A stretch of 64,000 bases of DNA. Source: Dehalococcoidia bacterium. GTDB taxonomy: Bacteria > Chloroflexota > Dehalococcoidia > CAUJGQ01. Positions within the stretch are counted from its first letter, which is position 1. Every line of letters begins with the position of its first letter. The stretch is from positions 3,419-67,418 of the forward strand of contig DATGEL010000030.1 in assembly GCA_035310145.1 (NCBI GenBank), read 5' to 3'. The translations under genes were made by a program, and so were the position numbers. Of this stretch, positions 1-64,000 are shown piece by piece. The notes under the pieces were generated by a model, which was not told the DNA's origin, did no database searches, and was given only the letters and a program-made list of their open reading frames with translations.

Positions 1-152
1 CGCCCGCGCATGTACGGATCGACGGACATGAACAGGTTTTGCACCAGCAGCTCGCCTTCGGCGGGCTGCGCCTCGGGCAGCTCGACCAGCTCGAAGTCCG
101 ACGGTTTCGGCAACCCGACCGGGCGGGCGGCCAGGCGAATCTCGCGCGGCAT
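1..152 (-). CDS. NADP-dependent oxidoreductase (zinc-binding dehydrogenase, YncB/CurA-like), N-terminal part; gene continues beyond window start
   Basis: The reverse strand translates MPREIRLAARPVGLPKPSDFELVELPEAQPAEGELLVQNLFMSVDPYMRGR, the characteristic N-terminus of this family. ATG is at 152..150 with AGGAG 7 nt upstream. Confidence 0.7.
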   Translation of the reverse strand, partial: MPREIRLAARPVGLPKPSDFELVELPEAQPAEGELLVQNLFMSVDPYMRG

Positions 153-317
153 GATCCGGCTCCTTCCGGCCGCGGCGAACAGATGGGTGGCGCGGCCCCG
201 ATCGAGCGTACGTGCCCGCTGCCGCCAGCGGAAGCGCCCGTTCCTTTCCCTGGGACACCATCGCGTCTCGTCGCGGCTGATCGGGGCCGTCGATGCGGTA
301 CGCTGGGGCAGCGGGCG

Positions 318-1301
318 ATGCGCTGCCGGACAGCAGCAAGCGGGGCGTGGGGCGTGACGGGACGGCGGTTGAGCGGGCGCTGCGGCCTGGTGCTGTTGGC
401 GTTGGTCTGCGCGGCGTGCAGCAGCGGCCGTCGCCCGGTCACGGCCTCCCTGCCCGCCACGGCAGCGCCGCGCCAGGAGCTGCACTTCTCCAACATCGTG
501 CTGATCATGCTGGAGAACCACGAAGAGCCGGACCTGATCGGCAGCGACGGCGCACCGTACCTCACACAGCTCGCGCGCGATCACACGCTGCTCAGCCACG
601 CCTACGCCGTGGGCCACACCAGCCTGCCCAACTACCTCGCGCTGATCAGCGGCCAGACCTTCGGCCTTAGGCGCGACTGCAACACCTGCTTTCAGGACGC
701 GCCCACGCTTGCCGATCAGTTGGAGGCCGCGGGGCACTCGTGGACGGCGTACTTCGAAGACATGCCGCAGACCTGCGCCCTCGGCGACGACGGCGCGTAC
801 GTCCAGCGCCACAACCCCTTCGTCTACTTCGGCGCCATCCGCGAGGACGCCGCCCGCTGCCAGGCGCACATCGTGCCGTTCGCGCGGTTCGACCAGGACC
901 TGGCGGCCGGCGCCCTGCCCGATTTCGCCTGGATCTCGCCCAACCTCTGCCACGATCTGCACAGCTGCGATCTTTCCGAAGGCGATGCCTGGCTGAGGCA
1001 GCTCGTGCCCCAACTGCTGGCCACGCCGGCGTTTCAGCCGGGTGGCGCCGGCCTGCTGATCGTGACCACGGACGAGGGCACAACCGATGACGGCTGCTGC
1101 GGCGATGCCGCCGGCGGCCACATCGCTACCATCCTGGTCTCGCCCTTGCTGCCGCCGGCGACCGTGATCGACACGCCGGTCAGCCATTACGGCGTGCTGC
1201 GACTGATCGAAGACAACTGGGGGCTGCCGCCGCTGGGCGACGCGGCCCGCGCCGTCTCAGGAGCCGATCTGCTCGGCACGCAGCATGCCGCTGGGCCGTG
1301 A
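318..1301 (+). CDS. phosphoesterase family protein (acid phosphatase/phospholipase C-like), predicted lipoprotein
   Basis: An internal ATG at 318 is followed by a signal peptide with lipobox (LVLLALVCAACSS). Motifs NIVLIMLENHEE and HTSLPNYLALISGQTFG match the PF04185-type phosphoesterase family. The longer ORF from 39 is probably an upstream extension. Confidence 0.75.
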   Translation: MRCRTAASGAWGVTGRRLSGRCGLVLLALVCAACSSGRRPVTASLPATAAPRQELHFSNIVLIMLENHEEPDLIGSDGAPYLTQLARDHTLLSHAYAVGHTSLPNYLALISGQTFGLRRDCNTCFQDAPTLADQLEAAGHSWTAYFEDMPQTCALGDDGAYVQRHNPFVYFGAIREDAARCQAHIVPFARFDQDLAAGALPDFAWISPNLCHDLHSCDLSEGDAWLRQLVPQLLATPAFQPGGAGLLIVTTDEGTTDDGCCGDAAGGHIATILVSPLLPPATVIDTPVSHYGVLRLIEDNWGLPPLGDAARAVSGADLLGTQHAAGP

Positions 1302-2033
1302 GCCGTGCTCGTTGCCCCGCACACCGGCCGGCAGGCCGGCGGTGCGCAACCGCCAGCGCTCCAGCAGGTCGCCGGCCGGCAGCGGGCGCCGCAGGCGGAT
1401 CAGCTTCGTCGCATACGGGCGCAGATGCGCGGTGGTGGCGGCGCGGCTGTACACCCGGCCGGCGTCCTCCACGTCCAGCGGCGTCCATTCCTTGCCCCGG
1501 CTGTACGAGTACCACCAGCCGAGCAGGCGCAGGCCGCGCCGCGCCGCCGGCAGGCGCAGCGCCAGGCTGCCGCCCACCGGCGAGAGGGCGACGAACAGCC
1601 CCCGCGCGATGCTCCGGAGCTGCCAGCGGCGCACGGACGGCGGCAACGGATCGGTGCGCACCGCGTGCAGATAGCGCCGCAACACGCGCCGGAACGCCAG
1701 GTGCCAGGGCACGTCCAGCCAGATCACCAGGTCGGAAGCCGCGAGCAGCGGATCGGTCCAGCGCGCGGGGAAGCCCTCGCTGATCCAGCCCGGCTGGCCG
1801 CTGATCGCCTCGACGGCCGCGATGCAGTCGGCGAGCGGGCGGCGCTGGCCGAGGCCGTGGCTGGCGTGGAAATCGACGAAGGCGATCGCATCCAGTTCGT
1901 GCACCGGCAGCCGCAGCCGCCGGCCGAGCTGCCGGGCAAGCGTGCTCTTGCCACTGCCCGGACCGCCGAGAATGTAGATGCGCCGCGGATCGGAGGCGGC
2001 GCGCGCGGATCTCTCCTCTGCCTGCATACCCAT
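1257..2033 (-). CDS. P-loop NTPase, adenylate-kinase-related/topology-modulation (FlaR-like) family
   Basis: Walker A motif RIYILGGPGSGKSTLARQLG is followed by LPVHELDAIAF. Start is taken at MGMQAEE; the longer ORF to 2261 is low-complexity. The 3' end overlaps the convergent phosphoesterase gene by 45 nt. Confidence 0.7.
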   Translation of the reverse strand: MGMQAEERSARAASDPRRIYILGGPGSGKSTLARQLGRRLRLPVHELDAIAFVDFHASHGLGQRRPLADCIAAVEAISGQPGWISEGFPARWTDPLLAASDLVIWLDVPWHLAFRRVLRRYLHAVRTDPLPPSVRRWQLRSIARGLFVALSPVGGSLALRLPAARRGLRLLGWWYSYSRGKEWTPLDVEDAGRVYSRAATTAHLRPYATKLIRLRRPLPAGDLLERWRLRTAGLPAGVRGNEHGSRPSGMLRAEQIGS

Positions 2034-2121
2034 TGAACGACACAGTAGCACCGACGGATTCGCCGGATAGCTGGCTTGCGGGAGTAGCTCTTGCCGCAGG
2101 GGCGGCCGGCCGTGCAGCGGT

Positions 2122-2379
2122 TCAGGGGATCGCGTCGCGTGATGGCGGCGGCAGGCCGGCGGCGCGGTGCGCGGCCACCACCGCCCGCCGCCGATCGGCG
2201 GCCTCCACGATGACCCAGTGCGGCCGCAGCGCCCGGCCGGCCACCGCGGCCGCCGCCGCATCGCGGTTGGCGAACGGCCCGCCCACTACCCGCCAGGTAA
2301 GCGCGGGCAGCGGCCTGCCGCGCCCGCCGGCCCGCGGCAGGCCGTCGACGATCCAGAAGCCGGGAGTGACACGCGTCAT
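2122..2379 (-). CDS. hypothetical small protein (85 aa)
   Basis: ATG at 2379..2377. GC3 in this frame is very high, more than 90% of third positions G/C. There is no recognisable family, and the protein is Arg/Ala-rich. Confidence 0.35.
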   Translation of the reverse strand: MTRVTPGFWIVDGLPRAGGRGRPLPALTWRVVGGPFANRDAAAAAVAGRALRPHWVIVEAADRRRAVVAAHRAAGLPPPSRDAIP

Positions 2380-2556
2380 GATCGGCGGAGTCGGTCGCGG
2401 GATGCCCGGCCATCGTGACACGAGGAGCAGCGTTGCGCACCTTCGCTTATGACGACTCGCCCGTGCTGCAAGGTGACAGAATATTGCAACGGCTGAGCGG
2501 TAACTGCCCGCGCCTGAGCCACCGTTTCTTCTTGTAGAACCCTGCGGGAGTTGGCG

Positions 2557-2805
2557 GTGGCGCGGCTGTACTACGACGCGGCGATCGACGCCTACCTGAG
2601 TCCGCATGTCCTGATCGCCGGCAGTGTCTTCGCCGCCACCCTGGCGGCGTGCGTGCGCGCCGGCGCCCCGGCCGCGGATGCCTTCAATGCGCTGCTGGAC
2701 GAAGCGGTCTGGCTGGAGGGTCGCCCGCGCGCGGCGGCGGCCCTGGATGTCGACGCCGTGCTGCACGAAGCGCGGCGGCTGCTCGGCCTGGAGTCGACGG
2801 CCTGA
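2557..2805 (+). CDS. hypothetical small protein (~82 aa)
   Basis: GTG at 2557 lies 6 nt after GGGAG; the caller's TTG at 2551 abuts the SD. GC3 is high. An AT-richer promoter-like stretch (2440-2545) lies upstream. Confidence 0.4.
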   Translation: MARLYYDAAIDAYLSPHVLIAGSVFAATLAACVRAGAPAADAFNALLDEAVWLEGRPRAAAALDVDAVLHEARRLLGLESTA

Positions 2806-2824
2806 GCAGGTTGCGGGCCGGCCG

Positions 2825-3544
2825 TCAGTACGAGCGCAGGTCGCCTTCCGGCGTCTCCAGGTGGTGGAGATCGTTGAGCGCGTGCAGGGCGCGGCGATCC
2901 TCGGCCGCGGCCACCACGCTGACGGACGTGTGCGCCGGACGGAAGAACATATCGTACTTCGAGCCGATCACGTGGCCGATGTAGGCGTTGATCACGCCGC
3001 CGTGGCAGACCACGGCCACGCGCTCGCCGGGGTGGCGGGCGATCACCGCCTCGACCGCGTTGATCGCGCGGCGGCGGAACACCAGGCTCGGCTCGGACGC
3101 CGGATAGACGTCCCAGGACTTTTCGACCATCATCCGCCGGCGCATACCGGCCAGCAGATCGCGCCCGAAGTAGTCGACGCTGCTCTGGTCCTGCGGGATG
3201 TCGCGGAAGATCTCGACCTCGCGCAGATCCTCGACCACGACGATCGTGTCGGGGCCGCGGCCCTGCCCCTGCGCCACGGCGCAGGCGGTCTGGAAGGCGC
3301 GACGCAACTGGCTGGAGTAGATCGCGGCGATCGGCCGGGTCGAGAGCCACTGGCCCAGCGCCGCCGCCTGCATCAGGCCGCGCTCGCTGAGCGGCGGATC
3401 GACCGACTCCCCGATCGGGCCGGCGACGTTGAACGACTGCTGGCCGTGGCGAATCAGCAGCAGCTCGCTGACCTGCTCCAGCCCGGTGAGAAAGGCCAGA
3501 TCGAACGCCTGCGGCGGGCGGGCGTTGGGGCTCGCTTCGCTCAT
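2825..3544 (-). CDS. histidine phosphatase family protein (phosphoglycerate mutase-like)
   Basis: The catalytic LLLIRHGQ motif is near the N-terminus, with CHGGVI later. Start is taken at MSEAS (ATG 3544..3542); the upstream ORF extension is Arg-rich noise. Confidence 0.8.
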   Translation of the reverse strand: MSEASPNARPPQAFDLAFLTGLEQVSELLLIRHGQQSFNVAGPIGESVDPPLSERGLMQAAALGQWLSTRPIAAIYSSQLRRAFQTACAVAQGQGRGPDTIVVVEDLREVEIFRDIPQDQSSVDYFGRDLLAGMRRRMMVEKSWDVYPASEPSLVFRRRAINAVEAVIARHPGERVAVVCHGGVINAYIGHVIGSKYDMFFRPAHTSVSVVAAAEDRRALHALNDLHHLETPEGDLRSY

Positions 3545-3646
3545 ACAACGCTCCTCGAACAGCCGGCGCCGGCCGCGGTTCTGCATGGTCAGCGTACGCC
3601 AGCGGCAGCGCCTCGCGCTCGCGCGGCCATCCATCGGTGCGCGGCG

Positions 3647-3696
3647 CGCGTATCATCACGCGTATCATCACGCGTATCATCACACGCGTATCATCA
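3647..3696. repeat. tandem repeat CGCGTATCATCA x4 (12-mer; 2-nt insertion before last copy) in divergent intergenic region
   Basis: Direct reading shows copies at 3647-3658, 3659-3670, 3671-3682 and 3685-3696. The repeat lies 26 nt upstream of the ATG at 3723. Confidence 0.9.
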
Positions 3697-3722
3697 AATG
3701 AACGCGGCGGCAGGAGCGGGCG

Positions 3723-4286
3723 ATGGCAGCACAGGCACTGCGGCCCGGCGATGCGGCGCCGGATCTGGAGGTCGATCGCGCGGACGGCACGCCGCTTGCG
3801 CTCTCCGCGCTGTGGCGCGAGCGGCCGGCGCTGCTGGTCTTCCTGCGCCACTACGGCTGACCGTTCTGCCGCGAGCTGGCCGCGCAGGTGCGTGGCGAGA
3901 TCGGCGAGCGCGACGATGTCGGCGTCGCGCTGATCACGATGGGCAAGCCGGCGCAGGCCGCGGAGTTCTGCCGCGAGCAGCGGCTCTCCTACACCTGTCT
4001 CTCGGACCCGGCGCGGAACAGCTACCGCGCCTTCGGTCTGCGCCGCGGCTCGACGGCCGATGTCATGGGGCCGGGGCCGATGCTGGCCGGGCTGCGCGCG
4101 GCGAGCAAGGGGCACTTCGTCGGCCGGCCCGTGGACGACGTCTACCAGCTCGGCGGCAGCTTCCTGGTCGATACCGCGGGCCGCATCGCCTACGCGCACT
4201 ACCCGCGCCACGCGGGCGACCAACCGGCGGCGGGCGACCTGAAGCGGGCGGTCAGCCGGCTGCTCGACCGCGGCGGAGCGTCCTAA
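3723..4286 (+). CDS. peroxiredoxin-like (AhpC/TSA/redoxin, PRX_like2-type) thiol:disulfide oxidoreductase with in-frame TGA at 3858-3860 (candidate selenocysteine, U-P-F-C motif)
   Basis: ATG 3723 has AGGAG 6 nt upstream. The translation is MAAQALRPGDAAPDLEVDRADGTPLALSALWRERPALLVFLRHYG-[TGA]-PFCRELAAQVRGEIGERDDVGVALITMGKPAQAAEFCREQRLSYTCLSDP...GSFLVDTAGRIAYAHY. The TGA sits exactly where this family has the first Cys of CPxC. GC3 is high on both sides of the TGA. A stem-loop (CUGC-C-GCG [AGCUGGC] CGC-GCAG) lies 6 nt downstream of the TGA. Confidence 0.6.
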
Positions 4287-4290
4287 CCGC

Positions 4291-4887
4291 TCAGCCGCCG
4301 AAGCCCTCTTCGCTGTCGGTCAGGCCGGTGATGTCGTAGGCCATCACCAGCATGTCGCGCGTGCGGCCGCCGCGGTCCATCACGAAGTCCTGCAGCAGCG
4401 CCTCCATCTGGAAGCCGAGCTTCTCGAAAGTGGCGCGGGCGCCCTGCTGGTCCGGCGTCATGCGCGCGGTGATCTTCTGCAGGCCCAGGGCGCGGGCGAT
4501 GTCGAACACGGCCGCGGCCAGCGCCCGGCCCAGCCCCTTGCCGCGCATCGTGGCTGCGGCCTGGATGCGGATCTCGCCCAGGTGGCGCGTCCAGTTCGCC
4601 TCGTTGTAGTGCAGGCTGCCGTAACCGAGGATGCCATCGCCCTTCTGCCCCTCGGCCAGCACGGTGACCGTGTGCTTGCCGAGGTTGCTCACCCACTCGT
4701 CCACCACCGCCGGGTCGGTGATGTCGGTGCGCAAAAAGAGCAGGTCGTCGGCCGGCAGCGAACGAGCGAAGCGCAGCACCGCGTCGCGGTCGGCCTTCGT
4801 CATCAGCCGCAGCGTGATCTCGGCGCCGTCGTTGAGGCGGACGCTGCGGGGATAGGCGGCGGTGTAGGCGGGCTTCTCGGCGGTTTT
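4291..4887 (-). CDS. GNAT family N-acetyltransferase
   Basis: GTG at 4887 is preceded by AGGAGG. The GNAT acetyl-CoA binding region is RGKGLGRALAAAVFDIARALGLQKITARM. The 786-aa ORF 4291..6651 containing it is antisense to fhs and is rejected. Confidence 0.8.
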   Translation of the reverse strand, partial: KTAEKPAYTAAYPRSVRLNDGAEITLRLMTKADRDAVLRFARSLPADDLLFLRTDITDPAVVDEWVSNLGKHTVTVLAEGQKGDGILGYGSLHYNEANWTRHLGEIRIQAAATMRGKGLGRALAAAVFDIARALGLQKITARMTPDQQGARATFEKLGFQMEALLQDFVMDRGGRTRDMLVMAYDITGLTDSEEGFGG

Positions 4888-5094
4888 TTCTGCCACGGCT
4901 GAACCTCCTGCGAACGGGGCGCACCCGAGCAAGCCGCACCGTGTCGCGCGCAACGATGAAGCATCCGGCCAGACGCGCCGGCCGCTGTGCGCGCCAGTGT
5001 AGCGAGCGCATGGCGTGGGCGCCAGCCGATCGCGCATACTGCAAGCGCGCGGGCGGCTGCATGCGCGGGCCGCACCGCTGCTGGAGGTGCTGCC

Positions 5095-6837
5095 GTGCCC
5101 CCGGAGCCGGCGCAGAATGCTGCAGGCGCAACCACCACTCGCTTCCCTTCCGACCTCGAAATCGCCCAGGCCGCAAGCCTCCGACCGATCGCCGACGTGG
5201 CCGCCGATCTTGGCCTGCTGCCCGATGAGGTCGAGCTGTACGGCAAATACAAGGCCAAGATCGACCTCAGCGCCCTCGGCCGGCTGGCGAGCAAGCCGCC
5301 CGGCAAATACGTCGTAATCACCGCGATCACGCCGACGCCGCTGGGCGAGGGCAAATCCACCACCACCGTGGGGCTGGCGCAGGGGCTGGCGAAGATCGGC
5401 AAGCGCGCGATCGCCGCCATCCGCCAGCCCTCGCTGGGGCCGGTGTTCGGCATCAAGGGCGGCGCGGCCGGCGGCGGCTATGCGCAGATCGTGCCGATGG
5501 AGGACTTCAACCTGCACCTCACCGGCGACAACCACGCCGTCGGCGCGGCGCACAACCTGCTCGCCGCCTTTCTCGACAACCATCTCTACCACGGCAACGC
5601 GCTGGGCATCGACCTGAACCGCATCGAGCTGCGCCGTGTGGTGGACATCTCCGACCGCGCCCTGCGCGAGATCGTGATCGGCCTCGGCGGGCGCGAAAAC
5701 GGCGTGCCGCGCGAGGGCGGCTTCGATATCACCGTCGCCTCCGAGTGCATGGCGATCCTGGCGCTCGCCACGAGCCTGCCCGATCTGCGGGCGCGGCTCG
5801 GCCGCATGGTCGCGGCCTACACGAAGGACAATCAGCCCGTCACCGCCGAAGACCTCAAGTGCGCCGGCGCGATGACGGTGCTGATGAAGGACGCGATCAA
5901 GCCGAACCTGCTGCAAACACTCGAGGGCACGCCGGCGATGGTGCATGCCGGTCCCTTCGGCAACATCGCCCACGGCAACAGCAGCATCGTCGCCGACCAG
6001 ATCGGCCTGCGGCTCGCCGACTTCGTCGTCACCGAGGCGGGCTTCGGCGCTGACCTGGGCTTCGAAAAGTTCTGCGACATCAAGTGCCGCCAGAGCGGCC
6101 TGCGCCCGGACGCCGCCGTGCTGGTGGCGACGGTGCGGGCGCTGAAGGCGCACTCGGGCCGCTTCCGCGTGGTTGCCGGCCGGCCGCTGCCGGAGGGGCT
6201 GGTCAAAGAGGACCTGGACGCGCTGGCCGCGGGCATGGGCAACCTGGAGAAGCAGATCGAGAACGTGCGCGCCTTCGGTGTGCCGGTGGTGGTGGCGATC
6301 AACCGCTTCCCCAGCGACAGCGCGGCGGAGATGGCGGCGATCCACGACGCCGCGCTGGCCGCCGGGGCGCGCGACGCCGTGATCGCCGAGCACTTCGTGC
6401 ATGGCGGCGAAGGCGCGCGGGCGCTGGCCGAGGCGGTGGTGCAGGCCGCCGACGAGCCGTCGGAGTTCCGTTTCATCTACGACGCCGCGGCGCCGGCCGA
6501 CGAGAAGATCCGGGCGATCGCCACCGTGATCTACGGCGCCGGGGGCATTTCGCTGGCGGCCGAAGCGCGGCGCAAGCTGCGCCAGTTCGAGCGGCTTGGC
6601 TACGGGAATCTGCCGGTCTGCATGGCGAAGACACACCTCTCGCTCTCGCACGACGCGGCGCTGCTGGGCCGGCCCTCCGGCTTCACCATCCCCGTGCAGG
6701 ATGTGCGCCTCTCCGCCGGCGCCGGTTTTCTCTACGCGCTCTGCGGCGACATCCGCACGATGCCGGGTCTGCCCTCGAAACCCGGCGGCGAGGCCGTGGA
6801 CATCGACGAGCAGGGCCGGATCGTGGGGCTGTTCTGA
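5095..6837 (+). CDS. fhs: formate--tetrahydrofolate ligase
   Basis: Near full-length match: SDLEIAQ, PTPLGEGKSTTTVGLAQ, FDITVASE, MAKTHLSLS. GTG at 5095 is preceded by GGAGG with a 7-nt spacer. The protein is 580 aa. Confidence 0.9.
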   Translation: MPPEPAQNAAGATTTRFPSDLEIAQAASLRPIADVAADLGLLPDEVELYGKYKAKIDLSALGRLASKPPGKYVVITAITPTPLGEGKSTTTVGLAQGLAKIGKRAIAAIRQPSLGPVFGIKGGAAGGGYAQIVPMEDFNLHLTGDNHAVGAAHNLLAAFLDNHLYHGNALGIDLNRIELRRVVDISDRALREIVIGLGGRENGVPREGGFDITVASECMAILALATSLPDLRARLGRMVAAYTKDNQPVTAEDLKCAGAMTVLMKDAIKPNLLQTLEGTPAMVHAGPFGNIAHGNSSIVADQIGLRLADFVVTEAGFGADLGFEKFCDIKCRQSGLRPDAAVLVATVRALKAHSGRFRVVAGRPLPEGLVKEDLDALAAGMGNLEKQIENVRAFGVPVVVAINRFPSDSAAEMAAIHDAALAAGARDAVIAEHFVHGGEGARALAEAVVQAADEPSEFRFIYDAAAPADEKIRAIATVIYGAGGISLAAEARRKLRQFERLGYGNLPVCMAKTHLSLSHDAALLGRPSGFTIPVQDVRLSAGAGFLYALCGDIRTMPGLPSKPGGEAVDIDEQGRIVGLF

Positions 6838-6870
6838 GGGCCGGGCGAGGGGCGGCTCGGCCTTCAGCGG

Positions 6871-7398
6871 TTACGTGGACTCCCGCTCATCGCCGTGTAC
6901 GGCGACGGTGCCGGCGCCGGCCTGCTCCAGCGCGGCCTTCGCCGTGGCCACCTCGGCGGCTTGGCCGTGCACGATCACCAGCACCTGGCCGGCGCGCAGC
7001 GCCGTCTCATAGATGCGGCGGTGGGCCGCGGGGATGCCGGCGCCGGCCAGCGCTGCGCCCACCGGTCCGAGTTCGCCGGCGATGCGCTCGCCTTCGACTT
7101 CGCCGGCCACCCAGCCGACCACCGGACCGGCCACGAAGATCGGCCCCGTGCCCGGAATGAAAAACGTGCCCGTGTCCAGCAGCAGGTTGGAGAGCGCCGT
7201 CCACAGGCCGCCGTGGCCGCCGTGGTGCCGCACCGCCCCGCCGCTGGTGTAATGACCGGACGTGGCCTCGTCGCCCGCGCCGCGGCCCGCCACGGAGACG
7301 TGCGCCATCGCCACCCCGGCCGTTGCCAGCGCCTTCACCGCGGTCTCCGCCTGCCGGTTGCTCGCGTAGATCGCCACGACCGCCTGCTCGTTTTTCAT
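6871..7398 (-). CDS. DUF1269/general-stress-protein-17M-like membrane protein (glycine-zipper)
   Basis: MKNEQAVVAIYASNRQAETAVKALATAGV is followed by a Gly-rich segment and a C-terminal repeat of the same alpha/beta module. ATG is at 7398 with GGAG upstream. Confidence 0.65.
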   Translation of the reverse strand: MKNEQAVVAIYASNRQAETAVKALATAGVAMAHVSVAGRGAGDEATSGHYTSGGAVRHHGGHGGLWTALSNLLLDTGTFFIPGTGPIFVAGPVVGWVAGEVEGERIAGELGPVGAALAGAGIPAAHRRIYETALRAGQVLVIVHGQAAEVATAKAALEQAGAGTVAVHGDEREST

Positions 7399-7640
7399 CG
7401 CCGCTCCGGCGTTCCACCGATCAGTCGCTGCTCTGTCTCTCACCGCCCCTCACGTGCAGGAACAGGGTACAGGATGGCGTCTGCATGCGGCGCTCCCGCG
7501 GCCGGCTGCCGTTCTGCCGCGGCGCACTAAAGGCCGCTGGCCGGTGGGGCGATACTTGCTTACAGAGGATGTCCGCTTGTTGGGCCGTGCCGGCGTGCAG
7601 CGCCGCGTGGCTGTTCTCGGCCCCGCCCCGGAGGCACTTC

Positions 7641-9275
7641 ATGGCCGATCTGACCGCTCCCGACCACGACCAGGCGCTGCCGGCGGTGATCGAGCCGCCG
7701 CTGGCCGGCGTCACGCGCCAGGAGCGCTTCGACCGCATCGCACGTCTCGCCTGCCGCCTGTTCGACGTGCCCATCGCCCTGCTCACCGGCGCCGACGCGG
7801 ACGGGCGCCACTACCTCGCCGCCGTCGGCCTGCTGGCGGGCGAATTGCCGCATGCGGTGGCGCTCTGCGCCGAGGCGGTGCTGGGCGAGCAGCCGCTGCT
7901 CGTGGAGGACGCGGGTCTCGACTCCCGCTTCGGCGAGGAGCCGCTCGTCTCCGGCTCGCCGTACATCCGCTCATTCGCCGCGCAGCCGCTGCTTGGTCCG
8001 GATGGTCACGGCATCGGCGTGATCTGCATTCTCGATCGGCGCCGGCGCGAGTACCAGGCGGCGGATCTCGCTGCGCTCGCCGACCTGGCGGCGCTGGCCG
8101 CGAACGAGCTCAACGTCGCCGGGCTGGAGCAGGCGCTGGCGCAGGAACGCGGCGCCATGCTGCAGGCCCGGGCGGTGCTGGGCGCCGTCTCCGAAGGGGT
8201 GCTCACCTGCGACGCCAACGGTACGATTCAGTCCTGTAATCTCGCGGGCGAGCGTATCTTCGGCTACGCCGCAACGGAATTGCTCGGCCGTGACCTCGAT
8301 TTCCTCGTGCCCGGCGTCTTCCAGCAGACGGAGAGCGCCACGGCGGCGAGCGGCACGATCAGCGAACGCGTGCTGAGCGACGGTGAACGCGAGACGGTGG
8401 GGCGCCGCCGCTCCGGCGAGCCGTTGCCGCTACTGCTGGCCGTCGGCGCTCTGCCCCAGGAGACCGGCGCCAGCCGCCTGGTGCTGGTGCGGGACCTTTC
8501 CGGCGAGCGGCGCAGCGAGCCGCGCCGGCGCAAGCTCCTGCCGACCGATCTGCGCAGCCTGCCCGATCGCGCCTTCTTCCGCAGCCGCCTGGACCAGGCG
8601 ATGGCCGCCGAGGCGCAGGGCGCCGGCGGCGTGGCGGTGCTGTTGCTGGAGCTGGACAACTGGGAGCGGGTGAACGAGCGCATGGGCGAAAGCGTGGCCG
8701 AGGCGCTGCTGCTGGAGGTGTACCGCCGGCTGCGCGCCTCCCTGCGGCCGGACGATACCGCGGCCTACATGGGCGGCAGCGGCTTCGCCGTGCTCTTCGA
8801 GAACATGAACGCCGCGCGCGATGCCCAGCGCCCGGCCGACCGCATCCTCGGCCAGTTACGCACGCCGCTGACGCACGCGCGGCGTGAGCTGATCGCCGCC
8901 CCGAACATCGGCATTGCGCTCAGCACCTTCTGCCTCGCCGCCGACCGCCAGCCGGACCTGATGTACGAAGCCGGCCAGGCGCTGCGCCAGGCGCGCGCCG
9001 CCGGCCGCTGGCGTAGCCATATCCTGGAGCCGCACGAGCACCCGCTGCTGGGCCTCGGCCTGCCGGACGACGCGCTGATCAGCGTGACGTCCGGCGACCT
9101 GCTTGCCGATCCGGCCGCATCGCAGGCGGGCGAACCGCCGGCCGAGGCCGATTCAGCCCTTGCCCTGCCGCTGACGTGCGCTGCGCCGGACGCCATGCCG
9201 CTGCCGTCCGGCGAGCAGGCCGCCCCTGACCCGGAAGACGGTGCGGGCGAGCGGCGCAGCGCCTCCGCTGCCTGA
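7641..9275 (+). CDS. GAF-PAS-GGDEF-like signalling protein with degenerate GGDEF motif (GGSGF)
   Basis: ATG 7641 lies 6 nt after GGAGG. A GAF region is followed by a PAS segment (SEGVLTCDANGTIQSCNLAGERIFGY). The GGDEF-like domain has LPDRAFFRSRL...LLLELDNWERVNERMGE...AYMGGSGFAVLFE. Confidence 0.8.
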   Translation: MADLTAPDHDQALPAVIEPPLAGVTRQERFDRIARLACRLFDVPIALLTGADADGRHYLAAVGLLAGELPHAVALCAEAVLGEQPLLVEDAGLDSRFGEEPLVSGSPYIRSFAAQPLLGPDGHGIGVICILDRRRREYQAADLAALADLAALAANELNVAGLEQALAQERGAMLQARAVLGAVSEGVLTCDANGTIQSCNLAGERIFGYAATELLGRDLDFLVPGVFQQTESATAASGTISERVLSDGERETVGRRRSGEPLPLLLAVGALPQETGASRLVLVRDLSGERRSEPRRRKLLPTDLRSLPDRAFFRSRLDQAMAAEAQGAGGVAVLLLELDNWERVNERMGESVAEALLLEVYRRLRASLRPDDTAAYMGGSGFAVLFENMNAARDAQRPADRILGQLRTPLTHARRELIAAPNIGIALSTFCLAADRQPDLMYEAGQALRQARAAGRWRSHILEPHEHPLLGLGLPDDALISVTSGDLLADPAASQAGEPPAEADSALALPLTCAAPDAMPLPSGEQAAPDPEDGAGERRSASAA

Positions 9276-9296
9276 ACGCGGACCCTGCCGCACGGT

Positions 9297-12053
9297 TTAC
9301 CGCTGGGTGACGACCAGGTTGCGGAAGCGCGCCTCGGCCGTGAGGTTGTCGCCGCCGGTGGCGATGTAGATCTTGCCCGTGCTGAAGCCGTTGTCGCGCG
9401 CCTGGCCCACCTGCGTGCCGTTGATCGTTACCGTGATCGTGTTGCCCACGCAGCTCAACGTCAGCCGGTTCACCTCGCCGTTGCGCTTGATCGCCGACGA
9501 TGGCGTATCGTCGATCAGGCGCGACGGCGTCTCCTGGCCGGGACCGTCCTTCAGCAGACGGAACGTGCCGCTGGCGGGGATGACCGAGAGGTGATAGCCG
9601 CCGGCGTCTGAGTCGCGGCAGCCGATGTTGACGTAGCGATCGGTGAACGTTCCCACCAGGCGCGCATCCACCGTGGTGCTCGTGTCCGCGTATTGGCCGG
9701 GCAGGAACTTGCCATCCAGTCCGCCGCTGGCCTGCTGCTTCTGGATCACGAACTCGCCGTTGGCGTAGCTATACTTTGTCTGGTCCGATCCGGTGGTGTC
9801 GGTGTTGAACAGGCCGGTGCCAGGGTCGCTGAGCGGATCGGCCAGCAGTACCGGGACGCTGTTGGGCGGCGTCTTCGTCACCACCAGGTTGTCGAAGTGC
9901 GTCTCGATCGTCTGCGGGTGGTCCGTGTAGGTGCTGGCGCCGATCAGGAACTGGCCAGTGCTGTACTCCGCTTTGGCGTCCTTCACCGAGGCCACGTTTG
10001 TGCCATTGATGCTGACGGCGATCGTGCTGCCGGAGCAGGTGAGCGCCACGCGGTTCGTGGCCGTGCCCTTGAGAATCGCCGGCGATGCCTGCTCGTTGCG
10101 CAGGTACCGCAGGTCGGCGTTGCTCTCCACGGCGAACAGGCGGTAGGTGCCGGCGCCGAAGTCGACCCAGACGCGGTAGCCCGTGTTGGTGTCGCCGTAG
10201 CGGCAGCCGAGCACGACGAAGCGGTTGTCGGCGCTGTCGATCATGCGCACGTCCACCGCCAGCGTCGCATCGTCGTAGCTGTTGGGGATGAACTCCTCCG
10301 GGATCGTCGAGTAGTTTGGATCGGTGAGCTTCACCACGTACTCGCCGCCTGAGTAGCCGAGCTGGTAGTGCGAATCGCCGGCGGAGTTCTCCAGAATGCC
10401 CGTCTTCGGGTCAGAGAAGCCGTCCTGGGCGAGGATCGTCGCCGGCAGCGCACCGGCGGCCGGCGGCGGCGCGACGGTCGGCGGCGCCGTGGTCGGCGCG
10501 GTTGTCGGCGGCGCCGTCGGGACGGCCGTGCGTTGCGGTGTGGTGGAGGCGGGCGCTGCGGCCGAGGCCGACGGCGCGACCGTGGGCACGGCGCTGGCCG
10601 TGCTGGTGACGGCCGGCGTCGGGTTGAGATTGCCCGGCTTCAGCGTGCCGGCGCCGCCCGAAGTCGGGGCGATGGGCACGGGCGACGGCGTCGGTTTCGG
10701 CTGCGGGCCGCCGCAGTTGGCCGCGGCCAGCGCGATCGCGCCGGCGATCGCGGCGAGCACCAGCACCGCGCCGCCGATCAGCAGCGGCGTGCGCGACTTC
10801 TTGCCCGTGCCGCCGGGCGCGGCTCCTCCACCGGCCGGCGGCGTCCACAGCGGCTGCGGCGCGGCCTGCCAGGTGCCGCCCGCCTGCTGTTGCCAGCCCG
10901 GCGGCATCGGCGGCGCCGCGGCCGGCCGCGGGGTCTGCGGCCGCGCGCCGATGCCCGGCAGCGAGACGACCGTCGGCGCTTCGTCCTCCGGCACGGGGCG
11001 CTCGCTGCCGGGCGGTGTGGCAGGCGGCGCCTGGCCCGCGCTGCCGGCCACTACCGTTGGTTCACTCGGCGTCCGCGTCGCGGGGCGCAGGTACATGCCC
11101 GAGCCTTCGATCGGGCTGCCGGCCATGCTGCCGCCGCTGGCGATGCTGCCGCGCTCGGAAGGCTGCCACGGGCGCGTCTGCGCCAGCGCCTCCGGGATGC
11201 CGCGGCCGCTGCTTTCGGTCGCGGCCTGTGCCAGCGCCTGGACGAACGCGCCGCACGTGGCGAAACGCTCGTCCGGCTCGCGCGCGAGCGCCTGCTCCAC
11301 CACGGCCGCCAGCGCGGCGCCGAGCTGCGGATTGCGGCTCTGCAGCGAGGGCGGCGATTCGTACAGGTGCTTGGCCATCACCGCTTCCGGCGTGGCCGCG
11401 GCGAAGGGCACGCTGCCGGTCAGCATCTCGTAGGCGACGATGCCCAGCGCATATTCGTCGGCCCGCCCGTCCAGCGGCTCGCCGCGGATCTGTTCCGGCG
11501 CCATGTAGGCCGGTGTGCCCAGCCCGGTGCCGATCTGGGTCAGCGGCTCGCCCGTGCGGCTCTCGTTCGTCTCCGTCTCCAGGATGCGGGCGAGGCCGAA
11601 GTCGGCCACAATCGGCGTCTCGTCCTCGGTGAGCAGGATGTTGCTGGGCTTGATGTCGCGGTGAATCACGCCGCGGGCGTGGGCGAAATCGAGCGCCGCG
11701 GCAACCGGCGCGAGCAGGCGCGCGACGCTGGCCGGGGGCAGCGGCTGGCCCAGGCGGTGCCAGAGCGTGCCGCCGGGGATGTAGCGGTAGACGATGTAGG
11801 CCTGGCCGTCCGCTTCGCCGTAGTCGAACACGGGCAGGATGTTGGGGTGTTCGAGGCGGGCCAGCACCTCCGCCTCGCGGCGGAAGCGGGCGAGAAAGGC
11901 GGGCTGGCCGGCGAGCTGGGCGCCGATGACTTTGACCGCCACGTCGCGGCGCAGGCTGGGCTGAAAGGCGCGGTAGACGCTCGCCATGCCGCCTTCGCCC
12001 AGCGGCTCGCGCACCACGTACTGCCCGAACGTCGTCCCGGCCGGCAGGGTCAC
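9297..12053 (-). CDS. serine/threonine protein kinase (Hanks-type) with TM segment and two tandem C-terminal concanavalin-like (DUF1080-type) extracellular domains
   Basis: GTG 12053 has GAGGGA upstream. Kinase motifs are GEGGMASVYRA, HRDIKPSNILL, DFGLA and APE. A Pro-rich linker and a TM helix (LLIGGAVLVLAAIAGAIALAAA) follow. The ~190-aa module occurs twice, ending in ...HFDNLVVTK and ...ARFRNLVVTQR. Confidence 0.9.
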   Translation of the reverse strand: MTLPAGTTFGQYVVREPLGEGGMASVYRAFQPSLRRDVAVKVIGAQLAGQPAFLARFRREAEVLARLEHPNILPVFDYGEADGQAYIVYRYIPGGTLWHRLGQPLPPASVARLLAPVAAALDFAHARGVIHRDIKPSNILLTEDETPIVADFGLARILETETNESRTGEPLTQIGTGLGTPAYMAPEQIRGEPLDGRADEYALGIVAYEMLTGSVPFAAATPEAVMAKHLYESPPSLQSRNPQLGAALAAVVEQALAREPDERFATCGAFVQALAQAATESSGRGIPEALAQTRPWQPSERGSIASGGSMAGSPIEGSGMYLRPATRTPSEPTVVAGSAGQAPPATPPGSERPVPEDEAPTVVSLPGIGARPQTPRPAAAPPMPPGWQQQAGGTWQAAPQPLWTPPAGGGAAPGGTGKKSRTPLLIGGAVLVLAAIAGAIALAAANCGGPQPKPTPSPVPIAPTSGGAGTLKPGNLNPTPAVTSTASAVPTVAPSASAAAPASTTPQRTAVPTAPPTTAPTTAPPTVAPPPAAGALPATILAQDGFSDPKTGILENSAGDSHYQLGYSGGEYVVKLTDPNYSTIPEEFIPNSYDDATLAVDVRMIDSADNRFVVLGCRYGDTNTGYRVWVDFGAGTYRLFAVESNADLRYLRNEQASPAILKGTATNRVALTCSGSTIAVSINGTNVASVKDAKAEYSTGQFLIGASTYTDHPQTIETHFDNLVVTKTPPNSVPVLLADPLSDPGTGLFNTDTTGSDQTKYSYANGEFVIQKQQASGGLDGKFLPGQYADTSTTVDARLVGTFTDRYVNIGCRDSDAGGYHLSVIPASGTFRLLKDGPGQETPSRLIDDTPSSAIKRNGEVNRLTLSCVGNTITVTINGTQVGQARDNGFSTGKIYIATGGDNLTAEARFRNLVVTQR

Positions 12054-12229
12054 CGGAATCCCTCGTGCGTGCGGCTGAAGGCGTGCTGCAAGTAAACAGC
12101 AACATCATACACGCCGCCGCGCCGCCTGGATCGCCGCCGTTGTCTTCACCAACAGGAAACAGGGAGCGAGGAACGAGGAGCGAGGAAAGAGGAAAGAGAG
12201 CACAGGGGTTAGGGATGGGAGCCTAACCT

Positions 12230-12700
12230 CTACCGCGTGGCCCGCGCCACCCAGCCGGACGAGGTTCCGCCGTGCTGCCCGATCAGTAACTGCAACTGCG
12301 CGGCGTGCTCCTGCACGTGGCGCATGGTGTAGAGCAGCAGCTCCCCAAAGCTCAGCTCGGCGCGGGAGACGCGCTGCCGCCGCCGCGCTTGTTCATCGGT
12401 CAGCCCGGCGATCGTCGCCTCGCACTTCGCGCGGGTGTGGGCGGCGTAGCCCCGCAGCTCCTCCCTGGTGTACGCCCGTTCGGGCAGCTTCCCCGCGGGG
12501 TCCAGCTCGTCCAGGGTGAACGGCGCCGGCGGGGCGAAGCCAGCGGGCGAACCCGACAGATACAGGTCGAGCCAGAAGAGCGCATGGAAGGCGACGTTCC
12601 AGAACGCCGCGAGCGGATCGTCCCAGAGCCGCGCCTGCGCGAGCATCTCGATCGCGGCGCCGAACTGCTGCCGGAGGCTTTCGCGCCAGTCCGCGTCCAT
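12230..12700 (-). CDS. DinB/YfiT-like (DinB_2 superfamily) protein
   Basis: Start at MDADWRESL (ATG 12700..12698). Conserved His motifs are FHALFW and MRHVQEHAAQ. The longer upstream ORF extension is rejected. Confidence 0.65.
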   Translation of the reverse strand: MDADWRESLRQQFGAAIEMLAQARLWDDPLAAFWNVAFHALFWLDLYLSGSPAGFAPPAPFTLDELDPAGKLPERAYTREELRGYAAHTRAKCEATIAGLTDEQARRRQRVSRAELSFGELLLYTMRHVQEHAAQLQLLIGQHGGTSSGWVARATR

Positions 12701-12925
12701 CGTGTCTCCGCGGCCGCTCGGCCCCGCTGTGCGTCCAACGGCACCGGCTGCCCTCCGCCATCGTACTGCGCCGGCAGCCATGTCGGCGGCCCTGGCGTGC
12801 TGGCATCTGGCCTCGGAATCCGGCAGGCGTGATACGGTTTGACACCCCGGCGCGCCCTTGTAACGATGACCGTGGAGGCGGGCAAACGGCCGCTGCCATC
12901 CCAGCACGAACAAGACAGGCCAGCG

Positions 12926-12958
12926 CCTGACGCCAGTTCCTGACGCCAGTTCCTGACG
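12926..12958. repeat. tandem repeat CCTGACGCCAGTT x2.5 (13-mer) upstream of ACAD gene
   Basis: Direct reading shows copies at 12926-12938 and 12939-12951, with a partial copy 12952-12958. The repeat ends 14 nt before the ATG at 12973. Confidence 0.85.
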
Positions 12959-12972
12959 AAGGTGGCCGGAGC

Positions 12973-14148
12973 ATGGACTTCCGCTTCTCCGCGGCCGAAG
13001 AGGCGTTTCGCGCCGAGCTGCTCGGCTTTCTGCGCGAGGTCGCGCCGCCCGGCTGGGAGCGGCGCTTCGCCGGCGATGCGGCCGCGCTCTGGGGCTTCGA
13101 GCGCGAGTTTCAGCGCAAGCTGGCCGAGCGGCGCTGGCTGGCGCTGCCCTGGCCGCACGAGCTGGGCGGTTTCGGCGCCAGCTATATGCAGCAACTGATC
13201 TTCAACGAGACGATGGCCTACAACCGCGCGCCCTCGTTCGTGAACATGGGCGTCGCCTGGGTCGGGCCCTCGATCATGACCTACGGCACGGACGAGCAGA
13301 AGCGCCGCTACGTGCGCCGCATCGCCGAGGGCGAGGATATCTGGTGCACGCTCTACTCCGAGCCGGGCGCCGGCTCCGACCTCGCCAGCCTGCAAACCCG
13401 CGCCGAACGTGACGGCGACGAGTACGTGATCAACGGCCAGAAGATCTGGACGACCTACGCACACCTCTCCGATTACGGCTGGCTCGCCGCCCGCACCGAC
13501 CCCGCCGCGCCCAAGCATAAGGGCATCAGCACCTTCGTCGTGCCCATGAAAGCGCCGGGTGTGCAGGTGCGGCCGCTGGTGAACATGGCGGACGGGCACG
13601 AGTTCAACGAGGTCTTTTTCGAGAACGTGCGCGTGCCGAAGGAGAACCTGGTCGGCGAGGAGAACCGCGGCTGGTACCAGGTCGCCACCGGCCTCGACAT
13701 CGAGCGCACGGCGATCGGCAGCCCGGCCACGGCGCGCCGCACGCTGGAAGACCTGGTGCAGTTCTGCAAGACGGCGCGGAGAGGCGGCCGGGCGCTGATC
13801 GACGATCCGATCGCGCGGCACACGCTGGCCGACCTCGCGGTCAGCATCGACATGGCGAAGATGCTGTCGTACCGCATTGCCTCGATGCAGACGGCGGGCC
13901 GGGCGCCGGGCTATGAGGCATCGAGCGCCAAGATGTTCGGCACGGAGCTGAACCAGCGGCTGGCGAACGCGGCAGTGGGCCTCCTCGGCCTCGCCGGCCA
14001 GCTCGACGGCGTCGACGCCCGCGCCCCGCTGCACGGCCGGCTCAAGTATCTCTACCTGCGCATGGTGGCGAACACGATCGAGGGCGGCACCAGCGAGATC
14101 CAGCGCACCGTGATCGCCACCCGCGGCCTCGGTCTGCCGCGGGGCTGA
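12973..14148 (+). CDS. acyl-CoA dehydrogenase
   Basis: Full-length ACAD: YSEPGAGSDLASLQTRAERDGDEYVINGQKIWTT, and the C-terminus EGGTSEIQRTVIATRGLGLPRG. SD GAAGGTGG is upstream of the ATG. Confidence 0.9.
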   Translation: MDFRFSAAEEAFRAELLGFLREVAPPGWERRFAGDAAALWGFEREFQRKLAERRWLALPWPHELGGFGASYMQQLIFNETMAYNRAPSFVNMGVAWVGPSIMTYGTDEQKRRYVRRIAEGEDIWCTLYSEPGAGSDLASLQTRAERDGDEYVINGQKIWTTYAHLSDYGWLAARTDPAAPKHKGISTFVVPMKAPGVQVRPLVNMADGHEFNEVFFENVRVPKENLVGEENRGWYQVATGLDIERTAIGSPATARRTLEDLVQFCKTARRGGRALIDDPIARHTLADLAVSIDMAKMLSYRIASMQTAGRAPGYEASSAKMFGTELNQRLANAAVGLLGLAGQLDGVDARAPLHGRLKYLYLRMVANTIEGGTSEIQRTVIATRGLGLPRG

Positions 14149-14412
14149 GGGGCGCGCGGGAAGCTCATCGAGTCCGCGGAGTGGAGTCCCAAATGTTCTC
14201 ATTTACGGGACATTCCTGAATCATGCAAAGTTTGGTGCAGATTATTTCCGCTTATGAATCATTCTTAGGCAAGCCAAGGTTATGAACGCGGCGCAGCTCG
14301 TTCGCAGACAGCAAGAGTGTCGTGGTGCCCCGTCGCATCCGTGGAGTGGCTGCCATCGACGATGCCGACCGGTGGGATAGACTGCGGCTGAGCGCGTGGA
14401 CAGGAGCGGACC

Positions 14413-16051
14413 ATGACTACGGCCGACTGGATCGCCCACGGCCGGTCATCCTTCAGCCAGCGCGCGTGGGCAGCGGCGTTCACTCAGCTCTCCACCGCGG
14501 ACCGCGAGGCGTCGCTGGAGCCCAGCGACGTGGAGCGGCTCGCGGTGGCCGCCTACCTCATTGGCAATGATGATGCCTGCGCCGACGCGTGGGGCCGCGC
14601 CCATCACGCATGGCTGTGCCTGGGCGATGTGGCGCGCGCCGTCCGGTGTGCGTACTGGCTTGCTGTCGGGCACTTCAATCGGGGCGAACTCGCCCGTGGC
14701 AGCGGCTGGCTCACCCGCGCCCAGCGGCTGCTGGACGAGGACGGGCACGACTGTGTCGAGCAGGGGTATTTGCTGCTACCGGTAGCGCGACAGCAACTGG
14801 CGGTTGGCGACTATGCGGCCGCGTACACGACGGCCGGTCAGGCCGCCACGATCGCTGAGCGCTTCGGCGATGCTGATCTCCTCACGCTCAGTCGACTCGC
14901 GCGGCCGCACGCTCCTATCCCTCGGCGAGATCGCGGCGGGCGTCGCATTGCTGGATGAGGCGATGGTCGCCGTGTTGGCTGGGGAGGTTTCGCCCATCCC
15001 TGCCGGCATTGTCTACTGCAGTGTCATCGACGCCTGCCAGGGGCTATGCGACCTACGCCGGGCCCAGGAGTGGACGGAGGCGCTCAAGCAGTGGTGTGCC
15101 TCGCAGCCGGAGCTGGTGCCATTCCGCGGCGAGTGCCTCGTATATCGCGCCGAAATCATGCAACTGCATGGCGCGTGGACGGCCGCCGTTGACGAAGCAC
15201 AACGGGCATGCGACTGGCTCGCCCAGCCGCCCGGCCAGCCGGCGCGCGGGTCGGCATTTTACCTCCAAGGCGAACTGCACCGCCTGCGTGGTGAGTTCGG
15301 CCGAGCTGAGGCAGCGTATCGGCAGGCCAGTCAGTTCGGCCGGGAACCCCAGCCCGGCCTGGCGCTCCTGCGGCTCTCCCAGGGGCAGCGAGAGGCGGCA
15401 GCCGCGGCCATTCGTCGCGTGGTGGCTGAGGCGCAGGACCGCGTGAGCCGGGCCAAGGTGCTTGCCGCGCACGTCGAGGTTATGCTCGCGGTGGGCGATG
15501 TCCCAGCGGCAGGCGCTGCGGCGGATGAGTTGGCAGACATCGCGGCCGAGCTGGACGCCGTTCTCCTGCAGGCATACGCCGCGCACGCGCAGGGGGCGGT
15601 CCTCCTCACCCGGGGCGATGCCGACGCCGCCGTGCCGGCCCTGCGGCGGGCTTGGGCGGCGTGGCAGGAGGTAGCGGTGCCGTACGAGGCAGCGCGCGTC
15701 CGCATCCTGCTGGCACTGGCCTATCAAGTCCTGGCAGACCATGATACCGCGGCGATGGAGCTGGACGCGGCGCGCTGGGTATTCCGTCAGCTCGGCGCCA
15801 TTCCCGATCTCCTGCGCTTGGAGGTGCTCACGCACTCGCCTCGGGCGAAGGCAGCGGGAGGGCTCACCACGCGGGAACTGGAAGTGCTCCGCCTGGTGGC
15901 TGCGGGGAAGAGCAACCGCGCGATCGCCACTGGCCTCGTCCTCAGCGAGAAGACCGTGGATCGCCATGTGAGCAATATTCTTACCAAGCTGGGTGTCGCC
16001 TCGCGTGCCGCGGCCACCGCCTACGCGTACGAGCATGACCTGCTCACGTGA
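14413..16051 (+). pseudogene. LuxR-family transcriptional regulator (TPR-like N-terminal region + C-terminal LuxR HTH) interrupted by a -1 frameshift near 14895-14910
   Basis: Frame 1 ORF 14413..14958 (start ATG after AGGAG) and frame 2 ORF 14804..16051 together give one protein, ...[12 protein letters not shown]|[24 protein letters not shown].... The junction lies in the run GCGCGGCCGC. The C-terminus [42 protein letters not shown] is a LuxR HTH. Confidence 0.7.
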
Positions 16052-16211
16052 CCCTCCAGAGAACTACCCACGGCACGCAGCCGTAGTGATTTGGGTAGTT
16101 CTCCCGACGATGGCCTGCCTGCCTGCGGCTACGATCGGGCTCAACAGCGCTGGTCGGGCGACCGGTCACCGGTCCAGACGCTGGCAGCCAACTAAGCGAA
16201 GGAGTGACCAG

Positions 16212-16532
16212 ATGACTATGGCAGCCGGCATCGTCGAGTACAGCATCAGCCCGGAGCACGCCGAAACCCTCCGCGATCGCGTGCAGACCTACCTCCTGCC
16301 CGCGGCGCGCGCGGCGCAGGGCTATCGTGGCTTCCTCGTCGTGGACTGCGGGGCGGGCAAGCGCATCGGCATTGTGCTGTTCGACTCGGCAGCGAACGCG
16401 CAGACCGCGCAGGGGACACTTGGCCCGCTGGGCATGAAGCATACCGGTGCCCTGATGCAGGGGGCGATTGAGCGCTCCGTGGGCACGGTCGTCATCAATG
16501 ACGGGCTGTTCGCCGACGCCGTCGTGCGCTAG
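16212..16532 (+). CDS. antibiotic-biosynthesis-monooxygenase (ABM)/Dabb-like small protein
   Basis: AAGGAG lies 7 nt upstream of ATG 16212. The 106-aa protein MTMAAGIVEYSISPEHAETLRDRVQTYLL...GIVLFDSAANAQ has a ferredoxin-like ABM-fold signature. It is immediately downstream of the LuxR pseudogene. Confidence 0.65.
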   Translation: MTMAAGIVEYSISPEHAETLRDRVQTYLLPAARAAQGYRGFLVVDCGAGKRIGIVLFDSAANAQTAQGTLGPLGMKHTGALMQGAIERSVGTVVINDGLFADAVVR

Positions 16533-16629
16533 CGTCAGCCATCACGACCTGCGCCTAATCGGGGACAGCGGAGCGATGCGGCGAGCCGATGCCTCCTCCA
16601 CAACGACGCAGCACGCCCCGACGCACACC

Positions 16630-16657
16630 AACCGGGCGGCGATAGCGCCGCCCGGTT
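16630..16657 (+). terminator. perfect 12-bp stem/4-nt loop hairpin (AACCGGGCGGCG-ATAG-CGCCGCCCGGTT), putative intrinsic terminator after the ABM gene
   Basis: The inverted repeat is read directly. It is followed by CTGTTCCTCC, with no strong U-tract. It sits ~100 nt downstream of the stop at 16532 in a 430-bp intergenic region. Confidence 0.45.
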
Positions 16658-16962
16658 CTGTTCCTCCGCGAGGTCGTCTGCTGGGCTATGCCACAGACGG
16701 CCGCTTTGCAGATGCTGATCGGTCGCCGCACACCGCTTGCCGAGCCGTGGTCGCTCGACCGCGTCAAAACCTGAGTCTGAATCAACGTCTCATGATCGGC
16801 CCTGCCCAACGGACATTGTCCTGATCGAACTGATCGCTCGCGTCGGGCAGGGCGAGATCGGCGCGCGGCCTCGGCCTTCCCGCGGCAAGGGTGTAGGGTA
16901 AGGCGTGTAACGGCACCCGGAACGCCGCGCGCCGGCGAAACGACCGCGAACAGAGGAGAGGC

Positions 16963-18126
16963 ATGGCACGCTTCAGCCTGCACACGAAGATCTGCGACCT
17001 CCTCGGCATCGAATATCCGGTGATCCTCGCCGGCATGGGGCCGACGGCGGGGCGAGCCGGTGGCGCCGCGGCCACGGCGCCGCTCGTGGCGGCCGTCTCC
17101 AACGCCGGCGGCCTCGGCGTGCTGGGCGGCGCCGGCTCCACGCCCGAGCAGTTGCGCGAGGAGATCCGCAAGGTCCGCGGTCTCACGAGCAAGCCGTTCG
17201 GCGTCGATCTGCTGCTGCCCTCCAACGTCGTGCGCCAGCCGGGCGGCAGCAACGGCGGCGCTACGGACTGGCGGGCACAGATCCCGCATCCCTACTGGGA
17301 GGCGATCGCCGGGCTGAAGGCGCAGTTCGGTATTCCCGACGTACAGCGCGAAGGTTCAGCGCCGGGGGTGGGCGCCTGGCGCATCGAGGACCAGGTGCAG
17401 GTGCTGTTCGACGAGCGGGTGCCCGTCTTCGCCTCCGGCCTGGGCAACCCCGCGCCCTACGTGCCGCGCTGCCGCGAACTGGGGATCAAGGTCACCGCCC
17501 TCGTCGGCAATGTGAAGAACGCGCGGCGCGTGGCCGACGCCGGCGTCGACATCGTCGTGGCGCAGGGGCACGAGGCCGGCGGCCATACGGGACGCATCGG
17601 CACACTGGCGCTGGTGCCGCAGGTGGTCGACGCGGTTGCGCCGGTGCCGGTGGTGGCCGCGGGCGGCATCGGCGACGGGCGCGGGCTGGCGGCGGCGCTC
17701 GCGCTCGGCGCGCACGGCGTCTGGTGCGGCACGGCGTTCCTGGCGACGGAAGAGGCGAATATTGCGTCGCTGCAGAAGCAGAAGATCGTGGAGGCGAACG
17801 AAGAGGACACGCGCGTGACGCGGCTCTACAGCGGCAAGACGATGCGGAACATCACCAACCCGCTGATCGAGGCGTGGGACGCACTCAATATCAAGGCGCT
17901 GCCGATGGGTCTGCAAGGGTTGCTGATCGCGGATCTGCTCGCCGGCATCCGTGCCTCCGACAAAGAAGAGCTGCTGATGAACGCCGCCGGCCAGATCTCC
18001 GGCCTGATCGGCGGCCTGCGCCCCGCGCGAGCCGTGCTCGACGAGATCGTGGACGGCGCCGCCGAGATCCTGACGCGCGAGCTGCCCGCGCGGGCGCAGG
18101 TCGCGGAAGGAAGCACGGTACGCTGA
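16963..18126 (+). CDS. nitronate monooxygenase (NMO/2-nitropropane dioxygenase family, FMN-dependent)
   Basis: Family signatures are VILAGMGP, GGLGVLG and GVDIVVAQGHEAGGHTG. AGAGGAGAGG lies upstream of the ATG. Confidence 0.9.
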   Translation: MARFSLHTKICDLLGIEYPVILAGMGPTAGRAGGAAATAPLVAAVSNAGGLGVLGGAGSTPEQLREEIRKVRGLTSKPFGVDLLLPSNVVRQPGGSNGGATDWRAQIPHPYWEAIAGLKAQFGIPDVQREGSAPGVGAWRIEDQVQVLFDERVPVFASGLGNPAPYVPRCRELGIKVTALVGNVKNARRVADAGVDIVVAQGHEAGGHTGRIGTLALVPQVVDAVAPVPVVAAGGIGDGRGLAAALALGAHGVWCGTAFLATEEANIASLQKQKIVEANEEDTRVTRLYSGKTMRNITNPLIEAWDALNIKALPMGLQGLLIADLLAGIRASDKEELLMNAAGQISGLIGGLRPARAVLDEIVDGAAEILTRELPARAQVAEGSTVR

Positions 18127-18290
18127 ACTGTGCCGGCGAGCGAAGAGCGCAACGATGGAGGGATGAGTTCGAGCGTCGTGTGGCGAGCGGGACACCGAAC
18201 CCCGACGCGGGTAGACGTAAGAGCTGGGCGCCCCAGCAGCCCGACTCGATCATGCGAGCGGAGCACGCCGCCAGGAGGAGCGCCCCACCA

Positions 18291-19598
18291 ATGGTCTCAC
18301 CATCATCGGCCGCCATTGAAAGCAATGCCCGTCCCGGCCCACTGACCGGCGTGCGCGTGCTCGATTTGGGCGATCCGCTCACGATCTACGCCGGCAAGCT
18401 GCTCGCCGACCTCGGCGCCGATGTGATCCTGGTCGAGCCGCCCGGCGGCGTGCCCGCCCGCAACCTGCCGCCCTTCTTCCACGAGCAGTCCGGCCCCGCG
18501 ACCTCGCTCACCTTCTGGTTCTTCAACACCTCCAAACGCTCCGTCACCTGCGACCTGCATACGGCCGACGGGCGTGCCCTCTTCGCACGGCTCGTGCCCA
18601 CGGCGCAGATCGTGCTCGAAGGCGGGCCGCCGGGCGGGCTGGACGAGCTGGGCATTGGCTTCCAGCGCTTCCACGCCGAGCTGCCGGCGCTGATCTGGGC
18701 CGGCATCAGCGGCTTCGGCAGCACAGGGCCGCGCGCCGGCTGGCTGGCCGACGACCTGGTCGGCATCGCCATGTCCGGCATCCTCACGCTCTCCGGCTAC
18801 CCCGATCGGCCGCCCGTGCAACTGCCGGGCAACCAGGGCTGGTACGCCGCCGGCATCCAGGCGGCGCAGGGGCTGCTGCTAGCGCTGCGCGTGGCCGAGC
18901 AGCACGGCGCCGGCCAGTTCGTCGACGTCTCGATGCAGGAGGCGCTCTCGCTGGCGCAGGAGACGGCGATGCAGACCTGGGATATGCGCCGCGAGGTACG
19001 CAAGCGCCAGGGCGAGGCGCGGCTGATGCCCGGCGTCGGTACCTACGAGTGCGCCGACGGCCATCTCTACTCGATGGTCGGCATCCCCGGCTTCGGCGCC
19101 AACTGGCAGGTGCTCGCCGGTTGGATGGCCGAGCAAGGCATGGCCGAAGACCTGGGCAACGAGCACTGGCAGAACATCTTGAACAGCATGAATATCCGCG
19201 AACTGACGCAGCTCTGGTCCAACCCCGAGAAGTTGGCCGACCTGCAGGCGCAGTACGCGCACGTCAACGACGTGTTGGAGCGCTTCTACAAACGGTTCAG
19301 TAAGCAGTATCTCTATGAAGAAGGCCAGCGTCGCCGCCTGCTGATCGGCCCAGCCAACACCGCACGGGATCTGCTCAACGACGCGCAACTCGCGGCGCGC
19401 GGCTGGTTCCAGCAGGTCGAGCACCCGGAGCTGCAGCAGACGGTGACCTACCCTGGTCCCCCCTACCGGCTAGCCAGATCGCCCTGGCAGATCGCCCGCC
19501 GCCCGCCGCTCCCCGGCGAGCACAACATTGAGGTCTTCGGCACGCTGGGCCTCAGCCCGGCCGACCTCGCCACGCTAACCGCCGCCCACGCAATCTAA
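18291..19598 (+). CDS. CoA transferase family III (CaiB/BaiF) protein
   Basis: PLTGVRVLDLGD...AGK..ADLGADVI. ATG 18291; alternative ATG 18252 in frame, start uncertain. Confidence 0.85.
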   Translation: MVSPSSAAIESNARPGPLTGVRVLDLGDPLTIYAGKLLADLGADVILVEPPGGVPARNLPPFFHEQSGPATSLTFWFFNTSKRSVTCDLHTADGRALFARLVPTAQIVLEGGPPGGLDELGIGFQRFHAELPALIWAGISGFGSTGPRAGWLADDLVGIAMSGILTLSGYPDRPPVQLPGNQGWYAAGIQAAQGLLLALRVAEQHGAGQFVDVSMQEALSLAQETAMQTWDMRREVRKRQGEARLMPGVGTYECADGHLYSMVGIPGFGANWQVLAGWMAEQGMAEDLGNEHWQNILNSMNIRELTQLWSNPEKLADLQAQYAHVNDVLERFYKRFSKQYLYEEGQRRRLLIGPANTARDLLNDAQLAARGWFQQVEHPELQQTVTYPGPPYRLARSPWQIARRPPLPGEHNIEVFGTLGLSPADLATLTAAHAI

Positions 19599-19615
19599 AC
19601 CCATTCCGCAGCCTC

Positions 19616-19642
19616 CCCCTCTCCATGAAATGGAGAGGGGGC
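19616..19642. repeat. palindromic element A: CCCCCTCTCCAT-GAA-ATGGAGAGGGGG, member of dispersed CTCTCC/GGAGAG repeat family
   Basis: 12-bp perfect stem between two CoA-transferase genes. Followed by GGCCGGGGGGTGAGGCCACG-ATG (start of the next gene), nearly identical to the sequence before the ATG at 56255. Confidence 0.7.
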
Positions 19643-19659
19643 CGGGGGGTGAGGCCACG

Positions 19660-20919
19660 ATGACCGCTGATCTGCCCTTGCCGCTCGCCGGCATTCGCGT
19701 GGCGGACTTCTCCTGGTTCGCCGCTGGCCCCGTGGCCGGCGCGGTGCTGGCGCAGTTCGGCGCCGAAGTTATTCGCGTCGAGTCCGAGTCGCACCTCGAC
19801 GGCCTGCGCACCACCATGCCCGTGCCGCCGGGCAGCGAAGGCAGCGTCAACGTCTCCGGCTACTACAACAACTTTAACGCGAACAAGCGCTGCTTCACGC
19901 TCAACATGAGCCGGCCCGAGGCCCGCGCCGTCGCGCTGGAGCTGCTTGCAACCTGCGACGTGATGCTGGAGAACTACACGCCGCGCATCGTGGAGAAGTG
20001 GGGGCTGACCTACGCCGACGTCGCCGCGGTGCGGCCGGACATCATCTACGTCAACATCCCCATGCAGGGCAATTGGGGGCCGCACCGCGACTTTTTGGGC
20101 TTCGGCGGTGTGCTGGCCCCGGTCAGCGGCTACAGCTACCTCGCCGGCTGGCCCGACCGCGCCCCGATCGGCGTCGGCACCAACTATCCCGACTACGTGA
20201 TCAACCCCGGCCACGCCACGATCGCCATCCTCGCCGCGCTGCGCCACCGCGACCGCACGGGGGAAGGGCAGCAGATCGAGCTCTCGCAGCTCGAATCGAC
20301 GCTCAACGGCCTCGGCCCGGCGCTGATGGAGGCAGCCGCTAACGGCACCGTGCCCCAACGCCAGGGTAACCGCTGCGCCTACGCCGCGCCGCATGCCGCC
20401 TTCCGCTGCCAGGACCGGCCGGCCACGGGCACGGGCGCGCCCGAAGACCGCTGGTGCGTGATCTCGGTCTACACCGACGCCCAGTGGCAGGCGCTGAAGG
20501 CGGAGATGGGCGAGCCGGACTGGGCCGCGGAGACGCGCTTCGGCACGCTGCTCGGCCGCAAGCAGCACGAGGACGAGCTGGAGCGCTGCACCGAGGCGTG
20601 GACGCGCACGCTCAGCGCCGAGGCGGTGGCGGAGCGGCTGCAGGACCGCGGTGTGCCGGCCGGCATCGTGCAAAGCGCCGAGGACGTGCTCGACCACGAC
20701 CCGCAGCTGCAGGCGCGCGGTCTCTACGTCTATCTCGACCACCCGGAGGCGGGCCGCACCGCCTACGACGGCCCGCACTTCGTGCTGAGCGCCACGCCGG
20801 GCGTGCTGCATACGCCGGCGCCGCTGCTGGGCGAGGCGAACGACTACATCGTGAACGAGCTGCTGGGCGTGGACGGCGAGCGCGCCGCCGACCTGCTGGT
20901 CAACCAGATCGTATATTAG
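19660..20919 (+). CDS. CoA transferase family III (CaiB/BaiF) protein
   Basis: Start at MTADLPLPLAGIRVADFS, with ATG 19660 preceded by GGTGAGG. The family is conserved throughout. Confidence 0.85.
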   Translation: MTADLPLPLAGIRVADFSWFAAGPVAGAVLAQFGAEVIRVESESHLDGLRTTMPVPPGSEGSVNVSGYYNNFNANKRCFTLNMSRPEARAVALELLATCDVMLENYTPRIVEKWGLTYADVAAVRPDIIYVNIPMQGNWGPHRDFLGFGGVLAPVSGYSYLAGWPDRAPIGVGTNYPDYVINPGHATIAILAALRHRDRTGEGQQIELSQLESTLNGLGPALMEAAANGTVPQRQGNRCAYAAPHAAFRCQDRPATGTGAPEDRWCVISVYTDAQWQALKAEMGEPDWAAETRFGTLLGRKQHEDELERCTEAWTRTLSAEAVAERLQDRGVPAGIVQSAEDVLDHDPQLQARGLYVYLDHPEAGRTAYDGPHFVLSATPGVLHTPAPLLGEANDYIVNELLGVDGERAADLLVNQIVY

Positions 20920-20987
20920 GCAGGGCGAGCGCGGACCGGCGCCGGGCCGGCCGCGACGAGCATGCGAAGCGGGAGCGAACGATTGCG

Positions 20988-22175
20988 ATGGCAGAACAGG
21001 TGAGCATGAAGGGCAGGGCCGCGATCTGCGGCCTCGGCATTACCGACATGGGCCGCATCTACGGCCACGACGCCAACTGGTTCGCCGGCGAGGCGGTACG
21101 GTTGGCGGTGGAAGACGCTGGCCTGAGTAAAGACGAGATCGACGGCCTGCTGATCAACGCGGGCATCCAGGGCATCACCGGCGGCGGCCTCGGCCTGGCG
21201 CTGCAGAACTACCTGGGCTTCAACAACCTGCGCATGCTGAACCACATGAACGCCGCCGGCTCGACCGCGGCGCAGATGGTGCAGTACGCGTCGTTTGCCG
21301 TGGCGGGCGGCCTGGCCAACTACGTCGCCTGTGTCTTCGCCGACGCGCCGCTGCAGGCGAACAAGAGCGCTGGCGCGGCCTACGGCAGCACCCGCCGCCC
21401 CGCCGGCATGATCAGCCTCGCCAGCGCCTACGGGATGTACGGCGCCAACTCCAGCTACGCGCTGGCAGCACGGCGGCACATGGCCGAGTACGGCACCACG
21501 CAGGACCAGCTCGGCCAGATCGCCGTCTCCACCCGCCTCTGGGCGACGATGAACCCGAAGGCGCAGATGCGCGAGGCGATCTCGCTCGAGGACTACCACA
21601 ACTCGCGTTGGATCATGGAGCCGCTGCACCTGCTCGATTGCTGCCTCGTCTCCAACGGCGGCGTCTGCGTGATCGTGACCACGGCCGAGCGGGCGCGCGA
21701 TCTGCGGCAGCCGCCGGCCTACGTCTGGGGCATGGGCCAGGGCCATCACGGCAACCCGATGCGCCGCGGCTTCGAGCCGGAGACGCACTCCGCCGCGACG
21801 ATCGCCAAAGCCTCGGCCTTCCGCATGGCCGGCATCACCACCGACGACGTGGACGTCTGCGAGCTGTACGACTGCTACACCTACACCACGCTGGTGACGC
21901 TGGAAGACTACGGCTTCTGCAAGAAGGGCGAGGGCGGCGCCTTCGTCGAGGACGGCAAGCTCGGCCCCGGCGGCAGCCTGCCCACCAACACCGGCGGCGG
22001 CCAGCTCTCCGGCTACTACATGTGGGGCATGACGCCCGTTTCAGAGGCGGTCATTCAAACGCGCGGCCAGGGCGGCGAGCGGCAGGCGCCGAAGCACGAT
22101 GTGGTGCTCGTCTCCGGCAACGGCGGCGTGCTCAACTACCATGGCTGCCTCGTGCTCAGCCCCAATCCGGCATAG
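20988..22175 (+). CDS. thiolase-like protein (SCP2/lipid-transfer-protein type, nonspecific thiolase)
   Basis: MAEQVSMKGRAAICGLGIT is the N-terminus. The C-terminal motifs are NTGGGQLS and GNGG. Confidence 0.85.
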   Translation: MAEQVSMKGRAAICGLGITDMGRIYGHDANWFAGEAVRLAVEDAGLSKDEIDGLLINAGIQGITGGGLGLALQNYLGFNNLRMLNHMNAAGSTAAQMVQYASFAVAGGLANYVACVFADAPLQANKSAGAAYGSTRRPAGMISLASAYGMYGANSSYALAARRHMAEYGTTQDQLGQIAVSTRLWATMNPKAQMREAISLEDYHNSRWIMEPLHLLDCCLVSNGGVCVIVTTAERARDLRQPPAYVWGMGQGHHGNPMRRGFEPETHSAATIAKASAFRMAGITTDDVDVCELYDCYTYTTLVTLEDYGFCKKGEGGAFVEDGKLGPGGSLPTNTGGGQLSGYYMWGMTPVSEAVIQTRGQGGERQAPKHDVVLVSGNGGVLNYHGCLVLSPNPA

Positions 22176-22194
22176 CGAGAAGACGATGACGAGT

Positions 22195-22599
22195 GACTAC
22201 GCCAAGCCCATGCCCGCCGCCGACGAGGACTCCGCGCCGTTCTTTGCGGGCGCCCGCGAGGGCAGGCTGATGCTGATGCGCTGCAACAACTGCGGCGCCT
22301 ACCGCTACCCCTCGCGCGACCGCTGCGACGTCTGCTGGAGCACGGACACCGCGTGGGTGCAGGCGAGCGGCAAGGGCGCCGTCTACACCTTCGGCATCAT
22401 GCACCAGCTCTACCATCCGGGCTTCAAGGACGAGATCCCCTACAACGTGGCCGTGATCGAGCTTGCGGAAGGGCCGCGTATGTACTCCAACCTCGTCGGC
22501 GTGGCGAACGACCAGATCCGCGTGGGTATGCCGGTCGAAGTCACCTTCGAGCGCATCAGCGATGAGATCAGCCTGCCGAAGTTCCGGCCGGCGGCGTAG
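22195..22599 (+). CDS. DUF35 OB-fold/Zn-ribbon protein (thiolase-associated)
   Basis: FFAGAREGRLMLMRCNNCGAYRYPSRDRCDVCWS is the Zn-ribbon, followed by an OB fold. Start at MTSDY. Confidence 0.85.
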   Translation, partial: DYAKPMPAADEDSAPFFAGAREGRLMLMRCNNCGAYRYPSRDRCDVCWSTDTAWVQASGKGAVYTFGIMHQLYHPGFKDEIPYNVAVIELAEGPRMYSNLVGVANDQIRVGMPVEVTFERISDEISLPKFRPAA

Positions 22600-22717
22600 G
22601 GCGGCGCTGCGATGCAGCCGCGCGTAGCCGCAGGGGCACAGGCACGACACCGGCGGGGCCGAGGGTGCATTGGCGGGCAATCGAGCGCGCTTGCGCCTGA
22701 TCCCGTGCCTTGTCAGC

Positions 22718-23152
22718 TCAGAGATATTTGCGCTCGATTTCAGTAAAGAACGCCTGGGACAGCAGCGCGAAGTCCGCCTCGCTCAGCTTGATTTCATCTC
22801 CGTCCTGGTATTTCAGCACGGACTTCGCCGGGGACCACTTGATCGACTTGTCCAGGGTCATGACGCCGGCATGCTCCATCAGCGAGGCGCAGAGCATGCG
22901 CACCTCGTTCAGCGCGTTGCCGTCCTTGCCTTCAATGACGCGCAGCCTGTGCACGAAGAGGCTGTCCAGCACGATGACCATGTTGTTGAAGAAGACTGCT
23001 TCGAAGGCATCAAACACGGAGTGGCGCGGCGTTTCGTTGACCGAGCTGCTGCCCCGTGCCGCGACCATACCCCTGTAGGCGGCGAGATCTGCTTCCAGGT
23101 TCGACCGGCAACCATCGATGTACTCGTGGCTGTAGGTCTTCATCCCGAGCAT
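22718..23152 (-). CDS. hypothetical protein in low-GC island (~144 aa)
   Basis: ATG 23152 has GGAGGAG 7 nt upstream. Local GC is about 58% against about 72% around it, with A/T-rich codons such as KYQDGDEIKLSEADFALLSQAFFTEIERKYL. No family is recognised. Confidence 0.55.
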   Translation of the reverse strand: MLGMKTYSHEYIDGCRSNLEADLAAYRGMVAARGSSSVNETPRHSVFDAFEAVFFNNMVIVLDSLFVHRLRVIEGKDGNALNEVRMLCASLMEHAGVMTLDKSIKWSPAKSVLKYQDGDEIKLSEADFALLSQAFFTEIERKYL

Positions 23153-23478
23153 GCCCTGACTCCTCCCCTGCTTCTGCGGAAGCCGGCCGCGCCGGTGTTC
23201 GCGCCTGCGCGGTGGAGTGCTCCCGTCACTACTATGACGGAGCGCGGCCGGAGACTGTGACCGGCTGCCGACATAACGGGTGAGATGCGTCTTTCGCGAC
23301 GACCGGGGCCGCGCGCGGCGATCACGCCGGGGCCGCGGCGAGCATTTGTCTCCATCCCCGTTGTGCGGGGCCGGCCGAGAGACGTTGCGCCCTACGGCCG
23401 TGCGCGTGCTCGCACTCCCGGGAACGGGCTGGCAGACTGGGCGCAGCACGCACCGCTCAGCGAGGCCGAATCCCTGCC

Positions 23479-24519
23479 ATGCCTGACCGTCCTGCGCTGC
23501 CCGAAGACGCCATCGTCGCGGCCATCCAGCGGCACTACGGCCTTCCCGTGACGGCGCTGACCGCCCTCACGCTGGGGCAGGATGTCGCGGCGTGGACCTA
23601 TCGCGCCGCCACTGCCGCGGGCGCCGCCTACTTTCTCAAGCTCCGCCATGGCCGCATACCCGCGGCCACGTTGCGCGTCCCCCGCTTCCTGGCCGACCAC
23701 GGCGCGACGGCCGTCGTCGCGCCACTGCCGACCCGCAGCGGCCAGCTATGGGCCGATCTCGACCCGTTCACCCTCACCGTGTACCCGTTCATCGACGGCA
23801 CGGCCGGTATGGCGTACGGGCTCCAGCAGCGCCACTGGCTCGCCTTCGGCGCGGCGCTCCGGCAGGTGCACGACACGCTGCTTTCCCCCGACCTCGCGCG
23901 GATCGTGCCCCGCGAGGCATTCACGTTCGCCCAGCTCTTTCAGCGGCAGCGCCAGTCCCCGTGGAACGAGGTCGTCGCCGGCCTGGAGGCGCTCGGCGCG
24001 GCAGCCGACGCGGAATCACCGGAACTCCAGGCCCTGGCGGGTTGGTGGCAGACGCAGCGCCCCGTGGTGCTGGCGCTCGCCGGACGCTTCACGGCCCTCG
24101 GGGCGCAGCTGCGCCGCTCACCGCCGCCGCTGGTGCTCTGCCATGCCGACATCCATCCCAACAACCTGCTGATCGACCACGACGACCGGCTGTGGATGGT
24201 CGACTGGGACGAGGTGCTCTATGCGCCGAAGGAGTGCGATCTGATGATGGGCGTCGGCGGCCTGGGCGTCTATCCCGCCGGCGCGCGTGAGGCACGCTGG
24301 TTCCTTGCGGGCTACGGCAGTCCCGCGGTCGATGGAGTGGCGTTGGCCTTTTACCGCCACGTGCGTGCCCTGAGCGATATCGGCGCCTACGCGGAGCAGG
24401 TGCTGCACAAGACCAGCAGCGCGGCGGCCAGGCGAGATGCCCTGCGCCGGCTGGCGCGCCTCAGCGCTCCCGGCGCCATCGTCACCCTGGCGCAGCAGGC
24501 GGACCGCGGTCTGGCCTGA
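23479..24519 (+). CDS. aminoglycoside/antibiotic phosphotransferase (APH)-like kinase family protein
   Basis: Catalytic loop LVLCHADIHPNNLLID and the DWDE motif are present. The N-terminal ATP-binding region (YFLKL) is also there. Confidence 0.8.
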   Translation: MPDRPALPEDAIVAAIQRHYGLPVTALTALTLGQDVAAWTYRAATAAGAAYFLKLRHGRIPAATLRVPRFLADHGATAVVAPLPTRSGQLWADLDPFTLTVYPFIDGTAGMAYGLQQRHWLAFGAALRQVHDTLLSPDLARIVPREAFTFAQLFQRQRQSPWNEVVAGLEALGAAADAESPELQALAGWWQTQRPVVLALAGRFTALGAQLRRSPPPLVLCHADIHPNNLLIDHDDRLWMVDWDEVLYAPKECDLMMGVGGLGVYPAGAREARWFLAGYGSPAVDGVALAFYRHVRALSDIGAYAEQVLHKTSSAAARRDALRRLARLSAPGAIVTLAQQADRGLA

Positions 24520-24739
24520 CGGGGGCGGCAGCACCCCCAGCCGCCGCCGGCATCCTGCTCGCCAGCCAGTTCGACCGGCTGCGCCTGGGTACAGGTTGGG
24601 AGCGCTGTGACGACGAAGGGCGCTGGCGGCCCATGTCGCCACGTGTTCCCGCGTAACGCTACGCAAAACGCTCCGCCTCCAGCCTGGGATCGACGAGCGT
24701 TCGCGCCTACCCGGCCTTCTACTCCCTGTTCTCTCTCCC

Positions 24740-24826
24740 CTAACCCCTGGGCAAGCCCAGTCCCCGCGTGGCGATCACGTTGCGCTGGATCTCGCTGGTG
24801 CCCGCGGCGATCGTGGCGGCATTGTG
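24740..24826 (-). pseudogene. remnant of acyl-CoA dehydrogenase 3' end (last ~27 codons), part of a chimeric decayed ORF
   Basis: 24748-24817 is nearly identical (1 mismatch in ~70 nt) to the 3' end of the ACAD gene at 32336-32405. It encodes ...TIAAGTSEIQRNVIATRGLGLPRG*. The upstream in-frame sequence switches to an SDR-like N-terminus (RVALITGGRDIGR). Confidence 0.6.
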
Positions 24827-25285
24827 CGCTGCTATGGCGATCTCCGCGCCCATCCCGCCGACGATGAGGGCGTGCACTCGGCCGATGTCACGGCCGCCGG
24901 TAATGAGCGCGACGCGTCCGCTGCGCTCAGACGCCAGGCACGCCACAGTCTCCGGGCACGAAGCGTGCGCTCCAGCAAACGGAGCCTGTGAATCCACGAT
25001 CGCTGAGTACTGTCGGACAGAGCGGTCGGCCATTCGCCGCTGGCAGTCATACATGCATGGATTCGGCTCGAACGGCGGACAACAGGCGGACGGTACCCAG
25101 CGCCGCGGGCCTGGTCCTGTCCGCCTTGTCACGCTCGGGCGGACGAAGCGGACAGCCTTCTCACCGATGCCCTGGAAACGTATGCTGCGATGCGACCGTG
25201 GGTTGTTCCCTGACAGCGGTTCCGAGCAACGCCGGGCTTCCCTGGCACGCGGCAGGGTCGCCAGCATACGTGGTCGCCGACATCG

Positions 25286-26833
25286 CTATCCAGCGCCGCT
25301 GAGATAGGCCTGCGCACGGTCCCACACCTGCGCCCCCACCAGCCGCCCGATCGCCCGGCCCACCAGATCGCCCTGCTCGAAGTGGATGCCCCCGTAGCGC
25401 CGCGACAGCCCTGCCTGATCCGCCGCCGCCGAGAACGTCTCCCAGTCGAGGGTGACGTCTTGTGCCGGCACCAGCCCCGGCTCGAAGCGGGAGTGCCCCG
25501 CCGGCACCGTCACGGACGCGCCAAAGGCATCGCTCCCCATAGAGCGCTGGAGTACCTCGTCGGCCGCGGCGCTGAAGGTGCTGTGACCGGAGATAAACTC
25601 TGGGAACGGCGGGGTCACGACTGTCGCCGCCTGGTAGGGCTGCCATACCCCGCCATCAATCGTCTGCGTCCCCTGACCGGGACCACCCCAGGCGCGCACC
25701 GCCTGCCCGCTATACAGGTAACGAATCGCCGTCACCGGCCGGACAGAGTCATAGGCGCGCTTGGCGTCCCAGGCGGCGATGCCGGCGTCGAACACGGCGT
25801 TGGCGAGGGCGAAGAACAGCTGCACGTCCGCATCGAGGTCGTGCCCAACGCGGCGCGAGACGAACTGGCCGAACAGGCACCAGTGGCCGGGCGGCAACTC
25901 AGATGAGGGACCATCCGCCCAGTACTCGGCGATGACCTTCTGCTCGTCGGTCAGGTTGGCGCTGTACGCCAGCATCTGGTCCACCTGGTCCCGGTAGCGC
26001 GCCGTGCCGTAGGTCGCTGGACCCTCCACGGGGCGGAACTGCGCCCCACTCGTCAGGGCGAAGGGTGTCACCAACCCCCACTGCGGGCCGATGTACTGCT
26101 GCACGCTGAACCCGCCCTGCCCATCGGGCACGCGCAGCGGCTGCCAGCGGTTCGGGTCGCTGACGATATCTGGGGTGTTGACCGGCATGTAGCCGGTGTA
26201 GTCGGCGTAGCCGCCGGCACGGAGGCTGCCGGTCTGGTTGGCGCCATCGCCGTGGCGGAAGTCGAGCACCGCCTGAGCACAGAGCGTGCCGAGGCCGCTG
26301 GGGCGCTCGATCGAGGGGACCACCGCCGCCGGATCGTAACCCAGGTTTGTCAGCAGATCGTCGAAGCGTGACGCTTCAGACGGGAATAGATCGCTCAGGG
26401 CGTGGCGGGCGGCGTAGCTCAGCGCCTCGGCCTTCTGCGTGAGAGTGCGGTCGGCCGCCGGGCGGCGCATCTCGGCACCGAAGCGCGTACCGACCGCGAC
26501 GGGGTCGTAGAGGGCCCAGGCGTCGTAGATGCAAGTGTGGAGGATCGCCAGGGCCCGCGCGACCATCGGCGGGCCGGGCTTCGTGGCACGAATGGCCTGA
26601 AGGGCCGCGTTGTTCCACTGCACTACGATCGTGTCGGCGCTGGCCAGCGGCCGGCGGGGCGTGCGCTCGTGGGACCGGGCCAGCGCGGGATCGTCGGAAC
26701 CCCCACGGAGCACGCCGGCGGTGGCGAGGGCCAGCGCCCCGCTCAGCAGGTGCCGCCGACTGAGCTGTGTGGCGGCCCAGGAGCGACCGTTCGCCCCGTT
26801 CCGCCGGCCCCTGCTGCTCGTCCGCGCGCGCAT
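25286..26833 (-). CDS. PAP2-superfamily vanadium-dependent haloperoxidase-like protein, Tat-exported
   Basis: PAP2 motifs are DAKRAYDSVRP, ISGHSTF and SRRYGGIHFEQGD. The twin-arginine signal is LSRRHLLSGALALATAG. Start at MRART (ATG 26833). Confidence 0.75.
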   Translation of the reverse strand: MRARTSSRGRRNGANGRSWAATQLSRRHLLSGALALATAGVLRGGSDDPALARSHERTPRRPLASADTIVVQWNNAALQAIRATKPGPPMVARALAILHTCIYDAWALYDPVAVGTRFGAEMRRPAADRTLTQKAEALSYAARHALSDLFPSEASRFDDLLTNLGYDPAAVVPSIERPSGLGTLCAQAVLDFRHGDGANQTGSLRAGGYADYTGYMPVNTPDIVSDPNRWQPLRVPDGQGGFSVQQYIGPQWGLVTPFALTSGAQFRPVEGPATYGTARYRDQVDQMLAYSANLTDEQKVIAEYWADGPSSELPPGHWCLFGQFVSRRVGHDLDADVQLFFALANAVFDAGIAAWDAKRAYDSVRPVTAIRYLYSGQAVRAWGGPGQGTQTIDGGVWQPYQAATVVTPPFPEFISGHSTFSAAADEVLQRSMGSDAFGASVTVPAGHSRFEPGLVPAQDVTLDWETFSAAADQAGLSRRYGGIHFEQGDLVGRAIGRLVGAQVWDRAQAYLSGAG

Positions 26834-26969
26834 TGTTTGCCCCTTTGCGTGGTGGCCCCTGTGCCGATGCGGCCAGGCGGGCCACACAGGTGGCCGCGCC
26901 AAGGCCGGCGCCTGCGCTTCTCAGCCCGACCGGAACGCCGTGCCGAGGCGGCTGGCCGAACTCGCTGCC

Positions 26970-27569
26970 TCAGGGAAGATCGAACACCACGAGCGACACC
27001 GGCGCCCCCTTGCTGCCGTCTGCGACTGCGCCACCCATCGGCGCACCCAGGGCCGGCTCCTGCGGGGTCAGCAGTTGCCGCGCCCGGAAGCGGTTGTCCG
27101 TGGTGTTCACCAGACCATGGCCGAACATCACCAACTGGACCTCGGAGTGCTTGCTGAGCTGCAGGTCGCGGATGGTGCCCGTGAACAGCGTTTGTCCAGA
27201 GGCGTCCGCCACGGCGCCGTCCATGCGACCGAAGACGACGGCCGGATTGTCGCCACCGGCATCGTTGTCACCGCACGGGAGGCTCTTACAGGTGGCCGGA
27301 TTATCCCAGTAGGCGAACCAGATCGTGTAGGCCGAGCCGGGGGTCAAGTTCCCCGCGCTGAGCGACGCCGTGACACCCTGGCTGCCCCAGCAGAGACTGC
27401 CGGTGCCCTGGATGCCAGAACTGTTGACAGCCGCCACGCTGGCTTGCAGACAGGCTGGGTCGCCGGCCGCCTGGGTCTGTGATGGCTGCGCGCGGCTGTG
27501 GCGGACGGAGCCGCCGATCACGGCAAGACCAGCGATGAGACCGAGCAGCACAAGCGAGAGGCGTTTCAC
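26970..27569 (-). CDS. secreted hypothetical protein (signal peptide)
   Basis: GTG 27569 has AAAGGA upstream. The N-terminal signal is MKRLSLVLLGLIAGLAVIGG, and the protein is Cys-containing. It is adjacent to the haloperoxidase-like gene on the same strand. Confidence 0.6.
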   Translation of the reverse strand: MKRLSLVLLGLIAGLAVIGGSVRHSRAQPSQTQAAGDPACLQASVAAVNSSGIQGTGSLCWGSQGVTASLSAGNLTPGSAYTIWFAYWDNPATCKSLPCGDNDAGGDNPAVVFGRMDGAVADASGQTLFTGTIRDLQLSKHSEVQLVMFGHGLVNTTDNRFRARQLLTPQEPALGAPMGGAVADGSKGAPVSLVVFDLP

Positions 27570-27938
27570 GGCGGTGCATCCTTTCGAGTACGTGAGGACA
27601 ATCTGGTGTTGGTGACCGAGGGCAATCAGCGATCCATGCCGCCCCCTCCTTCTGCAGGTCCGGCCCCGGCGATCGAAAGGGCTGCTGGTCCCAGCACATG
27701 CCGCCCATGAGCCCGATGGGCGACGTACACGCCTTCACCGCGACGTTCCGCGGGCGCCGGGAGTCCTGAGCGGCCGGGAGCCTGCGTGGTGCGCCCGGCG
27801 GTCCGGTCGCATCCGTCAGACCCCCGACGTCGCGCAGCGTGGCGGACGACCGTGCCGCATGCACCGGCCAGATCGCCCATCCTGGGTCAGCCCAGCGGAA
27901 AATGGGCGAGATCGCCTATGCCATCAGCGCTACCGAGT

Positions 27939-28352
27939 TCAAGGATGATGCTGCGAATCGACGGTCAAATCGTGCGTCGCCAGTCGCAAGGCGTAGGTGG
28001 CCGCGGTCACTCGCCCGCGTGCCCCGGTTTTGCGGTAGATCTTGGCCAGATGGTGGTCCACCGTGCGCACACTCACGACCAGAGTCGCCGCGATCTCGTG
28101 GTTCGACTTTCCCTCCGCGAGTAGCTGCAGTACCTCCCGTTCGCGCGGGGTTAGCCCGTTTGGCGCGGCCTGGCGCGCGCTGGCAGACCGTTCCGGCACA
28201 CGAGGTTGAGATCTTGCGACGGGGCCGAGCTGAACCGCTGCTCGAATTCCAACCCTCGAGAGCTGCCCATCGACCTGGAGCACCGCGAGCGCCGCGGCGA
28301 CTTCGGCGGCCGCAAGAACGCGTGGGGCGAGTGCGCGGATCGAGCTCCACAT
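27939..28352 (-). CDS. LuxR-family HTH protein (small)
   Basis: LTPREREVLQLLAEGKSNHEIAATLVVSVRTVDHHLAKIYRKTG is the HTH. ATG 28352 has GGAG upstream. An alternative GTG 28484 is coupled to the upstream gene's stop. Confidence 0.55.
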   Translation of the reverse strand: MWSSIRALAPRVLAAAEVAAALAVLQVDGQLSRVGIRAAVQLGPVARSQPRVPERSASARQAAPNGLTPREREVLQLLAEGKSNHEIAATLVVSVRTVDHHLAKIYRKTGARGRVTAATYALRLATHDLTVDSQHHP

Positions 28353-28485
28353 CGCGATGCTCCGCTGTGATGTTGCAGACCCTGCTGATGAGGCGAACCC
28401 TGGCAGGGCGCCCCGGGCGCGTAGCGGACTCGGGTGTCCATGCGAGTACGCTGCTACGCGAGCGCGCTCGACGGAGCGCCGCACG

Positions 28486-28980
28486 TCACTGCGGACGGGT
28501 GCGGAGGTCGATCACCTGGATCTCGGGTAGCCCGAGCATGTCGTGGACGGCGTTCAGCTCAGCGACCGCCTGCAGCAGGTTGCTGGAGGTGTCCGTGTCG
28601 ACCGGCGTGATCGCAGCGGTCAGCGGCCTCAGTCCGAAATGGATGCGGAGGACATCGGCGGCGTCGAGGTCCGCCTGGGCCTGCTGCGCCCGTTCCACCG
28701 AGCCGACCAGGATTAGCTGTGGTGCCTGAGCGGTGGGAACCACCGCGGCTGCCCCGGTCGGAGCCGCACCGCTGCCGCTGGCGGCGGACCTGGGCTCGGC
28801 CTGACGGCTGGACGGCGGTTGCCCGTGTGCCACGGTTGTGGCCCGGCCACTGGTATGCGCGTGCAGGCCAAGTCGCCAGCTCGCCACGCCGGCGACGGTT
28901 CCAATTGCCAATACTAACGCGATCGCGGCCAGCAGCTGTCGCCGCTGGACGGGCTTCCGCGTTCCGCTGTACGTCACCAT
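28486..28980 (-). CDS. membrane-anchored hypothetical protein
   Basis: ATG 28980 has GGAGGAGG upstream. An N-terminal TM helix (LLAAIALVLAIGTVAGV) is present. It is co-directional and immediately upstream of the small LuxR gene. Confidence 0.55.
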   Translation of the reverse strand: MVTYSGTRKPVQRRQLLAAIALVLAIGTVAGVASWRLGLHAHTSGRATTVAHGQPPSSRQAEPRSAASGSGAAPTGAAAVVPTAQAPQLILVGSVERAQQAQADLDAADVLRIHFGLRPLTAAITPVDTDTSSNLLQAVAELNAVHDMLGLPEIQVIDLRTRPQ

Positions 28981-29155
28981 GATCGGCCTCCTCCCGGTGC
29001 GCCACCGAGGCGCACCAGCATCCTCGCGGAGCCGGAGCGAGCCAACATCGCGTGACCCAGGGATCCTGGCGAGCGAGGGACGGAAGAGGTAGGGCAGAGC
29101 CGACTAATAGAGTTCTGTTAGTGGCGCGGGGGCGATGGTGCCGAGCAGAGCCGGC

Positions 29156-32125
29156 TCAAAGCCTGGCGAGGCCGCGGCGGTGGGCGTACGTGGCCGCTTC
29201 GACACGGTTCGCCGTGCCGGTCTTGGCCAGAATGTGGTTCACATGCCGGTCCACGGTGTAGCGGCTGAGCACCAGGGCGGCGGCGATCTCGGGATTGCTG
29301 CGCCCCGCCGCCACCAGCCGCAGCACCTGCACTTCCCGCTCCGAGAGGCCATCTGGGTAGCGTGGCCGCGACGGCCGGCGCTGCTGCAACTGCTCGGCTC
29401 GGGCCAGGTCGGCCAGTACATGCTCGCGCCAGCGGTCGGCGGCGCCGATCCGATCGTAAACGGCGAGCGCGTCGCTGAACGTCGCCAGTGCCTGCCGTGG
29501 CTGCCCGGCGGCCAGCAGAGCACGGCCCCACAGGTGGAGACCCTCCGCCTCCTCCCAGGGCAGCGTGTAGCGCTGAAAGATCTGGTGCGCCTCCGCGAAC
29601 CGCTCCGCGGCAGCAGGGTGGTCGCCGCTCGCGGCCGCGACGACCGCTTCTGCAAGCCGGACTCGACCGGCCAGCCCGCGCCAGTCCTCGCCCGCCGCCA
29701 ACACCGCCTGGCACCGCTCCACGTGCGCCTGCGCTGCCGAAAGGTCGCCTCGCTCCGCCACCAGTAGCGCCAGCTCGATCCGCGCCCGGAGTTCAAAGGG
29801 CAGATGCTGCCCGTCGAGGGCGACCGCAAGACTCTCCTCTGCCAATGCATCGGCCCGCTGATATTCCCCCTGGAGCTGGTAGAGCCGCGCCAGCCAGAGG
29901 GCGAAGTCGATCTGGGCCAGCCGGACGCCCGTTCGTCGCGCACACTCGCGCACCGCCTCCCACGCTGCGGCGGCCTCCTCCCAATGGCCACTGAAGAAGG
30001 CGAGCAGCGGTGAGGCCAGCATCTCCACGGCCTGCTCGAAGGCGGTCGGCCCCTGGTTCGCCAGCCGCCGCCTCGCCTCCGCCAACTCGCCCAGGTGCGC
30101 GTAGGCACCAGGCGTCTGCGCGAGCACCCGGCCCTGCCAGTCATGGCCCCTTCGCGGGTGACTCAGATCGCGCTCATACCAGCGCAAGGCGTCTGTGGGG
30201 TCGCCCAGCCAGACGAGAACGTTCCCCACCCAACTGGCGTTGATGCTCGCCAGCGGGTCACCGCGCCGATCGGCGGCCGCCCACATCTGCTCGCAGGCGT
30301 CCAGACCCTCCCTCAGCCGTCCGCTGGCCAGGAAGTCCAGCCCCTGGAAGTAACTGGCCAGCTCTACAAAGTCCTTACGACCAAGCTCGCCCGCGATCGC
30401 CAGCATTCGCTCCGCAGCGTGCAACCCGGCCCCTGTCTGTACGCCGCTCCAGCTCGCGCCGTGAAGCCCCGCGTACAGATCGAAGCTCGCCACCGTCGCC
30501 GGCGCATCGCCAAGGACGCCCGCGGCCGTCTGCAGATGGTGCATGGCGCGCGACAGATCCTGGGTGGCCGCATTGCCGAAGGTGAGACACCGGCCCAAGC
30601 GGCCGTGTGCGCGGCCGGCGAGAACTGACTCGCCGATCTCCTCGTACAGCCCGATCGCTTGCTCTAGACAGACGATGGCGTCCCTGTAGCGATGGAATCC
30701 GGCGGCGACGAGCAGTTGCCCCAGCCGGAGCAAGAGGTCCGCGCGTCGCTTCGGCGCCGCCCCCTGTGCCGTCAAGCGCTCCAGCGCCGCCTGCCAGGAC
30801 GAGGCGGCCTCTTCATAGGCAAACGCCCCCTGCGCCGCCTCCCCGGCGCGCAGCAGGTAATCGATCGCCGTCTCGCCATCGGCGGCGGCGCCGGCGAGAC
30901 GGTAATGGTCCGCCAGGGCCGCCAGGTGCGGAGCCAGGTTGCCCGCGGCCACCTGCTCAATCGCCTCCGCCGCGCGCAGATGCAGGAGTTGCCGCCGCGG
31001 CAAGCTCAGCTCCTCCAGCAGGGTTTGCCGGATGAGCGCGTGGGCAAAGTCGTAGATACCGGCGTGTTCCTGCAGCAACCCGGCCGCTTCGACCTCCTCC
31101 AGCGGCGCCATCAGCTCGCTCGCCGTCCCGCCACATAGCCTCAGCAGCACCTCGTAGCGCGCACCCTCGGCCAGCACCGCGGCGACCTCGAGCAGCGCAC
31201 CCGCTTCCGCGCTCAACCGCGCCAGGCGACTGCCGATCACTTCACGCAGGCCAATCGGGACGCGCCAACCGGAACCCGCCGTGGCCGCGCTGGAGAGGTC
31301 CACGCCCTCGCCCACAAGCTGACGCACCAACTCGGTCACATAAAAGGGATTGCCCGCGGTGCTGGCATAGACGCGGGCGGCAACCTGCGGTGCGGCCGCT
31401 GCACCACTGAGCTGGCCGATGATGCTGGCCACAGCGGGTTCCGGTAGCGGCGGCAGCCGCAGGCGGGTCACCGGCTGCTGGCGGCTGAGTTCGGCGAGCG
31501 TCATGTGGAGGGGATGATCGCGTGGCACCTCTACCGTGCGATAGGAAAGCACAAGTTGCAGGGGCGCTTCGGCCAGGCGGCGGCCAAGGTGCTGTAGGAG
31601 CACCAGCGACGCTGCGTCGGCCCAGTGCAGATCCTCCAGCACGAGCAACAACCCGCCGGGCGCGCTGTGTGCGGCCGCGAAGAGCAGCTCCGTGACCGCG
31701 TCGAAGAGCCGGGGCCGATCCAGTTCGGGAGACTCGGCCCGCCCGGCGGACGGATCGGGGAGGCGGTCGGCCAGCTCCGGCAGGAGCACTGCGACTCCGG
31801 CCATGCTGCTGCCCGACTGGCTCCAGAGGCGTTCGCTGTCGCCGGCGCGCACGAGACCGCGTAACGCTTCGACGAAAGGGCCATAGGGCAAGCCGGCGTC
31901 GCTGTCGTACGCGTGACCCAGCAGCACGAGCGTGCCCGCGGTGTGCGCGCGCTCGGCCAGTTCGGTCAGTAGGCGGGTCTTGCCGATGCCGGGTTCACCG
32001 AAGACAAAGCCGACCCCGCCGGCAACCTGACGGGCAACGGCGAGGTCGGCCAGGAGCGTGGCCAGTTCCTGCTCGCGCCCCACCAATGAGGGCTGCCGAC
32101 GGCGGAGTGGCACGGTCCCTCCCAC
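29156..32125 (-). CDS. large LuxR-family regulator (N-terminal AAA/NB-ARC-like ATPase, TPR-like middle, C-terminal LuxR HTH)
   Basis: The P-loop is FVFGEPGIGKTRL. The C-terminal HTH is [43 protein letters not shown]. Start is GTG 32125, or GTG 32113 which has an adjacent GGGAGGG. Confidence 0.85.
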   Translation of the reverse strand: MGGTVPLRRRQPSLVGREQELATLLADLAVARQVAGGVGFVFGEPGIGKTRLLTELAERAHTAGTLVLLGHAYDSDAGLPYGPFVEALRGLVRAGDSERLWSQSGSSMAGVAVLLPELADRLPDPSAGRAESPELDRPRLFDAVTELLFAAAHSAPGGLLLVLEDLHWADAASLVLLQHLGRRLAEAPLQLVLSYRTVEVPRDHPLHMTLAELSRQQPVTRLRLPPLPEPAVASIIGQLSGAAAAPQVAARVYASTAGNPFYVTELVRQLVGEGVDLSSAATAGSGWRVPIGLREVIGSRLARLSAEAGALLEVAAVLAEGARYEVLLRLCGGTASELMAPLEEVEAAGLLQEHAGIYDFAHALIRQTLLEELSLPRRQLLHLRAAEAIEQVAAGNLAPHLAALADHYRLAGAAADGETAIDYLLRAGEAAQGAFAYEEAASSWQAALERLTAQGAAPKRRADLLLRLGQLLVAAGFHRYRDAIVCLEQAIGLYEEIGESVLAGRAHGRLGRCLTFGNAATQDLSRAMHHLQTAAGVLGDAPATVASFDLYAGLHGASWSGVQTGAGLHAAERMLAIAGELGRKDFVELASYFQGLDFLASGRLREGLDACEQMWAAADRRGDPLASINASWVGNVLVWLGDPTDALRWYERDLSHPRRGHDWQGRVLAQTPGAYAHLGELAEARRRLANQGPTAFEQAVEMLASPLLAFFSGHWEEAAAAWEAVRECARRTGVRLAQIDFALWLARLYQLQGEYQRADALAEESLAVALDGQHLPFELRARIELALLVAERGDLSAAQAHVERCQAVLAAGEDWRGLAGRVRLAEAVVAAASGDHPAAAERFAEAHQIFQRYTLPWEEAEGLHLWGRALLAAGQPRQALATFSDALAVYDRIGAADRWREHVLADLARAEQLQQRRPSRPRYPDGLSEREVQVLRLVAAGRSNPEIAAALVLSRYTVDRHVNHILAKTGTANRVEAATYAHRRGLARL

Positions 32126-32323
32126 GAATGGGCGGCACGCGAATAGTCCAGGCTACAGTATACGCTCCCCCTCACCGGCATCATGCGCGGGCATGTGCCG
32201 GTTCACGCGCCGCCCCAAAAGTCGGTCCCACCGCATAAAGGTGCGAGGTCTGCTCGGTTGAAACACCCTGTGGCGATACCTAGATCGTGCTCGAAAGGCC
32301 GGCTGGCCGTGCTCGCGCTCTGC

Positions 32324-33511
32324 CTACCCCCGCGGCAAGCCCAGCCCCCGCGTGGCGATCACGTTGCGCTGGATCTCGCTGGTGCCCGCGGCGATCGTGG
32401 CGGAGACGCTGCTCAGGTACATGTGCGCGATGCGGCCGCGCAGCGGCGCCCACTTGCTGCCACGGTCCAGCCCGCCGTACATCCCCAGCATGCGCGTGCC
32501 CAGCCGCGCCACCCGCTGGCTCACCTCCGAGCGGTACATCTTGTTCACCGAGGCCTCGTGGTTCGGCACCTGGCCGCGCTTCTGGATGCTGATCACGCGG
32601 TAGGAGAACAGCCGCGCAATCTCCGCCTCCACCAGCTTCTCCGCCAGCTCCAACCGCAGCCCCGGCGTGAGATACAGCGGCTTGCCCGCGTCGCTCTTCG
32701 CCTCGCGCGCGTATTTGATCAGGTCGTTGACCGTGTGCTTGAGGCCGATGCTGGCGCCGATGTTCGAGCGCTCGAAGTCCAGCAGCGTGGCGCCGACATA
32801 CCAGCCGCGGTTCTCCTCGCCCACCCGGTTCTTCACCGGCACGCGCACGCTGTCGAAGAACTCCTGGTTGAAGACGTGGTCGTTCGCCATCGTCACCAGC
32901 GGCTGCACGGAGAGGCCCGGCGTCTTCATGTCGAGCAGCAGCATGGAGATGCCGCGATGCTTCGGCGCCTCCGGGTCGGTGCGGGCGAGCATGAACATCC
33001 AGTCGGCGCGGTGAGCGCCGCTGGTCCAGATCTTCTGGCCGTTCAGCACGTAGTCATCGCCGTCGCGCACGGCACGGGTTTGCAGACTGGCCAGGTCGGA
33101 GCCGGAGCCGGGCTCCGAGTAGCCCTGGCACCACTGGATCTCGCCGCTGGTGATGCGCGGCAAGTGCTCCTGCTTCTGCTCGTCCGTGCCGTAAAGGATC
33201 AGCGTGGGGCCGATCATCTGCACGCCCATACCGCCCACCTGCGGCGCCCGCGCCTCGGCCATCTCTTCGTTGAAGATGAACTGCTCGCTGACGCTCATGC
33301 CGGCGCCGCCGTACTCTTTGGGCCAGTGCGGCGCGATCCAGCGCTTCTGCCCCAGCGCCGTGCGCCACTGCTTGCGGAAGTCTTCTTCCTGGCGGCTGAG
33401 GTCGTAGCGCTCCATCTCCGGGTTGGCGAAGCGCGACGGCAGGTTCTCGTTGATGAACCCGCGCACCTCACTGCGGAAGGCGGCCTCTGCGGCGGTGTCC
33501 TGGAACTGCAT
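32324..33511 (-). CDS. acyl-CoA dehydrogenase
   Basis: ATG 33511 has GGAGG upstream. It is full-length and about 75% identical to the ACAD at 54924..56108, with long identical blocks. Confidence 0.9.
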   Translation of the reverse strand: MQFQDTAAEAAFRSEVRGFINENLPSRFANPEMERYDLSRQEEDFRKQWRTALGQKRWIAPHWPKEYGGAGMSVSEQFIFNEEMAEARAPQVGGMGVQMIGPTLILYGTDEQKQEHLPRITSGEIQWCQGYSEPGSGSDLASLQTRAVRDGDDYVLNGQKIWTSGAHRADWMFMLARTDPEAPKHRGISMLLLDMKTPGLSVQPLVTMANDHVFNQEFFDSVRVPVKNRVGEENRGWYVGATLLDFERSNIGASIGLKHTVNDLIKYAREAKSDAGKPLYLTPGLRLELAEKLVEAEIARLFSYRVISIQKRGQVPNHEASVNKMYRSEVSQRVARLGTRMLGMYGGLDRGSKWAPLRGRIAHMYLSSVSATIAAGTSEIQRNVIATRGLGLPRG

Positions 33512-33658
33512 CGTCACGCTCCTCCGTTGCCGGCCGCTGAACGGTCCGGATCGTACGCGCGGGCGCCGAATGACGTTCGATCGCCGCGCCACGTCCGATC
33601 ATGGCGCGGCGAGACGAATTTCGCAAGAGGGAAGCGCGCGGCGAAAGCTTCGGAGAGC

Positions 33659-34243
33659 TTAGCCCAGGCCGGCCGCGCTCAGCTTCGCGTCCTGTGCCTG
33701 CGCGATCGCGGCGAGCTGGGCCGGGTCCGGCTGCTGCAGGCCGCCGTCGAGCACCAGCGCGATCACGCGGCCACGCACGAAGATATCGGCCACGAAGTGC
33801 AGCGTCGGGCCGTCCTTCGGGTCCGGCAGGTCAAACGCCACCTGCTGGTCGGCGGCGCCGAGGCCGAGCGGCGCCAGCACCCGGAAGTTCTGCACGTTCA
33901 CGCCGCCGCCCGCCAGCGCCTGCACGAAGGCCGGCCCGCCGAACAGCGGCACGATCACGCCGGCCGGCAGGGCCTGGTCGGTCTCGATCAGGCCGTCGAT
34001 CACGGCGCCGCCGCTCGCGTCCGTGCTCACGAACGTGCGCACGAACATGGCCGAGATGCCGGGCACGCCGCTGGCCGGCGTGGTCTCCTGCGCCTGCGTG
34101 AAGCCCGGCAGCTCGGACGCGCTGAGCGCCACGGCGGCCAGATCGCCGGCCGCGGCGCTCTGCGCCCGCACCGGACCGGCGGCGCTGAGCGCTCCGCCCA
34201 GCACGAGCGCGACGACCAGGGCAGGCAGCAGGCGGCGGAACAT
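33659..34243 (-). CDS. secreted hypothetical protein (signal peptide, ~194 aa)
   Basis: Only the 3' 585 nt of the 812-aa shadow ORF is credible. ATG 34243 has GAGGT upstream. The signal is MFRRLLPALVVALVLGGALSAAGPVRAQS. Confidence 0.6.
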   Translation of the reverse strand: MFRRLLPALVVALVLGGALSAAGPVRAQSAAAGDLAAVALSASELPGFTQAQETTPASGVPGISAMFVRTFVSTDASGGAVIDGLIETDQALPAGVIVPLFGGPAFVQALAGGGVNVQNFRVLAPLGLGAADQQVAFDLPDPKDGPTLHFVADIFVRGRVIALVLDGGLQQPDPAQLAAIAQAQDAKLSAAGLG

Positions 34244-34423
34244 CGCTTCTACCTCGTATGGCTCAGGGCAACGTGCGGCGGCCGCTTCCGACAACGGCCC
34301 CATAGGAAGTGTCGGCAGCCGCCGCGGATCGCCTATAGGTGCGGCGCCGCATTCCTGGCGGCGTGGCGCGATCCCGCTGCCTGGAGCGGCCGCCGCGCTT
34401 GACCGCCGCTCCCGCCCGCTCCC

Positions 34424-35710
34424 ATGATCGAGGAGCGCCGCCGCGGCGGCGACGACGAGCGCGGGCTTGCCGCCATGCCGCTGATCCTCTCCGACGAAGA
34501 CCTGGCTGCCGCGCGCGCCGGCCGCTCCGCCACGATGCCGCTCGCGGGCCTGCGCGTGATCGACGCCGGCCAGATCATCGCCGGCCCCTTCGGCCCCTCG
34601 CTGCTGGCCGACTTCGGCGCCGACGTGATCTCGATCGAAAATCCGGAACTGGTCGGCCTGGAGCTGGCGCCCAGCGTGGCGCTGGGCCGCGCCGTGCTGG
34701 GGCGCAACAAGCGCTCGATCACGCTCGACCTGCGCACGCCGCGCGGGCAGGAGCTGCTGCGGCAGCTCGCCGCCGTCGCCGACGTGCTGGTGGAGAATTA
34801 CTCGCCCGGCACGATGGAACGCTGGGGCATCGGCCCCGACGACCTGGCGAAGGTCAACCCGCGCCTCGTCTATGTGCGCGTCTCCGGCTACGGCCAGACG
34901 GGGCCGTACCGGCAGAAGGGCGGCTACGACCGCGTGGCGATGGCCTTCGGCGGCCTGCTCGAAGTCACCGGCGCGCCCGACGGCGAGCCGGTGCACCCCG
35001 GCTACATGCTCGGCGACCACCTGGCCGGCACCTTCAACGCGCTCGGCGCCCTGATCGCCCTCTACTGGCGCGACGCGGCCGGCGGTGGCGCCGGGCAGGT
35101 GGTGGATGTCTCGCTCTACGAGCCGCTGTTCCGCGTCTCGCACAACATCGCCGGCGAGTACGCGCACGACGGCAAGGTGCGGCGCCGTGCCGGCAACACG
35201 CGCAATTGGACCGTTCCCGGTCAGCAGTTCCGCACGAAGGACGACCGCTGGGCGCTGATTATCGCGCCCTCCGATCGCCTCTTCATCCGCCTCTGCCAGG
35301 CGATGGGCCGGACGGAGCTGACGGTCGATCCGCGCTTCATGCCCGCGCACGTGCGCCAGCAGCACGCCGACGAGATCCACGCCGAGATCCGCCCCTGGGT
35401 GGCGCGGCACACGCTGGCCGAGGTGATCGCGATCCTGGACGCCGAGCGCGTGCCCGTGGGGCCGATCTACGCGATCGACGAGATCTTCGACGACCCGCAG
35501 TTCGAGGCGCGGGAGGACATTGTCGAGATTCCCGACGCGCATGTGGGCCGCGCGGCGATGCCGAACGTGGTGCCGAAGCTCTCGCGCACGCCCGGCGGCG
35601 TGCACAGCCCCGCGCCGCGCACCGGCGAGCACAACGAGGACGTTTATGGCGGCCTGCTCTCGCTCTCGCCGGCGGCGATCGCGGCCCTGCGCGAGGCGAA
35701 GGTGATCTGA
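34424..35710 (+). CDS. CoA transferase family III (CaiB/BaiF) protein
   Basis: MPLAGLRVIDAGQIIAGPFG is in the family N-terminal region. The start is uncertain, with ATG 34424, 34472 or 34535 in frame. Confidence 0.85.
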   Translation: MIEERRRGGDDERGLAAMPLILSDEDLAAARAGRSATMPLAGLRVIDAGQIIAGPFGPSLLADFGADVISIENPELVGLELAPSVALGRAVLGRNKRSITLDLRTPRGQELLRQLAAVADVLVENYSPGTMERWGIGPDDLAKVNPRLVYVRVSGYGQTGPYRQKGGYDRVAMAFGGLLEVTGAPDGEPVHPGYMLGDHLAGTFNALGALIALYWRDAAGGGAGQVVDVSLYEPLFRVSHNIAGEYAHDGKVRRRAGNTRNWTVPGQQFRTKDDRWALIIAPSDRLFIRLCQAMGRTELTVDPRFMPAHVRQQHADEIHAEIRPWVARHTLAEVIAILDAERVPVGPIYAIDEIFDDPQFEAREDIVEIPDAHVGRAAMPNVVPKLSRTPGGVHSPAPRTGEHNEDVYGGLLSLSPAAIAALREAKVI

Positions 35711-35772
35711 GCCGGCCCGCCTGCTCACCCGGCGCGGCGGGGCGGCAGCCGCGTGTGCTCCGAGGCTCGTGC

Positions 35773-36681
35773 CTACGTGCCGGGGTGGTAGCAGAAGAGG
35801 TACTTGTGATCCGGCTCGATACTGATATCGAGCTGGATGTCCGGTGTGCTCGGCTGCTCGAACTGGATATGCAGCGTGTAGGTACCCGGCGCCATCGAGA
35901 AGGGGAACGACGCGGCGCCATCGCAGCCGCCGGCGCCGCCGCTCGGCGCCACCGCGCCGGAAACGCCGTCGCCGTTGGTCAACGGGTCGCCGTTGGTGTC
36001 GGTTTGCCGCAGGCCCACGATCAGCGGCGCATCGCTGGCGTTCTGGAAGACCACCAGCCCCTGCCCCAGGTTGGGCGTCGGCCCGGCGTCGCAGCAACCC
36101 GGCCAGTTCACGCCGCGGAACTGATCGCCTTCATAGCCCACGGACACGGGGCCGGAATGGGTATCGTTACATACCCACGCCGCCCGGCCGATGCCGATCA
36201 GATCGGTTGGCACGTAGTCGTTCAACGTGACGGAGAACTCAAACGAGCGGTCGGCGCCGCGCACCCGCGCCGAGCCGCGTGTGCTGGGGTTGCCGACGAG
36301 CACGCACTCCCCGGCCGAGACGTTCACCCTGGTGGAGTCCTGATCGCTGATGTCGAGCAGCACGTTGAAGCGCTTGGTGACATGCAGCCAGTACCCGTAG
36401 CCGCCCTGGGCCTTGCTCGGGTCGCTGGCCTCGTAGTTGCTGTCGCCGGGGCGCCAGGTGAAGAGGGCGTTGTCCGACGACTGCTGGATCACGTTGCCGC
36501 TGTAGTCGCCGCCGCCGGCGAAGGCGACGAGGTTCCAGCCGGGAATGAAGGTCACGTAGGCGAACTGCGCCGGCGCCTGGGCGCGTGCCGGCTGCCGCCC
36601 CATGACGCCGGCCAGCGCGACCGCGGCAATCACCATTGCCAGGCCGAGCCTGATCGTGCGGCCATGCAGTCGTCCGCTCAT
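35773..36681 (-). CDS. secreted hypothetical protein (signal peptide, Cys-rich, ~302 aa)
   Basis: Start at MSGRLHGRTIRLGLAMVIAAVALAGV (ATG 36681, AGGGAGGG upstream). The Ala/Pro-rich upstream ORF extension is rejected. Confidence 0.65.
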   Translation of the reverse strand: MSGRLHGRTIRLGLAMVIAAVALAGVMGRQPARAQAPAQFAYVTFIPGWNLVAFAGGGDYSGNVIQQSSDNALFTWRPGDSNYEASDPSKAQGGYGYWLHVTKRFNVLLDISDQDSTRVNVSAGECVLVGNPSTRGSARVRGADRSFEFSVTLNDYVPTDLIGIGRAAWVCNDTHSGPVSVGYEGDQFRGVNWPGCCDAGPTPNLGQGLVVFQNASDAPLIVGLRQTDTNGDPLTNGDGVSGAVAPSGGAGGCDGAASFPFSMAPGTYTLHIQFEQPSTPDIQLDISIEPDHKYLFCYHPGT

Positions 36682-36700
36682 CGGTCGCGCACCCTCCCTT

Positions 36701-36718
36701 GTAGATGTAGATGTAGAT
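36701..36718. repeat. tandem hexamer GTAGAT x3 in promoter region of secreted-protein gene
   Basis: Read directly. It lies 20 nt upstream of the ATG at 36681 on the minus strand. Confidence 0.8.
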
Positions 36719-36847
36719 CGTTGCAGCGCTATGACTGAGGCGACAGCCCACACGATATGACAGCAGCTGCCTGCCGTCCAGCGCGACGCGGTGCATCCTT
36801 CCGCGACATGCCCGGAGGCCGGCGCCGGCGACCGAGCGATGCGAGAC

Positions 36848-39800
36848 TTAGCGGCCGGTGCTGAAGCCGCCGTTGGTGCCGCCGGTTGTGCCGCCGCCGG
36901 TGCTGAAGCCGCCGTTGGTGCCGCCGGTTGTGCTGCCGCCGGTGCTGAAGCCGCCTGTGCTGCCACCCGTGGTGCCGCCGGTGCCCGAGGTTGACGGCAC
37001 GCCGGTCGAGCCGCTGGTCCCCGTGGCGCCCGAAGTCGAGGGCACGCCGGTCGTACCGGTCGTTGCCGGCCGGCCGGTGGTGCCGCTGGTGCCGGAGGAT
37101 GAGGGCACTCCGGTCGTGCCGGTCGTCGCCGGGCGGCCCGTGGTGCTCGGCGGCGGCGCCTTGCGCGCCTTGGCGGCGGCGTCGCTCAGCGATGCGGCCG
37201 TGGGCAGCGCGTTCAGCGGATCCGCGGGGGCCAGCGTGGCTTCGTCCACGGCAAAGGTCACGTCGTCGCCCGCCTTCAGGTCGGCGAAGGCGACGTTGGC
37301 GTCGTATTTGGTGCTGCCGCCGACGGCCACGGCCGTGTAGCTGCCGTCCGCGCACTGCGCCTGCAGGGCCGAGCCGCCCAGCGCCGTGATCTTGCCGCTC
37401 GTGCAGTTGAGCGCGAGGCTGTGATGTCCTTGCTTGAAAGTCCTGGCGCCGGCGTCCCAGGTCAGGATCTCGTCGAACTTGCCGATCGGCTGGTCGTAGC
37501 CGCCGTTCACGCCGCTGTCGCCGGAGGCATAGGCATTCTCGATGATGTGCACGCCCTGCGGCTTGCCGTCGGTCAGCTCGACCGTCGCGCCCGGCGTCGT
37601 CTGCAGGTCGAAGTCGAGCGCCACCGGTTTGGCCGCGTCGTCGAAGCTGAAGGCGACCAGGCGTCGCGTGCCCTTCTCGTCGAGGATGATCGAGGCGAGG
37701 CCGTGCGGCGGGCCGTTGTCGATCAGCGGCTGCACCAGCAGCGCTTCGACGTTGGGAAAGCACTGATCGCCGCTCTTCTTCACCGCCGGCAGCAGCGCCT
37801 TCTCCGCCGAGGGTTGCTGGGTCGCGTCCCAGACCGACGCCCACTTGCCGCTCTTGTCGGGGCGGTAGACGTCGATATACGGCCGCTGGCAGCCGCTGCT
37901 GTCCGGCGCCTGGCTTTGCAGCACGAGCTGGCCGGGATCGCCGGCATTCTTGCCGGCAACGACGAAGCTCTGCAGCCTGGTTGCGTTCGGCCGCAGCAGC
38001 GTGGCGACGTCAAGCTTGTCGGCGGGCGTCACGGTGGGCGCCGGCGTCGGGCTTGCCGTGGGGCTTGGCGACGGTGAGGCGGTCGGGTTCGGCGTGCTCG
38101 ACACGGCCGCGGTTGCAGACGCGGTCACGTTCGCCGCCGTGGTCGTGGGCGTCGGCCTGGGGCTCGACTTGCCGCCGGCCACGGCGAAGCGGATGCCCAC
38201 CCCGGCCGCCACGAGCAGCACGGCGGCCAGCGCCAGCGGCCAGAGTCGCTTGATGCCGCCGCCGGTCGCGGGCTCGGGCGCCGTACGTCCGCCCACGGCG
38301 CCGCCGCGGCCGGCGGCGCCGCCCGCTCCGGCCAGTGCCGCACCGCCGCCTGCGCCGGCCGCGGCGGCGCCGTCCGCGGACCGGCGCGGCTCGTCACGCC
38401 TGGGCAGCGGCACGTACACCGTCTGCTGCTCGTGATCGTCCACCGCCGGAGGCGACACCGGCGGGCGCACGTAGCGGGCCTCTTCACTTTCGGCGATCCC
38501 TTCGATGACGCCGGCGTCGCGCGCGGCGGGCCGAATGCCCGGCGTGGCGTCCGCGGGCGCGGGCAGATCGACCACCGTGGTGTCGGCCGCGGGCGCGAAT
38601 GGACGTGATGGTGTCAGCGGCTCGGCCAGCGTCGGCTCGGGCGGAGCTGGCGTGCGCACCTCCGGCAGCGTCGGCTCGGGCGGAGGCGGTGTGCGCGGCT
38701 CATAAAGCGTGGGCTCGGGCGGGGCCGGCGTACGCGGCTCGTAGAGGGTTGGCTCGGGCGGCGCCGGCGGCGTCGCCGGGCCGGGCGTGCGCTCCTCGAC
38801 GATCGTCGCGTCGGCGGGCGGCGCGGGCGTGAGCGCTTCCGGCTCGGCCTGCGGGCGGCCGAGCGAGGCCGGCGTCAGCGGCTCGATGATCGTGGCGTCG
38901 AGCGGGGGATAGGCGGCGGCGCTGGCGGCGGACAACTCGCCCTGCTGCAAAACCTCGGCGAACTCGCGCCCGCTCTGGAAGCGATCGTCCGGGTTGCGCG
39001 CCAGACCGCGCAGCACCAGCTCGTCGAGCCAGGCGGGAATCGCGGGGTTGCGCGTACTGGGGCGGGGAATCTCGCCCTCGAAGGCGACTTCCGAGAAGAC
39101 CTGGAAGAAGCGCAGCTCCTCCAGCACGGGCGTGCTCTCCGCCCGCGACTGCGCCAGCTCGCGACACTTCTGGATGTTGACGTAGAACGTGCCGGTGAGC
39201 AGCTCGAAGAAGATCACCGCCAGCGAGTAGAGGTCGGAGCGGTGGTCGATGCGCCGCCCCGACGCCTGCTCGGGCGACATGTAGATCACGGTGCCCGGCT
39301 GGAAGCCGGTGCGCGTCATGCTCAGGTAGCCGCCGACGGCCTGGGGAATATGCGCCACGCCGAAGTCCGCGACCTTGGGCGTGCCGTCCTCCATCAGGAA
39401 GACGTTGCCGGGCTTGAGGTCGCGGTGCACAATGCCGCGCTCGTGTGCGGCCTGCAGGCCGCGGGCGATGCCGGTGGCGATCGTGATCGCCTGCTGCAGC
39501 GGCGGCCGGCCGCGCTGCAGAAACCCCTTGAGGTCGCCGCTTTCGGCCAGCTCCATCACGAGCAGATAGCCCTCTTCGTAGGGCTCGATCGCGTGGACTT
39601 CGAGGATATTGGGGTGGCGCACGCGCAGGCCGAGCCGGCCTTCGGTCAGGAAGCGGCGCAGCGCCTCTTCCTGCTGCGTTTCGAGATCGGCGGAGTCAAG
39701 GCCCAGCTCTTTGATGGCGACGAAGCGGTCGGCCAGCTCTTCGTGCGCCTTGTAGACGCTGCCGAAGGTGCCGCGCCCCAGCAGGCCGTCGCGGCGGCCT

Positions 39801-39853
39801 TCGCTGCGCAAAATGCGGTACTTGTTGAGCACCAGCTCGTCGAAGGGGAGCAT
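36848..39853 (-). CDS. serine/threonine protein kinase (Hanks-type) with Pro-rich repeats, TM segment, large extracellular domain and Gly/Thr/Ser-rich repetitive C-terminal tail
   Basis: Start at MLPFDELV (ATG 39853). Kinase motifs are GRGTFGSVYKA, HRDLKPGNVFL, DFGVA and SPE. The Pro-rich repeat is PAPPEPTLYEPRTP, repeated. The TM helix is LALAAVLLVAAGVGI. Confidence 0.9.
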   Translation of the reverse strand: MLPFDELVLNKYRILRSEGRRDGLLGRGTFGSVYKAHEELADRFVAIKELGLDSADLETQQEEALRRFLTEGRLGLRVRHPNILEVHAIEPYEEGYLLVMELAESGDLKGFLQRGRPPLQQAITIATGIARGLQAAHERGIVHRDLKPGNVFLMEDGTPKVADFGVAHIPQAVGGYLSMTRTGFQPGTVIYMSPEQASGRRIDHRSDLYSLAVIFFELLTGTFYVNIQKCRELAQSRAESTPVLEELRFFQVFSEVAFEGEIPRPSTRNPAIPAWLDELVLRGLARNPDDRFQSGREFAEVLQQGELSAASAAAYPPLDATIIEPLTPASLGRPQAEPEALTPAPPADATIVEERTPGPATPPAPPEPTLYEPRTPAPPEPTLYEPRTPPPPEPTLPEVRTPAPPEPTLAEPLTPSRPFAPAADTTVVDLPAPADATPGIRPAARDAGVIEGIAESEEARYVRPPVSPPAVDDHEQQTVYVPLPRRDEPRRSADGAAAAGAGGGAALAGAGGAAGRGGAVGGRTAPEPATGGGIKRLWPLALAAVLLVAAGVGIRFAVAGGKSSPRPTPTTTAANVTASATAAVSSTPNPTASPSPSPTASPTPAPTVTPADKLDVATLLRPNATRLQSFVVAGKNAGDPGQLVLQSQAPDSSGCQRPYIDVYRPDKSGKWASVWDATQQPSAEKALLPAVKKSGDQCFPNVEALLVQPLIDNGPPHGLASIILDEKGTRRLVAFSFDDAAKPVALDFDLQTTPGATVELTDGKPQGVHIIENAYASGDSGVNGGYDQPIGKFDEILTWDAGARTFKQGHHSLALNCTSGKITALGGSALQAQCADGSYTAVAVGGSTKYDANVAFADLKAGDDVTFAVDEATLAPADPLNALPTAASLSDAAAKARKAPPPSTTGRPATTGTTGVPSSSGTSGTTGRPATTGTTGVPSTSGATGTSGSTGVPSTSGTGGTTGGSTGGFSTGGSTTGGTNGGFSTGGGTTGGTNGGFSTGR
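36858..36980. repeat. in-frame 42-nt tandem repeat x3 encoding GGTTGGTNGGFSTG-like units at the kinase C-terminus
   Basis: Copies at 36858-36899, 36900-36941 and 36942-36980 are near-identical. Confidence 0.8.
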
Positions 39854-40103
39854 GACCGCCTCAACGATCGGAACGCCGCTACGCCCCCGCCTTCGCCTTC
39901 GCTGGGGAACACGGTTAGCGTATCGATCGTGCCAATTCCGTGTCAACGCCGTTGCCGGCGCGCACAACGGTTCCTGCCGTGCCGGCAAAGCGCGGGCGGG
40001 CGCGCCCAACGCCGCGGCGCAACCGCTCTTATAAGTATGAACGCGACCGGACCGGCGATTGTGCGCGCGGACACGGCAGCGGGTGGCAGGGGCCGAGCGC
40101 CCG

Positions 40104-40343
40104 TTAGCTGCCGCTGCTGAGGAAGCGCATCAACATGCGCCCGGCGGAGAACAGCCCCAGCGCCAGCCCCAGGCAGAGTCCAATCAGCAGGAAGAGCGGG
40201 TGCGTGCCCGCGCGGCCGTCCAGCCAGTTGCCCGCAAGCACGCCGAGGATGATGGCGATGGCGATCGTCCAGCCCATGCCGGCGAACCAGGCAGCCGTGC
40301 CCAGAATCTGGTAACCGCCCGAGCCGCCTCCGCCCTGCGCCAT
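40104..40343 (-). CDS. AtpZ/AtpI-like small membrane protein (79 aa)
   Basis: ATG 40343 has GAGGTG 6 nt upstream. GYQILGTAAWFAGMGWTIAIAIILGVLAGNWLDGRAGTHPLFLLIGLCLGL resembles the AtpZ family, with two TM helices. Confidence 0.5.
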   Translation of the reverse strand: MAQGGGGSGGYQILGTAAWFAGMGWTIAIAIILGVLAGNWLDGRAGTHPLFLLIGLCLGLALGLFSAGRMLMRFLSSGS

Positions 40344-40563
40344 CGTCTGCACCTCGCGGCAGGCGCCCCGTATCTGCCGTTGTCCGGCGGCGCCTCCTCT
40401 CTTCATATTTTGCCATCGCCGGCGGCCGGCTTGCTCGCTGCCCCGCCAAGCCGCTAGAACTGGACCAGAGCGATCTGCGGCGCCGCGCCGGCGCGGCCGC
40501 GAGCATCCTGGGAAGCGGGCGGGAATTCTGGCAAGCGGGGAACAGCCGTCTGGCGCGATCTAC

Positions 40564-40851
40564 CTGGTCTACGGCGAGAACGGCGCCCGCCTGTGCTACG
40601 CCGGCGACGACGCCGAGGCGCAGCGCGCGGTCTGTGCCGAGCTGGAGCGGCGTACCGCCGGCTACGTCTCCGGCTACCAGTTCGTCGGGCGGCAGCGCTA
40701 CGAGGTCCGCTGCTACCTCGATGCGCCGCCCGGCGAGCGCTTCCTTTCGCTGCGACGGCAGCGCGACCTGTTCGATTTCGGCTGGCACCCGCGCGGCGGC
40801 GCCGATCGCAACGGCGCCGCGGCCGCGCCGGAAGCCGCCGCGGGAGAGTAG
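40564..40851 (+). CDS. possible unannotated small protein (~95 aa) with no canonical start codon in frame
   Basis: Frame 1 from ~40553 to TAG 40849-40851 has very high GC3 (about 90%) and a protein-like sequence, AIYLVYGENGARLCYAGDDAEAQRAVCAELERRTAGYVSGYQFVGRQRYEVRCYLDAPPGERFLSL.... GC3 collapses upstream of 40550. The only start-like codon is CTG 40564. Confidence 0.3.
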   Translation: MVYGENGARLCYAGDDAEAQRAVCAELERRTAGYVSGYQFVGRQRYEVRCYLDAPPGERFLSLRRQRDLFDFGWHPRGGADRNGAAAAPEAAAGE

Positions 40852-40854
40852 ACG

Positions 40855-41784
40855 ATGGTTGAGCTCAAGATCGGCACGACGCTGGCCGGCAACCAGCTGC
40901 GCAGCGGGCCGGAGCTGGAGCAGATGGGCTACGACTCGCTCTGGGTGAGCGAGCACATCCTCTTCTACGGCCCGATCTTAGAAGCGGTGCCGCAGCTCGG
41001 CGCCCTGGCGGCGCTCACGCAGAAGGCGACGCTGGGCACGGCGATCTTCCTCCTGCCGCTGCGCCATCCCACGATCGTCGCCAAGTCGTTCAGCACACTG
41101 GACGTGATCTCGAACGGGCGCATGGTGCTGGGCATCGGCGTGGGCGGCGAGTTCCCCAAAGAGTTCGAGGCGACGGGCGTGCCGGTCAACGAGCGCGGGC
41201 CGCGCTCCAACGAGGCGATGCGCGTGATCAAGCGCCTGTGGAGCGAGGACCACGTCTCGCACGAGGGCCGCTTCTTCACGTTCTCCGACGCGACGATGGC
41301 GCCGAAGCCGGTGCAGTCCGGCGGCCCGCCGATCGTCGTCGCCGGCCGCTCCGAGGCCGCGGTCACGCGCGCGGCGCGGCTGGGCGACGGCTACATGCCG
41401 TATCTGTTCACACCCGATCGCTACCGCGCGGCGCTGGCCTCGATCGAGCAGCAGCGCACGGCGGCCGGCAAAAGCATGGACGGCTTTCAGCGGGTGCTCT
41501 ACCAGTTCACCGCCCTGGCAGACACGCACGAGCTGGCGCACCGCCGCGCCGTCGAGCGCCTCTCGCGGCAGTACAACCAGGACTTCGAGAACCTGGTGGA
41601 GCGCTACTGCGTGCTGGGTACGGCGGAGGAGTGCGCCGAGCGGCTGGCACAGTTCGTGCAGGCCGGCGCGCGGCACATCATCCTCGTGCCGATCTGCCCG
41701 GAAGGGGAGCTGATGCAGCACCTCGAAGCGTACCAACGCGACCTGCTGCCGCGGGTGCGCCAGCAGACGGCGGCGGTCGCCTGA
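40855..41784 (+). CDS. LLM-class (luciferase-like) flavin/F420-dependent oxidoreductase
   Basis: GGGAGAG lies upstream of ATG 40855. The family is conserved throughout (WVSEHI...GIGVGGEFPKEFEATGV). Confidence 0.9.
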   Translation: MVELKIGTTLAGNQLRSGPELEQMGYDSLWVSEHILFYGPILEAVPQLGALAALTQKATLGTAIFLLPLRHPTIVAKSFSTLDVISNGRMVLGIGVGGEFPKEFEATGVPVNERGPRSNEAMRVIKRLWSEDHVSHEGRFFTFSDATMAPKPVQSGGPPIVVAGRSEAAVTRAARLGDGYMPYLFTPDRYRAALASIEQQRTAAGKSMDGFQRVLYQFTALADTHELAHRRAVERLSRQYNQDFENLVERYCVLGTAEECAERLAQFVQAGARHIILVPICPEGELMQHLEAYQRDLLPRVRQQTAAVA

Positions 41785-41805
41785 GGGCGGTGCAGGAGAA
41801 CCCGC

Positions 41806-42279
41806 GTGGAAGAGCTTGCCCTGCAGATCATCGAAACGCTGCCCCTCTCGCTGCGCCGCCTGACGGCCGACCTGAGCGAGGAGCAACTGCGCCGCCGCCC
41901 GGCCGCGGGCGAGTGGTCGATCGCGGAGATCACCGGCCACCTGATCGACAAGACCGAGGTCTGGGGCGAGCGCTTCCGCCATATCGCCACGCAGGATCAG
42001 CCCTCGCTGCCCGCCTTCGATCAGGACGCCTGGGTGCGGGAGCGCGGCTACCAGGCGCAGCCGTTTCCGGCGCTGGCGGAGCGGCTGGGCGGCATGCTCA
42101 TGCAACTGGCGGCCGAGCTGCGCCAACTGCCGCCCGAGGCCTGGGAGCGAGTCGGCCTGCACGAAGAGCGCGGCCGCTTGAGCCTGGCCGAAGCCTGCCG
42201 CATCTACGCGATCTCGCTGCCGCAGCACGTGGAGCAGATCGTGAGCGCACGCGCGGCGGCGCTGGCGCGGCCCGCATAA
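41806..42279 (+). CDS. DinB-family (DinB_2) protein
   Basis: GTG 41806 lies 6 nt after AGGAGA. The conserved His motif is WSIAEITGHLID. Confidence 0.75.
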   Translation: MEELALQIIETLPLSLRRLTADLSEEQLRRRPAAGEWSIAEITGHLIDKTEVWGERFRHIATQDQPSLPAFDQDAWVRERGYQAQPFPALAERLGGMLMQLAAELRQLPPEAWERVGLHEERGRLSLAEACRIYAISLPQHVEQIVSARAAALARPA

Positions 42280-42287
42280 CCCCCGTC

Positions 42288-42356
42288 CCCCTGCTCTCCC
42301 ATATACAGATGGTTGGGAGATCTGCCGCATTTGGCGAACATATGGGAGAGCAGGGG
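42288..42356. repeat. palindromic element B: 17-bp perfect inverted repeat CCCCTGCTCTCCCATAT / ATATGGGAGAGCAGGGG separated by 35 nt containing GGTTGGGAGATCTGC
   Basis: Arms at 42288-42304 and 42340-42356. It is followed by AGGGGCGATCCGGCGTCGGG, which also occurs near 49645. Confidence 0.7.
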
Positions 42357-42477
42357 CGATCCGGCGTCGGGCGTGCCGTACGGTCTGCGGCTCACCGGTG
42401 CGCAGCCTGAACGCGCTCAGGGCGCCCAGCCGGGCCATGCTAACCCGGCCAGCCCGCGCCCAACCTCCCCACGATCG

Positions 42478-42511
42478 CCCCCTTCTCTCCCAGTATTGGG
42501 AGAGAAGGGGG
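42478..42511. repeat. palindromic element C: CCCCCTTCTCTCCCA-GTAT-TGGGAGAGAAGGGGG
   Basis: 15-bp stem with 4-nt loop, just downstream of the peptidase M23 stop at 42537. It is followed by TCGGGGGGTTATGAGGGCC, which resembles the GGGGGTGAGGCC tails of elements A and E. Confidence 0.7.
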
Positions 42512-42536
42512 TCGGGGGGTTATGAGGGCCCGCTCT

Positions 42537-43892
42537 CTACGGCCGCTGCAGATAGGTGCTCACCACCCAGCCGCGGTTGTCCAGCCGGTACCAGGTGTAG
42601 CCATCGGCCTGCACGGGGCCGTCCATGACCGTGCCCGTGGTGCCGTCCGGCACGCAGTCGACGATCGTGCCGTTGAGCGACGGCGCGTCGTGCACGTTGA
42701 GGCAGTCGTCGGCGCCTGCCGTCATGACCGTATCGCCCACGGCGTAGGCGACGCCGTTCGGCAGCTCGGGCTGCGGCGTGGCGGCCGCACCCGCACTGGC
42801 CGGCGGTGGCGCGGGCGGCGCGGCGGCCGGCGTCGCCGCCGGTGAGGGCGCCGGTGTTGGCGATGCAGCCGGTGGGGCTGCCGGCGAGGGCGACGGCGCC
42901 GGGGTGGGCGAAGCGGCCGCGGCCGGGCTGCTGGCCGCGGCCGGCGGCGAGGCGATCGAGCTGCCGCCGTTGATCGCCTGCAGGTAATCGGCCACGCTCC
43001 AGCCGAGGTCGCCCAGCTTCCACCAGGTGTAGCCTTCGGCCGTTTGCGGGCCGTCGGTGATCACCGACTGCGAGCCGTCGGGCAGGCAGTAGACCGTATT
43101 CGCGCTCGTGGTCGGGCTGCTGTGCACGCGCAGGCAGTCGCCCGTGCCGCTGACGACGACGGCCGCGCCCACACCGAGCGGACCGTTCTGCCGCGGCGAG
43201 CCGATCGTGGCCCCGCCGGTGCTGGTGGTCGCGGCGGAGGTGAGCGTCGTGCCGCTGCGGGCGGGCGTGGTAGCAGGCGCAGCGCTGGGACCGTTCTGCG
43301 AGACGACGTGGCAGCCGGGGCCGGAGCCGTTGCAGGCCCACTGGTTGTAGGTCGCGTTGCCCGCGGGCAGGCTCACGCCCTCCAGCGGCAGCCCGTCCGG
43401 CAGGGCGAAGGGCACGGGCGCACGGTCGCCGTCCACGATGCGGTAGAGCTGCAAATGAATGTGCGCGGTGCCGTTGTTGCCGACCGTGCCCGGCGCGCCG
43501 ACCGTGCCCAGCGCCTGGCCGCCGGAGACATGCTCGCCGTTGCCGTAGCTGTGATTGAGGATGATGTGGCAGAGCATCTCGTGCAGGCCGCCGCCGTCGT
43601 CGATCTGGATGCCGATGCAGCCGTTGTTGCTGCCGGGCGGATAGGCCCAAACGACGGTGCCGGCGGCCGGCGCCAATGCCGGAGAGCCGGAGGTCTTGCC
43701 GTCGTCGCGGGTGAGGTCGAGGGAGTAGCGTTCGACGCCCTGGTGTGTGCCGCCGTTGTACCCTTGCAGGATCGAAACCGCTGCGCCGGCGGGGTAGGGC
43801 AGGTGGATCGCTGCCGCACCGTGCGCCGCCCGGGTGCCAAGCCCCGCCAGTCCCAGCGCCGCCAGTGCCAGCAGCGTTCTGCGAAACCGCAA
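42537..43892 (-). CDS. secreted peptidase M23 (LytM-type) with two C-terminal SH3b-like domains
   Basis: TTG 43892 has AAAGGA upstream. The signal peptide is present. The metallopeptidase motifs are HEMLCHIILNH and TAHIHLQLY. The two SH3b modules are YTWWKLGDLGWSVADYL and YTWYRLDNRGWVVSTYL, with a Pro/Ala linker. Confidence 0.85.
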   Translation of the reverse strand: MRFRRTLLALAALGLAGLGTRAAHGAAAIHLPYPAGAAVSILQGYNGGTHQGVERYSLDLTRDDGKTSGSPALAPAAGTVVWAYPPGSNNGCIGIQIDDGGGLHEMLCHIILNHSYGNGEHVSGGQALGTVGAPGTVGNNGTAHIHLQLYRIVDGDRAPVPFALPDGLPLEGVSLPAGNATYNQWACNGSGPGCHVVSQNGPSAAPATTPARSGTTLTSAATTSTGGATIGSPRQNGPLGVGAAVVVSGTGDCLRVHSSPTTSANTVYCLPDGSQSVITDGPQTAEGYTWWKLGDLGWSVADYLQAINGGSSIASPPAAASSPAAAASPTPAPSPSPAAPPAASPTPAPSPAATPAAAPPAPPPASAGAAATPQPELPNGVAYAVGDTVMTAGADDCLNVHDAPSLNGTIVDCVPDGTTGTVMDGPVQADGYTWYRLDNRGWVVSTYLQRP

Positions 43893-44036
43893 AACGCTTT
43901 AATCCTTTCGGTATGAACGCGCTGCGGTTGTTATATCGGCGTTATCCGAAACTGTCAACTCGGCGCTGTCTCAGGTCTCCTCGTTACGTCGAGCGTCACG
44001 CTCGCGTGGCGGCGCCGCCAGGCGTTCGCCAGGCCA

Positions 44037-44816
44037 TTAGCGCCCCGTGTATGCGGGCTTGCGCTTCTCGGCGAACGCCTTCGGCCCTTCCTGCGCGTCG
44101 TCGCTCAGCAGCGCTTGGCGGAAGAGCCGCATCTCCAGGTCGAGGCCCTGATCGAGCGGCCGATCCAGCCCCTGGTAGGCGGCCTGCTTTGCCAGCCGGA
44201 TCGCCAGCGGCCCCATCTCCAGCAGCGTGTTCGCCATCTCCTCGGCGGCGGCCAGCACCTGGTCGCGCGGCGCCACGCGGTTGATCAGGCCGAGCTGCAG
44301 CGCCTCCTGCGCCGTGAGCTGTGTGCCCATCAGGATCAGTTCCAGCGCCCGTGCCAGCGGCAGGGCGCGGGGCAGGCGCTGCGTGCCGCCCGCGCCGGGG
44401 ATCAGGCCCCAGCGCACCTCGGGCTGGCCGAAGCGCGCCGTCTCGGCCGCCACGCGCAGGTCGCAGGCCAGTGCCAGCTCCAGCCCGCCGGCCAGGGCGT
44501 AGCCGTTGATCGCGCCGATGATCGGCTTCCAGCAGGCGAAGTCGCGGGTGATGCCGCCCAGGCTGAAGGTCGTGAGCTTGTCCGCCCTGGCCAGGTTGGA
44601 GAGATGGGGAATCAGCGCCTTCAGGTCGGCGCCCGAACAGAAGGCGCGATCGCCCGCGCCGGTGAGGATCGCCACCCACAGCTCCGGATCGTCGCGGAAG
44701 TCGTGGAAGGCGTGCGACAGCTCGTCGTTGGTCTCGGGGTCGATCGCGTTGAGCGCATCCGGCCGGTTGATCGTGACGTAGGCGATGCGCCCCTTCTTTT
44801 CGTAGAGGATGGCCAT
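44037..44816 (-). CDS. enoyl-CoA hydratase/isomerase
   Basis: Start at MAILYEKKGRIAYVTINRP (ATG 44816, AGGAG upstream). Crotonase motifs are LTGAGDRAFCSGADL and GGGLELALACD. Confidence 0.9.
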   Translation of the reverse strand: MAILYEKKGRIAYVTINRPDALNAIDPETNDELSHAFHDFRDDPELWVAILTGAGDRAFCSGADLKALIPHLSNLARADKLTTFSLGGITRDFACWKPIIGAINGYALAGGLELALACDLRVAAETARFGQPEVRWGLIPGAGGTQRLPRALPLARALELILMGTQLTAQEALQLGLINRVAPRDQVLAAAEEMANTLLEMGPLAIRLAKQAAYQGLDRPLDQGLDLEMRLFRQALLSDDAQEGPKAFAEKRKPAYTGR

Positions 44817-45100
44817 GCTGCACGCTCCTGCGACGCTGGCTCGCCGGCCGGCGGCCGGGGCCATGCTACCATATGCCTGATCCTGACTTCGCACGCGAAG
44901 TCTGCCCCTTCCCTTCATGTCATGCGTCAAGAGGAAGGGTGGGGTTCGAGGGCTGCCGGCGGGCCTCAGCCGCCAACGACGTAGGCCGGCCGGCCGATAG
45001 CCGTTGGCGGCGGTTCCAGGCCAACCGATCGTCCTCAGAGAAACGCCTCCCTGCGGGGGAGGGGACAGCCGAGCGTTTGGGCGAGGCAGGGGTAGCAACC

Positions 45101-45928
45101 ATGCCGCACGTGCGGCTCGCGGATTGTTCGCTGGCGTTTGCGGAGCGCGGCGCCGGCCCGCCCCTGCTGCTGCTCATGGGGTTGGGCGGCAGCCACCGCT
45201 CCTGGGGCGAGCCGTTCCTGACGGCACTGGGACGCGGTTTCACACTGTTCGCGCTGGACCACCGCGGCACCGGCGGCTCGACGCGCGGCACGGCGCCGTA
45301 CACGATCGCGCAACTCGCCGACGATGCGGCGGCCGCGCTGCAGGCGCTCGGCCTGGCGCGGGCGCATGTGCTCGGCCTCTCGATGGGCGGCATGGTGGCG
45401 CAGGAGCTGGCGCTGCGGCAGCCCGCGCGCCTGGCCGGGCTGGTGCTCGCTTCTACCACCTGCGGCGGGCCGCACGCCGTCTGGCCGGGTGCAGACGGGC
45501 GCCGGCGTTTCGCCGAGGGGCTGCGCCTGGGCGAGTCGCTGTGGCCGGCGGTGGTGGCCGACGAGTTCGCGGCGGCGAACCGCCCCTTTCTGGCCCGTAT
45601 CGCCTTCGACACGCTTGCCGCCGGCACCCCGCCGAGCGTCTTCGCCGAGCAGGCCCGCGCGATCGCCCGCTTTTCGACCTGGGAGCGCCTGCCGCTGATC
45701 ACGGCGCCGACACTGGTGCTTGCCGGCGACGGCGATCGGCTGATTCCGCCGGCCAACGCGCGCCTGATCGCCAGCCGCATCCGCGGCGCGGAAGGGGCGT
45801 TCGTGCGCGGCACGGGACACTGTTTCGTCTGGGAAGCGCCGGAGCGCGCCGCCGCCGAGATCAGCCGCTTTTTGGCGCGGCGGGGGCAATCACTGGTTGC
45901 AGCGCCAAGGGAGCCGCTTGCCCGTTGA
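45101..45928 (+). CDS. alpha/beta hydrolase fold protein
   Basis: HRGTGGS is followed by the nucleophile elbow GLSMGG. The C-terminus has GHCF. Confidence 0.85.
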   Translation: MPHVRLADCSLAFAERGAGPPLLLLMGLGGSHRSWGEPFLTALGRGFTLFALDHRGTGGSTRGTAPYTIAQLADDAAAALQALGLARAHVLGLSMGGMVAQELALRQPARLAGLVLASTTCGGPHAVWPGADGRRRFAEGLRLGESLWPAVVADEFAAANRPFLARIAFDTLAAGTPPSVFAEQARAIARFSTWERLPLITAPTLVLAGDGDRLIPPANARLIASRIRGAEGAFVRGTGHCFVWEAPERAAAEISRFLARRGQSLVAAPREPLAR

Positions 45929-46935
45929 CCGGCCGCAGCACCCGCCGCAGCCTTGCCGCGGAAGGCGAGCGCCTCGCGCTGCCCGACGGCTTCAGCGTCG
46001 ATCAGGGCGCGATCTTCCCGTGCGCGGACGCCACCGAGCGCGTGCAGGCCGAGCCGGGCCGCCTGATCGCGGCGGTGTGCATGGCCGCCGCGCACGGGCT
46101 ACACGTCGGCCGCGAAACCGCCGATCTGCTCACCGCGGGCGCGCCCGCGCTGCGCGGGCTGCCGCCGGCGCGGCGCGGTGAGCTGCTGCTCGAGCTCGTG
46201 CTCTGCCCGGTACCCGATGCCGCCGTCGATCTGGCGCAGCGCGCCGGGTTGCTTGGGCAGATCCTGCCCGATATCGATCGCCTGCGCGCCATGCCGAAGG
46301 GGCAGGGGCGCTACAAGGACGTCTACGTGCACACGCTGCGCGTGCTGGCGGCCACGCCGGCCGACCCGATCACGCGCGTCGCCGCGCTGCTGCACGACAT
46401 CGCCAAGCCGGACACGCTCGTCTCCGAGGGCGGCCTGGTGCACTTCCCCAACCATGACCTGCTGGGCGCCGATCGGTCCGAGCGGCGGTTGCACGGGCTC
46501 GGCTTCGACGCAGCGTTCAGCGCCGCCGTGGCCACGCTCGTGCGCCTGCACCTGCGCACCAACAGCTACGAGCCGAACTGGACCGACAGCGCCGTGCGCC
46601 GCCTGCACCTCGACGCGGGCGAGCACTGGCAGCGGCTGCTCGACCTCTCGGACGCCGACGTGACCAGCGCCCGGCCGGAAGTCGTCGCGCGGGCGCGCCG
46701 CCGCGTGCAGGCGCTGGCCGAGCACGCCCGGTTGCTGGATCAGCCGGTCGAGGTCTCGCCGCTGGACGGCACGGTGCTGATGCAGCGCTTCGGCCGCGGG
46801 CCGGGCCGCTGGATCGGCGAGGTCAAGCGCGAGCTGATCGCCCGCGTGCGCGAGGGCACGCTCGATCCCGCGGATCACAAGGCGGCCTGGCGCATCGCCG
46901 CGGAGGTCGTGGACGCGCTGCCGGCCGGGGAATGA
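45925..46935 (+). CDS. HD-domain protein resembling the neck/body + HD region of CCA tRNA nucleotidyltransferase, lacking the N-terminal Pol-beta head domain
   Basis: High GC3 runs from TTG 45925, which overlaps the TGA of the upstream gene as TTGA. RYKDVYVHTLRVL...LLHDIAKP is the HD motif. RLIAAVCMAAAHGLHVGRETADLL resembles the CCA-enzyme neck. No GGxVRD/DxD head is present. Confidence 0.5.
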   Translation: MTGRSTRRSLAAEGERLALPDGFSVDQGAIFPCADATERVQAEPGRLIAAVCMAAAHGLHVGRETADLLTAGAPALRGLPPARRGELLLELVLCPVPDAAVDLAQRAGLLGQILPDIDRLRAMPKGQGRYKDVYVHTLRVLAATPADPITRVAALLHDIAKPDTLVSEGGLVHFPNHDLLGADRSERRLHGLGFDAAFSAAVATLVRLHLRTNSYEPNWTDSAVRRLHLDAGEHWQRLLDLSDADVTSARPEVVARARRRVQALAEHARLLDQPVEVSPLDGTVLMQRFGRGPGRWIGEVKRELIARVREGTLDPADHKAAWRIAAEVVDALPAGE

Positions 46936-46951
46936 GGCGAAGCGTTCGGCC

Positions 46952-47227
46952 TTAGCTGGGGCTCGACGTGGCCGTGCGCCGCGACGGCCGGCGCTTGAAC
47001 TCGACCAGCCGGTCCAGGCGGTCGAGCTTGGCGGCGAAGCCGCTGCGCTCCCAGTTGTAGCGCGCGACCGTGCTGCCCGCCCAATAGTGCGCCAGCCAGG
47101 CGCTCGGTGGCAGCGCCGCGCCCAGGATCTCCTCAAGCTGGCGGAAGGTGAGCTGGATCGTTTGCTGATCTGACGAGAGGTCTTCGAGGTAGCGATTGAG
47201 CGGCAGATACTTGCGTGCTGGCGGCAT
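46952..47227 (-). CDS. hypothetical protein (91 aa)
   Basis: Start at MPPARKYLPLNRYLEDL (ATG 47227, GAGGTGGAG upstream). It is divergent from purQ. Confidence 0.55.
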   Translation of the reverse strand: MPPARKYLPLNRYLEDLSSDQQTIQLTFRQLEEILGAALPPSAWLAHYWAGSTVARYNWERSGFAAKLDRLDRLVEFKRRPSRRTATSSPS

Positions 47228-47356
47228 CGACTGTACTCCACCTCGGGACGGGACGAATGGACTCCAGGCTAATCTTTCAGAACCGACCCATACTGTCAAC
47301 CCTCAATCGCAACTCGACAGAACGTGGGCTTGCTGCCGCGCGCCGCCGTCTCCGAC

Positions 47357-47410
47357 AATGAGTCCGATGAGTCCACTGAGCCCGATGAGTCCAATGAGTC
47401 CAATGAGTCC
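47357..47410. repeat. tandem 9-mer (A/G)ATGAGTCC x6 in divergent promoter region upstream of purQ
   Basis: Units at 47357, 47366, 47375 (variant ACTGAGCCC), 47384, 47393 and 47402. The repeat lies 40 nt upstream of the purQ start. Confidence 0.9.
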
Positions 47411-47450
47411 AGAACTGAGCATAGCAACGGGTTGCGCGTGGAGGTAGCCG

Positions 47451-48149
47451 GTGCGCTTCGCCATCGTCGTCTTTCCCGGCACCTGGTCGGACCGCGACTG
47501 CTTTCACGCCGTCACCGACGTGCTCGGGCAGGAAGCCGCGTACGTCTGGCACCGCGAAGCCGACCTCACCGGCGCCGACTGCGTGGTGCTGCCCGGCGGC
47601 TTCGCCCACGGCGATTACCTGCGCACGGGGGCGATCGCCCGCTTCTCTCCCGTGATGGAGGCGGTGCGGCGCCATGCCGAGGCCGGGCGGCCGGTGTTTG
47701 GTATCTGCAACGGCTTCCAGATTCTCTGCGAGGCGGGGCTGCTGCCGGGTGCGCTGATGCGCAACGCCAGCCTGCAGTTCCGCTGCCAGGACGTCTATCT
47801 GCGCACGGAGACGCTGCGCTCGCCCTTCACCGCAGCCTGCGCACCGGGACAGGTGCTGCGTATCCCCATCTCGCACGGCGAGGGCAACTACTACGCCGAC
47901 GCGCCGACGCTCGCCCGCCTGAACGAGGAGGAGCGCGTCGCCTTCCGCTACTGCACGCCCGCGGGCACGATCACGTCCGACGCCAACCCCAACGGCTCGC
48001 TGCAGAACATTGCCGGCGTGCTCAACGAGCGGCGCAGCGTGCTGGGCATGATGCCGCACCCCGAGCGGGCGGTGGAGGCGCTGACCGGCGGCGAGGACGG
48101 CCGCCTGCTCTGGCGCTCGCTGATCGAATCCTTCGTCCTGAGCCGTTGA
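47451..48149 (+). CDS. purQ: phosphoribosylformylglycinamidine synthase subunit PurQ (glutaminase)
   Basis: GTG 47451 lies 6 nt after GGAGG. Class-I glutamine amidotransferase motifs include [17 protein letters not shown] and MMPHPER. Confidence 0.9.
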
Positions 48150-49039
48150 CCGCCGAGATCGCGGCCGAGGCGCCGATCGGGCCGCCGCTGCCGCTGCCGG
48201 CGCGCCTGGCGCCGCAGTATCCGGTAATCTACACGCTCGGCTATCCCGGGCGGCAGTCGCGCTGGAAGGCCGCGCTGCGCCTGGTGCTGCTGCTGCCCGA
48301 GCTGCTGGCGCTGGCCCTCGTCTACTCGCTGCTCTACCCGCTGGCGTTTGCGAGCTGGCTGATCATCGTCTTCTCCGGCCGGCTGGACCGCACGCTGTGG
48401 GGCTTCAGCGCCTCCATCCTGCGCTGGATCGCCGCGGTGTTGAGCTACGCCACACTGCTGCGCGACGAGTATCCGGGCCTGGGCCAGCGTTTTCCGCAGC
48501 GCTTCGCGATCGCCTTCCCGCCGCGCCGCAGCCGCGTGCGCACGCTGTTCCGCGCCGTGCTGATCCTGCCGCAGCTCGTGGTCGTAGAGCTGCTCTTCCT
48601 GCCGCTGCTGGTCGGCGCGCTGATCGCCTGGGTCGCCATCCTGATCGAGGGCCGCTATCCCGAGGGGATCTGGCGGCTGGTCGCCGGTCTGAACCGTTGG
48701 ATCCTGCGCGTGGCCGCTTACGGCCTGCTGCTGCGCGACGACTACCCGCCGTACACGCTCGGCCTCTGGGAGCCGGCTACATTGGAGGCGCTCGGCCTCG
48801 CAACGGCGCCGGCCGGGACTGCCATGGTGCCGGCCGTGCCTGCCGCGGAGCCGGCAGTTGGCGGAGCGCCGCTCGGCCGCGCGGCCGGCATCCCGATCTG
48901 GCCGGTTGCCCCCGCGCCGGGTTCGGCGGCCGAGGTTCCGCCGCCCGCGCCCGGCGAGGGCGCGCTGTACGAGCGGCCGTGGCCCCAGGCCGCGCTCCCG
49001 CCGACCAACGAGCCTGAACACGATCCCGATCAGGACTGA
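48146..49039 (+). CDS. DUF4389 membrane protein (two internal repeats) with Pro/Ala-rich C-terminal tail
   Basis: TTG 48146 overlaps the purQ stop as TTGA. The two modules are YPVIY...[10 protein letters not shown]...[10 protein letters not shown] and RFAIAFPP...LILPQLVV...[11 protein letters not shown]. Start is uncertain. Confidence 0.5.
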
Positions 49040-49569
49040 GCCGCGCGCTCGGCTGCCGCGGCGGCCTCGCGGCCGTACTTGCTGCCGGGGACGTAGTAGC
49101 GCCGCGCCCAGATGCCGGTGCGCGCCTCAGCGCCCACGGGCATGCGCCAGGTGGTGACGCGGCTCTCGGCGAGCGGCACGGCAAGCAGCGCCCGCGGCTG
49201 GTCGATCGTGTTCTGGATGTAGGCTTCCGCGCCCGTGGCCGGCACGTAGCGCAGCGCGATCGCGCGGTAGGTGTCGCGCCAGGCGTCGTCGTCGCCGGTC
49301 TCGTGCAGGATGCGGCAGACGCCCTGCACGCTGAGCTTGCGGTAGGGCAGCGCCTCCTCGTCGATCGAGAGGGCGACGCGCGGATCGCGGCGCAGGTTGT
49401 GCAGGAAGACGGACGCGGCGCGCGGCGTGAACAGGATCGCGCCGTCGCGGTGCAGGAACCAGGCCGGCGCCACGCGCGGCATGCCGTCGGCATCGATGGA
49501 GCCGATGCGTACGAGGTGCCCCGGCTCGGCGAGAAAGGCGTTCAGTTCGGACGTGCTCAGGCGTGGCAT
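49030..49569 (-). CDS. pyridoxamine 5'-phosphate oxidase (PPOX)-family FMN/F420-binding protein
   Basis: Start at MPRLSTSELNAFL (ATG 49569, GGAGG upstream). The family core is VRIGSIDADGMPRVAPAWF. Confidence 0.8.
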   Translation of the reverse strand: MPRLSTSELNAFLAEPGHLVRIGSIDADGMPRVAPAWFLHRDGAILFTPRAASVFLHNLRRDPRVALSIDEEALPYRKLSVQGVCRILHETGDDDAWRDTYRAIALRYVPATGAEAYIQNTIDQPRALLAVPLAESRVTTWRMPVGAEARTGIWARRYYVPGSKYGREAAAAAERAAQS

Positions 49570-49574
49570 ACGAG

Positions 49575-49690
49575 CCTCCATTCCCCCTTCCATGGGAGAT
49601 CTGCGATGGCGGTTCCTCCAATCCTAGGGGCAAGGGGCGATCCGGCATGGAGCGATCCAGGTGGCGTCGGGTTACGCGTATAGTACGCGG
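49575..49690. repeat. element F: related member of the palindromic repeat family (CCATGGGAGATCTGC ... AGGGGCGATCCGGC ... GGCGTCGGG)
   Basis: It shares GGGAGATCTGC and (A)GGGGCGATCCGGC...GGCGTCGGG with element B (42316-42370). It lies in the divergent intergenic region between the PPOX gene and 49796. Confidence 0.5.
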
Positions 49691-49795
49691 ACCGCGCCGG
49701 GAAGGGCGGGCGGCGCGCTTTGCTATACTTGGCTCGCATGCGGCGTTTTGCACCGGATGGGCGGCCGCGGCAAATCCTCTGAGGCGAGAGTTCAG

Positions 49796-50281
49796 ATGAA
49801 CGGCGGGATCGTCGGCGCCGTGCGCCGCAACCACGCGCTGGAGCACGGCACGGTCTCGATCCTGCTGGGTAAGCTGGGGCCGGACGTGCGCCTGGCAGGC
49901 CGCGCCGTGGCCGACGGTTTCTACATCTACGGCAAGATTCCGACCGACGCGATCACCAGCAGCGCCCGCGAGGCGCTGCTGCGGCTGAAGGCGGGCGAGG
50001 CCGGCCTGGCGGTGACGCCGCTCTGCGGCACAAACATCGCCGTGGCCGGCGTGCTGACCGGGCTGGCGAGCCTGGTGGCGCTGGGTTCCTCGAAGCGGCG
50101 CTTCGAGCGGCTGCCCACGGTGGTCACGGCGGCGATGTTCGGCGTGCTCGCCTCGCAGCCGATCGGGCGGCTGGTGCAGAAGCACATCACGACTTCACCC
50201 GATCTGGACCGCGCCGAGATCACGGGCGTTTCCAGCACGGCCCGCGGCTTCGTGCACAAGGTGCAGACCAGCTTCGAGTAG
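49796..50281 (+). CDS. hypothetical membrane-associated protein (161 aa)
   Basis: Start at MNGGIVGAVRRNHALEHGTVSIL (ATG 49796, GAGG-rich upstream). The 206-aa ORF from 49661 is an upstream extension. Confidence 0.55.
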   Translation: MNGGIVGAVRRNHALEHGTVSILLGKLGPDVRLAGRAVADGFYIYGKIPTDAITSSAREALLRLKAGEAGLAVTPLCGTNIAVAGVLTGLASLVALGSSKRRFERLPTVVTAAMFGVLASQPIGRLVQKHITTSPDLDRAEITGVSSTARGFVHKVQTSFE

Positions 50282-50309
50282 CGGCTGCCGGCCGCTTGAG
50301 GAGGGCGCC

Positions 50310-50477
50310 ATGCCGGAGGAAGAGGAGCGCACCCGCCACTCGCTGAGCGCGAGCCGGGCCAACTGGCGGCAGCCGGGACCACTGGGCTGGAAGCTGCGGC
50401 GCTTGCTGGCGAACAATGCGAGCAAGATCGTGCACCTGCGCGGCTGCTGCGGCCACCCCGGCGAGCCGGGCTGTTGA
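50310..50477 (+). CDS. small Cys-rich hypothetical protein (55 aa), not in ORF track (<60 aa)
   Basis: GAGGAGGG lies 4 nt upstream of ATG 50310, 28 nt after the previous stop. The sequence is MPEEEERTRHSLSASRANWRQPGPLGWKLRRLLANNASKIVHLRGCCGHPGEPGC, with 4 Cys in the last 11 residues. Confidence 0.45.
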   Translation: MPEEEERTRHSLSASRANWRQPGPLGWKLRRLLANNASKIVHLRGCCGHPGEPGC

Positions 50478-50701
50478 GAGCCGGCGCCGCCGCCCCAGTC
50501 TGGGGCGGAGTGAGCCGAACGACCTCAAAAGAGCCACCCGCCGGCGGCGTGCCGTTGCCGCGCGGGGCGGCGTTTCCTGCCTTCCGGGCCCGCGCGAGCA
50601 CCATCTGCTCGGGCGGCCCGCGGTTCTAAGCACGTGCTTGAAACCACGCTCGGTTGCCGCTGACGGTACGGCAAATGCCGTCGTGCGCGTCGTATATGCC
50701 G

Positions 50702-50730
50702 TTGACAGCATATACCTGTTGAGGTATACT
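50702..50730 (+). promoter_or_regulatory. sigma70-like promoter TTGACA-17-TATACT with embedded palindrome TATACC-N6-GGTATA; transcript predicted leaderless for the ArsR gene
   Basis: TTGACA is at 50702-50707 and TATACT at 50725-50730, with a 17-nt spacer. GTG 50738 lies 7-8 nt downstream of the -10. The region is locally low-GC. Confidence 0.6.
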
Positions 50731-50737
50731 CGCCGCG

Positions 50738-51088
50738 GTGAACGCCTTTGTCGTCCTCGCGGAGCCCGCGCGCCGGCGCCTCCTCGACGCCTTGCTTCAA
50801 GGCGAGCGGCCGGTGAATGAGCTGGCTGAGCAGCTCGGGATCAGTCAGCCGGCGGCCTCCAAGCATCTGCGCGTCCTCAAGGATGCGGGGATGGTGAGCG
50901 CCCGCGTCGATGCGCAGCACCGGCGCTACCGCTTGGAGCCCGCGGCCCTCGCCGAGATCGATACCTGGCTCGCGCCGTACCGGCGCCTGTGGACAGGGCG
51001 GCTGGCTGCGCTGGAGAGCTACCTGGACAGGCCGGACCGGCCGGACCGGCCGGATTGGAAGGAAGCCGATGAGCGACGGCACGATTGA
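50738..51088 (+). CDS. ArsR/SmtB-family metalloregulator-type transcriptional repressor
   Basis: RRRLLDALLQGERPVNELAEQLGISQPAASKHLRVLKDAGMV is the winged HTH. The C-terminus contains RPDRPDRPD, encoded by a (CCGGAC)n repeat. Confidence 0.85.
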   Translation: MNAFVVLAEPARRRLLDALLQGERPVNELAEQLGISQPAASKHLRVLKDAGMVSARVDAQHRRYRLEPAALAEIDTWLAPYRRLWTGRLAALESYLDRPDRPDRPDWKEADERRHD

Positions 51089-51599
51089 GCAGACCGGCGA
51101 GCGGGTAACGTTCCGCTTCGAGCGGCGGCTTTCCCATGCGATCGACACCGTCTGGAAGGCCATTACCGATCCGGCCGAGCTGGAGCGCTGGCTCGGCCAG
51201 CGGCCGGAGATCGAGCTGCGACCGGGCGGCCGCTACGTCTCGTATCACGGGTCCGGCGATCGGGTGGTCGATCGCGTGTTGCGGATCGAGCCGCCCACGC
51301 TCTTCGAGCACACGTTCTGGGAGCAAGTCAACCCGACGGCCGTGGTCACCTGGCGGCTCAGCCCGATCGCGGACGGCTGCCTGCTGGTGCTCACGCATTC
51401 GCTGGGGATGGCAGACATCCGCGGCGCGGCCGCGACGGTCGCCCGCGGCGATGACTATACGCTGATCATCTCGCGCAACGGCGCCGGCTGGCACCGCCTG
51501 CTCGATAAGCTCGAAGCCGCACTCGCCGGCCACAGCATGGAATGGTCGGAGCAGGCGCAAAAGGCCCTGCAAGAGCGCTACGCCGCCATGCTCGCCTGA
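51069..51599 (+). CDS. SRPBCC-fold protein (AHSA1/Aha1-like activator of Hsp90 ATPase homolog domain)
   Basis: It overlaps the ArsR gene by 20 nt, the typical ArsR-AHSA1 operon arrangement. WKAITDPAELERWL is a family signature. Confidence 0.85.
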   Translation: MSDGTIEQTGERVTFRFERRLSHAIDTVWKAITDPAELERWLGQRPEIELRPGGRYVSYHGSGDRVVDRVLRIEPPTLFEHTFWEQVNPTAVVTWRLSPIADGCLLVLTHSLGMADIRGAAATVARGDDYTLIISRNGAGWHRLLDKLEAALAGHSMEWSEQAQKALQERYAAMLA

Positions 51600-51811
51600 A
51601 GCGTCGGTTGCTCACCCCCAGGCGGGTTTATCAAAGGGCCGAATATCGCCGGCTTTGAGCATCGCGCGAGCGCCCGCGGCGACCGAACCAAATGCCGCGG
51701 GCTTGCGGCCGAGCTTTTCCAAGCCTCACTGTCCAGGTGAAACCGTTAGCGTGGTCTCAACCTCGATCTTGCCTACACATGGCGCATCAATACCGAGTGC
51801 AGCACAAGCCG

Positions 51812-52570
51812 TTACACGGCGTCAGCGTGCACGGAACGGTCGGGCACGCCAAGCAGGATCCACGTGCGCCGCTGCAGTATCTCCGCGGTGTGTGCTCGAT
51901 CGTGCGAGATGATCCGCCGCACCATCTTACGGACGGTCCAACTTCCCGGCGTGACCAGTCCGGGACGGACGGGGCGATAGACTCGCTCCCGCTGCGCATC
52001 GTTGAGCGAGCGCAGGAGCGCGAGCGTTGTGACCCGCTCTCCGCTCACATCGGCCACGGTCTCGAAGATGCCCCTGGCCGGGCCATCCTTCAGCCCATCG
52101 CGATAGAACACCTCAAAGCTGAGCACGTGTGCAAGGATGTCGCGGACGGTCCGCGCTCCTGGTGCCCAGACATCGAACGCCTCAACCGATGATCTGGGTG
52201 GTGCCCAGTCGAGGAGCGCATCGGGTAACGCGGAAACGAGTCCGAGCAGGTCGGCTCGGGCAAACTCTAGCCGTGCGATGCAGGTTTCGAGTTCCGCACG
52301 CGGCAGGGGCCGCCGATCGTCGGCGAAGCAGAAGTCGCCGTCGGCGTCCGACTGCGTCAGTGGGTCGATGCTCTCGACCGCCTCCCATGCAGGAGACGCG
52401 TCGACGCTTTCTCCATGCTGCTGCAGCCAGGCAACGTGCTCGGCGATCGCGAGCGGCAGCATCAGTGCGATCGCCTCGGAGTTCCGCCCGCCGGCGATAC
52501 AGCCAGGCAAGTCGAGCACCCAGGCGTGGATTCCCGTACCGTACATGACGAGTCCAACGGGATGCGTCAT
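51812..52570 (-). CDS. fusion protein: N-terminal HicB-like (type II antitoxin, RNase H-like fold) + C-terminal DinB_2-like domain
   Basis: ATG 52570. The HicB-like part is VGLVMYGTGIHAWVLDLPGCIAGGRNSEAIALMLPLAIAEHVAWLQQHGE. DinB-like His motifs are LAHVLSFEVFY and ISHDRAHTAEI. No hicA was seen nearby. Confidence 0.6.
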   Translation of the reverse strand: MTHPVGLVMYGTGIHAWVLDLPGCIAGGRNSEAIALMLPLAIAEHVAWLQQHGESVDASPAWEAVESIDPLTQSDADGDFCFADDRRPLPRAELETCIARLEFARADLLGLVSALPDALLDWAPPRSSVEAFDVWAPGARTVRDILAHVLSFEVFYRDGLKDGPARGIFETVADVSGERVTTLALLRSLNDAQRERVYRPVRPGLVTPGSWTVRKMVRRIISHDRAHTAEILQRRTWILLGVPDRSVHADAV

Positions 52571-52658
52571 GCCACGTCACCGTCTCCCGGACCGACAAAC
52601 TGCCCGCCGGCGATCGTGGCACAGGCTTCGGGAATTCGGGCGTTGTCAGTCGCCCTTT

Positions 52659-52937
52659 TCAGCGATACCTCTCAACCCGCGCCGCGGCCTGTTGATAGGC
52701 GTATTCGTGGGTGCCGACCGCGAGCACAAGAATTTGCCGGCGCTCTCCGTGGACGTAATACACCGCGCGCTGGGCTCCGGCCTTGTCATGGCTAATCTCG
52801 AGCGAACGGTACCCCTTGAGTAAGCCAGTGAGTGGGTGCCCCCAGTCAGGCCGACGGGCAAGACCTCGAATCCGGGCAAGTGCAGCTGTGCGCGTGGATT
52901 TCATCTGCTCGAGGTCTTCGAAAACCTCGAAGGCCAT
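52659..52937 (-). CDS. type II toxin, RelE/ParE family
   Basis: LTGLLKGYRSLEISHDKAGAQRAVYYVHGERRQILVLAVGTHE matches the RelE/ParE core. Start is taken at MAFEVFEDL, so that the stop TGA of the upstream antitoxin overlaps as TGATG. The ATG 36 nt further upstream is the alternative. Confidence 0.7.
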   Translation of the reverse strand: MAFEVFEDLEQMKSTRTAALARIRGLARRPDWGHPLTGLLKGYRSLEISHDKAGAQRAVYYVHGERRQILVLAVGTHEYAYQQAAARVERYR

Positions 52938-53233
52938 CACGATCTGATATGGCGCTTGCGGCGCTTGAGCCACGGCGCCCTCCGGCGTGCAGGTGCACGA
53001 AAGTGGACACCGAAGTGCGCCGCCACTTCCTCGAAGGGCACGACATTGCCGGCTTCGAGCATGGCGCGAGCGGCCGCCACCAGCGGACCGGGCTCCTCGG
53101 GCTCGGGGCTGATTGAGAGCATGCCGCCATGCTCCTGTACGTACACTCCGCGCCCGGCCCTGAGACCTAGCCGCTCACGGTACTCCTGCGGGATCGTCAT
53201 CCGCCCCTTGCGGTCAATCTTTGCGTACGCCAA
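52937..53233 (-). CDS. type II antitoxin, AbrB/MazE/SpoVT DNA-binding family
   Basis: MAYAKIDRKGRMTIPQEYRERLGLRAG is the swapped-hairpin AbrB domain. The TTG start has GAGGTGA upstream. It sits immediately upstream of the toxin gene and overlaps it. Confidence 0.65.
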   Translation of the reverse strand: MAYAKIDRKGRMTIPQEYRERLGLRAGRGVYVQEHGGMLSISPEPEEPGPLVAAARAMLEAGNVVPFEEVAAHFGVHFRAPARRRAPWLKRRKRHIRS

Positions 53234-53378
53234 CGCTCACCTCGGGTGGGCGCAAGCCCACCTCACAGAGCATTGTAGCACATGGCCCTCCGGTGCGGTG
53301 AGCCTGGGGATCACCGGCTCGCTGAACGGGCGCCCCCGATCCTCCCGACCGCCGCTGAACCCGTGCCGCTGCGGCGCC

Positions 53379-54557
<1,179 letters not shown>

Positions 54558-54590
54558 GGGTTGCCTCCGTCTGCGTCTCGGCCTTCTATC

Positions 54591-54770
54591 CCCCGTCCCC
54601 TTTCCCCCAATCTCTGACATCGCGCGGGGCGCGATTTGGGGTGAGGGAAAGGGGCGATCGGGCGGAGGAGGAATCGGACGATGCCGGGTTAACCGCATGA
54701 TCGTCGGAACGCCCGACCCCGGATCGCCCCTCTCCCAGGATTGGGAGAGGGGAAGGGGGTGAGGGCCGAC
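54591..54770. repeat. compound palindromic element D between divergent ACAD genes: CCCCCGTCCCCTTTCCCCCAA..., GGGGCGATCGGGC / GCCCGACCCCGGATCGCCCC inverted pair, and hairpin CCCCTCTCCCA-GGAT-TGGGAGAGGGG followed by AAGGGGGTGAGGGCC
   Basis: The hairpin is at 54727-54752 (11-bp stem). CCCCCGTCCCCT at 54591 matches element B at 42281. GGGGCGATC at 54651-54659 and GATCGCCCC at 54722-54730 are inverted copies of the motif seen in elements B and F. Confidence 0.6.
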
Positions 54771-54923
54771 TGTCCGGCGCCATCATAGCGCCAATGCGGT
54801 TGCGAGTAGCAACGGCCTGCGCTACCGTCGCAGCGAAGGCAGCGGAACTGAGCAGACGCTCAGGACGGGACCGCGCTCGGCGCGGCCCGTATCGCTTGTG
54901 CATGCGTAGACAGAGGGGGCAGC

Positions 54924-56108
<1,185 letters not shown>

Positions 56109-56215
56109 GGCCGCTTGCGCTCCTTGCCTCCGCTGTCCGAGAGACGGAGATCGACGACTGGATCGACTGAGGCTGAAAGCGGGGCGGTGAGGCTCCTCAG
56201 CTCCGCTCCGAAGCT

Positions 56216-56240
56216 CCCCTCTCCCTGGCATAGAGAGGGG
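56216..56240. repeat. palindromic element E: CCCCTCTC-CCTGGCATA-GAGAGGGG followed by CCGGGGGTGAGGCC-ATG
   Basis: 8-bp stem with 9-nt loop. The 3' tail GAGAGGGGCCGGGGGTGAGGCCATG matches element A's GAGAGGGGGCCGGGGGGTGAGGCCACGATG. The ATG is the thiolase start at 56255. Confidence 0.65.
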
Positions 56241-56254
56241 CCGGGGGTGAGGCC

Positions 56255-57400
56255 ATGCCGCATCCGCTCTACCGCGGCGCCGCGATCGCCGGCGTCGATG
56301 AGTCCGACCAGATCGGCAACGTGCCGAACAAGACCTCGCTGCAACTGCATGCCGAGGCGGCGATCAACGCGCTCGCCGACGCCGGCATCGACAGGTCCGA
56401 GGTCGACGGCATCGCCACGGCCGGCGTCTCGCCCATGCAGACGGCCGAGTATCTCGGCATCGTGCCGCGCTATTCCGACGGCACCTCGGTCGGCGGTTCT
56501 TCGTTCGTGATCCACGTCGGCCACGCGCTGGAGGCGATCGCCGGCGGCCGCGCCTCCGTCGTGCTGATCACGCACGGCGAGGGGCACCTGGGTGGCGGCC
56601 GGCGCGGCCCCGGCGGGCCAGACCCTTCCAACCTCGCCGGGCAGTACGAGGCGCCGTTCGGCGTGCTGGGGCCGCCCTACGCCTACTCGCTCGCCTGTAT
56701 GCGGCACATGGCGCTCTACGGCACGACCAAAGAGCAGCTCGCGCAGATCGCCGTGCAGACGCGCCAGTGGGCGAGTATGAACCCCAAGGCGCTGATGCGC
56801 GATCCGATCACCGTCGAGGACGTGCTCAACTCGCGCCTGATCTCCTACCCCTTCAACCTGCTCGACTGCTGCCTGGTCACGGACGCCGGCGGCGCCTGCG
56901 TTGTCGTCAGCCCCGAGCGGGCGCGCGATCTGAAGAAGAAGCCGGTCTGGGTGCTGGGCGCCGGCGAGGCGCACGACCACAGCATGATCAGCCAGATGCC
57001 CGACCTCACGCGCACGCCGGCGCAGTACTCCGGCCCGGCGGCGATGGGCATGGCCGGCGTCTCGCACGCTGAGATCGACCTGGCGATGCTCTACGACTCC
57101 TTCACCTACACCGTGCTGGTGACGCTGGAATCGCTGGGCTTCTGCAAGCCGGGCGAGGGCGGCGCCTTCGTGAGCAACGGCCGCCTGGGACCGGGCGGCG
57201 CCCTGCCCACGAACACCAACGGCGGCGGCCTGAGCTACACGCACTCGGGCATGTACGGGATGTTCCTGCTGCTGGAGGCCACACGCCAGTTGCGCGGCGA
57301 GTGCGGCCAGCGCCAGGTGGCGAACGGCAAGATCGCCCTGGTGAACGGCACCGGCGGCTCGCTCTCCTCCACGGGCACGCTGGTGCTCGCCGCCGATTAG
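56255..57400 (+). CDS. thiolase-like protein (SCP2/lipid-transfer-protein type)
   Basis: AIAGVDESDQIGNVPNKTSLQL is the N-terminal region, and NTNGGGLS a C-terminal motif. It is paralogous to 20988..22175. Confidence 0.85.
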   Translation: MPHPLYRGAAIAGVDESDQIGNVPNKTSLQLHAEAAINALADAGIDRSEVDGIATAGVSPMQTAEYLGIVPRYSDGTSVGGSSFVIHVGHALEAIAGGRASVVLITHGEGHLGGGRRGPGGPDPSNLAGQYEAPFGVLGPPYAYSLACMRHMALYGTTKEQLAQIAVQTRQWASMNPKALMRDPITVEDVLNSRLISYPFNLLDCCLVTDAGGACVVVSPERARDLKKKPVWVLGAGEAHDHSMISQMPDLTRTPAQYSGPAAMGMAGVSHAEIDLAMLYDSFTYTVLVTLESLGFCKPGEGGAFVSNGRLGPGGALPTNTNGGGLSYTHSGMYGMFLLLEATRQLRGECGQRQVANGKIALVNGTGGSLSSTGTLVLAAD

Positions 57401-57426
57401 CGCCGCGCTGCAAAGGACGCCGAAAG

Positions 57427-57852
57427 ATGACGACGCAACCGGCCTACGCCAAGCCGCTGCCGCTGATCACGCCGGAGAACGAGCGCTTCTGGCAGGGCTG
57501 CAAGGCGCACGAGCTCTGGCTGCGCTTCTGCAACGCCTGCGCCAAGCCCTACTACTATCCGCGCGACATCTGCCCCATGTGCGGCTCGCGCGACGTGAGC
57601 TGGCAGCAGATGAGCGGCCGGGGCACGCTGCACACCTTCGCCATTGTGCACCGCGCGCCCACCCCAGCCTTCCGCGAGGACGTGCCCTTCGTCACGGCGA
57701 TGGTCGACCTGGAAGAAGGCCCGCGCCTGCTGACCAACCTCGTGGGCATCGCGCCGGACCCGGCGCAGATCAGGGTCGGCATGCCCGTCGAAGTGACCTT
57801 CGAGGACGTCACCGAGCAGATCAGCCTGCCGAAGTTCCGGCCAGTGGGGTAA
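57427..57852 (+). CDS. DUF35 OB-fold/Zn-ribbon protein (thiolase-associated)
   Basis: Start at MTTQPAYAKP (AAAGGA upstream). WLRFCNACAKPYYYPRDICPMCGS is the Zn-ribbon. It is paralogous to 22195..22599. Confidence 0.85.
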   Translation: MTTQPAYAKPLPLITPENERFWQGCKAHELWLRFCNACAKPYYYPRDICPMCGSRDVSWQQMSGRGTLHTFAIVHRAPTPAFREDVPFVTAMVDLEEGPRLLTNLVGIAPDPAQIRVGMPVEVTFEDVTEQISLPKFRPVG

Positions 57853-58729
57853 CCCGCGCGCCCGCCGCGTTCAGCGTCCAGTCGTACGGGTCATACTGCT
57901 CGCGGCCCGCGCACAGCGCCTCATGCAGCCGGCGGCGCTCGTCGCCTTCGAGAAACGGGCCGATAACGGTCGTGAGGCCGGTGCGGCCGCCGAAGTCCTC
58001 GGCGTAGAAGGCGAAGATCGAGGAAAGGCGCACGGTTTCGCCGGCGAACGTCACGCCACCCCCCTGCACGAAGGCCCGCGTCGCCTCCTCAAGCTCTGCG
58101 TCGACGTGCGCCGCCGTGTAGACGCGCAGCGGCGGGCACGAGCGCGTGGCGCAGTGCAGGGCGAAGTGCAGGCGCGGCTCCGGCGGCCGCAGGCAGCAGG
58201 CCAGCCGCGCATCGTTCGGGGCAAAGGGCGCCGGCAGCCGCGGCAGCGCCGCACGGTTGCCGCGCAGCACGCCGTGCTCGATCTCGTGCAGCGAGAAGCG
58301 CCGCGCGCCGATGCGATAGGCGGCGCGATGGAAGAAGCCGGGCTGCTCGCGCACGGAGCCGGCGATGCCGAACTGCGCCGCCGCGTCGATCGCCAGCACG
58401 TTGTAGACGTTGATCCAGAAGGCCAGCCGTGCCGCGCGGTGGCCGAGGGCCGCTGGTTCGAACGCCGCCAGCTCGGCCGTGATGGCGCGCAGATGCGCGT
58501 AGGCCGGCAGTGCCGCCAGCCGCCCGTAGGCGATCGTGGCGCCCTCGTCAGCGCTGGCCGCGGCGTGCAGGGCGCGAGCGGCCGCCACCAGGCGCTCCGG
58601 CAGGCTGTTCCCCGGCGCCCTCGGCGAACCGTGCGCACCAGCGCCGTCCGGCGCCTCGTTGAGCACGATGGTGGCGCCGGCGGCCGCACACAGGAAGCGC
58701 AGCAGCGCCAGGTCCGGCTTCGCGCTCAC
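57821..58729 (-). CDS. DUF547 domain protein
   Basis: GTG 58729 overlaps the TlpA stop as GTGA. DUF547 signatures are FWINVYNVLAI and HFALHCATRSCPPL. Confidence 0.8.
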   Translation of the reverse strand: MSAKPDLALLRFLCAAAGATIVLNEAPDGAGAHGSPRAPGNSLPERLVAAARALHAAASADEGATIAYGRLAALPAYAHLRAITAELAAFEPAALGHRAARLAFWINVYNVLAIDAAAQFGIAGSVREQPGFFHRAAYRIGARRFSLHEIEHGVLRGNRAALPRLPAPFAPNDARLACCLRPPEPRLHFALHCATRSCPPLRVYTAAHVDAELEEATRAFVQGGGVTFAGETVRLSSIFAFYAEDFGGRTGLTTVIGPFLEGDERRRLHEALCAGREQYDPYDWTLNAAGARVTPLAGTSAG

Positions 58730-59439
58730 TTCGCGTTCAGCGTTTGGGTGATCTTGTAGCGGAAGGTGCCGGCCGAAAGCGGGCCGAGCACGACATCACG
58801 CACGATACCGTTGCGGTCGATGAACACCGTGTCGGGAATGCCGTTGAAGCGGAAGGCGTCTGCCACGGCGTTGTCGGAGTCCATCAGGATCGTGAAGCCG
58901 GCGCCAAACTGGTCGCGGAAGGCCGAGACCTTGCTCACGCTCTCCGCCTGGTCGAGCGCGAGAATCACCACGTCGTTCCCCAGCGTCTCGTTCGCCTTCT
59001 CCAGCTCGGGAAACTCCTGCTTACAGGGTCCGCACCAGGTCGCCCAGAAGTTGACCACCACGGCCTTGCCCCTGAGCGAGGCGAGCTCCACTCGCCGGCC
59101 CTCGGTGTCCAGCAGGGCGAAGTCCGGCGCCGGCTGACCGACGCTGGGCGGGTGCGGCTCCAGGGCGCCCAGCGGGCCATCGGGGTGCGGCAGCGGCGGC
59201 GCGGCCGCGTGCGGCGCCGTGGCTGCCTTGACCGAAGACGCGGCGGAATCGACGTGCAGCACCGCCGGCCGATCGCGCCGCAGCAGCACGATCGCCAGCA
59301 CGATGACGCCGGAGACCAGTGCCACCGCGCCGATCTGCGCCAGGATCAGCCAGCGCGGCAGCCGCGCCGCGGGTTGCACGGCTGGTTCCGGCGCCTGGGC
59401 CGCGGCGTCTTCTTGCGGATCGGAGGATTCATTGCTCAT
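58726..59439 (-). CDS. TlpA-like thiol:disulfide oxidoreductase (thioredoxin fold, WATWCGPC), membrane-anchored
   Basis: Start at MSNESSD (ATG 59439, AGGTG 8 nt upstream). A TM anchor is followed by a redoxin domain with the CGPC active site. It is co-transcribed with the DUF547 gene. Confidence 0.8.
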   Translation of the reverse strand: MSNESSDPQEDAAAQAPEPAVQPAARLPRWLILAQIGAVALVSGVIVLAIVLLRRDRPAVLHVDSAASSVKAATAPHAAAPPLPHPDGPLGALEPHPPSVGQPAPDFALLDTEGRRVELASLRGKAVVVNFWATWCGPCKQEFPELEKANETLGNDVVILALDQAESVSKVSAFRDQFGAGFTILMDSDNAVADAFRFNGIPDTVFIDRNGIVRDVVLGPLSAGTFRYKITQTLNAK

Positions 59440-59590
59440 CGCATTCGCACCTGCGCCGATCAAGCCGCTGCCGCGTGCGCCCTCATTGTAGGACTGGGAC
59501 CGGCGTCTGTCCCAATCCGGCCGGTCCGCCTAACCCCGCCGCGGCCGAGGCCGCATGGGCAAGGGATAGCCTCTGCCCGCGAAGTCAGGA

Positions 59591-61666
<2,076 letters not shown>

Positions 61667-61675
61667 GAACGTTCC

Positions 61676-61711
61676 TTACACGCCTACACGCCTACACGCC
61701 TACACGCCTAC
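61676..61711. repeat. tandem 8-mer TACACGCC x3 + TACACGCG + TACA immediately upstream of the prolyl oligopeptidase start
   Basis: Read directly. The repeat begins 10 nt upstream of GTG 61666 on the minus strand. Confidence 0.9.
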
Positions 61712-62021
61712 ACGCGTACAGAAGACTGCACATCCGGCCCGTCGCCCCGCCACTGAGGGTGCTCTGGCGCCAAACCTCACTGCCGAAGCCGGGGCGGTGC
61801 GGGTATGCCCGCGGCAGCGTCGCGGGGCGTGTCCTCACTATAGCGGCCGGCTGGAGCCGCCCGCGAAGGGTAAGCGTTCGGGAACGGCGCGGCGATCGTG
61901 GGCCGAATGTGCTTAAGGAATCTCCCCGCCATCCCGAAATTAGCAACAGGACACGGCGATCCTAAGCCAGTGGGGCCAGGGAAATCGTCGCGCCGAGATA
62001 TTTATGGGGAAGGGTTCTGCA

Positions 62022-62213
62022 ATGTCGTTGGTCGATCGCTTTCTCCTCCGCGCCGTCGCCGCCGCGTATCAGCCGCGTGGTGACGAAGAGGGCCAGGGCC
62101 TGGCCGAGTACGGCCTGATCCTGGCGCTGATCGCCGTTGTTTGCGTGGCGGCGCTGACCCTGCTCGGCGGCAACATCAGCAACACGCTCAACAGCATCGC
62201 CGGCAGCCTCTAA
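62022..62213 (+). CDS. flp: Flp/Fap family type IVb pilin
   Basis: MSLVDRFLLRAVAAAYQPRGDEEGQGLAEYGLILALIAVVCVAALTLLG has the canonical Flp motif. ATG 62022 lies 7 nt after GGGAAGGG. An AT-richer promoter-like region is upstream. Confidence 0.75.
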   Translation: MSLVDRFLLRAVAAAYQPRGDEEGQGLAEYGLILALIAVVCVAALTLLGGNISNTLNSIAGSL

Positions 62214-62218
62214 GGCAC

Positions 62219-62284
62219 GCAACGCCATGCACAAGGAACCGGAGGCCGCTATGCCGGCCTCCGGTTCCTTGTGCATGGCGTTGC
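62219..62284. terminator. 30-bp perfect inverted repeat with 6-nt loop between convergent flp and menA-like genes (bidirectional terminator-like hairpin)
   Basis: The left arm 62219-62248 is GCAACGCCATGCACAAGGAACCGGAGGCCG, the loop is CTATGC, and the right arm 62255-62284 is its exact reverse complement. No U-tract follows. Confidence 0.7.
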
Positions 62285-62303
62285 CCGGGAGCCGGCACGC
62301 GGC

Positions 62304-63200
62304 TCAGTGCGGCACGACGAGACCGGCAACCAGCCCCGCGGCCAGCAGGGCGCCGAAGCGCATGTGCAGCTGCGCCGTGCGAAAGAGCACGTAGTTGAGC
62401 TTGCGCGGCTCGCGCGTGCGCGCGGTGAAGCGCACGGCCCGCAGCGCCGCCGGCAACGTGAGCAGGGTGAGCAGCACCGGCCAGGGCGCCACGCGCGCCA
62501 CCACCATCACGATCAGCGAAGCGTAGGCGGCGCCGATCAGCAGGTAGTACTCCCAGTTGGCGGGGCGCCGGCCGATGATCGTCGCCAGCGTGCGCTTGCC
62601 GTGCCGGCGGTCGTCCTCGATGTCGCGCAGGTTGTTGGCGTGCAGGATCGCCGTGACCAGAAAGGCGATCGGCAGCGAGACGATGAACGGATCCCAGCTC
62701 CAGTGCGCCGTCTGCACGTAGTAGGCGCCCATCACCATCACCGGCCCCATGAACACGAACACGGTCAGCTCGCCCAGGGCGATGTAGGCGAGCGAGATCG
62801 GCGCGCCGGTGTAGAAGAAGCCGGCCGCCACGCTCGCCAGCCCAAGCCAGAGCAACGGCAGCCCAACCAGCGCAACCAGCGCCAGCCCGCACAGCGCCCC
62901 CGCCGCGAAGCAGGCGATGCCCAGCCGCAGCACCTCGCGCGGCTTGATCAAGCCGCGCCGGATCGCGTTGCTCGGGCCGAGCGAATCCGGCCCGTCCACA
63001 CCCTTGACGTGGTCGTAATAGTCGTTGACCAGGTTGGTGCCGGCCTGGATCAGCACCGAGCCGAGCAGCGCCAGCAGGAAGTAGAAGGGATTGAACGCCT
63101 TCGGCGCGGCGACGAGCGTGCCGACGACGACCGGCACGATCGCCGCCGTGAACGAGAACGGCCGGGCGGCCCCGAACCACAGCTTCACGCGCGGACTCAT
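62304..63200 (-). CDS. menA: UbiA-family prenyltransferase, 1,4-dihydroxy-2-naphthoate octaprenyltransferase (MenA)-like
   Basis: Start at MSPRVKLWFGAARPFSFTAAIVPVVVG (ATG 63200, GGGAG upstream). The Asp-rich motif is NLVNDYYDHVKGVD. Confidence 0.8.
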   Translation of the reverse strand: MSPRVKLWFGAARPFSFTAAIVPVVVGTLVAAPKAFNPFYFLLALLGSVLIQAGTNLVNDYYDHVKGVDGPDSLGPSNAIRRGLIKPREVLRLGIACFAAGALCGLALVALVGLPLLWLGLASVAAGFFYTGAPISLAYIALGELTVFVFMGPVMVMGAYYVQTAHWSWDPFIVSLPIAFLVTAILHANNLRDIEDDRRHGKRTLATIIGRRPANWEYYLLIGAAYASLIVMVVARVAPWPVLLTLLTLPAALRAVRFTARTREPRKLNYVLFRTAQLHMRFGALLAAGLVAGLVVPH

Positions 63201-63354
63201 GGCTCTCCCCTTGCCCCGGCAAGCACAGCGCCCGGTTCTCTGCCCCGGCTCGCGCGCCGGCGCCGGCCACATCGTACGCGGCCCTCGCGTTTGAAGCGAG
63301 TGTTACAACTGTGATACCTTCGGCGCGACGTAACGCCCGCAGGCGGGGGGCAGG

Positions 63355-64000
63355 GTGGCGGCTTCGGTCCGGCTCGGGCAGTTCAACATTGTCGGCGGGC
63401 AGGCGCTGCAAGACGGTCCGTTCGCCGGCGCCGTGGCCGGGCGCGGCGTCGCCGACACCACCGCCGACCTCTATATCACGCTGCAACCGAGCCGCCCCGA
63501 CACGGACCAGCTCTGCGCCGGCGTGCTGCAAACGATCGCCCGCACCTTCGGCCACGCGCAGTACTCCGTCACCGGCAACCTGCTGCTGGCGCTCGGCCAG
63601 GCGCACCACAACCTCTCGAGCTGGAACCGCTCCAGCCTGCCCGAGCACCGCATGGGCATCGGCGTCTCCGCCCTGGCGATCGCCGGCGACGAGGCGTATC
63701 TGGCGCAGGCCGGGGCCAGCGTCGCCTACTGGCTGCACAGCGGGCGGGTGGAACGGCTGGAGCCGCTGGAAGGGGATTCGCGCCGGCCGCTGGGCGAGGG
63801 TGAGGCGCTCGACCCCTGGTTCCACCGCCTGCTGCTGGCGCCGGGCGACAGCATCGCCCTGCTGAGCGCGGACCTGGCCGGGCGCATCGACGCGGCCGCC
63901 GTGGCCCGCTGCCTGCGGCTGGACCCCGACAGCGGCGTGGCCGAGCTGTTCCGGCTGGCGCAGAACGAGCGCGACTGCGGCGTGCTGCTCGTCTCGGTCG
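63355..64000 (+). CDS. hypothetical protein, 5' part (continues beyond window end)
   Basis: Frame 1 from GTG 63355 (after the stop TAA 63331 and a G-rich SD) has uniformly high GC3 to the window end. The listed ORF 63311..63865 is in a different frame, Ser/Thr/Pro/Arg-rich, and is rejected. Confidence 0.5.
   Translation, partial: MAASVRLGQFNIVGGQALQDGPFAGAVAGRGVADTTADLYITLQPSRPDTDQLCAGVLQTIARTFGHAQYSVTGNLLLALGQAHHNLSSWNRSSLPEHRMGIGVSALAIAGDEAYLAQAGASVAYWLHSGRVERLEPLEGDSRRPLGEGEALDPWFHRLLLAPGDSIALLSADLAGRIDAAAVARCLRLDPDSGVAELFRLAQNERDCGVLLVSV

Follow-up and report, generated by a model that had tools for sequence, protein, structure and literature searches.

Short tandem repeats that stand immediately in front of genes can be read as regulatory elements or as passing products of DNA replication, and the 64-kb stretch of DNA analysed here (the window; 70% GC) poses this question at five places, each with a repeat unit of its own. 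An earlier note on this DNA had offered iterated operator sites or slipped-strand switches as the possible roles of these arrays. We ask here what the arrays are, how they came to lie where they lie, and whether they are likely to serve the expression of the genes that they precede.

All five arrays, R1 to R5, were recovered by Tandem Repeats Finder (TRF) and direct inspection of the window, at or close to the places where the earlier note had put them. R1 (3647-3696, + strand) consists of four copies of CGCGTATCATCA, the last of which is 14 nt long through two additional nucleotides (CA), and it ends 26 nt before the ATG (3723, +) of an AhpC-TSA_2 gene; the region is divergent, with a His_Phos_1 gene on the other side (ATG 3544, -). 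R2 (12926-12958, +) is a perfect array of 2.5 copies of CCTGACGCCAGTT, 14 nt from the ATG (12973, +) of an acyl-CoA dehydrogenase (ACAD) gene. R3 (36700-36718, -) is likewise perfect, with 3.2 copies of TGTAGA (ATCTAC x3.2 on the sense strand), 18 nt from an ATG at 36681 (-). R4 (47356-47411, +) holds 6.2 imperfect copies of CAATGAGTC with 82% matches and lies 39 nt from the GTG (47451, +) of purQ, while R5 (61677-61720, -), with 5.5 copies of TACACGCC (GGCGTGTA x5.5 on the sense strand), lies only 10 nt from the GTG (61666, -) of a prolyl oligopeptidase (POP) gene. The match level reported by TRF ranges from 82 to 100% across the five arrays, and their perfect cores were confirmed by a perfect-repeat detector. 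Hence, the repeats are real and 5' of genes throughout, at measured distances of 10-39 nt from the start codons where 10-40 nt had been claimed; for R5 alone the earlier count of four units at 61676-61711 was a slight underestimate. Each unit is private to its own locus, as had also been maintained, and the periods are 6, 8, 9, 12 and 13 nt. None of the five arrays lies within an ORF, and those of R2 (aaggtgg), R3 (agggaggg) and R5 (aaggaa) directly adjoin a Shine-Dalgarno (SD) sequence.

The gene names given earlier are borne out by the Pfam families of the called downstream genes, which are AhpC-TSA_2 for R1, acyl-CoA dehydrogenase for R2, GATase_5 (purQ) for R4 and Peptidase_S9 for R5. The product of the R3 gene matches no Pfam family and has a signal-peptide-like N-terminus, marking it as a secreted protein. 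Except for this secreted protein, to which no function is assigned, the downstream genes do not belong to the surface, host-interaction or restriction-modification classes.

The ORF that lies directly upstream of the R3 gene (36848-40009, -; 1054 amino acids) contains long in-frame tandem repeats of a different type, a 42-nt unit in three copies at 36854-36980 and a 39-nt unit in 3.7 copies at 38627-38769; it probably encodes a repetitive protein that is secreted or located at the surface. Between a Flp/Fap pilin gene (62022-62213, +) and a UbiA gene (62304-63272, -) the window carries a perfect 30-bp inverted repeat with a 6-nt loop (62219-62284), the stem of which is unusually long for a terminator hairpin.

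When searched with the detector for perfect repeats (period 5-15, at least 2.4 copies, at least 18 nt), the window yielded R1-R5, all of them intergenic, one in-frame 9-mer in coding DNA at 51030-51054, and nothing else. Dinucleotide-preserving shuffles lead one to expect 0.05 such matches within intergenic segments and 0.18 across the window as a whole, and the intergenic density is thus about 100-fold above the shuffle expectation. The 12.7 kb counted as intergenic is an overestimate from a crude GC3-based gene map that under-called genes and mis-called 46099-47241, and the enrichment estimate is therefore conservative. Composition is a weak null, however, because slippage makes repeats in every genome, and a comparison with other bacterial loci is more modest in its outcome. 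Control high-GC loci contain 6 matches in 288 kb, or 1.33 per 64 kb (P(>=6)=0.0025), and the remaining control loci 15 matches in 678 kb; with either control rate, about 1.3-1.4 per 64 kb, the probability of at least six matches is about 0.003. The density of the window is hence about 4-fold that of the other bacterial loci sampled, in keeping with the earlier remark that five such repeats in 64 kb of a high-GC genome are unusual. Close relatives carry one such repeat in about 47 kb, as compared with six in the 64-kb window, a difference that is not significant on its own.

The coding 9-mer is part of an in-frame array of 3.3 copies of the 9-nt unit GGACCGGCC (51025-51054) near the 3' end of a gene for an ArsR/HTH_20-type regulator (50738-51088). 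It is the sole perfect short tandem repeat in the coding DNA of the window, and since it keeps the reading frame, it fits the removal of frameshifting arrays by selection.

The nearness of the arrays to the start codons was assessed by a hand calculation in which a random position within each array's own intergenic region served as the null and the results were combined by Fisher's method. This gave p ~0.08 for the five arrays and ~0.05 when a sixth case, found in the relative L170 and described below, was added; it is thus suggestive of a closeness to start codons beyond random placement. The clustering on the SD side may reflect no more than constraint acting on the promoter and on the first part of the leader, or it may be due to weak selection or to a mutational hot spot at this site.

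To what extent are the arrays unstable? Copy numbers were compared with one other assembly per array, ERZ27279678 (ENA) for R2, R4 and R5 and SRR5579859 (Logan) for R1 and R3. Three contigs of ERZ27279678 (L001, L002 and L003) cover 21.3 kb of the window and differ from it by 3 SNPs and a single indel, which corresponds to exactly one 8-nt unit of R5. There are five full GCGTGTAG/A units in the window and four in L001, within identical flanks; contig k141_2495426 of this assembly is shorter by that one unit and shows no other indel in 7410 aligned nt. R2 and R4 are identical in ERZ27279678. The three arrays compared in this way make up 0.6% of the compared sequence, yet hold its sole length change, and we regard this single-unit indel as a signature of slipped-strand instability. 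R1 and R3 are unchanged in SRR5579859, whose contigs (L004, L165) match the window without a single difference over about 7.7 kb; this data set is perhaps the window's own source. The slipped-strand instability that had been proposed for the arrays is therefore seen in R5, which differs by one unit between two near-identical populations, but not in R1-R4, each of which is invariant in one assembly. When JGI metagenomes were scanned with the POP protein, no near-identical strain was found, only loci at 84% and 70% identity.

All compared sequences are metagenome assemblies with MEGAHIT-style contig names, and one might therefore suspect the repeats or the R5 copy difference to be artefacts of short-read assembly. 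We hold this to be extremely unlikely. At 19-56 nt, the arrays do not reach the length of a read or of the final k-mer that the 'k141' names imply, and the 44-nt length of R5 in particular argues against an assembly artefact; moreover, R1-R4 each recur in identical form in a second assembly (SRR5579859 for R1 and R3, ERZ27279678 for R2 and R4), and the R5 difference is a clean single unit within near-identical flanks.

The position of the arrays relative to the promoters could be judged from alignments with orthologous loci, from which the promoter-like boxes discussed here were taken; a strict sigma-70 promoter scan around all five repeats returned no promoter, the conserved boxes included, and these boxes are referred to here as putative. 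Close homologues carry the names Dehalococcoidia or Tepidiforma, and the nearest genome match, with 84% protein identity in POP, is a MAG labelled 'uncultured Chloroflexi bacterium'. Upstream of the POP gene, a -10-like box TATAGT (61837-61842, -) lies within the conserved 11-mer CCGCTATAGTG, about 115 nt upstream of R5, and would mark the promoter of this gene. This 11-mer precedes the start codon by about 170 nt in the window, by 70 nt in L085 and by 31 nt in L086. R5 itself is absent from L005/L085 (POP 84% identical at the amino acid level) and from L086 (70%), loci at which the synteny or the gene is retained. In front of the ACAD gene, the promoter-like sequence TTGACA-N17-AACGAT (12839-12867, +), again a putative promoter, is located about 60 nt upstream of R2. 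It is conserved in L168 (ACAD 90% identical), where it reads TTGACA-N18-AAAGAT and where the start of the leader, GGCAAACGG.CGCTG, is kept; R2 is absent from the L168 leader, the remainder of which cannot be aligned.

A comparable array was found in the relative L170, in which 3.6 copies of GCCAGCAGGG adjoin the SD sequence 15 nt before the ATG of an alcohol dehydrogenase gene. P0247, the synteny of which differs at the target locus, supplied the locus orthologous to that of the L170 repeat (L173); the repeat is absent there and the upstream promoter-like box gggctaggctacgctgcgtg is conserved. At the R2, R5 and L170 loci, the stretch from the box to the SD sequence cannot be aligned across species, and its length varies by as much as about 100 nt, which indicates a leader that is free to change. 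Since conserved promoter-like boxes stand upstream of them, R2 and R5 would fall within the 5' leader and not in the -35/-10 spacer; as far as the sequence comparisons allow this to be judged, they are likely to be transcribed as part of a leader, beside the SD sequence.

A further 5'-side repeat that did not figure in the earlier note is an imperfect, pyrimidine-rich array of 7-mers, CTCTTTCCTCTTTCCTCGCTCCTCGTTCCTCGCTCC, at 12154-12198 (sense strand -), which precedes the GTG (12053) of a Ser/Thr kinase gene (918 amino acids) by about 100 nt; the CCUC motifs of this array could pair with the GAGGG Shine-Dalgarno sequence of the kinase gene. Short repeats were also seen in other loci. In Saprospiraceae and related Bacteroidota, 7-13-nt repeats (mostly 7-8 nt) lie a few tens of nucleotides past the POP match, with units that differ from locus to locus (GTTAATT, ATGTTGG, ATATGCTG, GTCAGTA and others), a parallel case of private units on the 3' side; examples are L015 5067-5102, L025 5043-5061, L031 5043-5068 and L052 5049-5104, and further ones L023 5111-5144, L099 3543-3568 and L151 3549-3604. 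The end of an Anaerolineales (Chloroflexi) contig (L016, 6850-7023) carries three copies of the 21-mer GTGGCTTATGGCCTATCGCTC, followed by about 12 copies of CCACTCC.

R1 differs from the leader arrays in that it contains -10-like boxes itself, four copies of TATCAT at 3651-3656, 3663-3668, 3675-3680 and 3689-3694. This hexamer fits the TAnnnT pattern of -10 elements and resembles the other conserved boxes (TATAGT, AACGAT, AAGATT, TACGCT). At the orthologous locus L169, which has the same gene order, a histidine phosphatase with 88% amino acid identity and split AhpC-TSA_2 calls, a single copy, GCGTATCAT, is found exactly at the position of the array start and 29 nt from the ATG; the alignment of the two loci has a 38-nt gap that faces the three extra units of R1. 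R1 is thus best read as a putative four-fold tandem copy of a -10 region; the DNA upstream of its first copy would be the ancestral one, and its last copy would stand at the original distance of 28 nt from the ATG. The junctions between the units form ACGCGT palindromes. Outside R1, a -10-like box TACGCT (3591-3596, -) may serve the divergent histidine phosphatase gene; the sequence 'cagcgtacg' is conserved between the window, L169 and L170, the last of which is not syntenic.

The AhpC-TSA_2/peroxiredoxin-like gene that follows R1 (3723-4286, +; 2670-3230 in L169) contains an in-frame TGA at 3858-3860 within the motif HYG*PFC, and gene callers split it into products of 45 and 131/132 amino acids. 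L169 keeps both the TGA and the motif around it, which is consistent with a selenocysteine (U-x-x-C) redox site. There is no tRNA gene within the window and hence no tRNA-Sec.

R4 begins at the conserved sequence cGACAATGA, in which GACAAT (47354-47359) is a possible -10 element. The loci L166 and L167 (purQ 90% identical at the amino acid level) have this sequence in common with the window, together with the promoter-like block of a divergent DUF7662 gene, but at the site of R4 itself they carry only a degenerate, ATG-rich stretch, CAATGACGATGTCGACCATGCCGATGCCG. The DUF7662 block, a putative promoter that is not part of R4, reads TTGACA-N17-AAGATT in the window (47271-47299, -) and TTGACA-N17-AACGTT in L166. 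R4 could also be taken for an upstream ORF encoding the leader peptide MSPMSPLSPMSPMSPMSPELSIATGCAWR, the translation of which would be coupled to that of purQ. Its frame is open at 47360-47447 (+), its period equals three codons, and three of the four kinds of difference between its units are synonymous in this frame (CCG/CCA, AGT/AGC); furthermore, the stop codon TAG (47445-47447) lies 3 nt before the GTG of purQ and overlaps the SD region of this gene. However, the synonymy is judged from four substitutions only, none of the ATGs is preceded by an SD sequence, the third-position GC content is low for this genome, and in L166 the matching ATG frame enters purQ out of frame and specifies an unrelated peptide. 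We therefore consider a leader peptide at this site very unlikely.

The arrays are thus evolutionarily transient, as R5 and R2 are absent from the orthologous loci, R1 is present there in single copy and R4 in degenerate form. According to the earlier note, a lack of the arrays at orthologous loci would speak for neutral slippage products; such a lack is what R2 and R5 display, and R1 and R4 do so largely. Perfect or near-perfect copies in combination with unrelated unit lengths of 6, 8, 9, 12 and 13 nt point to recent, independent origins. We consider it probable that the arrays are independent, young duplications of the VNTR/long-unit SSR type, made by slippage and kept where extra length is tolerated. 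In such a course of events, tandem duplications would be seeded by short direct repeats (TGTAcgcgTGTA can still be read at the 5' edge of R5), and the resulting arrays would be made, and subsequently expanded or contracted, by slipped-strand mispairing during replication. They would survive where length is unconstrained, that is, in the variable leader just 5' of the SD sequence (R2, R3, R5 and probably R4); R1, in which a 12-nt duplication would run across a -10-like TATCAT box, would be the exception. Their direct effect would be a leader that is longer by about 12-48 nt or, for R1, a multiplied -10 box, and any effect on expression would be a by-product, although one that could act as a graded 'tuning knob'. 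The repeats themselves, their instability, their lack at orthologous loci and their place relative to the conserved boxes are observations, from which the slippage mechanism, the promoter role of the boxes and the near-neutrality of the arrays are inferred. Against this explanation stand the restriction of copy-number variation to R5, the clustering on the SD side (p ~0.05-0.08), which could reflect selection for function and not mere tolerance, and the roughly 4-fold excess in density, for which neutral slippage alone does not account.

A rival reading assigns the arrays a selected function, in which the gain and loss of units in the leader (R2-R5) or in the promoter (R1) would tune translation or transcription, as at contingency loci, and in which the lineage would keep the arrays for the sake of this variability. 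The one-unit difference of R5 between populations would be expected of such loci, as would the arrays' distance of 10-39 nt from the starts, with R2, R3, R5 and the L170 repeat adjoining the SD sequence (p ~0.05-0.08), and a density about 4-fold above the controls. There is a precedent in the hmw genes of Haemophilus influenzae, in which repeat number has a graded effect on transcript level (PMC2424069). RNA folding of the leaders with 0-10 copies predicts, moreover, that the accessibility of the R5 SD sequence alternates, with 0.26 at four copies and 0.55 at five; the predicted effects are small and non-monotonic for R2-R4, however, and the outcome is so strongly model-dependent that we do not count it as evidence of function. 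Against this reading, copy numbers are low (2.5-6, whereas hmw has 9-28), and the arrays precede genes of ordinary metabolism (purQ, ACAD, POP, a peroxiredoxin-like protein) and not genes for the cell surface or for host interaction; orthologous loci do not keep the arrays, and four of the five show no variation. A selected tuning function is thus conceivable but unlikely. It is more doubtful still that the lineage systematically generates and keeps locus-private repeats directly 5' of the SD sequences of ordinary metabolic genes, and occasionally over -10 boxes, as heritable and rapidly adjustable rheostats of translation or transcription; if true, this would amount to a contingency-locus strategy in a bacterium that is free-living, not pathogenic and of 70% GC. 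In classical phase-variable promoters, homopolymer or dinucleotide tracts in the -35/-10 spacer switch the promoter on and off by changing the spacer length. The arrays described here share with these tracts a slipped-strand change near a promoter, but the conserved promoter-like boxes precede R2 and R5, and what R1 copies is a -10-like box with its flank and not the spacer; the proposal of a promoter-spacing switch is therefore not upheld. Judged by the putative promoter positions, none of the arrays has the placement typical of contingency loci, within an ORF or in the -35/-10 spacer.

Iterated operator sites for transcription factors, the other role that had been proposed, would be direct repeats near promoters, and the ACGCGT palindromes at the unit junctions of R1 could be taken in the same sense; if so, some protein would bind the TATCATCA or ATGAGTCC arrays. 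The units are mutually unrelated, however, and no unit reappears elsewhere in the intergenic DNA of the window. Searches for the units across the 64 kb, with 1-2 mismatches allowed, gave only the arrays and scattered single matches with 1-2 mismatches, and no shared regulon motif; for R1 and R5 it is the arrays that account for the excess over shuffles, and for R2 and R3 five extra matches each were obtained above the shuffle mean. Periods of 6, 8, 9, 12 and 13 nt do not hold sites on one face of the helix, and R2 and R5 are downstream of the conserved promoter-like boxes. Perfect copies imply that the arrays are young, and perfect copies that are missing or single at orthologous loci are the opposite of what conserved operators would look like. 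Private units, unphased periods, youth and absence from orthologous loci thus tell jointly against the operator proposal, and we regard it as highly improbable. Nothing in the whole window matched Rfam at the gathering threshold; the repeats therefore belong to no known RNA family.

We return, then, to young duplications made by slippage, an established kind of unstable DNA. Intergenic long-unit SSRs and VNTRs were surveyed by Huang & Mrazek in 2014 (PMC4060949), and those with units of 5-9 nt were discussed by Rehm et al. in 2015 (PMC4692102). R1-R5 belong to this known kind and do not constitute a new regulatory system, as they share with it perfect or near-perfect, head-to-tail units of 6-13 nt, a concentration in intergenic DNA, fast turnover and, for R5, a change by a whole unit; they depart from it in their density (about 100-fold over intergenic shuffles and about 4-fold over the sampled genomes) and in the position of all five 5' of genes. 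Other intergenic repeats form families built on a single motif, such as GGGAATC in Xanthomonas and GGGGA(C/T)T in Nostoc (PMC4692102) or TAACTGA in the Beggiatoaceae (PMC4679880). For GGGAATC, 117 Xanthomonas intergenic regions were examined, most of which lie between the same genes in related species (PMC4692102), and 169 sets of TAACTGA are found in a Beggiatoaceae draft genome (PMC4679880). These families resemble the arrays of the window in their short intergenic tandem units and in a non-random distance to the neighbouring ORFs, but they place one motif at many loci, whereas here each locus within 64 kb has a private unit and the arrays are not conserved.

In terms of function, R2, R3 and R5 would find their closest parallel in the hmw1A and hmw2A genes of nontypeable H. 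influenzae, upstream of which the number of 7-bp repeats is inversely correlated with the transcript level (PMC2424069). As in hmw, the repeat stands between a promoter-like box and the start codon (R2, R5 and L170) and, for R5, the number of units varies. The hmw arrays comprise 9-28 copies, control surface adhesins in a pathogen adapted to its host and persist from strain to strain (PMC2424069), whereas the arrays of this free-living soil bacterium comprise 2.5-6 copies, precede metabolic genes and are not kept at orthologous loci.

Only two points are, in our view, worth following, namely the multiplication of the -10 box in R1 and the clustering beside the SD sequence. R1 would represent a natural tandem multiplication of a core promoter element and hence a test case for the influence of multiple -10 boxes on start-site choice. 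The clustering on the SD side, should it prove to be genome-wide, would point either to weak selection on the length of leaders in GC-rich genomes or to a mutational hot spot at this position. Neither of the two would change current understanding much. If the arrays are slippage products only, they would offer an ordinary example of the turnover of 5' leaders in a high-GC Chloroflexi genome, and would at the same time provide ready strain-typing markers for uncultured soil Dehalococcoidia.

Follow-up and report, generated by a model that had tools for sequence, protein, structure and literature searches.

UxxC peroxiredoxin-like (Prx-like) proteins are established bacterial selenoproteins, appearing as 'Prx-like thiol:disulfide oxidoreductase' in Table 1 of PMC1794560 and as Prx-like 1-3 in Table 2 of PMC2398784. 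In PRXL2B, the human prostamide/prostaglandin F synthase, a CxxC motif forms the catalytic centre, with Cys44 facing the substrate peroxide (PMC12938796). The selenocysteine (Sec) trait is also well documented in Dehalococcoidia: Chloroflexi include selenoprotein users (PMC1794560), and 46-49 selenoprotein genes have been counted in single Dehalococcoidia MAGs (PMC13326102). The UxxC Prx-like class of selenoproteins dates from 2005-2008, and the gene described here, from a high-GC Dehalococcoidia/Chloroflexota MAG, opens no new biological question.

The window analysed here is a single stretch of 64 kb (64,000 nucleotides), in which an earlier note had pointed out a candidate selenoprotein of the UxxC Prx-like type and had called this a known bacterial class. 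The literature cited above bears out the class, and the candidate itself stood up to our analysis. In our assessment, positions 3723-4286 very probably constitute a real selenoprotein gene, whose product would be one 187-residue protein with the UGA at codon 46 read as Sec in a U-P-F-C site. This reading draws on a UGA conserved among related loci, the pairing of Sec-type with Cys-type homologues, purifying selection on the open reading frame, a covarying hairpin specific to Sec-type loci, and family membership. Coordinates of the features are collected in Table 1.

Table 1. Features of the candidate selenoprotein locus, in window coordinates
Feature	Position	Strand	Remarks
Four tandem copies of the 12-mer CGCGTATCATCA	3647..3696	+	Intergenic, 5′ of the gene; located by TRF
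Shine-Dalgarno sequence AGGAG	3712..3716	+	6-nt spacer to ATG 3723; read from the sequence
Putative selenoprotein CDS, SelL-related / PRXL2-type thioredoxin-fold redox protein	3723..4286	+	187 codons + TAA; Sec would be codon 46
Extended MFE hairpin, with lower-stem extensions around the core	3856..3923	+	Lower stem lineage-specific and not backed by covariation
In-frame TGA, candidate Sec codon (U46), opening the U-P-F-C redox motif	3858..3860	+	Also TGA in 20 further loci; TGC or TGT in 20 distinct homologues
TGC, Cys49, putative resolving partner in UxxC	3867..3869	+	At the peroxidatic-Cys position of canonical Prx/BCP; PDB alignments 5epf, 2cx3 and 9us9 (Cys47)
Conserved core of the bacterial SECIS-like hairpin	3879..3896	+	GCCGCGC / AGGU / GCGUGGC, 7 bp, -12.3 kcal/mol
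Annotated 132-aa fragment, 'peroxiredoxin-like family protein'	3888..4286	+	P0001; GTG start inside the loop of the SECIS-like hairpin

Translation from ATG 3723 reads MAAQALRPGD...ALLVFLRHYG up to the TGA and then resumes as PFCRELAAQV... until the TAA at 4284-4286. The earlier note had described this reading, with the same TGA, and had reported a good Shine-Dalgarno sequence before the ATG; both are present in the window, and the frame does stay open past the TGA, for 141 codons. There is a single in-frame TGA within the ORF, in the context FLRHYG-TGA-PFC. Third-position GC content was said to remain high on either side, and we found a GC3 of 0.90 in the 40 codons 5′ of the TGA and of 0.95 in the 40 codons 3′ of it. 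Across the 64-kb window this is the sole TGA that combines coding-like composition on both sides with a redox-motif context; the three further TGAs with coding-like flanks are ordinary gene ends. The N-terminal start of the CDS is conserved in three relatives (L001, L006, L007). Selection is purifying on either side of the TGA in one and the same frame, with pN/pS values against five relatives of 0.16-0.64 over the 40 codons 5′ of the TGA and of 0.29-0.51 over the 125 codons 3′ of it.

For family searches, the query was the 187-aa product with Cys substituted at the TGA codon. It matches the NCBIfam model NF040769 (SelL_rel_redox) with 143.2 bits (curated cutoff 120; E = 6e-42), the match spanning positions 2-170 of the 173-position model and residues 11-174 of the 187 in the protein. 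Three Pfam domains also score above gathering, namely AhpC-TSA (54.5 bits, cutoff 26), PF13911 AhpC-TSA_2, which represents the PRXL2 group (50.8 bits, cutoff 27), and Redoxin (43.2 bits). By these profile matches the predicted protein is a member of the SelL-related, AhpC/TSA PRX-like2 (PRXL2) group. Among solved structures, human PRXL2B (PDB 9us9; HMMER, E = 2e-9) is nearest in sequence, and the alignment puts U46 on Cys44 and C49 on Cys47 (LRHYG-U46-PF-C49-R versus LRRFG-C44-VV-C47-R). The matches and this alignment agree with the earlier placement of the TGA at the redox CxxC position of AhpC/TSA, PRX-like2 proteins. A canonical peroxiredoxin (Prx/BCP) was considered and rejected: in the alignments to 5epf (FYPAAMTPGC) and 2cx3 (FFPAAFSPVC), Cys49 falls on the peroxidatic Cys, Sec46 on Thr/Ser and Arg42 on Pro, so that the Cys alone is kept of the PxxxT/SxxC signature. 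With Pro replaced by Arg42 and Thr/Ser by Sec46, the active site is that of a CxxC-type (selenol-thiol) centre, not of the Prx triad.

Every one of the 20 Sec-type loci taken from other assemblies, at 35-100% protein identity, has TGA at the equivalent codon (L001, L002, L005-L011, L013, L015, L016, L027, L034, L038-L043). The two nearest named loci, from an uncultured Chloroflexi (L001, 85% identity) and a Chloroflexota (L002, 64%), both read FLRHYG-TGA-PFCRELAAQ, and homologues from Chloroflexia and Thermomicrobiales read FLRHYGCPFC, with Cys in place of the TGA. Of 33 metagenome loci, L005-L011, L013, L015, L016, L027 and L034 have TGA, some of them being only 35-45% identical to the present protein, and the others that reach the codon 46 position have TGC or TGT. 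Six further loci fetched by protein identity (L038-L043) carry TGA at this position as well. In all, TGC or TGT occupies it in 20 distinct Cys-type homologues, and full-length Cys homologues stay collinear through the TGA junction. The earlier note had asked whether orthologues carry Cys or TGA here, with Cys plus disabling mutations as the pattern that would speak for a pseudogene; that pattern is absent, and TGA stands in 20 of 20 Sec-type loci.

Besides the locus's own annotated fragment, the protein search returned 24 clusters at 59-83% identity, every one of them 108-138 aa long and starting just 3′ of the TGA position, and full-length matches of about 190 aa appear only at around 40% identity. 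Fragments that begin just past one codon are the gene-caller signature of a conserved UGA. In a neighbour-joining tree of 33 homologues, one half holds the Sec forms together with two small nested Cys groups and the other half is all Cys, a layout which corresponds to the usual pattern of Sec/Cys exchange.

A stem-loop beginning 6 nt after the UGA had been suggested as a possible SECIS. We did find a Sec-specific, covarying hairpin downstream of the UGA, but its conserved helix starts 18 nt past the last base of that codon, not 6. The helix (3879-3885 paired with 3890-3896) occupies nt 22-39 as counted from the U of the UGA, and its AGGU loop starts 25 nt after the UGA. The window's own MFE fold is a long hairpin that extends from the UGA (-40 kcal/mol, z = -2.05 over 71 nt), and the 48-nt fold has z = -1.35; in a background of 70% GC, the window fold alone is only modestly better than shuffles. 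It is the comparative evidence, not the single-sequence fold, that carries the argument for the hairpin as a putative SECIS.

The nt 22-39 register is the same in L001, L006, L007, L009, L010, L013 and L042, with differing stem sequences such as GUCGCGC-AGUU-GCGCGGC (L009), CUUCGCGC-GUU-GCGCGAGG (L010), CUGGCGC-AGGU-GCGCCAG (L013) and GCCGCGC-AGUU-GCGCGGC (L042). Five base pairs of the core helix are kept in L002 and L008, and the distant Sec loci L011, L027 and L034 have a comparable hairpin with the register shifted by a few nucleotides. The loops of Sec loci (AGGU, AGUU, GUU) nearly all have G as their first or second base and a U after it. Taking the best hairpin near the UGA, 13 Sec loci gave a median of -11.5 kcal/mol, mostly with 7-8 bp at nt 22-39, versus a median of -4.3 kcal/mol in the same stretch of 20 Cys loci, where stems are of 4 bp and lie at scattered positions; none of these 20 Cys-type homologues has a comparable hairpin. 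Median 48-nt MFE values were -21.7 kcal/mol for Sec versus -13.8 kcal/mol for Cys loci (Mann-Whitney p = 0.0015; p = 0.02 after dereplication).

Consensus folding with RNAalifold independently gives the helix 22-28/33-39. Across relatives, the consensus holds this helix and a small local 4-bp helix only, and the long lower stem of the window's fold was accordingly dropped as part of the conserved element. In the ungapped alignment, compensatory changes are seen in six of the seven pairs of the core helix. For covariation, the helix scores 0.442, compared with an average of 0.257 for shuffles; of 500 shuffles, only one comes up to it, and all slid registers score lower. The core hairpin overlaps conserved codons, so that the protein accounts for some of its conservation, although the Cys-type control and the protein-altering changes argue against this as the whole explanation. 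Indeed, a compensatory change in L013 turns AAQVRG (GCC...GGC) into LAQVRQ (CUG...CAG), and changes of this kind, which preserve the pairing at the cost of the protein sequence, imply selection on the RNA itself.

Bacterial SECIS elements are expected to have their loop 16-37 nt from the UGA, with a G among the first two loop bases. The 3879-3896 hairpin has this geometry, being a stem-loop soon after the UGA with GU in the apical loop. A search of the 64-kb window against Rfam at gathering thresholds matched no RNA family, and a permissive search of positions 3780-3980 returned no SECIS family even at E <= 10, giving chance-level matches to unrelated families only. Such an outcome is expected, since bacterial SECIS elements are too diverse for one model (PMC12013277).

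As for the decoding machinery, ARAGORN detected no tRNA, and hence no tRNA-Sec, in the 64-kb window, nor any tRNA in 15 related loci, and none of the 30 larger ORFs of the window that were annotated with Pfam has a SelA, SelB or SelD domain. A regular-expression search for SelA, SelB and SelD signature motifs in about 290 kb, comprising the window and related loci, was likewise negative; none of these results is informative on the whole genome. A comparison of the gene neighbourhoods of L038, L039-L041 and L042 revealed neither a conserved operon nor sel genes close by. As an ordinary stop, TGA is used more often in the window than any other codon, ending 24 of 48 crude gene calls, and no other gene there has an in-frame TGA; from these two observations we take the genetic code to be standard and not reassigned.

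Three other accounts of the TGA have to be weighed against Sec. According to existing annotation it is a true stop, the product being the 132-aa protein from GTG 3888, with or without a 45-aa peptide ahead of it, which amounts to a truncated AhpC-TSA_2 protein that lacks the active-site motif. Gene callers and NCBI do annotate the locus in this way (P0001), database gene calls splitting the ORF into 45 + 132 aa in L038 and into 47 + 109 aa in L042, and the absence of Sec machinery from the 64-kb window fits a stop as well. However, the fragment would miss the opening beta strands of the thioredoxin fold together with its entire UxxC centre, its start varies among relatives (V, M or L at the residue 56 position, or later), and no Shine-Dalgarno-like sequence is read before GTG 3888. 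The purifying selection on the 40 codons 5′ of the TGA, in the same frame, and the collinearity of full-length Cys homologues across the junction also speak against termination. Because the TGA is conserved, both halves are under selection and the code is standard, an annotated 132-aa product devoid of its active site is implausible, and we consider it very unlikely that the TGA acts as a stop. A stop created by accident, that is, a TGC or TGT codon turned into nonsense by a recent mutation in a pseudogene or misread in sequencing or assembly, would take one base only, and errors do occur in MAG assemblies. Yet the same TGA recurs in 20 other loci at 35-100% identity, from independent samples and assemblers (NCBI, JGI, ENA, Logan), whose divergence excludes copies of one contaminated sequence. 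The ORF shows no further disabling mutations, both its halves are under purifying selection, and the covarying hairpin is confined to TGA-bearing loci. Conservation of the TGA across independent assemblies effectively refutes a pseudogene or sequencing error, to which we attach next to no probability.

It could also be supposed that the UGA is translated without selenium, either read through or recoded by a near-cognate Trp or Cys, or as part of a reassignment of TGA throughout the lineage, the hairpin then serving only as a read-through stimulator. In its favor, the evidence establishes a translated UGA and a selected RNA hairpin, which by themselves leave the identity of the inserted amino acid aside. 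Against it, the UGA aligns specifically with the redox-active Cys, which is a hallmark of Sec; the hairpin is placed as in bacterial SECIS elements and, like them, has GU in its loop; and Sec use is documented for both the family and the phylum. A reassigned code was ruled out because half of the gene calls in the window (24 of 48) end in TGA and no other gene there has one in frame. Recoding without selenium therefore strikes us as very improbable, and the reading of UGA 46 as Sec is the one developed below.

If this reading is right, the hairpin at 3879-3896, judging from its anatomy within the CDS 18 nt 3′ of the UGA, would act as a bacterial SECIS in the mRNA. SelB-GTP-Sec-tRNA(Sec) would bind to it and carry Sec to the A site of the ribosome, where the complex would compete with release factor 2, and Sec is probably inserted in this manner in the source organism. 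By homology, the Sec46 selenolate would sit at the catalytic first-Cys position of the PRXL2B CxxC, where it could attack an oxidised substrate, possibly a peroxide, an endoperoxide or a disulfide. Cys49 would then resolve the intermediate to give an intramolecular selenenylsulfide, and a thioredoxin-type reductant may recycle the enzyme; substrate and reductant are here proposed by analogy to related redox proteins.

Upstream of the gene, TRF located the 12-mer tandem repeat that the earlier note had placed 26 nt before the ATG, and the four-copy CGCGTATCATCA array does end 26 nt before ATG 3723. The repeat unit contains a -10-like hexamer, TATCAT, which suggests a possible promoter or regulatory role for the array. 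All four copies are present in L038, which is the same strain from another sample, and in the relatives L001, L006 and L007 the unit occurs once only (GCGTATCAT / GCGTATGAT), some 30 nt ahead of the ATG. A more far-reaching hypothesis can be formulated for the whole branch, in which these Chloroflexota would possess a Se-dependent organic or lipid (endo)peroxide reductase parallel to animal PRXL2B, with a family-specific, coding-embedded SECIS dictating the residues of helix alpha1 (AAQ[V/L]RG, or LAQVRQ where the stem changes), and in which expression in the window's lineage may have been retuned by the four-fold amplification of the -10-like element. We regard this composite as speculative and rather unlikely to hold.

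The practical value of the locus lies in the repair of a systematic mis-annotation and in a Sec-trait prediction for the MAG. The 132-aa fragment without active site is carried in NCBI, JGI, ENA and Logan-derived collections, where the correct product would be the 187-aa selenoprotein, and at least 24 related protein clusters share the same mis-annotation. The gene also implies Sec use by this Dehalococcoidia/Chloroflexota MAG and thus predicts selA, selB, selD and a tRNA-Sec elsewhere in its genome. Additionally, the Sec-type and Cys-type homologues make up a matched set, with the hairpin present in one and absent from the other, for training and benchmarking SECIS and selenoprotein predictors.

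Compared with described SECIS elements, the hairpin has no primary-sequence similarity to the E. coli fdhF type, no bulged U was identified in it and it has no Rfam match, yet it resembles that type as a hairpin within the ORF that directly follows the UGA and whose apical loop, about 25 nt downstream, contains G and U; binding by SelB would follow by analogy. With canonical Prx and BCP-PrxQ proteins (5epf, 2cx3), the protein shares the Pfam AhpC-TSA domain and the location of Cys49 on the peroxidatic Cys. PRXL2B (9us9/9usa; PMC12938796) is similar in its thioredoxin-like fold and in a CxxC centre that reduces a peroxide bond, and the Arg four residues before its first Cys is retained here (R42). 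It differs in using Cys and not Sec, in being an animal enzyme and in having a prostaglandin substrate that would be unexpected in bacteria, and the alignment is a distant one.

The present protein belongs to NCBIfam NF040769, from which we found no difference, and the name 'SelL-related' had no match in a literature search. SelL itself has a UxxU motif, the two Sec residues of which form a diselenide, and depends on a eukaryotic SECIS in the 3′-UTR. With a single Sec in U-P-F-C and an in-frame hairpin of bacterial type, the present protein was set apart from eukaryotic SelL. The two nevertheless belong to the same superfamily, with the redox motif at the same position of the fold, SelL, mentioned in PMC2398784, being a Prx-like protein from aquatic animals. 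The bacterial UxxC Prx-like families of Zhang and Gladyshev are known mainly from Deltaproteobacteria, Clostridia and marine metagenomes, unlike the present gene, whose nearest named loci are Chloroflexota MAGs, and its likeness to Prx-like 1-3 (PMC2398784) is one of description, not of placement in a numbered subfamily. In other respects the agreement is close: like those families, the present one combines an AhpC/TSA (pfam00578) or Redoxin (pfam08534) domain with Sec as the first residue of UxxC, many Cys homologues, and a putative SECIS in the CDS just after the UGA.

Every close homologue of the selenoprotein gene product in the protein databases (clusters P0002-P0025) is a C-terminal fragment of 108-138 aa, with a start codon picked at V, M or L, at about residue 56 or later in selenoprotein numbering. 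The N-terminal part of Sec-type genes is called by gene callers as a separate ORF of 45-47 aa, as at the homologous loci L038 (7030-7593) and L042 (5660-6211). This fragmentation is an artefact that annotation produces systematically. Downstream of the L042 homologue, at a distance of about 2.8 kb, lies a 668-aa gene (9008-11014) whose product matches MauE, Thioredoxin and several AhpC-TSA/Redoxin domains, and looks like a membrane-anchored multi-redoxin fusion.

Upstream, the selenoprotein gene and the His_Phos_1 gene are transcribed divergently, and a tandem 12-mer repeat occupies the space between them (see table). The relatives L001, L006 and L007 carry a single copy (GCGTATCAT / GCGTATGAT) approximately 30 nt upstream of the ATG. 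In L038, which is the window's strain sampled elsewhere, there are four copies identical to those of the window. The repeat unit resembles a -10 hexamer (TATCAT), and its amplification appears to be confined to the window's lineage. On the 3′ side, a convergent GNAT acetyltransferase gene is followed by the gene for formate-tetrahydrofolate ligase (FTHFS); since this neighbourhood is not conserved in relatives, neither gene is functionally linked to the redoxin.

Features of the window around and beyond the selenoprotein gene
Feature	Window position	Strand	Remarks
12-mer CGCGTATCATCA, four copies	3647-3696		between His_Phos_1 and selenoprotein genes
GNAT acetyltransferase	4291-4896	-	assigned by correspondence with L038 7598-8203
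FTHFS	4960-6837	+	856 bits
Very large Ser/Thr protein kinase	9297-12104	-	~935 aa
ORF with DUF6851 and VCPO_2nd	25286-26920	-	VCPO_2nd: second helical-bundle domain of vanadium chloroperoxidase
AAA_16-TPR-GerE protein	29156-32152		998 aa; LuxR-family (GerE) regulator
Very large Ser/Thr protein kinase	36848-40129	-	~1093 aa

Elsewhere, genes of fatty-acid or CoA-ester metabolism crowd the window (12931-20919, 32324-35710, 44037-45173 and 53379-57400), comprising four acyl-CoA dehydrogenases, two family III CoA-transferases, an enoyl-CoA hydratase, a thiolase-like protein and a nitronate monooxygenase, with LuxR-family (GerE) regulators scattered among them. The shorter of the two kinases ends C-terminally in Laminin_G_3 and 3-keto-disaccharide hydrolase-like domains. 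The VCPO_2nd ORF possibly encodes a vanadium haloperoxidase or acid-phosphatase-like enzyme in this Dehalococcoidia MAG.

A distant Sec-type homologue, L027 (892-954), has the motif U-I-F-A (FLRHFG*IFARQQ) in place of UxxC, and so lacks the resolving Cys. Its hairpin, with loop GGC, lies nearer the UGA, at nt 14-30 counted from the U. Within the selenoprotein family, L027 may represent a one-Sec variant with a different SECIS register.

What the first reader, a model, noticed from the sequence alone, without database searches (positions are those of the whole stretch)
9297..12053. Hanks-type Ser/Thr kinase with two tandem extracellular concanavalin-like (DUF1080-type) domains
After the kinase domain, Pro/Thr linker and single TM helix, the periplasmic or extracellular part contains two copies of a roughly 190-aa beta-sandwich module ending in ..HFDNLVVTK and ..ARFRNLVVTQR. 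These endings resemble DUF1080/3-keto-disaccharide-hydrolase-like lectin folds. This suggests a carbohydrate- or glycan-sensing receptor kinase. The domain pairing is uncommon. A 70-nt purine-rich tract (GAGGAA-like repeats, 12150-12220) lies in its upstream region.
Basis: inference. Interest (0 to 1): 0.55.

Follow-up and report, generated by a model that had tools for sequence, protein, structure and literature searches.

The report
Receptor kinase with twin lectin-fold ectodomain
This is a real, intact membrane receptor Ser/Thr kinase from a Chloroflexota bacterium whose outside part is two old copies of a sugar-binding-type (concanavalin/DUF1080/CBM66-like) beta-sandwich. It is a sound but fairly ordinary new member of a kinase architecture already described in other bacteria.

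Summary
ORF 9297-12053 (-) encodes a 918-aa protein. It has a complete Hanks kinase domain (Pfam Pkinase, E = 9e-46, all catalytic motifs present), a Pro/Gly/Ala-rich cytoplasmic linker, one TM helix (residues 422-447) and a Pro/Ala/Thr-rich outer linker. Two ~190-aa modules follow, 34% identical to each other (E = 2e-28).

AlphaFold models are confident (pLDDT 90-92) and all-beta. Foldseek places them in the ConA-like jelly-roll class, closest to CBM66 (TM 0.75-0.78) and to DUF1080 crystal structures. Module 2 passes the PF06439 threshold. Module 1 passes only Laminin_G_3, and only just.

The duplication is old: the module-1 and module-2 copies of four orthologues form separate clades. Both modules are under stronger purifying selection (dN/dS 0.11-0.17) than the kinase domain (0.27).

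The module belongs to a family seen in Chloroflexota (at least 2286 clusters), mostly missed by Pfam. It is also fused to proteases, TPR and propeller domains, and about 11% of the top representatives are kinases.

Kinase + single TM + periplasmic DUF1080 is already described in Planctomycetota, so the pairing is not new. Glycan sensing is plausible but untested, and no sugar genes lie nearby. The purine tract is real but is not conserved in orthologous loci.

The parts
9297..12053 (-). Complete CDS of the receptor Ser/Thr kinase (918 aa, GTG start, TAA stop at 9297-9299)
   Evidence: ORF list. GC3 is 0.92. An identical protein, P0048, and a 77% identical orthologue, P0049, exist in metagenomes. 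The GTG start is conserved in three orthologous loci.
11259..12020 (-). Hanks-type kinase domain, residues 12-265. Motifs: G-loop G19-V26, K41, E60, HRD 131-133, DFG 151-153, APE 185-187
   Evidence: Pfam Pkinase E = 8.9e-46, 156.8 bits against a cut-off of 31.7. NCBIfam matches the kinase part of PknB-type kinases. Motif positions were read from the sequence.
10791..11198 (-). Cytoplasmic juxtamembrane linker, residues 286-421, low complexity rich in Pro/Gly/Ala
   Evidence: Composition is P 19%, G 15%, A 14%. dN/dS is 0.41 against the orthologue, i.e. relaxed.
10713..10790 (-). Single transmembrane helix, residues 422-447, with KKSR on the cytoplasmic side
   Evidence: Kyte-Doolittle 19-aa maximum of 2.66. 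It is the only segment reaching 1.6.
10452..10712 (-). Extracytoplasmic Pro/Ala/Thr-rich stalk, residues 448-534
   Evidence: Composition is P 23%, A 23%, T 18%. Identity to the orthologue is 54% and dN/dS is 0.42.
9873..10451 (-). ConA-like module 1, residues 535-727, ending THFDNLVVTK; family-invariant Cys617 and Cys673
   Evidence: Laminin_G_3 scores 27.8 bits (cut-off 27.6) and PF06439 scores 21.2 bits, below its 26.8 cut-off. The model is all-beta with pLDDT around 90. dN/dS is 0.17. Invariant columns are listed.
9300..9872 (-). ConA-like module 2, residues 728-918, ending ARFRNLVVTQR; family-invariant Cys812 and Cys868
   Evidence: PF06439 scores 31.8 bits, above the 26.8 cut-off, and covers profile positions 24-186 of 187. 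The model has pLDDT 92.3 and pTM 0.88. The Foldseek top match is CBM66 4b1m, TM 0.75-0.78, rmsd 2.7-2.9 A. dN/dS is 0.11.
12059..12064 (-). Shine-Dalgarno-like GAGGGA, 5 nt before the GTG start
   Evidence: Read directly from the sequence.
12087..12113 (-). Conserved upstream block CGTGTATGATGTTGCTGTTTACTTGCA; likely promoter or leader element (inferred)
   Evidence: Near-invariant in the upstream regions of the orthologues P0049 (L003) and P0051 (L001), in otherwise divergent intergenic DNA.
12141..12160 (-). Second conserved upstream block GTTTCCTGTTGGTGAAGACA
   Evidence: Alignment of three orthologous upstream regions.
12151..12200 (+). Purine-rich tract (pyrimidine-rich on the gene strand), weak 7-nt repeat; function unknown and not conserved
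   Evidence: 90% purine; the most strand-asymmetric 60-mer in the window. TRF finds period 7 with 5.1 copies. Absent upstream of the orthologues. No Rfam match.

Best explanation
The gene encodes a type-I-like (N-in, C-out) receptor Ser/Thr kinase of a Chloroflexota bacterium.

Shown:
- an intact, catalytically competent-looking Hanks kinase domain in the cytoplasm;
- one TM helix;
- a flexible Pro/Ala/Thr stalk;
- an ectodomain of two anciently duplicated, strongly conserved ConA-like jelly-roll modules. These belong to a divergent branch of the DUF1080/CBM66 (PF06439) group, seen here in Chloroflexota.

Inferred:
- The modules are non-catalytic ligand-binding units, most likely for a carbohydrate or envelope glycan. 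The two paralogous sites would give bivalent or dual recognition.
- Each module is probably stabilised by one disulfide between its two family-invariant cysteines.
- Ligand binding changes the oligomeric state or packing of the receptor. As established for PknB/PknD-type kinases, this would promote trans-autophosphorylation of the Thr-rich activation loop (T172, T176, T180) and then phosphorylation of cytoplasmic targets.

The gene appears to be monocistronic, with its own conserved upstream elements. Its targets cannot be read from the neighbourhood.
For: Architecture:
- Pfam Pkinase E = 9e-46, with PF06439 in two stretches and Laminin_G_3.
- All kinase motifs are present.
- There is a single TM helix with a positive-inside flank.

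Fold:
- AF2 pLDDT is 90.2 for both modules and 92.3 (pTM 0.88) for module 2.
- The Foldseek top tandem hit is 4jqt/BT3469 (E = 2.5e-12), followed by tandem galectins and laminin LG4-5 pairs.
- For the single module the top hit is CBM66 (TM 0.75-0.78, rmsd 2.7-2.9 A). The DUF1080 structures 3imm and 3s5q and the AL2 hydratase 8v31 also match.
- A profile of the module family hits 3imm (E = 0.0024) and 4jqt (E = 0.053) by sequence.

Duplication and selection:
- The two modules are 34% identical, E = 2e-28.
- Module-1 and module-2 copies of the window protein, P0049, P0050 and P0051 form separate clades.
- dN/dS is 0.17 and 0.11 for the modules, 0.27 for the kinase domain and 0.40-0.42 for the linkers.

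Binding-cassette behaviour:
- The same module is fused to S1-C proteases, TPR, DUF4397, beta-propeller repeats and kinases.
- 17 of the top 150 representatives carry an N-terminal kinase with 1-3 modules.
- The module is compact (~190 aa), like CBM66 (~160 aa), and fits the enzyme AL2 poorly (TMq 0.53, rmsd 13 A).

Precedent:
- Single-TM Ser/Thr kinases with periplasmic DUF1080 are reported in Planctomycetota (PMC11032199).
- DUF1080 and CBM66 designate the same domain (PMC5673643).
Against: - No ligand is known for any member of this module family.
- Ligand-contacting residues of CBM66 could not be compared, because no residue-level structural alignment was available.
- The ectodomain has only one Trp in 384 aa, whereas many carbohydrate-binding sites use aromatic platforms.
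- No CAZyme, sugar transporter or cell-wall gene lies within about 12 kb. The neighbours are a GAF-PAS-GGDEF protein, a DinB_2 protein, an acyl-CoA dehydrogenase, FTHFS and a LuxR regulator.
- The neighbourhood is not conserved among orthologues apart from the acyl-CoA dehydrogenase.
- Module 1 falls below the PF06439 gathering score.
- The disulfides and the activation mechanism are inferred, not shown.
Confidence: 0.6

Rival explanations
1. The ectodomain binds a non-carbohydrate ligand (protein, peptide or lipid, as many LamG/LNS and other ConA-like domains do), or it serves mainly to anchor, localise or oligomerise the kinase at the cell envelope rather than to sense a soluble glycan.
For: Module 1 scores best as Laminin_G_3. 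Foldseek hits include the laminin LG4-5 pair, Gas6 LG pairs, neurexin LNS domains and botulinum toxin binding domains. There are no sugar-related neighbours. The ectodomain has only one Trp. Fusions to proteases and TPR proteins would also fit a general surface-targeting module.
Against: The closest single-domain structural match is a true carbohydrate-binding module, CBM66. The only Pfam family passed comfortably is PF06439, and all of its characterised members act on sugars.
Confidence: 0.25
2. The modules are active DUF1080-type enzymes (3-keto-glycoside 1,2-lyase/hydratase, like BT2157/AL2) tethered to the membrane. The kinase would then report on or accompany catalysis.
For: PF06439 is named after this activity, and BT2157 and AL2 are members of the family. 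The AL2 structure 8v31 appears among the Foldseek hits.
Against: The fit to AL2 is poor (TMq 0.53, rmsd 13 A) compared with CBM66. The modules are about 190 aa, whereas the enzymes are about 250 aa with five 'finger' loops around a catalytic channel. There are no partner genes nearby: neither the Gfo/Idh/MocA oxidoreductase nor the sugar-phosphate-isomerase-like lyase that accompany BT2157/AL2. The ectodomain has only four His residues in all.
Confidence: 0.06
3. The purine/pyrimidine tract at 12151-12200 is a functional cis-regulatory element of the kinase gene, for example a triplex/H-DNA-forming or protein-binding tract that modulates its promoter.
For: It is the most strand-asymmetric 60-mer in the window and exceeds all 100 shuffles. 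It abuts the conserved upstream block at 12141-12160.
Against: It is absent upstream of the 77% identical orthologue (L003) and of P0051 (L001), whereas two other upstream blocks are conserved. There is no Rfam match and no promoter- or terminator-like site. It sits directly after the stop codon of the upstream DinB-like gene, so it may simply be low-complexity spacer.
Confidence: 0.1

Closest known systems
Single-pass Ser/Thr kinases with a periplasmic DUF1080 domain in Planctomycetota (survey in Genome Biol Evol 2024, PMC11032199)
   Same: The architecture is the same: an N-terminal Hanks kinase, one TM helix and a C-terminal extracytoplasmic DUF1080/PF06439-type domain.
   Different: The phylum differs (Chloroflexota). 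Here there are two anciently duplicated modules. They belong to a divergent branch that Pfam recognises only marginally: 31.8 and 21.2 bits against a cut-off of 26.8. The ligand is unknown in both cases.
CBM66 of Bacillus subtilis levanase SacC (PDB 4b1m, 4azz)
   Same: It is the best single-domain structural match (TM 0.75-0.78, rmsd 2.7-2.9 A). It is a compact non-catalytic jelly-roll of similar size. DUF1080 and CBM66 are the same domain under two names (PMC5673643).
   Different: Sequence identity is only 16-19%. CBM66 is appended to a glycoside hydrolase and binds terminal fructose of levan. The module here is appended to a kinase, and its ligand-binding residues were not compared.
BT2157 / AL2, DUF1080 3-keto-glucoside lyase/hydratase (PDB 8v31)
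   Same: The Pfam family is the same (PF06439), and so is the beta jelly-roll core.
   Different: The enzymes are larger, with finger loops and a metal-containing catalytic channel, and they sit in operons with oxidoreductases. Superposition is poor (TMq 0.53, rmsd 13 A), and no partner genes are present here.
PknB/Stk1-type PASTA receptor kinases
   Same: This is the closest kinase-domain family in NCBIfam (285 bits over residues 10-281). The overall logic is the same: kinase, TM helix, then repeated extracellular binding modules.
   Different: No PASTA repeats are present. The match covers only profile positions 7-272 of 563 and falls below the 450-bit cut-off. The gene is not in a cell-wall or cell-division operon.
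BT3469 (PDB 4jqt), a 431-aa protein deposited as 'putative glycosyl hydrolase'
   Same: It is the best Foldseek match to the two-module model (E = 2.5e-12). The module profile also hits it weakly by sequence (E = 0.053).
   Different: It is a 431-aa chain, too short to contain a kinase domain. TM scores are low (0.32-0.35), because the relative orientation of the domains differs or is uncertain (pTM of the two-module model is 0.62).

Membership tests
Hanks-type (eukaryotic-like) Ser/Thr protein kinases, Pfam PF00069 | Profile match above the curated threshold | tested here: met
   156.8 bits against a cut-off of 31.7, E = 8.9e-46, covering residues 12-265.
Hanks-type (eukaryotic-like) Ser/Thr protein kinases, Pfam PF00069 | Catalytic motifs: Gly-rich loop, VAIK Lys, alpha-C Glu, HRD, DFG, APE | tested here: met
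   GEGGMASV at 19-26, K41 in VAVKV, E60 in RREAE, HRDIKPSN at 131-138, DFG at 151-153 and APE at 185-187.
Hanks-type (eukaryotic-like) Ser/Thr protein kinases, Pfam PF00069 | Phosphotransfer activity | not testable with these tools
   Needs an in vitro autophosphorylation assay.
PF06439 (DUF1080 / 3-keto-disaccharide hydrolase / CBM66) | Profile match above the gathering score, tested for each module | tested here: inconclusive
   Module 2 scores 31.8 bits, above the 26.8 cut-off, over profile positions 24-186 of 187. Module 1 scores 21.2 bits, below the cut-off, and just passes Laminin_G_3 instead (27.8 against 27.6).
PF06439 (DUF1080 / 3-keto-disaccharide hydrolase / CBM66) | ConA-like beta jelly-roll fold resembling solved family members | tested here: met
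   Model pLDDT is 92.3 and pTM 0.88. Foldseek gives CBM66 4b1m at TM 0.75-0.78, and the DUF1080 structures 3imm, 3s5q and 8v31 all at probability 1.00.
PF06439 (DUF1080 / 3-keto-disaccharide hydrolase / CBM66) | Catalytic and metal-binding residues of BT2157/AL2 (Glu103, Lys245, Gln273, His275) | not tested
   No residue-level structural alignment was available. The sequence profile does not reach 8v31.
PF06439 (DUF1080 / 3-keto-disaccharide hydrolase / CBM66) | Carbohydrate binding (CBM66 function) | not testable with these tools
   Needs a glycan array or ITC on the isolated ectodomain.
Architecture class 'single-TM STK with periplasmic DUF1080' (PMC11032199) | N-terminal kinase, exactly one TM helix, DUF1080-type domain on the extracytoplasmic side | tested here: met
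   Domain order. One TM helix with KKSR on the kinase side. Two family-invariant Cys per module fit an oxidising compartment (inference). The architecture is described.
PknB/Stk1 PASTA kinases (NF033483) | Extracellular PASTA repeats and a full-length profile match | tested here: not met
   Only the kinase part matches (profile positions 7-272 of 563), at 285 bits against a cut-off of 450. Pfam finds no PASTA domain.

The most novel reading that the evidence does not exclude
The 'ARFDNLVVTQR' module may be a largely unannotated surface-binding cassette, seen so far in Chloroflexota, for a polymer of the cell's own envelope or matrix. In that case the tandem modules on this kinase would be the functional counterpart of the PASTA repeats of PknB. 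Chloroflexota would then monitor their unusual cell envelope through a lectin-fold receptor kinase, with two old paralogous sites reading two different features of the polymer.
Probability: 0.12. Interest if true: 0.6.

Novelty: new member of a known kind. Interest (0 to 1): 0.25.

Why it matters
Bacterial Hanks kinases are abundant, but very few have a known extracellular signal. A compact, confidently modelled, strongly conserved two-module lectin-fold ectodomain is a tractable case for ligand discovery. It can be expressed alone and screened on glycan arrays.

The work also shows that the module belongs to a sizeable family seen in Chloroflexota (at least 2286 clusters at 50% identity). Pfam mostly fails to annotate it: only 13 of 47 close relatives carry PF06439. 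The module is reused on kinases, proteases, TPR proteins and propeller proteins. Identifying its ligand would therefore annotate many surface proteins in a poorly studied phylum.

The finding does not overturn anything. The architecture is already described in Planctomycetota.

Tried and rejected
- The exact look-up of the window protein failed. The collection's identical protein, P0048, is stored with V as its first residue, which probably explains the failure. The look-up of P0048 worked.
- A sequence search of the ectodomain against the PDB found nothing. A family profile gave only weak hits to 3imm and 4jqt, so fold comparison was needed.
The single-protein scan found one Chloroflexi MAG at 88% identity, with the kinase part cut off by the contig end.
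- I looked for operon partners such as FHA or PP2C proteins, sugar transporters and CAZymes within about 12 kb. None were found.
- I considered that the gene really starts at the upstream ATG (MMLLFTC...), as annotated for P0050 and P0051, and rejected it. That ATG is out of frame here, and an in-frame stop lies at 12105-12107. In L003 the corresponding ATG opens only an 8-codon ORF. The GTG is conserved in all three loci.
- The Rfam scan and the promoter/terminator scan of the upstream region found nothing.
- The 12-mer shared between the tract region and 24738-24749 extends to only about 16 nt, so it is not a repeat family.
- The listing of cluster members returned no organism names.
Full report
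**1. The observation**

The minus-strand ORF 9297..12053 (918 aa, GTG start) exists exactly as described. Its third-position GC of 0.92 identifies it as the genuine coding frame among many overlapping spurious ORFs of this 70% GC DNA. An identical 918-aa protein (P0048) and a 77% identical 909-aa orthologue (P0049) are present in JGI metagenomes. The P0048 contig has the same local gene order as the window.

Pfam finds a protein kinase domain at residues 12-265 (E = 8.9e-46). It also finds PF06439 (3-keto-disaccharide hydrolase, formerly DUF1080) in two stretches and Laminin_G_3 at 593-711.

All Hanks motifs can be read directly from the sequence:
- G-loop GEGGMASV at 19-26
- K41
- E60
- HRDIKPSN at 131-138
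- DFG at 151-153
- APE at 185-187
- a Thr-rich activation loop

There is a single hydrophobic segment, residues 422-447 (Kyte-Doolittle 2.66). It is preceded by KKSR. No other 19-aa window reaches 1.6. The linker before it (286-421) is Pro/Gly/Ala-rich. The one after it (448-534) is 23% Pro, 23% Ala and 18% Thr.

The two C-terminal modules are 535-727 (ending THFDNLVVTK) and 728-918 (ending ARFRNLVVTQR). They align end to end at 34% identity, E = 2e-28.

**2. The fold**

The ectodomain has no sequence-level match in the PDB. AlphaFold2 with a 15-sequence alignment gives an all-beta two-module model with mean pLDDT 90.2 and pTM 0.62. The lower pTM suggests that the relative orientation of the two modules is uncertain. 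Module 2 alone gives pLDDT 92.3 and pTM 0.88.

Foldseek against the PDB gives these results:
- For the pair, the top hit is 4jqt/BT3469 (E = 2.5e-12). Tandem-repeat galectins and laminin LG4-5 pairs follow.
- For the single module, the top hit is CBM66 of B. subtilis (4b1m; TM 0.75-0.78 normalised by the target, rmsd 2.7-2.9 A).
- After CBM66 come a galectin-like protein, the galactocerebrosidase lectin domain and GH16 glucanases.
- The DUF1080 structures 3imm and 3s5q and the AL2 hydratase 8v31 also match.

A profile of the module family hits 3imm (E = 0.0024) and 4jqt (E = 0.053) by sequence.

Scanned separately, module 2 passes the PF06439 gathering score (31.8 against 26.8 bits, nearly full-length). 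Module 1 does not (21.2 bits) and just passes Laminin_G_3 (27.8 against 27.6).

The modules are a divergent branch of the ConA-like clan, nearest to DUF1080/CBM66.

**3. The module family**

The word-indexed search found 47 relatives of the ectodomain. The exhaustive HMMER search found 2286 representative clusters at E <= 1e-3, 737 at E <= 1e-10 and 65 at E <= 1e-30.

Taxonomic evidence is thin. The named relatives of the module are Chloroflexota and Dehalococcoidia MAGs. Named kinase-domain relatives are mostly Chloroflexota (including Dehalococcoidia and Anaerolineales) but include single Planctomycetes and Thermoanaerobaculia entries. The closest genome hit is an uncultured Chloroflexi MAG at 88% identity. 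Most sequences are unnamed metagenome proteins, and a look-up for names returned none.

Only 13 of the 47 close relatives carry a precomputed PF06439 hit, and 21 carry no Pfam domain at all. Pfam therefore largely misses the family.

Family members have 1-4 tandem modules. They are fused to S1-C proteases, TPR repeats, DUF4397, beta-propeller repeats and kinases. Of the top 150 representatives, 17 have an N-terminal Hanks kinase with 1, 2 or 3 modules.

The family-invariant positions include two cysteines per module, here C617/C673 and C812/C868. They also include a GE(Y/F) motif, VDxR, CR, Y, N, ING, D, G and the C-terminal F-D/R-N-L-V motif. Two invariant cysteines in an extracytoplasmic module suggest a disulfide. 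This is an inference, because I could not measure distances in the model.

**4. Evolution**

In a neighbour-joining tree of modules, the module-1 copies of the window protein, P0049, P0050 and P0051 form one clade. Their module-2 copies form another. The duplication therefore predates the divergence of these orthologues, whose best local alignments to the window protein (the kinase end, about a third of its length) are only 57-60% identical. Other kinases (P0173, P0210, P0246) show independent internal duplications.

Against the P0049 orthologue, the values are:

| Region | dN/dS |
|---|---|
| Module 2 | 0.11 |
| Module 1 | 0.17 |
| Kinase domain | 0.27 |
| Linkers | 0.40-0.42 |

The ectodomain is thus the most constrained part of the protein. 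This argues for a specific function for each module.

**5. Context**

The gene is flanked as follows:
- a convergent GAF-PAS-GGDEF gene (7323-9275, 21 nt from the kinase stop codon);
- a same-strand DinB_2 gene upstream (ending at 12230);
- a divergent acyl-CoA dehydrogenase.

Further out lie FTHFS, a GNAT acetyltransferase domain (on an ORF that overlaps FTHFS on the opposite strand and may be spurious), a LuxR regulator, nitronate monooxygenase, CoA-transferases and similar genes. No CAZyme, sugar transporter, cell-wall gene, FHA protein or PP2C phosphatase is nearby.

Only the acyl-CoA dehydrogenase is shared with the P0049 locus. The P0051 locus is different: it has a cNMP-binding protein upstream and a second kinase downstream. 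The gene therefore looks monocistronic, and the context says nothing about its signal or targets.

Two short upstream blocks (12141-12160 and 12087-12113) and the GTG start are conserved across three orthologous loci in otherwise divergent DNA. A GAGGGA Shine-Dalgarno sequence lies 5 nt before the GTG.

**6. The purine tract**

Positions 12151-12200 are 90% purine on the + strand, so the tract is CT-rich on the gene strand. It is the most asymmetric 60-mer in the window, beyond all 100 shuffles, and it contains a weak 7-nt repeat.

It is absent from the upstream regions of P0049 and P0051. It has no Rfam match and no promoter- or terminator-like consensus. It lies directly after the stop codon of the DinB-like gene. 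I treat it as real low-complexity spacer with no demonstrated function.

**7. How it most likely works**

Shown: an N-in/C-out single-pass receptor with an intact RD-type Hanks kinase and a tandem, strongly conserved ConA-like ectodomain.

Inferred: the modules are non-catalytic binding units. Four points support this.
- They are compact and match CBM66 best.
- They fit the AL2 enzyme poorly.
- They lack the oxidoreductase and isomerase-like partners of the BT2157/AL2 pathway.
- The same module is reused on proteins of unrelated function, as carbohydrate-binding modules are.

By analogy with PknB/PknD-type receptor kinases (established knowledge), ligand binding outside would favour dimerisation and trans-autophosphorylation of the activation loop.

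The ligand class is a reasoned guess. Carbohydrate is the default, because all characterised PF06439 members act on sugars. A protein or other ligand, as for LamG/LNS domains, is a serious alternative. The lack of sugar genes nearby and the single Trp in 384 residues weigh in its favour.

**8. Comparison with known systems, and novelty**

Three things are particular to this case:
- the phylum (Chloroflexota);
- the old two-module arrangement;
- membership of a divergent module family that Pfam annotates poorly.

The protein itself is already in public collections with these Pfam domains precomputed (P0048). I classify it as a new member of a known kind. Its interest is modest, mainly as a tractable target for finding the ligand of an orphan receptor kinase.

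Noticed in passing
window 36848-40009 (-): A second Hanks-type kinase of 1053 aa. The kinase domain lies at residues 75-345, and about 700 C-terminal residues have no Pfam match. It does not contain the ConA-like module.
   Followed up: partly
window 12087-12113 and 12141-12160 (-); L003 about 7900-7960; L001 about 7950-8020: Two short upstream blocks are conserved across three orthologous kinase loci, together with a conserved GTG start. The annotated N-termini of P0050 and P0051 (MLLLFSC...) are translations of the conserved block and are probably over-extended starts. The same ATG is out of frame in the window and opens only an 8-codon ORF in L003.
   Followed up: partly
window 12203-12214 (-) and 24738-24749 (+): The exact 12-mer CCCTAACCCCTG occurs twice, against 0.13 expected. 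Both copies lie in pyrimidine-rich DNA, and the similarity extends to only about 16 nt.
   Followed up: partly
window 54562-54683: A CT-rich 60-mer (78% pyrimidine) is followed almost at once (2 nt later) by a GA-rich 60-mer (75% purine), with complementary CCCCTTTCCCC and GGGAAAGGGG cores. This could form a hairpin near the 5' end of ORF 53379-54698 (-).
   Followed up: no
proteins P0019, P0026, P0032, P0042, P0022, P0031 (alignment A2, columns about 28-110): Several secreted single-module relatives share an N-terminal Cys-containing domain of about 80-90 aa (C.F.LGF.AL..LIP.VVG.C.ENE...Q.T..G.L.WRK.DN.TAFTDG..TW). No Pfam hit is on record for this domain.
   Followed up: no
window 7323-9275 (+): A GAF-PAS-GGDEF (diguanylate cyclase-type) gene converges on the kinase gene with only 21 nt between the two stop codons. 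The first ~100 codons of the listed ORF are probably not coding. The 545-aa gene at the same position in the P0049 locus has no Pfam hit on record.
   Followed up: partly
window 12973-14148, 16963-18126, 19630-20919, 32324-33592, 34424-35710: The window is rich in acyl-CoA dehydrogenase, family III CoA-transferase and nitronate monooxygenase genes. It also contains a large AAA-TPR-LuxR regulator at 29156-32125 (-). This theme of fatty-acid and organic-acid metabolism appears unrelated to the kinase.
   Followed up: no

Follow-up and report, generated by a model that had tools for sequence, protein, structure and literature searches.

BoxC repeats, also known as PIT (potential intrastrand triplex) repeats, are reportedly the subject of a literature that includes Bachellier et al. 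in the 1990s and Hoyne et al. in 2000. The TMECO/BoxC copies of E. coli K-12 were listed by Holder et al. 2015, for example CCCTCTCCC-TGT-GGGAGAGGG-CCG-GGGTGAGGGC (PMC4666352). A triplex was shown solely for E. coli oligonucleotides in vitro, by CD and NMR, and was undetected by in vivo DMS footprinting in E. coli (PMC4666352). The REP and REPIN sequences of E. coli and Pseudomonas resemble the repeats described below in being short, GC-rich, palindromic and intergenic, and in occurring in many copies as both singlets and inverted doublets. However, their sequence is different and REPs have no mirror-repeat third arm. REP sequences are also species-specific, whereas the BoxC-like core is nearly identical across phyla.

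The DNA analysed here (the window) is a 64-kb stretch of a Dehalococcoidia metagenome-assembled genome (MAG) with 70% GC. It contains five copies of a three-armed repeat (A, C, D, E and F), every one of which is intergenic, in gaps which are co-directional, convergent or divergent and represent four different contexts. We consider it probable (about 0.85) that copies A (19605-19656) and E (56207-56254) are two members of one sub-family of the BoxC/PIT/TMECO intrastrand triplex motif repeats. The repeat is 45-52 nt long; a C-rich arm is followed by a loop and a G/A-rich arm, and a 3-nt linker then leads to a G-rich arm which mirrors the G/A arm. The C-rich and G/A-rich arms form a perfect hairpin (0-1 mismatches across copies A, C, D and E) around a loop of 4-9 nt, longer in copy F, and the third arm reads as the G/A arm in mirror image, except that one A is changed to T. 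A generic finder for a pyrimidine arm, a purine arm and a mirror arm, in which membership required at least 8 triads and at most one mismatch, returned four strict matches in the window (A, C, D and E), a fifth with a long loop (F) and nothing else; the same finder gave one match overall in 20 shuffled windows.

Copy A lies on the plus strand and has 10/10 canonical triads and no hairpin mismatches. It begins with the flank TCCGCAGC (19605-19612), CT, the C-rich arm CCCCCTCTCC (19615-19624) and the loop ATGAAAT, and continues with the G/A arm GGAGAGGGGG (19632-19641), CCG, the mirror arm GGGGGTGAGG (19645-19654), CC and ACG, directly before the ATG at 19660. It occupies a 61-nt gap between two co-directional CoA-transferase genes, and its RNA hairpin has a predicted energy of −22.9 kcal/mol. 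The downstream gene is a family III CoA-transferase (CoA_transf_3, 19660-20919, plus strand); orthologue N-termini align from ATG 19660, and the in-frame ATG at 19630 lies inside the hairpin loop of copy A and is not the start of this gene. Copy E, also on the plus strand and with 8/8 triads, reads TCCGAAGC-T-CCCCTCTC (56216-56223)-CCTGGCATA in its 5′ part and GAGAGGGG (56233-56240)-CCG-GGGGTGAGG (56244-56252)-CC in its 3′ part, and ends 0 nt from the ATG at 56255. It lies in a 146-nt gap with an acyl-CoA dehydrogenase gene on one side and a thiolase-like gene of the SCP-x type on the other (Thiolase_C_1, 56255-57400, plus strand), the ATG of which is kept as the start in element-free orthologues. 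The RNA hairpin of copy E is weaker, at −13.6 kcal/mol.

Copy C (42472-42531, core 42478-42528, plus strand) is an extended variant with 13/14 triads, CCCCCTTCTCTCCC-AGTATT-GGGAGAGAAGGGGG-TCG-GGGGGTTATGAGGG, in which an AA in the G/A arm is matched by a TT in the third arm, a case of co-variation. Its RNA hairpin has a predicted energy of −31.2 kcal/mol, and it lies between convergent peptidase and regulator genes, where there is no start codon to serve. Copy D (54722-54768, core 54726-54765, plus strand, 10/11 triads) reads GATCG-CCCCTCTCCC-AGGATT-GGGAGAGGGG-AAG-GGGGTGAGGG-CCG and lies in the divergent gap of two acyl-CoA dehydrogenase genes, approximately 155 nt from the start of the plus-strand gene. 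Copy F (about 54586-54660, minus strand), which has the variant arms CCCCTTTCCCTC/GGGGGAAAGGGG/GGGGATAGAAGG and was detected once the loop limit was relaxed, makes up an inverted doublet with copy D, the tails pointing outward. A G-quadruplex motif (four runs of at least 3 G, loops of 1-7 nt) is present in C and D and not in A, E or F, so a G-quadruplex is not a property common to all copies.

The window copies share with the BoxC/PIT/TMECO family the three-arm class II purine motif layout (G*G-C and A/T*A-T triads), the core arms CCCTCTCC/GGAGAGGG/GGGTGAGG and the mode of occurrence, being intergenic, dispersed, found in inverted doublets, surrounded by flanks which are hypervariable between close relatives, and tied to no class of gene. 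The three arms of E. coli TMECO type B are found verbatim in copy D, and the CCG linker of A and E is the linker of E. coli type B. The strict TMECO consensus, searched as the regular expression CCCTCNCCC-N3-6-GGGNGAGGG-N3-GGGNGAGGG, did not match anywhere in the window, since the arms of these copies exceed it by 1-5 nt or are shifted in register; when relaxed for arm and linker length it matched copy D only, and the other four copies (A, C, E and F) depart from the TMECO arms in register or length. We have therefore filed the window copies under the family in a broad sense (GC-rich TM/BoxC-like) and not as strict TMECO. Across the variants, the third arm repeats in mirror order the G-run lengths and A positions of the purine arm, as in the pairs GGAGAGGGGG/GGGGGTGAGG, GGGAGAGGGG/GGGGTGAGGG and GGGAGAAGGAGA/AGAGGATGAGGG (12/12) and in copy C (13/14). 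This co-variation was read from the table of variants, a permutation test being confounded by palindromic hairpins that are counted on both strands and by a single core that most copies share. The window copies differ from E. coli BoxC in their host, which is neither a proteobacterium nor a cyanobacterium, in their arms of 8-14 nt with longer G/C runs, in their lineage-specific flanks (GATCG...GCCG in C, D and F; TCCGMAGC...GGCC in A and E) and in that two of them abut start codons. Single-stranded DNA with this layout could fold into a purine-motif triplex, while RNA of the element would form the hairpin only; the triplex is thus a potential fold of the window copies and not a demonstrated state.

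A first-pass annotation had pointed out that A and E share a tail which runs into the start codon, and this tail, GAGAGGGG(G)CCGGGGG(G)TGAGGCC, is indeed present at 19633-19662 and 56233-56257, with a chance expectation of 0. The likeness extends beyond the 25 nt at the 3′ end that had been noted, and includes all of the hairpin together with 8 nt of 5′ flank, TCCG(C/A)AGC (19605-19612 and 56207-56214). The same annotation was right that C and D are diverged versions, although it had missed the fifth copy, F, on the minus strand. It had also taken the module for a transplanted sequence and not a remnant of gene duplication, a view upheld by the unrelated families of the two downstream genes (CoA_transf_3 and Thiolase_C_1) and by the further copies in the window and in many genomes. 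The similarity is not mere G-rich Shine-Dalgarno (SD) context. The probability that the likeness arose by chance from such a context in a genome with 70% GC is close to nil: GGGGGTGAGG alone is not over-represented in the window (9 found with up to one mismatch, 6.9 expected), but the full 22-nt module of copy E was found again at A and D with up to 3 mismatches when 0 were expected (100 dinucleotide shuffles), the hairpin and 5′ flank are alike as well, and bona fide genes here carry a plain GGAGG, such as the minus-strand acyl-CoA dehydrogenase which starts at 54557.

Comparison with orthologous loci shows that the element has been gained, lost, inverted and rearranged between close relatives, and that it is dispersed in either orientation beside unrelated neighbours. 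Orthologues of the thiolase at 94% and 77-84% identity have no element at the start and use ordinary GGAG(G) sites, which in the 77-84% group are of the GGAGG type and lie 6-8 nt upstream of the start. At the locus of the 94% orthologue (L124), synteny extends up to the upstream stop codon and resumes 2 nt before the ATG; the spacer of copy E is wholly replaced there by an unrelated one, which contains cGGAGccaccaccATG, while the coding DNA is 87-90% identical. A 67% orthologue has the element in reversed orientation, 45 nt upstream, and most of the 80 thiolase loci have none. For the CoA-transferase, the 89% orthologue has the tail of an element approximately 40 nt upstream together with its own GGAG, at a junction different from that of A; the 72% orthologue is element-free and has GGGAGG. 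At L124 the counterparts of D and F differ by an inversion of the loop and a 27-nt indel, the latter being an insertion in the loop of copy F relative to its orthologous copy. In copy D, comparison of the window with L124 reveals a compensatory T-A to G-C change in the hairpin that the third arm does not follow, which favours the hairpin as the constrained part. With regard to a MITE (terminal inverted repeats, a target-site duplication and derivation from an IS element), no direct repeats flanking A or E were visible in the sequence, and no IS-type transposase was found in the neighbourhoods of the listed copies.

Outside the window, the pattern GAGAGGGG-N2-4-GGGGGTGAGG matched at least 120 genome stretches, and the matches listed come from Chloroflexota (including Dehalococcoidia), Planctomycetota, Bacteroidota, Cyanobacteria, Acidobacteriota, Proteobacteria and others. 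Among these matches the C-rich arm is present upstream in nearly all of 157 copies, and the copies lie on both strands and include doublets. The core is nearly identical in isolates and MAGs of about a dozen phyla, AT-rich genomes included. The neighbouring genes among the matches listed (ABC transporters, dehydrogenases, response regulators and others) include no recurring metabolic family; ABC transporter ATPases, solute-binding proteins and dehydrogenases were considered as meaningful recurrent neighbours and dismissed as ordinary abundant families. An open reading frame starts 0-12 nt past the tail in 8 of 117 copies from other genomes, compared to 6 on the control side.

At A and E, the element appears to have come to lie against the downstream start codon and to have displaced an ancestral GGAG(G) site. 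It did not supply the start codon, as had been suggested, since orthologues of both genes which have no element at the start begin at the same codon, making both starts ancestral. What had been described as an SD-like GGTGAGG is the mirror (third) arm of the repeat. This G-rich arm would pair with the anti-SD CCUCC, with a predicted duplex energy of −10.7 (A) and −9.9 kcal/mol (E) compared to −11.4 kcal/mol for the SD of an orthologue, and the spacing is 5-10 nt; in copy E just 2 nt separate the TGAGG core from the ATG, so that only the G run would be correctly spaced. Because of this complementarity and the loss of the ancestral site, the tails of A and E most likely act as ribosome-binding sites, and this role would be a side effect of where the element landed and not a regulatory device. 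It should be noted that start codons adjoin two of the five copies in the window, compared to about 7% in other genomes, so a lineage-specific use in translation is still conceivable.

The interpretation offered by the first-pass annotation is partly supported. One of its functional proposals was a translational operator or riboswitch-like RNA, in which a 5′ leader hairpin would mask or free GGTGAGG and thereby control translation of the downstream gene. In its favour, A and E lie between co-directional genes and are very probably transcribed within two operons, their hairpins are stable (−13.6 to −22.9 kcal/mol) and the best fold of A pairs part of the G run weakly with upstream sequence; as in SD-sequestering RNA thermometers and riboswitch platforms, a hairpin lies beside a purine-rich ribosome-binding sequence just 5′ of the start. 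Here, however, the stem consists of CCCCTCTCC/GGAGAGGGG and does not include the GGTGAGG tail, and there is no aptamer or conserved leader and no dependence on orientation or gene. Folding of the 80-nt regions was not stronger than that of shuffles (z = −1.95 for A and +0.32 for E), Rfam gave no match at the gathering score in the whole window and only noise at E ≤ 10 in 54600-56400, the copies take either orientation, lie in convergent as well as divergent gaps and adjoin unrelated genes across phyla, start codons are not enriched past the tail, and close orthologues do without the element. We consider this reading highly improbable, and the same holds for a transcription-factor site which co-regulates fatty-acid or acyl-CoA catabolic genes. 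Four of the five copies (A, D, F and E) do adjoin CoA-transferase, acyl-CoA dehydrogenase or thiolase genes, but acyl-CoA genes dominate the window and such an association is expected from position alone; copy C has other neighbours, the copies in other genomes lack a recurring metabolic family and the thiolase orthologues are mostly element-free. More generally, the module is tied to neither a gene family nor an orientation (C being convergent and D/F divergent), and it is not a gene-specific regulatory device.

A mobile promoter/RBS cassette, selected for delivering expression signals to the next gene, is hardly more credible. The RBS half of this proposal stands to the extent that the ancestral SD is gone at A and E and the tail, which pairs with the anti-SD nearly as well, is probably the ribosome-binding site as a by-product. 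The promoter half does not: the copies and the sequence around them contain no sigma-70-like promoter, a scan of these regions found no promoter-like sites, and the family has neither an orientation bias nor an enrichment of start codons past the tail. The E. coli PIT/TMECO elements have no promoter activity and no terminator activity (PMC4666352). The least improbable of these alternatives, although still unlikely, is a role at the mRNA level as in REP, with an intercistronic hairpin that blocks 3′ exonucleases or sets the ratios of operon genes. The position of A and E between co-directional genes, their stable RNA hairpins and the compensatory change in the orthologue of D, which maintains the stem, are consistent with it. 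This would, however, leave the conserved mirror arm and its co-variation unexplained, as well as the copies in divergent promoter regions and the inverted doublets, and the lack of terminator activity in E. coli counts against it. In the window the hairpin is followed by a G run and not a T/U run, and no terminator-like site (GC-rich hairpin plus T/U run) was found in 19300-19900 or 54400-56500.

Returning to a BoxC-like repeat as the preferred reading, a partnership with DUF559 (Vsr-like) endonucleases appears to be the best lead on how it spreads. Among the at least 120 element loci listed, DUF559 genes were present in 8, none of them further than 80 nt from a copy and most of them flanked by an inverted pair; the hosts belong to Planctomycetota, Betaproteobacteria, Bacteroidota and Melainabacteria. 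No DUF559 gene was found in 430 kb of control loci. Conversely, when DUF559 genes were picked regardless of the element, 6 of 8 had copies within 60 nt of the gene ends, and more distant DUF559 genes were flanked by other inverted repeats containing hairpins. DUF559 was the only recurrent nuclease gene beside copies in these loci, and not a Y1 transposase. The DUF559 proteins between inverted copies match 3R3P (E = 1.4e−5) and keep the E..D..H..D residues, and one example is inserted between the housekeeping genes trpB and trpA. The E. coli gene ycjD has TMECO #9 168 nt downstream and a degenerate copy over its stop codon, with a duplicated fragment of the 3′ end between the two. Most strains of phylogroups A, B1 and C, which carry ycjD, had TMECO counts of 18-30; strain UMNK88, not assigned here to a phylogroup, had 13, and the listed B2, D, E and F strains had 1-15. 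Among these last four phylogroups, ycjD is reported for ST69 (D) and ST182 (E). The fabI-ycjD junction of E. coli showed no clean element boundaries when compared to O157:H7. A DUF559 gene was looked for in the 64-kb window and none was found, a search with a single DUF559 protein as query found no viral relatives, and a literature search found no published link between BoxC repeats and DUF559. The family is very large, with more than 7,700 matches at E < 1e−10 in one search.

We give even odds to the proposal that small stand-alone DUF559 (EDxHD-type) endonucleases have BoxC/triplex-motif repeats as their cognate DNA, such that a gene of approximately 120 aa with two inverted copies would constitute an autonomous unit and solo copies or gene-less doublets, such as A-F, would be non-autonomous relatives or targets. 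The DUF559 genes flanked by copies in other genomes parallel the REP/RAYT arrangement of a single-copy nuclease-type gene flanked by repeats, although the flanked gene is a Vsr-like PD-(D/E)XK enzyme and not an IS200-like Y1 transposase. They are also similar to the Vsr-like ‘EDxHD’ homing endonucleases (I-Bth0305I, PDB 3R3P; PMC3239194), being small, selfish-looking open reading frames between housekeeping genes. In contrast to homing endonucleases, the DUF559 genes are not in introns or inteins, and their endonuclease role is predicted from the sequence match. To our knowledge, an association with dispersed repeats is not a feature of known homing endonucleases.

These results indicate that the proper annotation of the window sequences is as BoxC-like repeats and not as riboswitches, operators or SD motifs, and such repeats explain breaks of assemblies and intergenic spacers here. 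A and E would represent a selfish repeat in place of a gene's ribosome-binding site. The range of the family is far wider than the proteobacterial and cyanobacterial one described so far, and a near-identical core over so many phyla needs an explanation beyond local drift. The close physical link to DUF559 genes puts forward a testable candidate for the trans-acting partner that BoxC lacks and would give the orphan DUF559 family a function. If true, it would provide a partner enzyme for a 30-year-old orphan repeat and reveal a new kind of selfish or domesticated element that crosses phyla.

Direct reading of the sequence confirmed the two copies of the repeat that abut genes. Copy A, before the CoA-transferase gene (ATG at 19660), reads TCCGCAGC-CT-CCCCCTCTCC-ATGAAAT-GGAGAGGGGG-CCG-GGGGGTGAGG-CC-ACG-ATG, and copy E, before the thiolase gene (ATG at 56255), reads TCCGAAGC-T-CCCCTCTC-CCTGGCATA-GAGAGGGG-CCG-GGGGTGAGG-CC-ATG. 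The first-pass annotation had described a shared tract of about 25 nt running into both start codons; the tract is real but this length is too short, as the similarity takes in the entire hairpin plus 8 nt of 5′ flank, giving a common unit of ~ 50 nt. A 22-nt module of E was also found at A and D with ≤ 3 mismatches and not at all in dinucleotide shuffles, and the bare decamer GGGGGTGAGG was not over-represented (9 found vs 6.9 expected). The signal therefore comes from the element as a whole, rather than from a similarity confined to the G-rich context of Shine-Dalgarno (SD) sites, which the annotation had named, together with a lack of further copies, as what would undo its reading.

In every copy a C/T-rich arm is followed by a loop of 4–9 nt and a G/A-rich arm that is perfectly complementary to the first. 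A linker of 3 nt (CCG in A and E, AAG in D, TCG in C) then leads to the last arm, which is rich in G and is the G/A arm mirrored with one A changed to T. A generic finder for a pyrimidine arm, a purine arm and an antiparallel third arm with G*G and A/T*A triads returned exactly A, C, D and E from the window (8–14 triads, 0–1 mismatch) and one match in total from 20 shuffled windows. There is also a fifth copy, F (minus strand, ~ 54586–54660), which forms an inverted doublet with D; its loop carries a 27-nt insertion, with a small hairpin of its own (ATCGCGC-GGG-GCGCGAT), compared to the orthologous uninterrupted copy (about 1175–1230) in L124, a locus encoding a 94% identical thiolase. At 56178–56192, ~ 25 nt upstream of copy E, GCGGGGCGGTGAGGC resembles the linker and third arm and may be the remnant of an older copy. 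Just past a stop codon, at 62219–62284, the window also contains an inverted repeat (GCAACGCCATGCACAAGGAACCGGAGGCCG and its reverse complement) whose 30-nt arms match perfectly around a loop of 6 nt; its sequence has no relation to that of the triplex element.

By searching the full-text literature with the sequences of the arms we arrived at Holder et al. 2015 (PMC4666352), in which the same element is named TMECO in E. coli; it had been called BoxC in the 1990s and PIT element by Hoyne et al. 2000. A published example is CCCTCTCCC-TGT-GGGAGAGGG-CCG-GGGTGAGGGC, and a type with a TTA linker also exists (PMC4666352). The three E. coli arms are found verbatim within copy D, and the CCG linker of type B is shared with A and E. 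The strict TMECO consensus matched none of the window copies because their arms are longer or register-shifted, and we therefore refer to a BoxC-like, GC-rich triplex-motif family rather than to strict TMECO. E. coli K-12 carries 23 copies, every one of them intergenic, without strand bias and including five inverted pairs; they are unrelated to gene function or ORF distance, have neither promoter nor terminator activity, and have flanks which vary markedly between strains (PMC4666352). An oligonucleotide formed a stable triplex in vitro, while none was detected in vivo (PMC4666352). A and E belong to an already known repeat family of unexplained function, here in a host lineage that is new for it.

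The first-pass annotation had proposed looking for further copies elsewhere, and scanning 185,579 species genomes with the pattern GAGAGGGG-N2-4-GGGGGTGAGG returned at least 120 stretches. Among the matches listed were isolates of Hymenobacter spp., Pseudomonas, Xanthomonas, Oscillatoria and Flavobacterium and MAGs of Chloroflexota (including Dehalococcoidia), Planctomycetota, Bacteroidota, Acidobacteriota, Gemmatimonadota, Armatimonadota, Patescibacteria and others; of the 157 copies in these matches, nearly all had the C-rich arm just upstream. Two Chloroflexota copies (L023 and L077) share details of loop and flank with window copies C and D. The third arm follows the purine arm across variants: GGAGAGGGGG is paired with GGGGGTGAGG, GGGAGAGGGG with GGGGTGAGGG, GGGAGAAGGAGA with AGAGGATGAGGG (12/12 triads) and GGAGAAGGG with GGTTGAGG, and copy C has 13/14 triads. 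This relation is a mirror and not a direct repeat, in agreement with the prediction of the triplex model. Head-to-tail tandem arrays were seen in loci from Anaerolineales (period ~ 42 nt), Polyangiales (36 and 72 nt) and Bacteroidales (78-nt unit).

Comparison of D (54726–54766) with its orthologue in L124 showed a compensatory hairpin change from CTCTCC/GGAGAG to CTCGCC/GGCGAG (T-A to G-C), an exactly inverted loop (aggatt to aatcct) and an unchanged third arm. Such a pattern resembles a flip of the hairpin centre or the segregation of a G·A-mismatch variant, a form common in E. coli and other phyla. The stem has clearly been preserved. Turnover of the region between the window and L124 is fast, as reported for TMECO regions in E. 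coli.

The window has a GC content of ~ 70%; NCBI names a Dehalococcoidia MAG as the origin of an identical CoA-transferase, and identical thiolase loci are present on metagenome contigs. The genes downstream of A and E, a family III CoA-transferase and an SCP-x-type thiolase, are unrelated, as first annotated, and follow another CoA-transferase and an acyl-CoA dehydrogenase, respectively. It had been suggested that the hairpin sequesters the SD; in the predicted folds of A and E the stem does not include the SD-like arm, and stability was no better than that of shuffles. The wider proposals of a translational operator, regulator site or mobile promoter were not supported either: C occupies a gap between convergent genes and D/F one between divergent genes, no Rfam family matched the element, scans for promoter-like and terminator-like sites at the copies found none, and of 117 foreign copies 8 had an ORF of ≥ 100 aa starting 0–12 nt past the end of the third arm (the tail), vs 6 on the opposite, control side.

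The module had also been thought to supply the start codon. Among thiolase orthologues taken from metagenomes, L124 and the window are collinear as far as the upstream stop codon and from a point 2 nt before the ATG onwards, with an unrelated spacer containing cGGAGccaccaccATG in between; orthologues of 77–84% identity have GGAGG-type sites 6–8 nt upstream of the same start, and one of 67% has an element 45 nt upstream in the opposite orientation and its own SD. CoA-transferase orthologues align from the same N-terminal codon, one (89%) with an element tail ~ 40 nt upstream and a GGAG of its own, another (72%) with GGGAGG and no element. As orthologues share the start codon, several without an abutting element, the ATG is ancestral, and these upstream regions indicate that the element displaced the old SD at A and E. 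Pairing of the tail with the anti-SD was calculated at − 10.7 (A) and − 9.9 (E) kcal/mol vs − 11.4 for an orthologue's SD, at a spacing of 5–10 nt. The G-rich arm is probably the ribosome-binding site of these two genes, and local co-option of the tail is plausible. The contig of the 89% CoA-transferase relative ends inside or beside the element that precedes this gene, and short-read assemblies appear to break at these repeats.

DUF559 is a Vsr-like PD-(D/E)XK endonuclease domain. When ORFs up to 3 kb away from the element were clustered across the ≥ 120 loci, it was the only recurrent non-housekeeping family among the matches listed. Using tblastn we found at least 8 DUF559 genes of ~ 120 aa in the listed loci (L004, L014, L026, L039, L046, L105, L119 and L121, from Planctomycetota, Betaproteobacteria, Bacteroidota and Melainabacteria), all 8 within 80 nt of an element copy and flanked by an inverted pair, whose tails point outward in 6 cases and inward in 2. 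None was found in 430 kb of thiolase-selected control loci, nor in the window. In the reverse direction, a DUF559 profile retrieved > 7,700 proteins; of eight chosen solely for long contigs (among L205–L215), six had clear element copies ≤ 60 nt from the gene ends, one had a degenerate copy and one had none. One of the six, a cassette in L206 (401–793), lies between trpB and trpA; other cassettes separate housekeeping genes that are just as conserved, which is what would be expected of a selfish insertion. The profile matches PDB 3HRL and, more weakly, 3R3P (homing endonuclease I-Bth0305I), with invariant E..D..H..D residues. More distant DUF559 genes on IMG/VR contigs (L221–L233, 68–73% GC) are flanked by different hairpin-containing inverted repeats, such as CTCCGCCCCCTAYGGGGGCGGACAG with its reverse complement downstream, and each subfamily may have its own flanking repeat.

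In E. coli K-12 (NC_000913 1351204–1351760), TMECO #9 lies 168 nt downstream of the DUF559 gene ycjD; a degenerate copy overlaps the ycjD stop codon, and a duplicated piece of the ycjD 3′ end lies between the two. ycjD has been placed in phylogroups A, B1 and C, and eefRABC at its site in eef-carrying assemblies (PMC12817139). We found the cassette between fabI and sapF in 3,375 of 5,426 complete E. coli genomes, and the eefRABC operon at this site in O157:H7, the one ycjD-lacking genome examined. With individual counted strains assigned to the phylogroups to which we take them to belong, TMECO counts are highest in the ycjD-bearing A, B1 and C and lowest in B2, a correlation which is phylogenetically confounded. 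The counts are 18–30 in most strains of A, B1 and C (13 in UMNK88, phylogroup assumed), 1–2 in B2, 6–7 in F, 10–11 in O157:H7 and 12–15 in D (Holder et al. supplement, PMC4666352).

Our literature search found no paper tying DUF559 or ycjD to BoxC or TMECO. By analogy with REPIN/RAYT systems, we would put the chance that DUF559 and the element are partners at about even. Both this association and the spread of the element across phyla are worth following.
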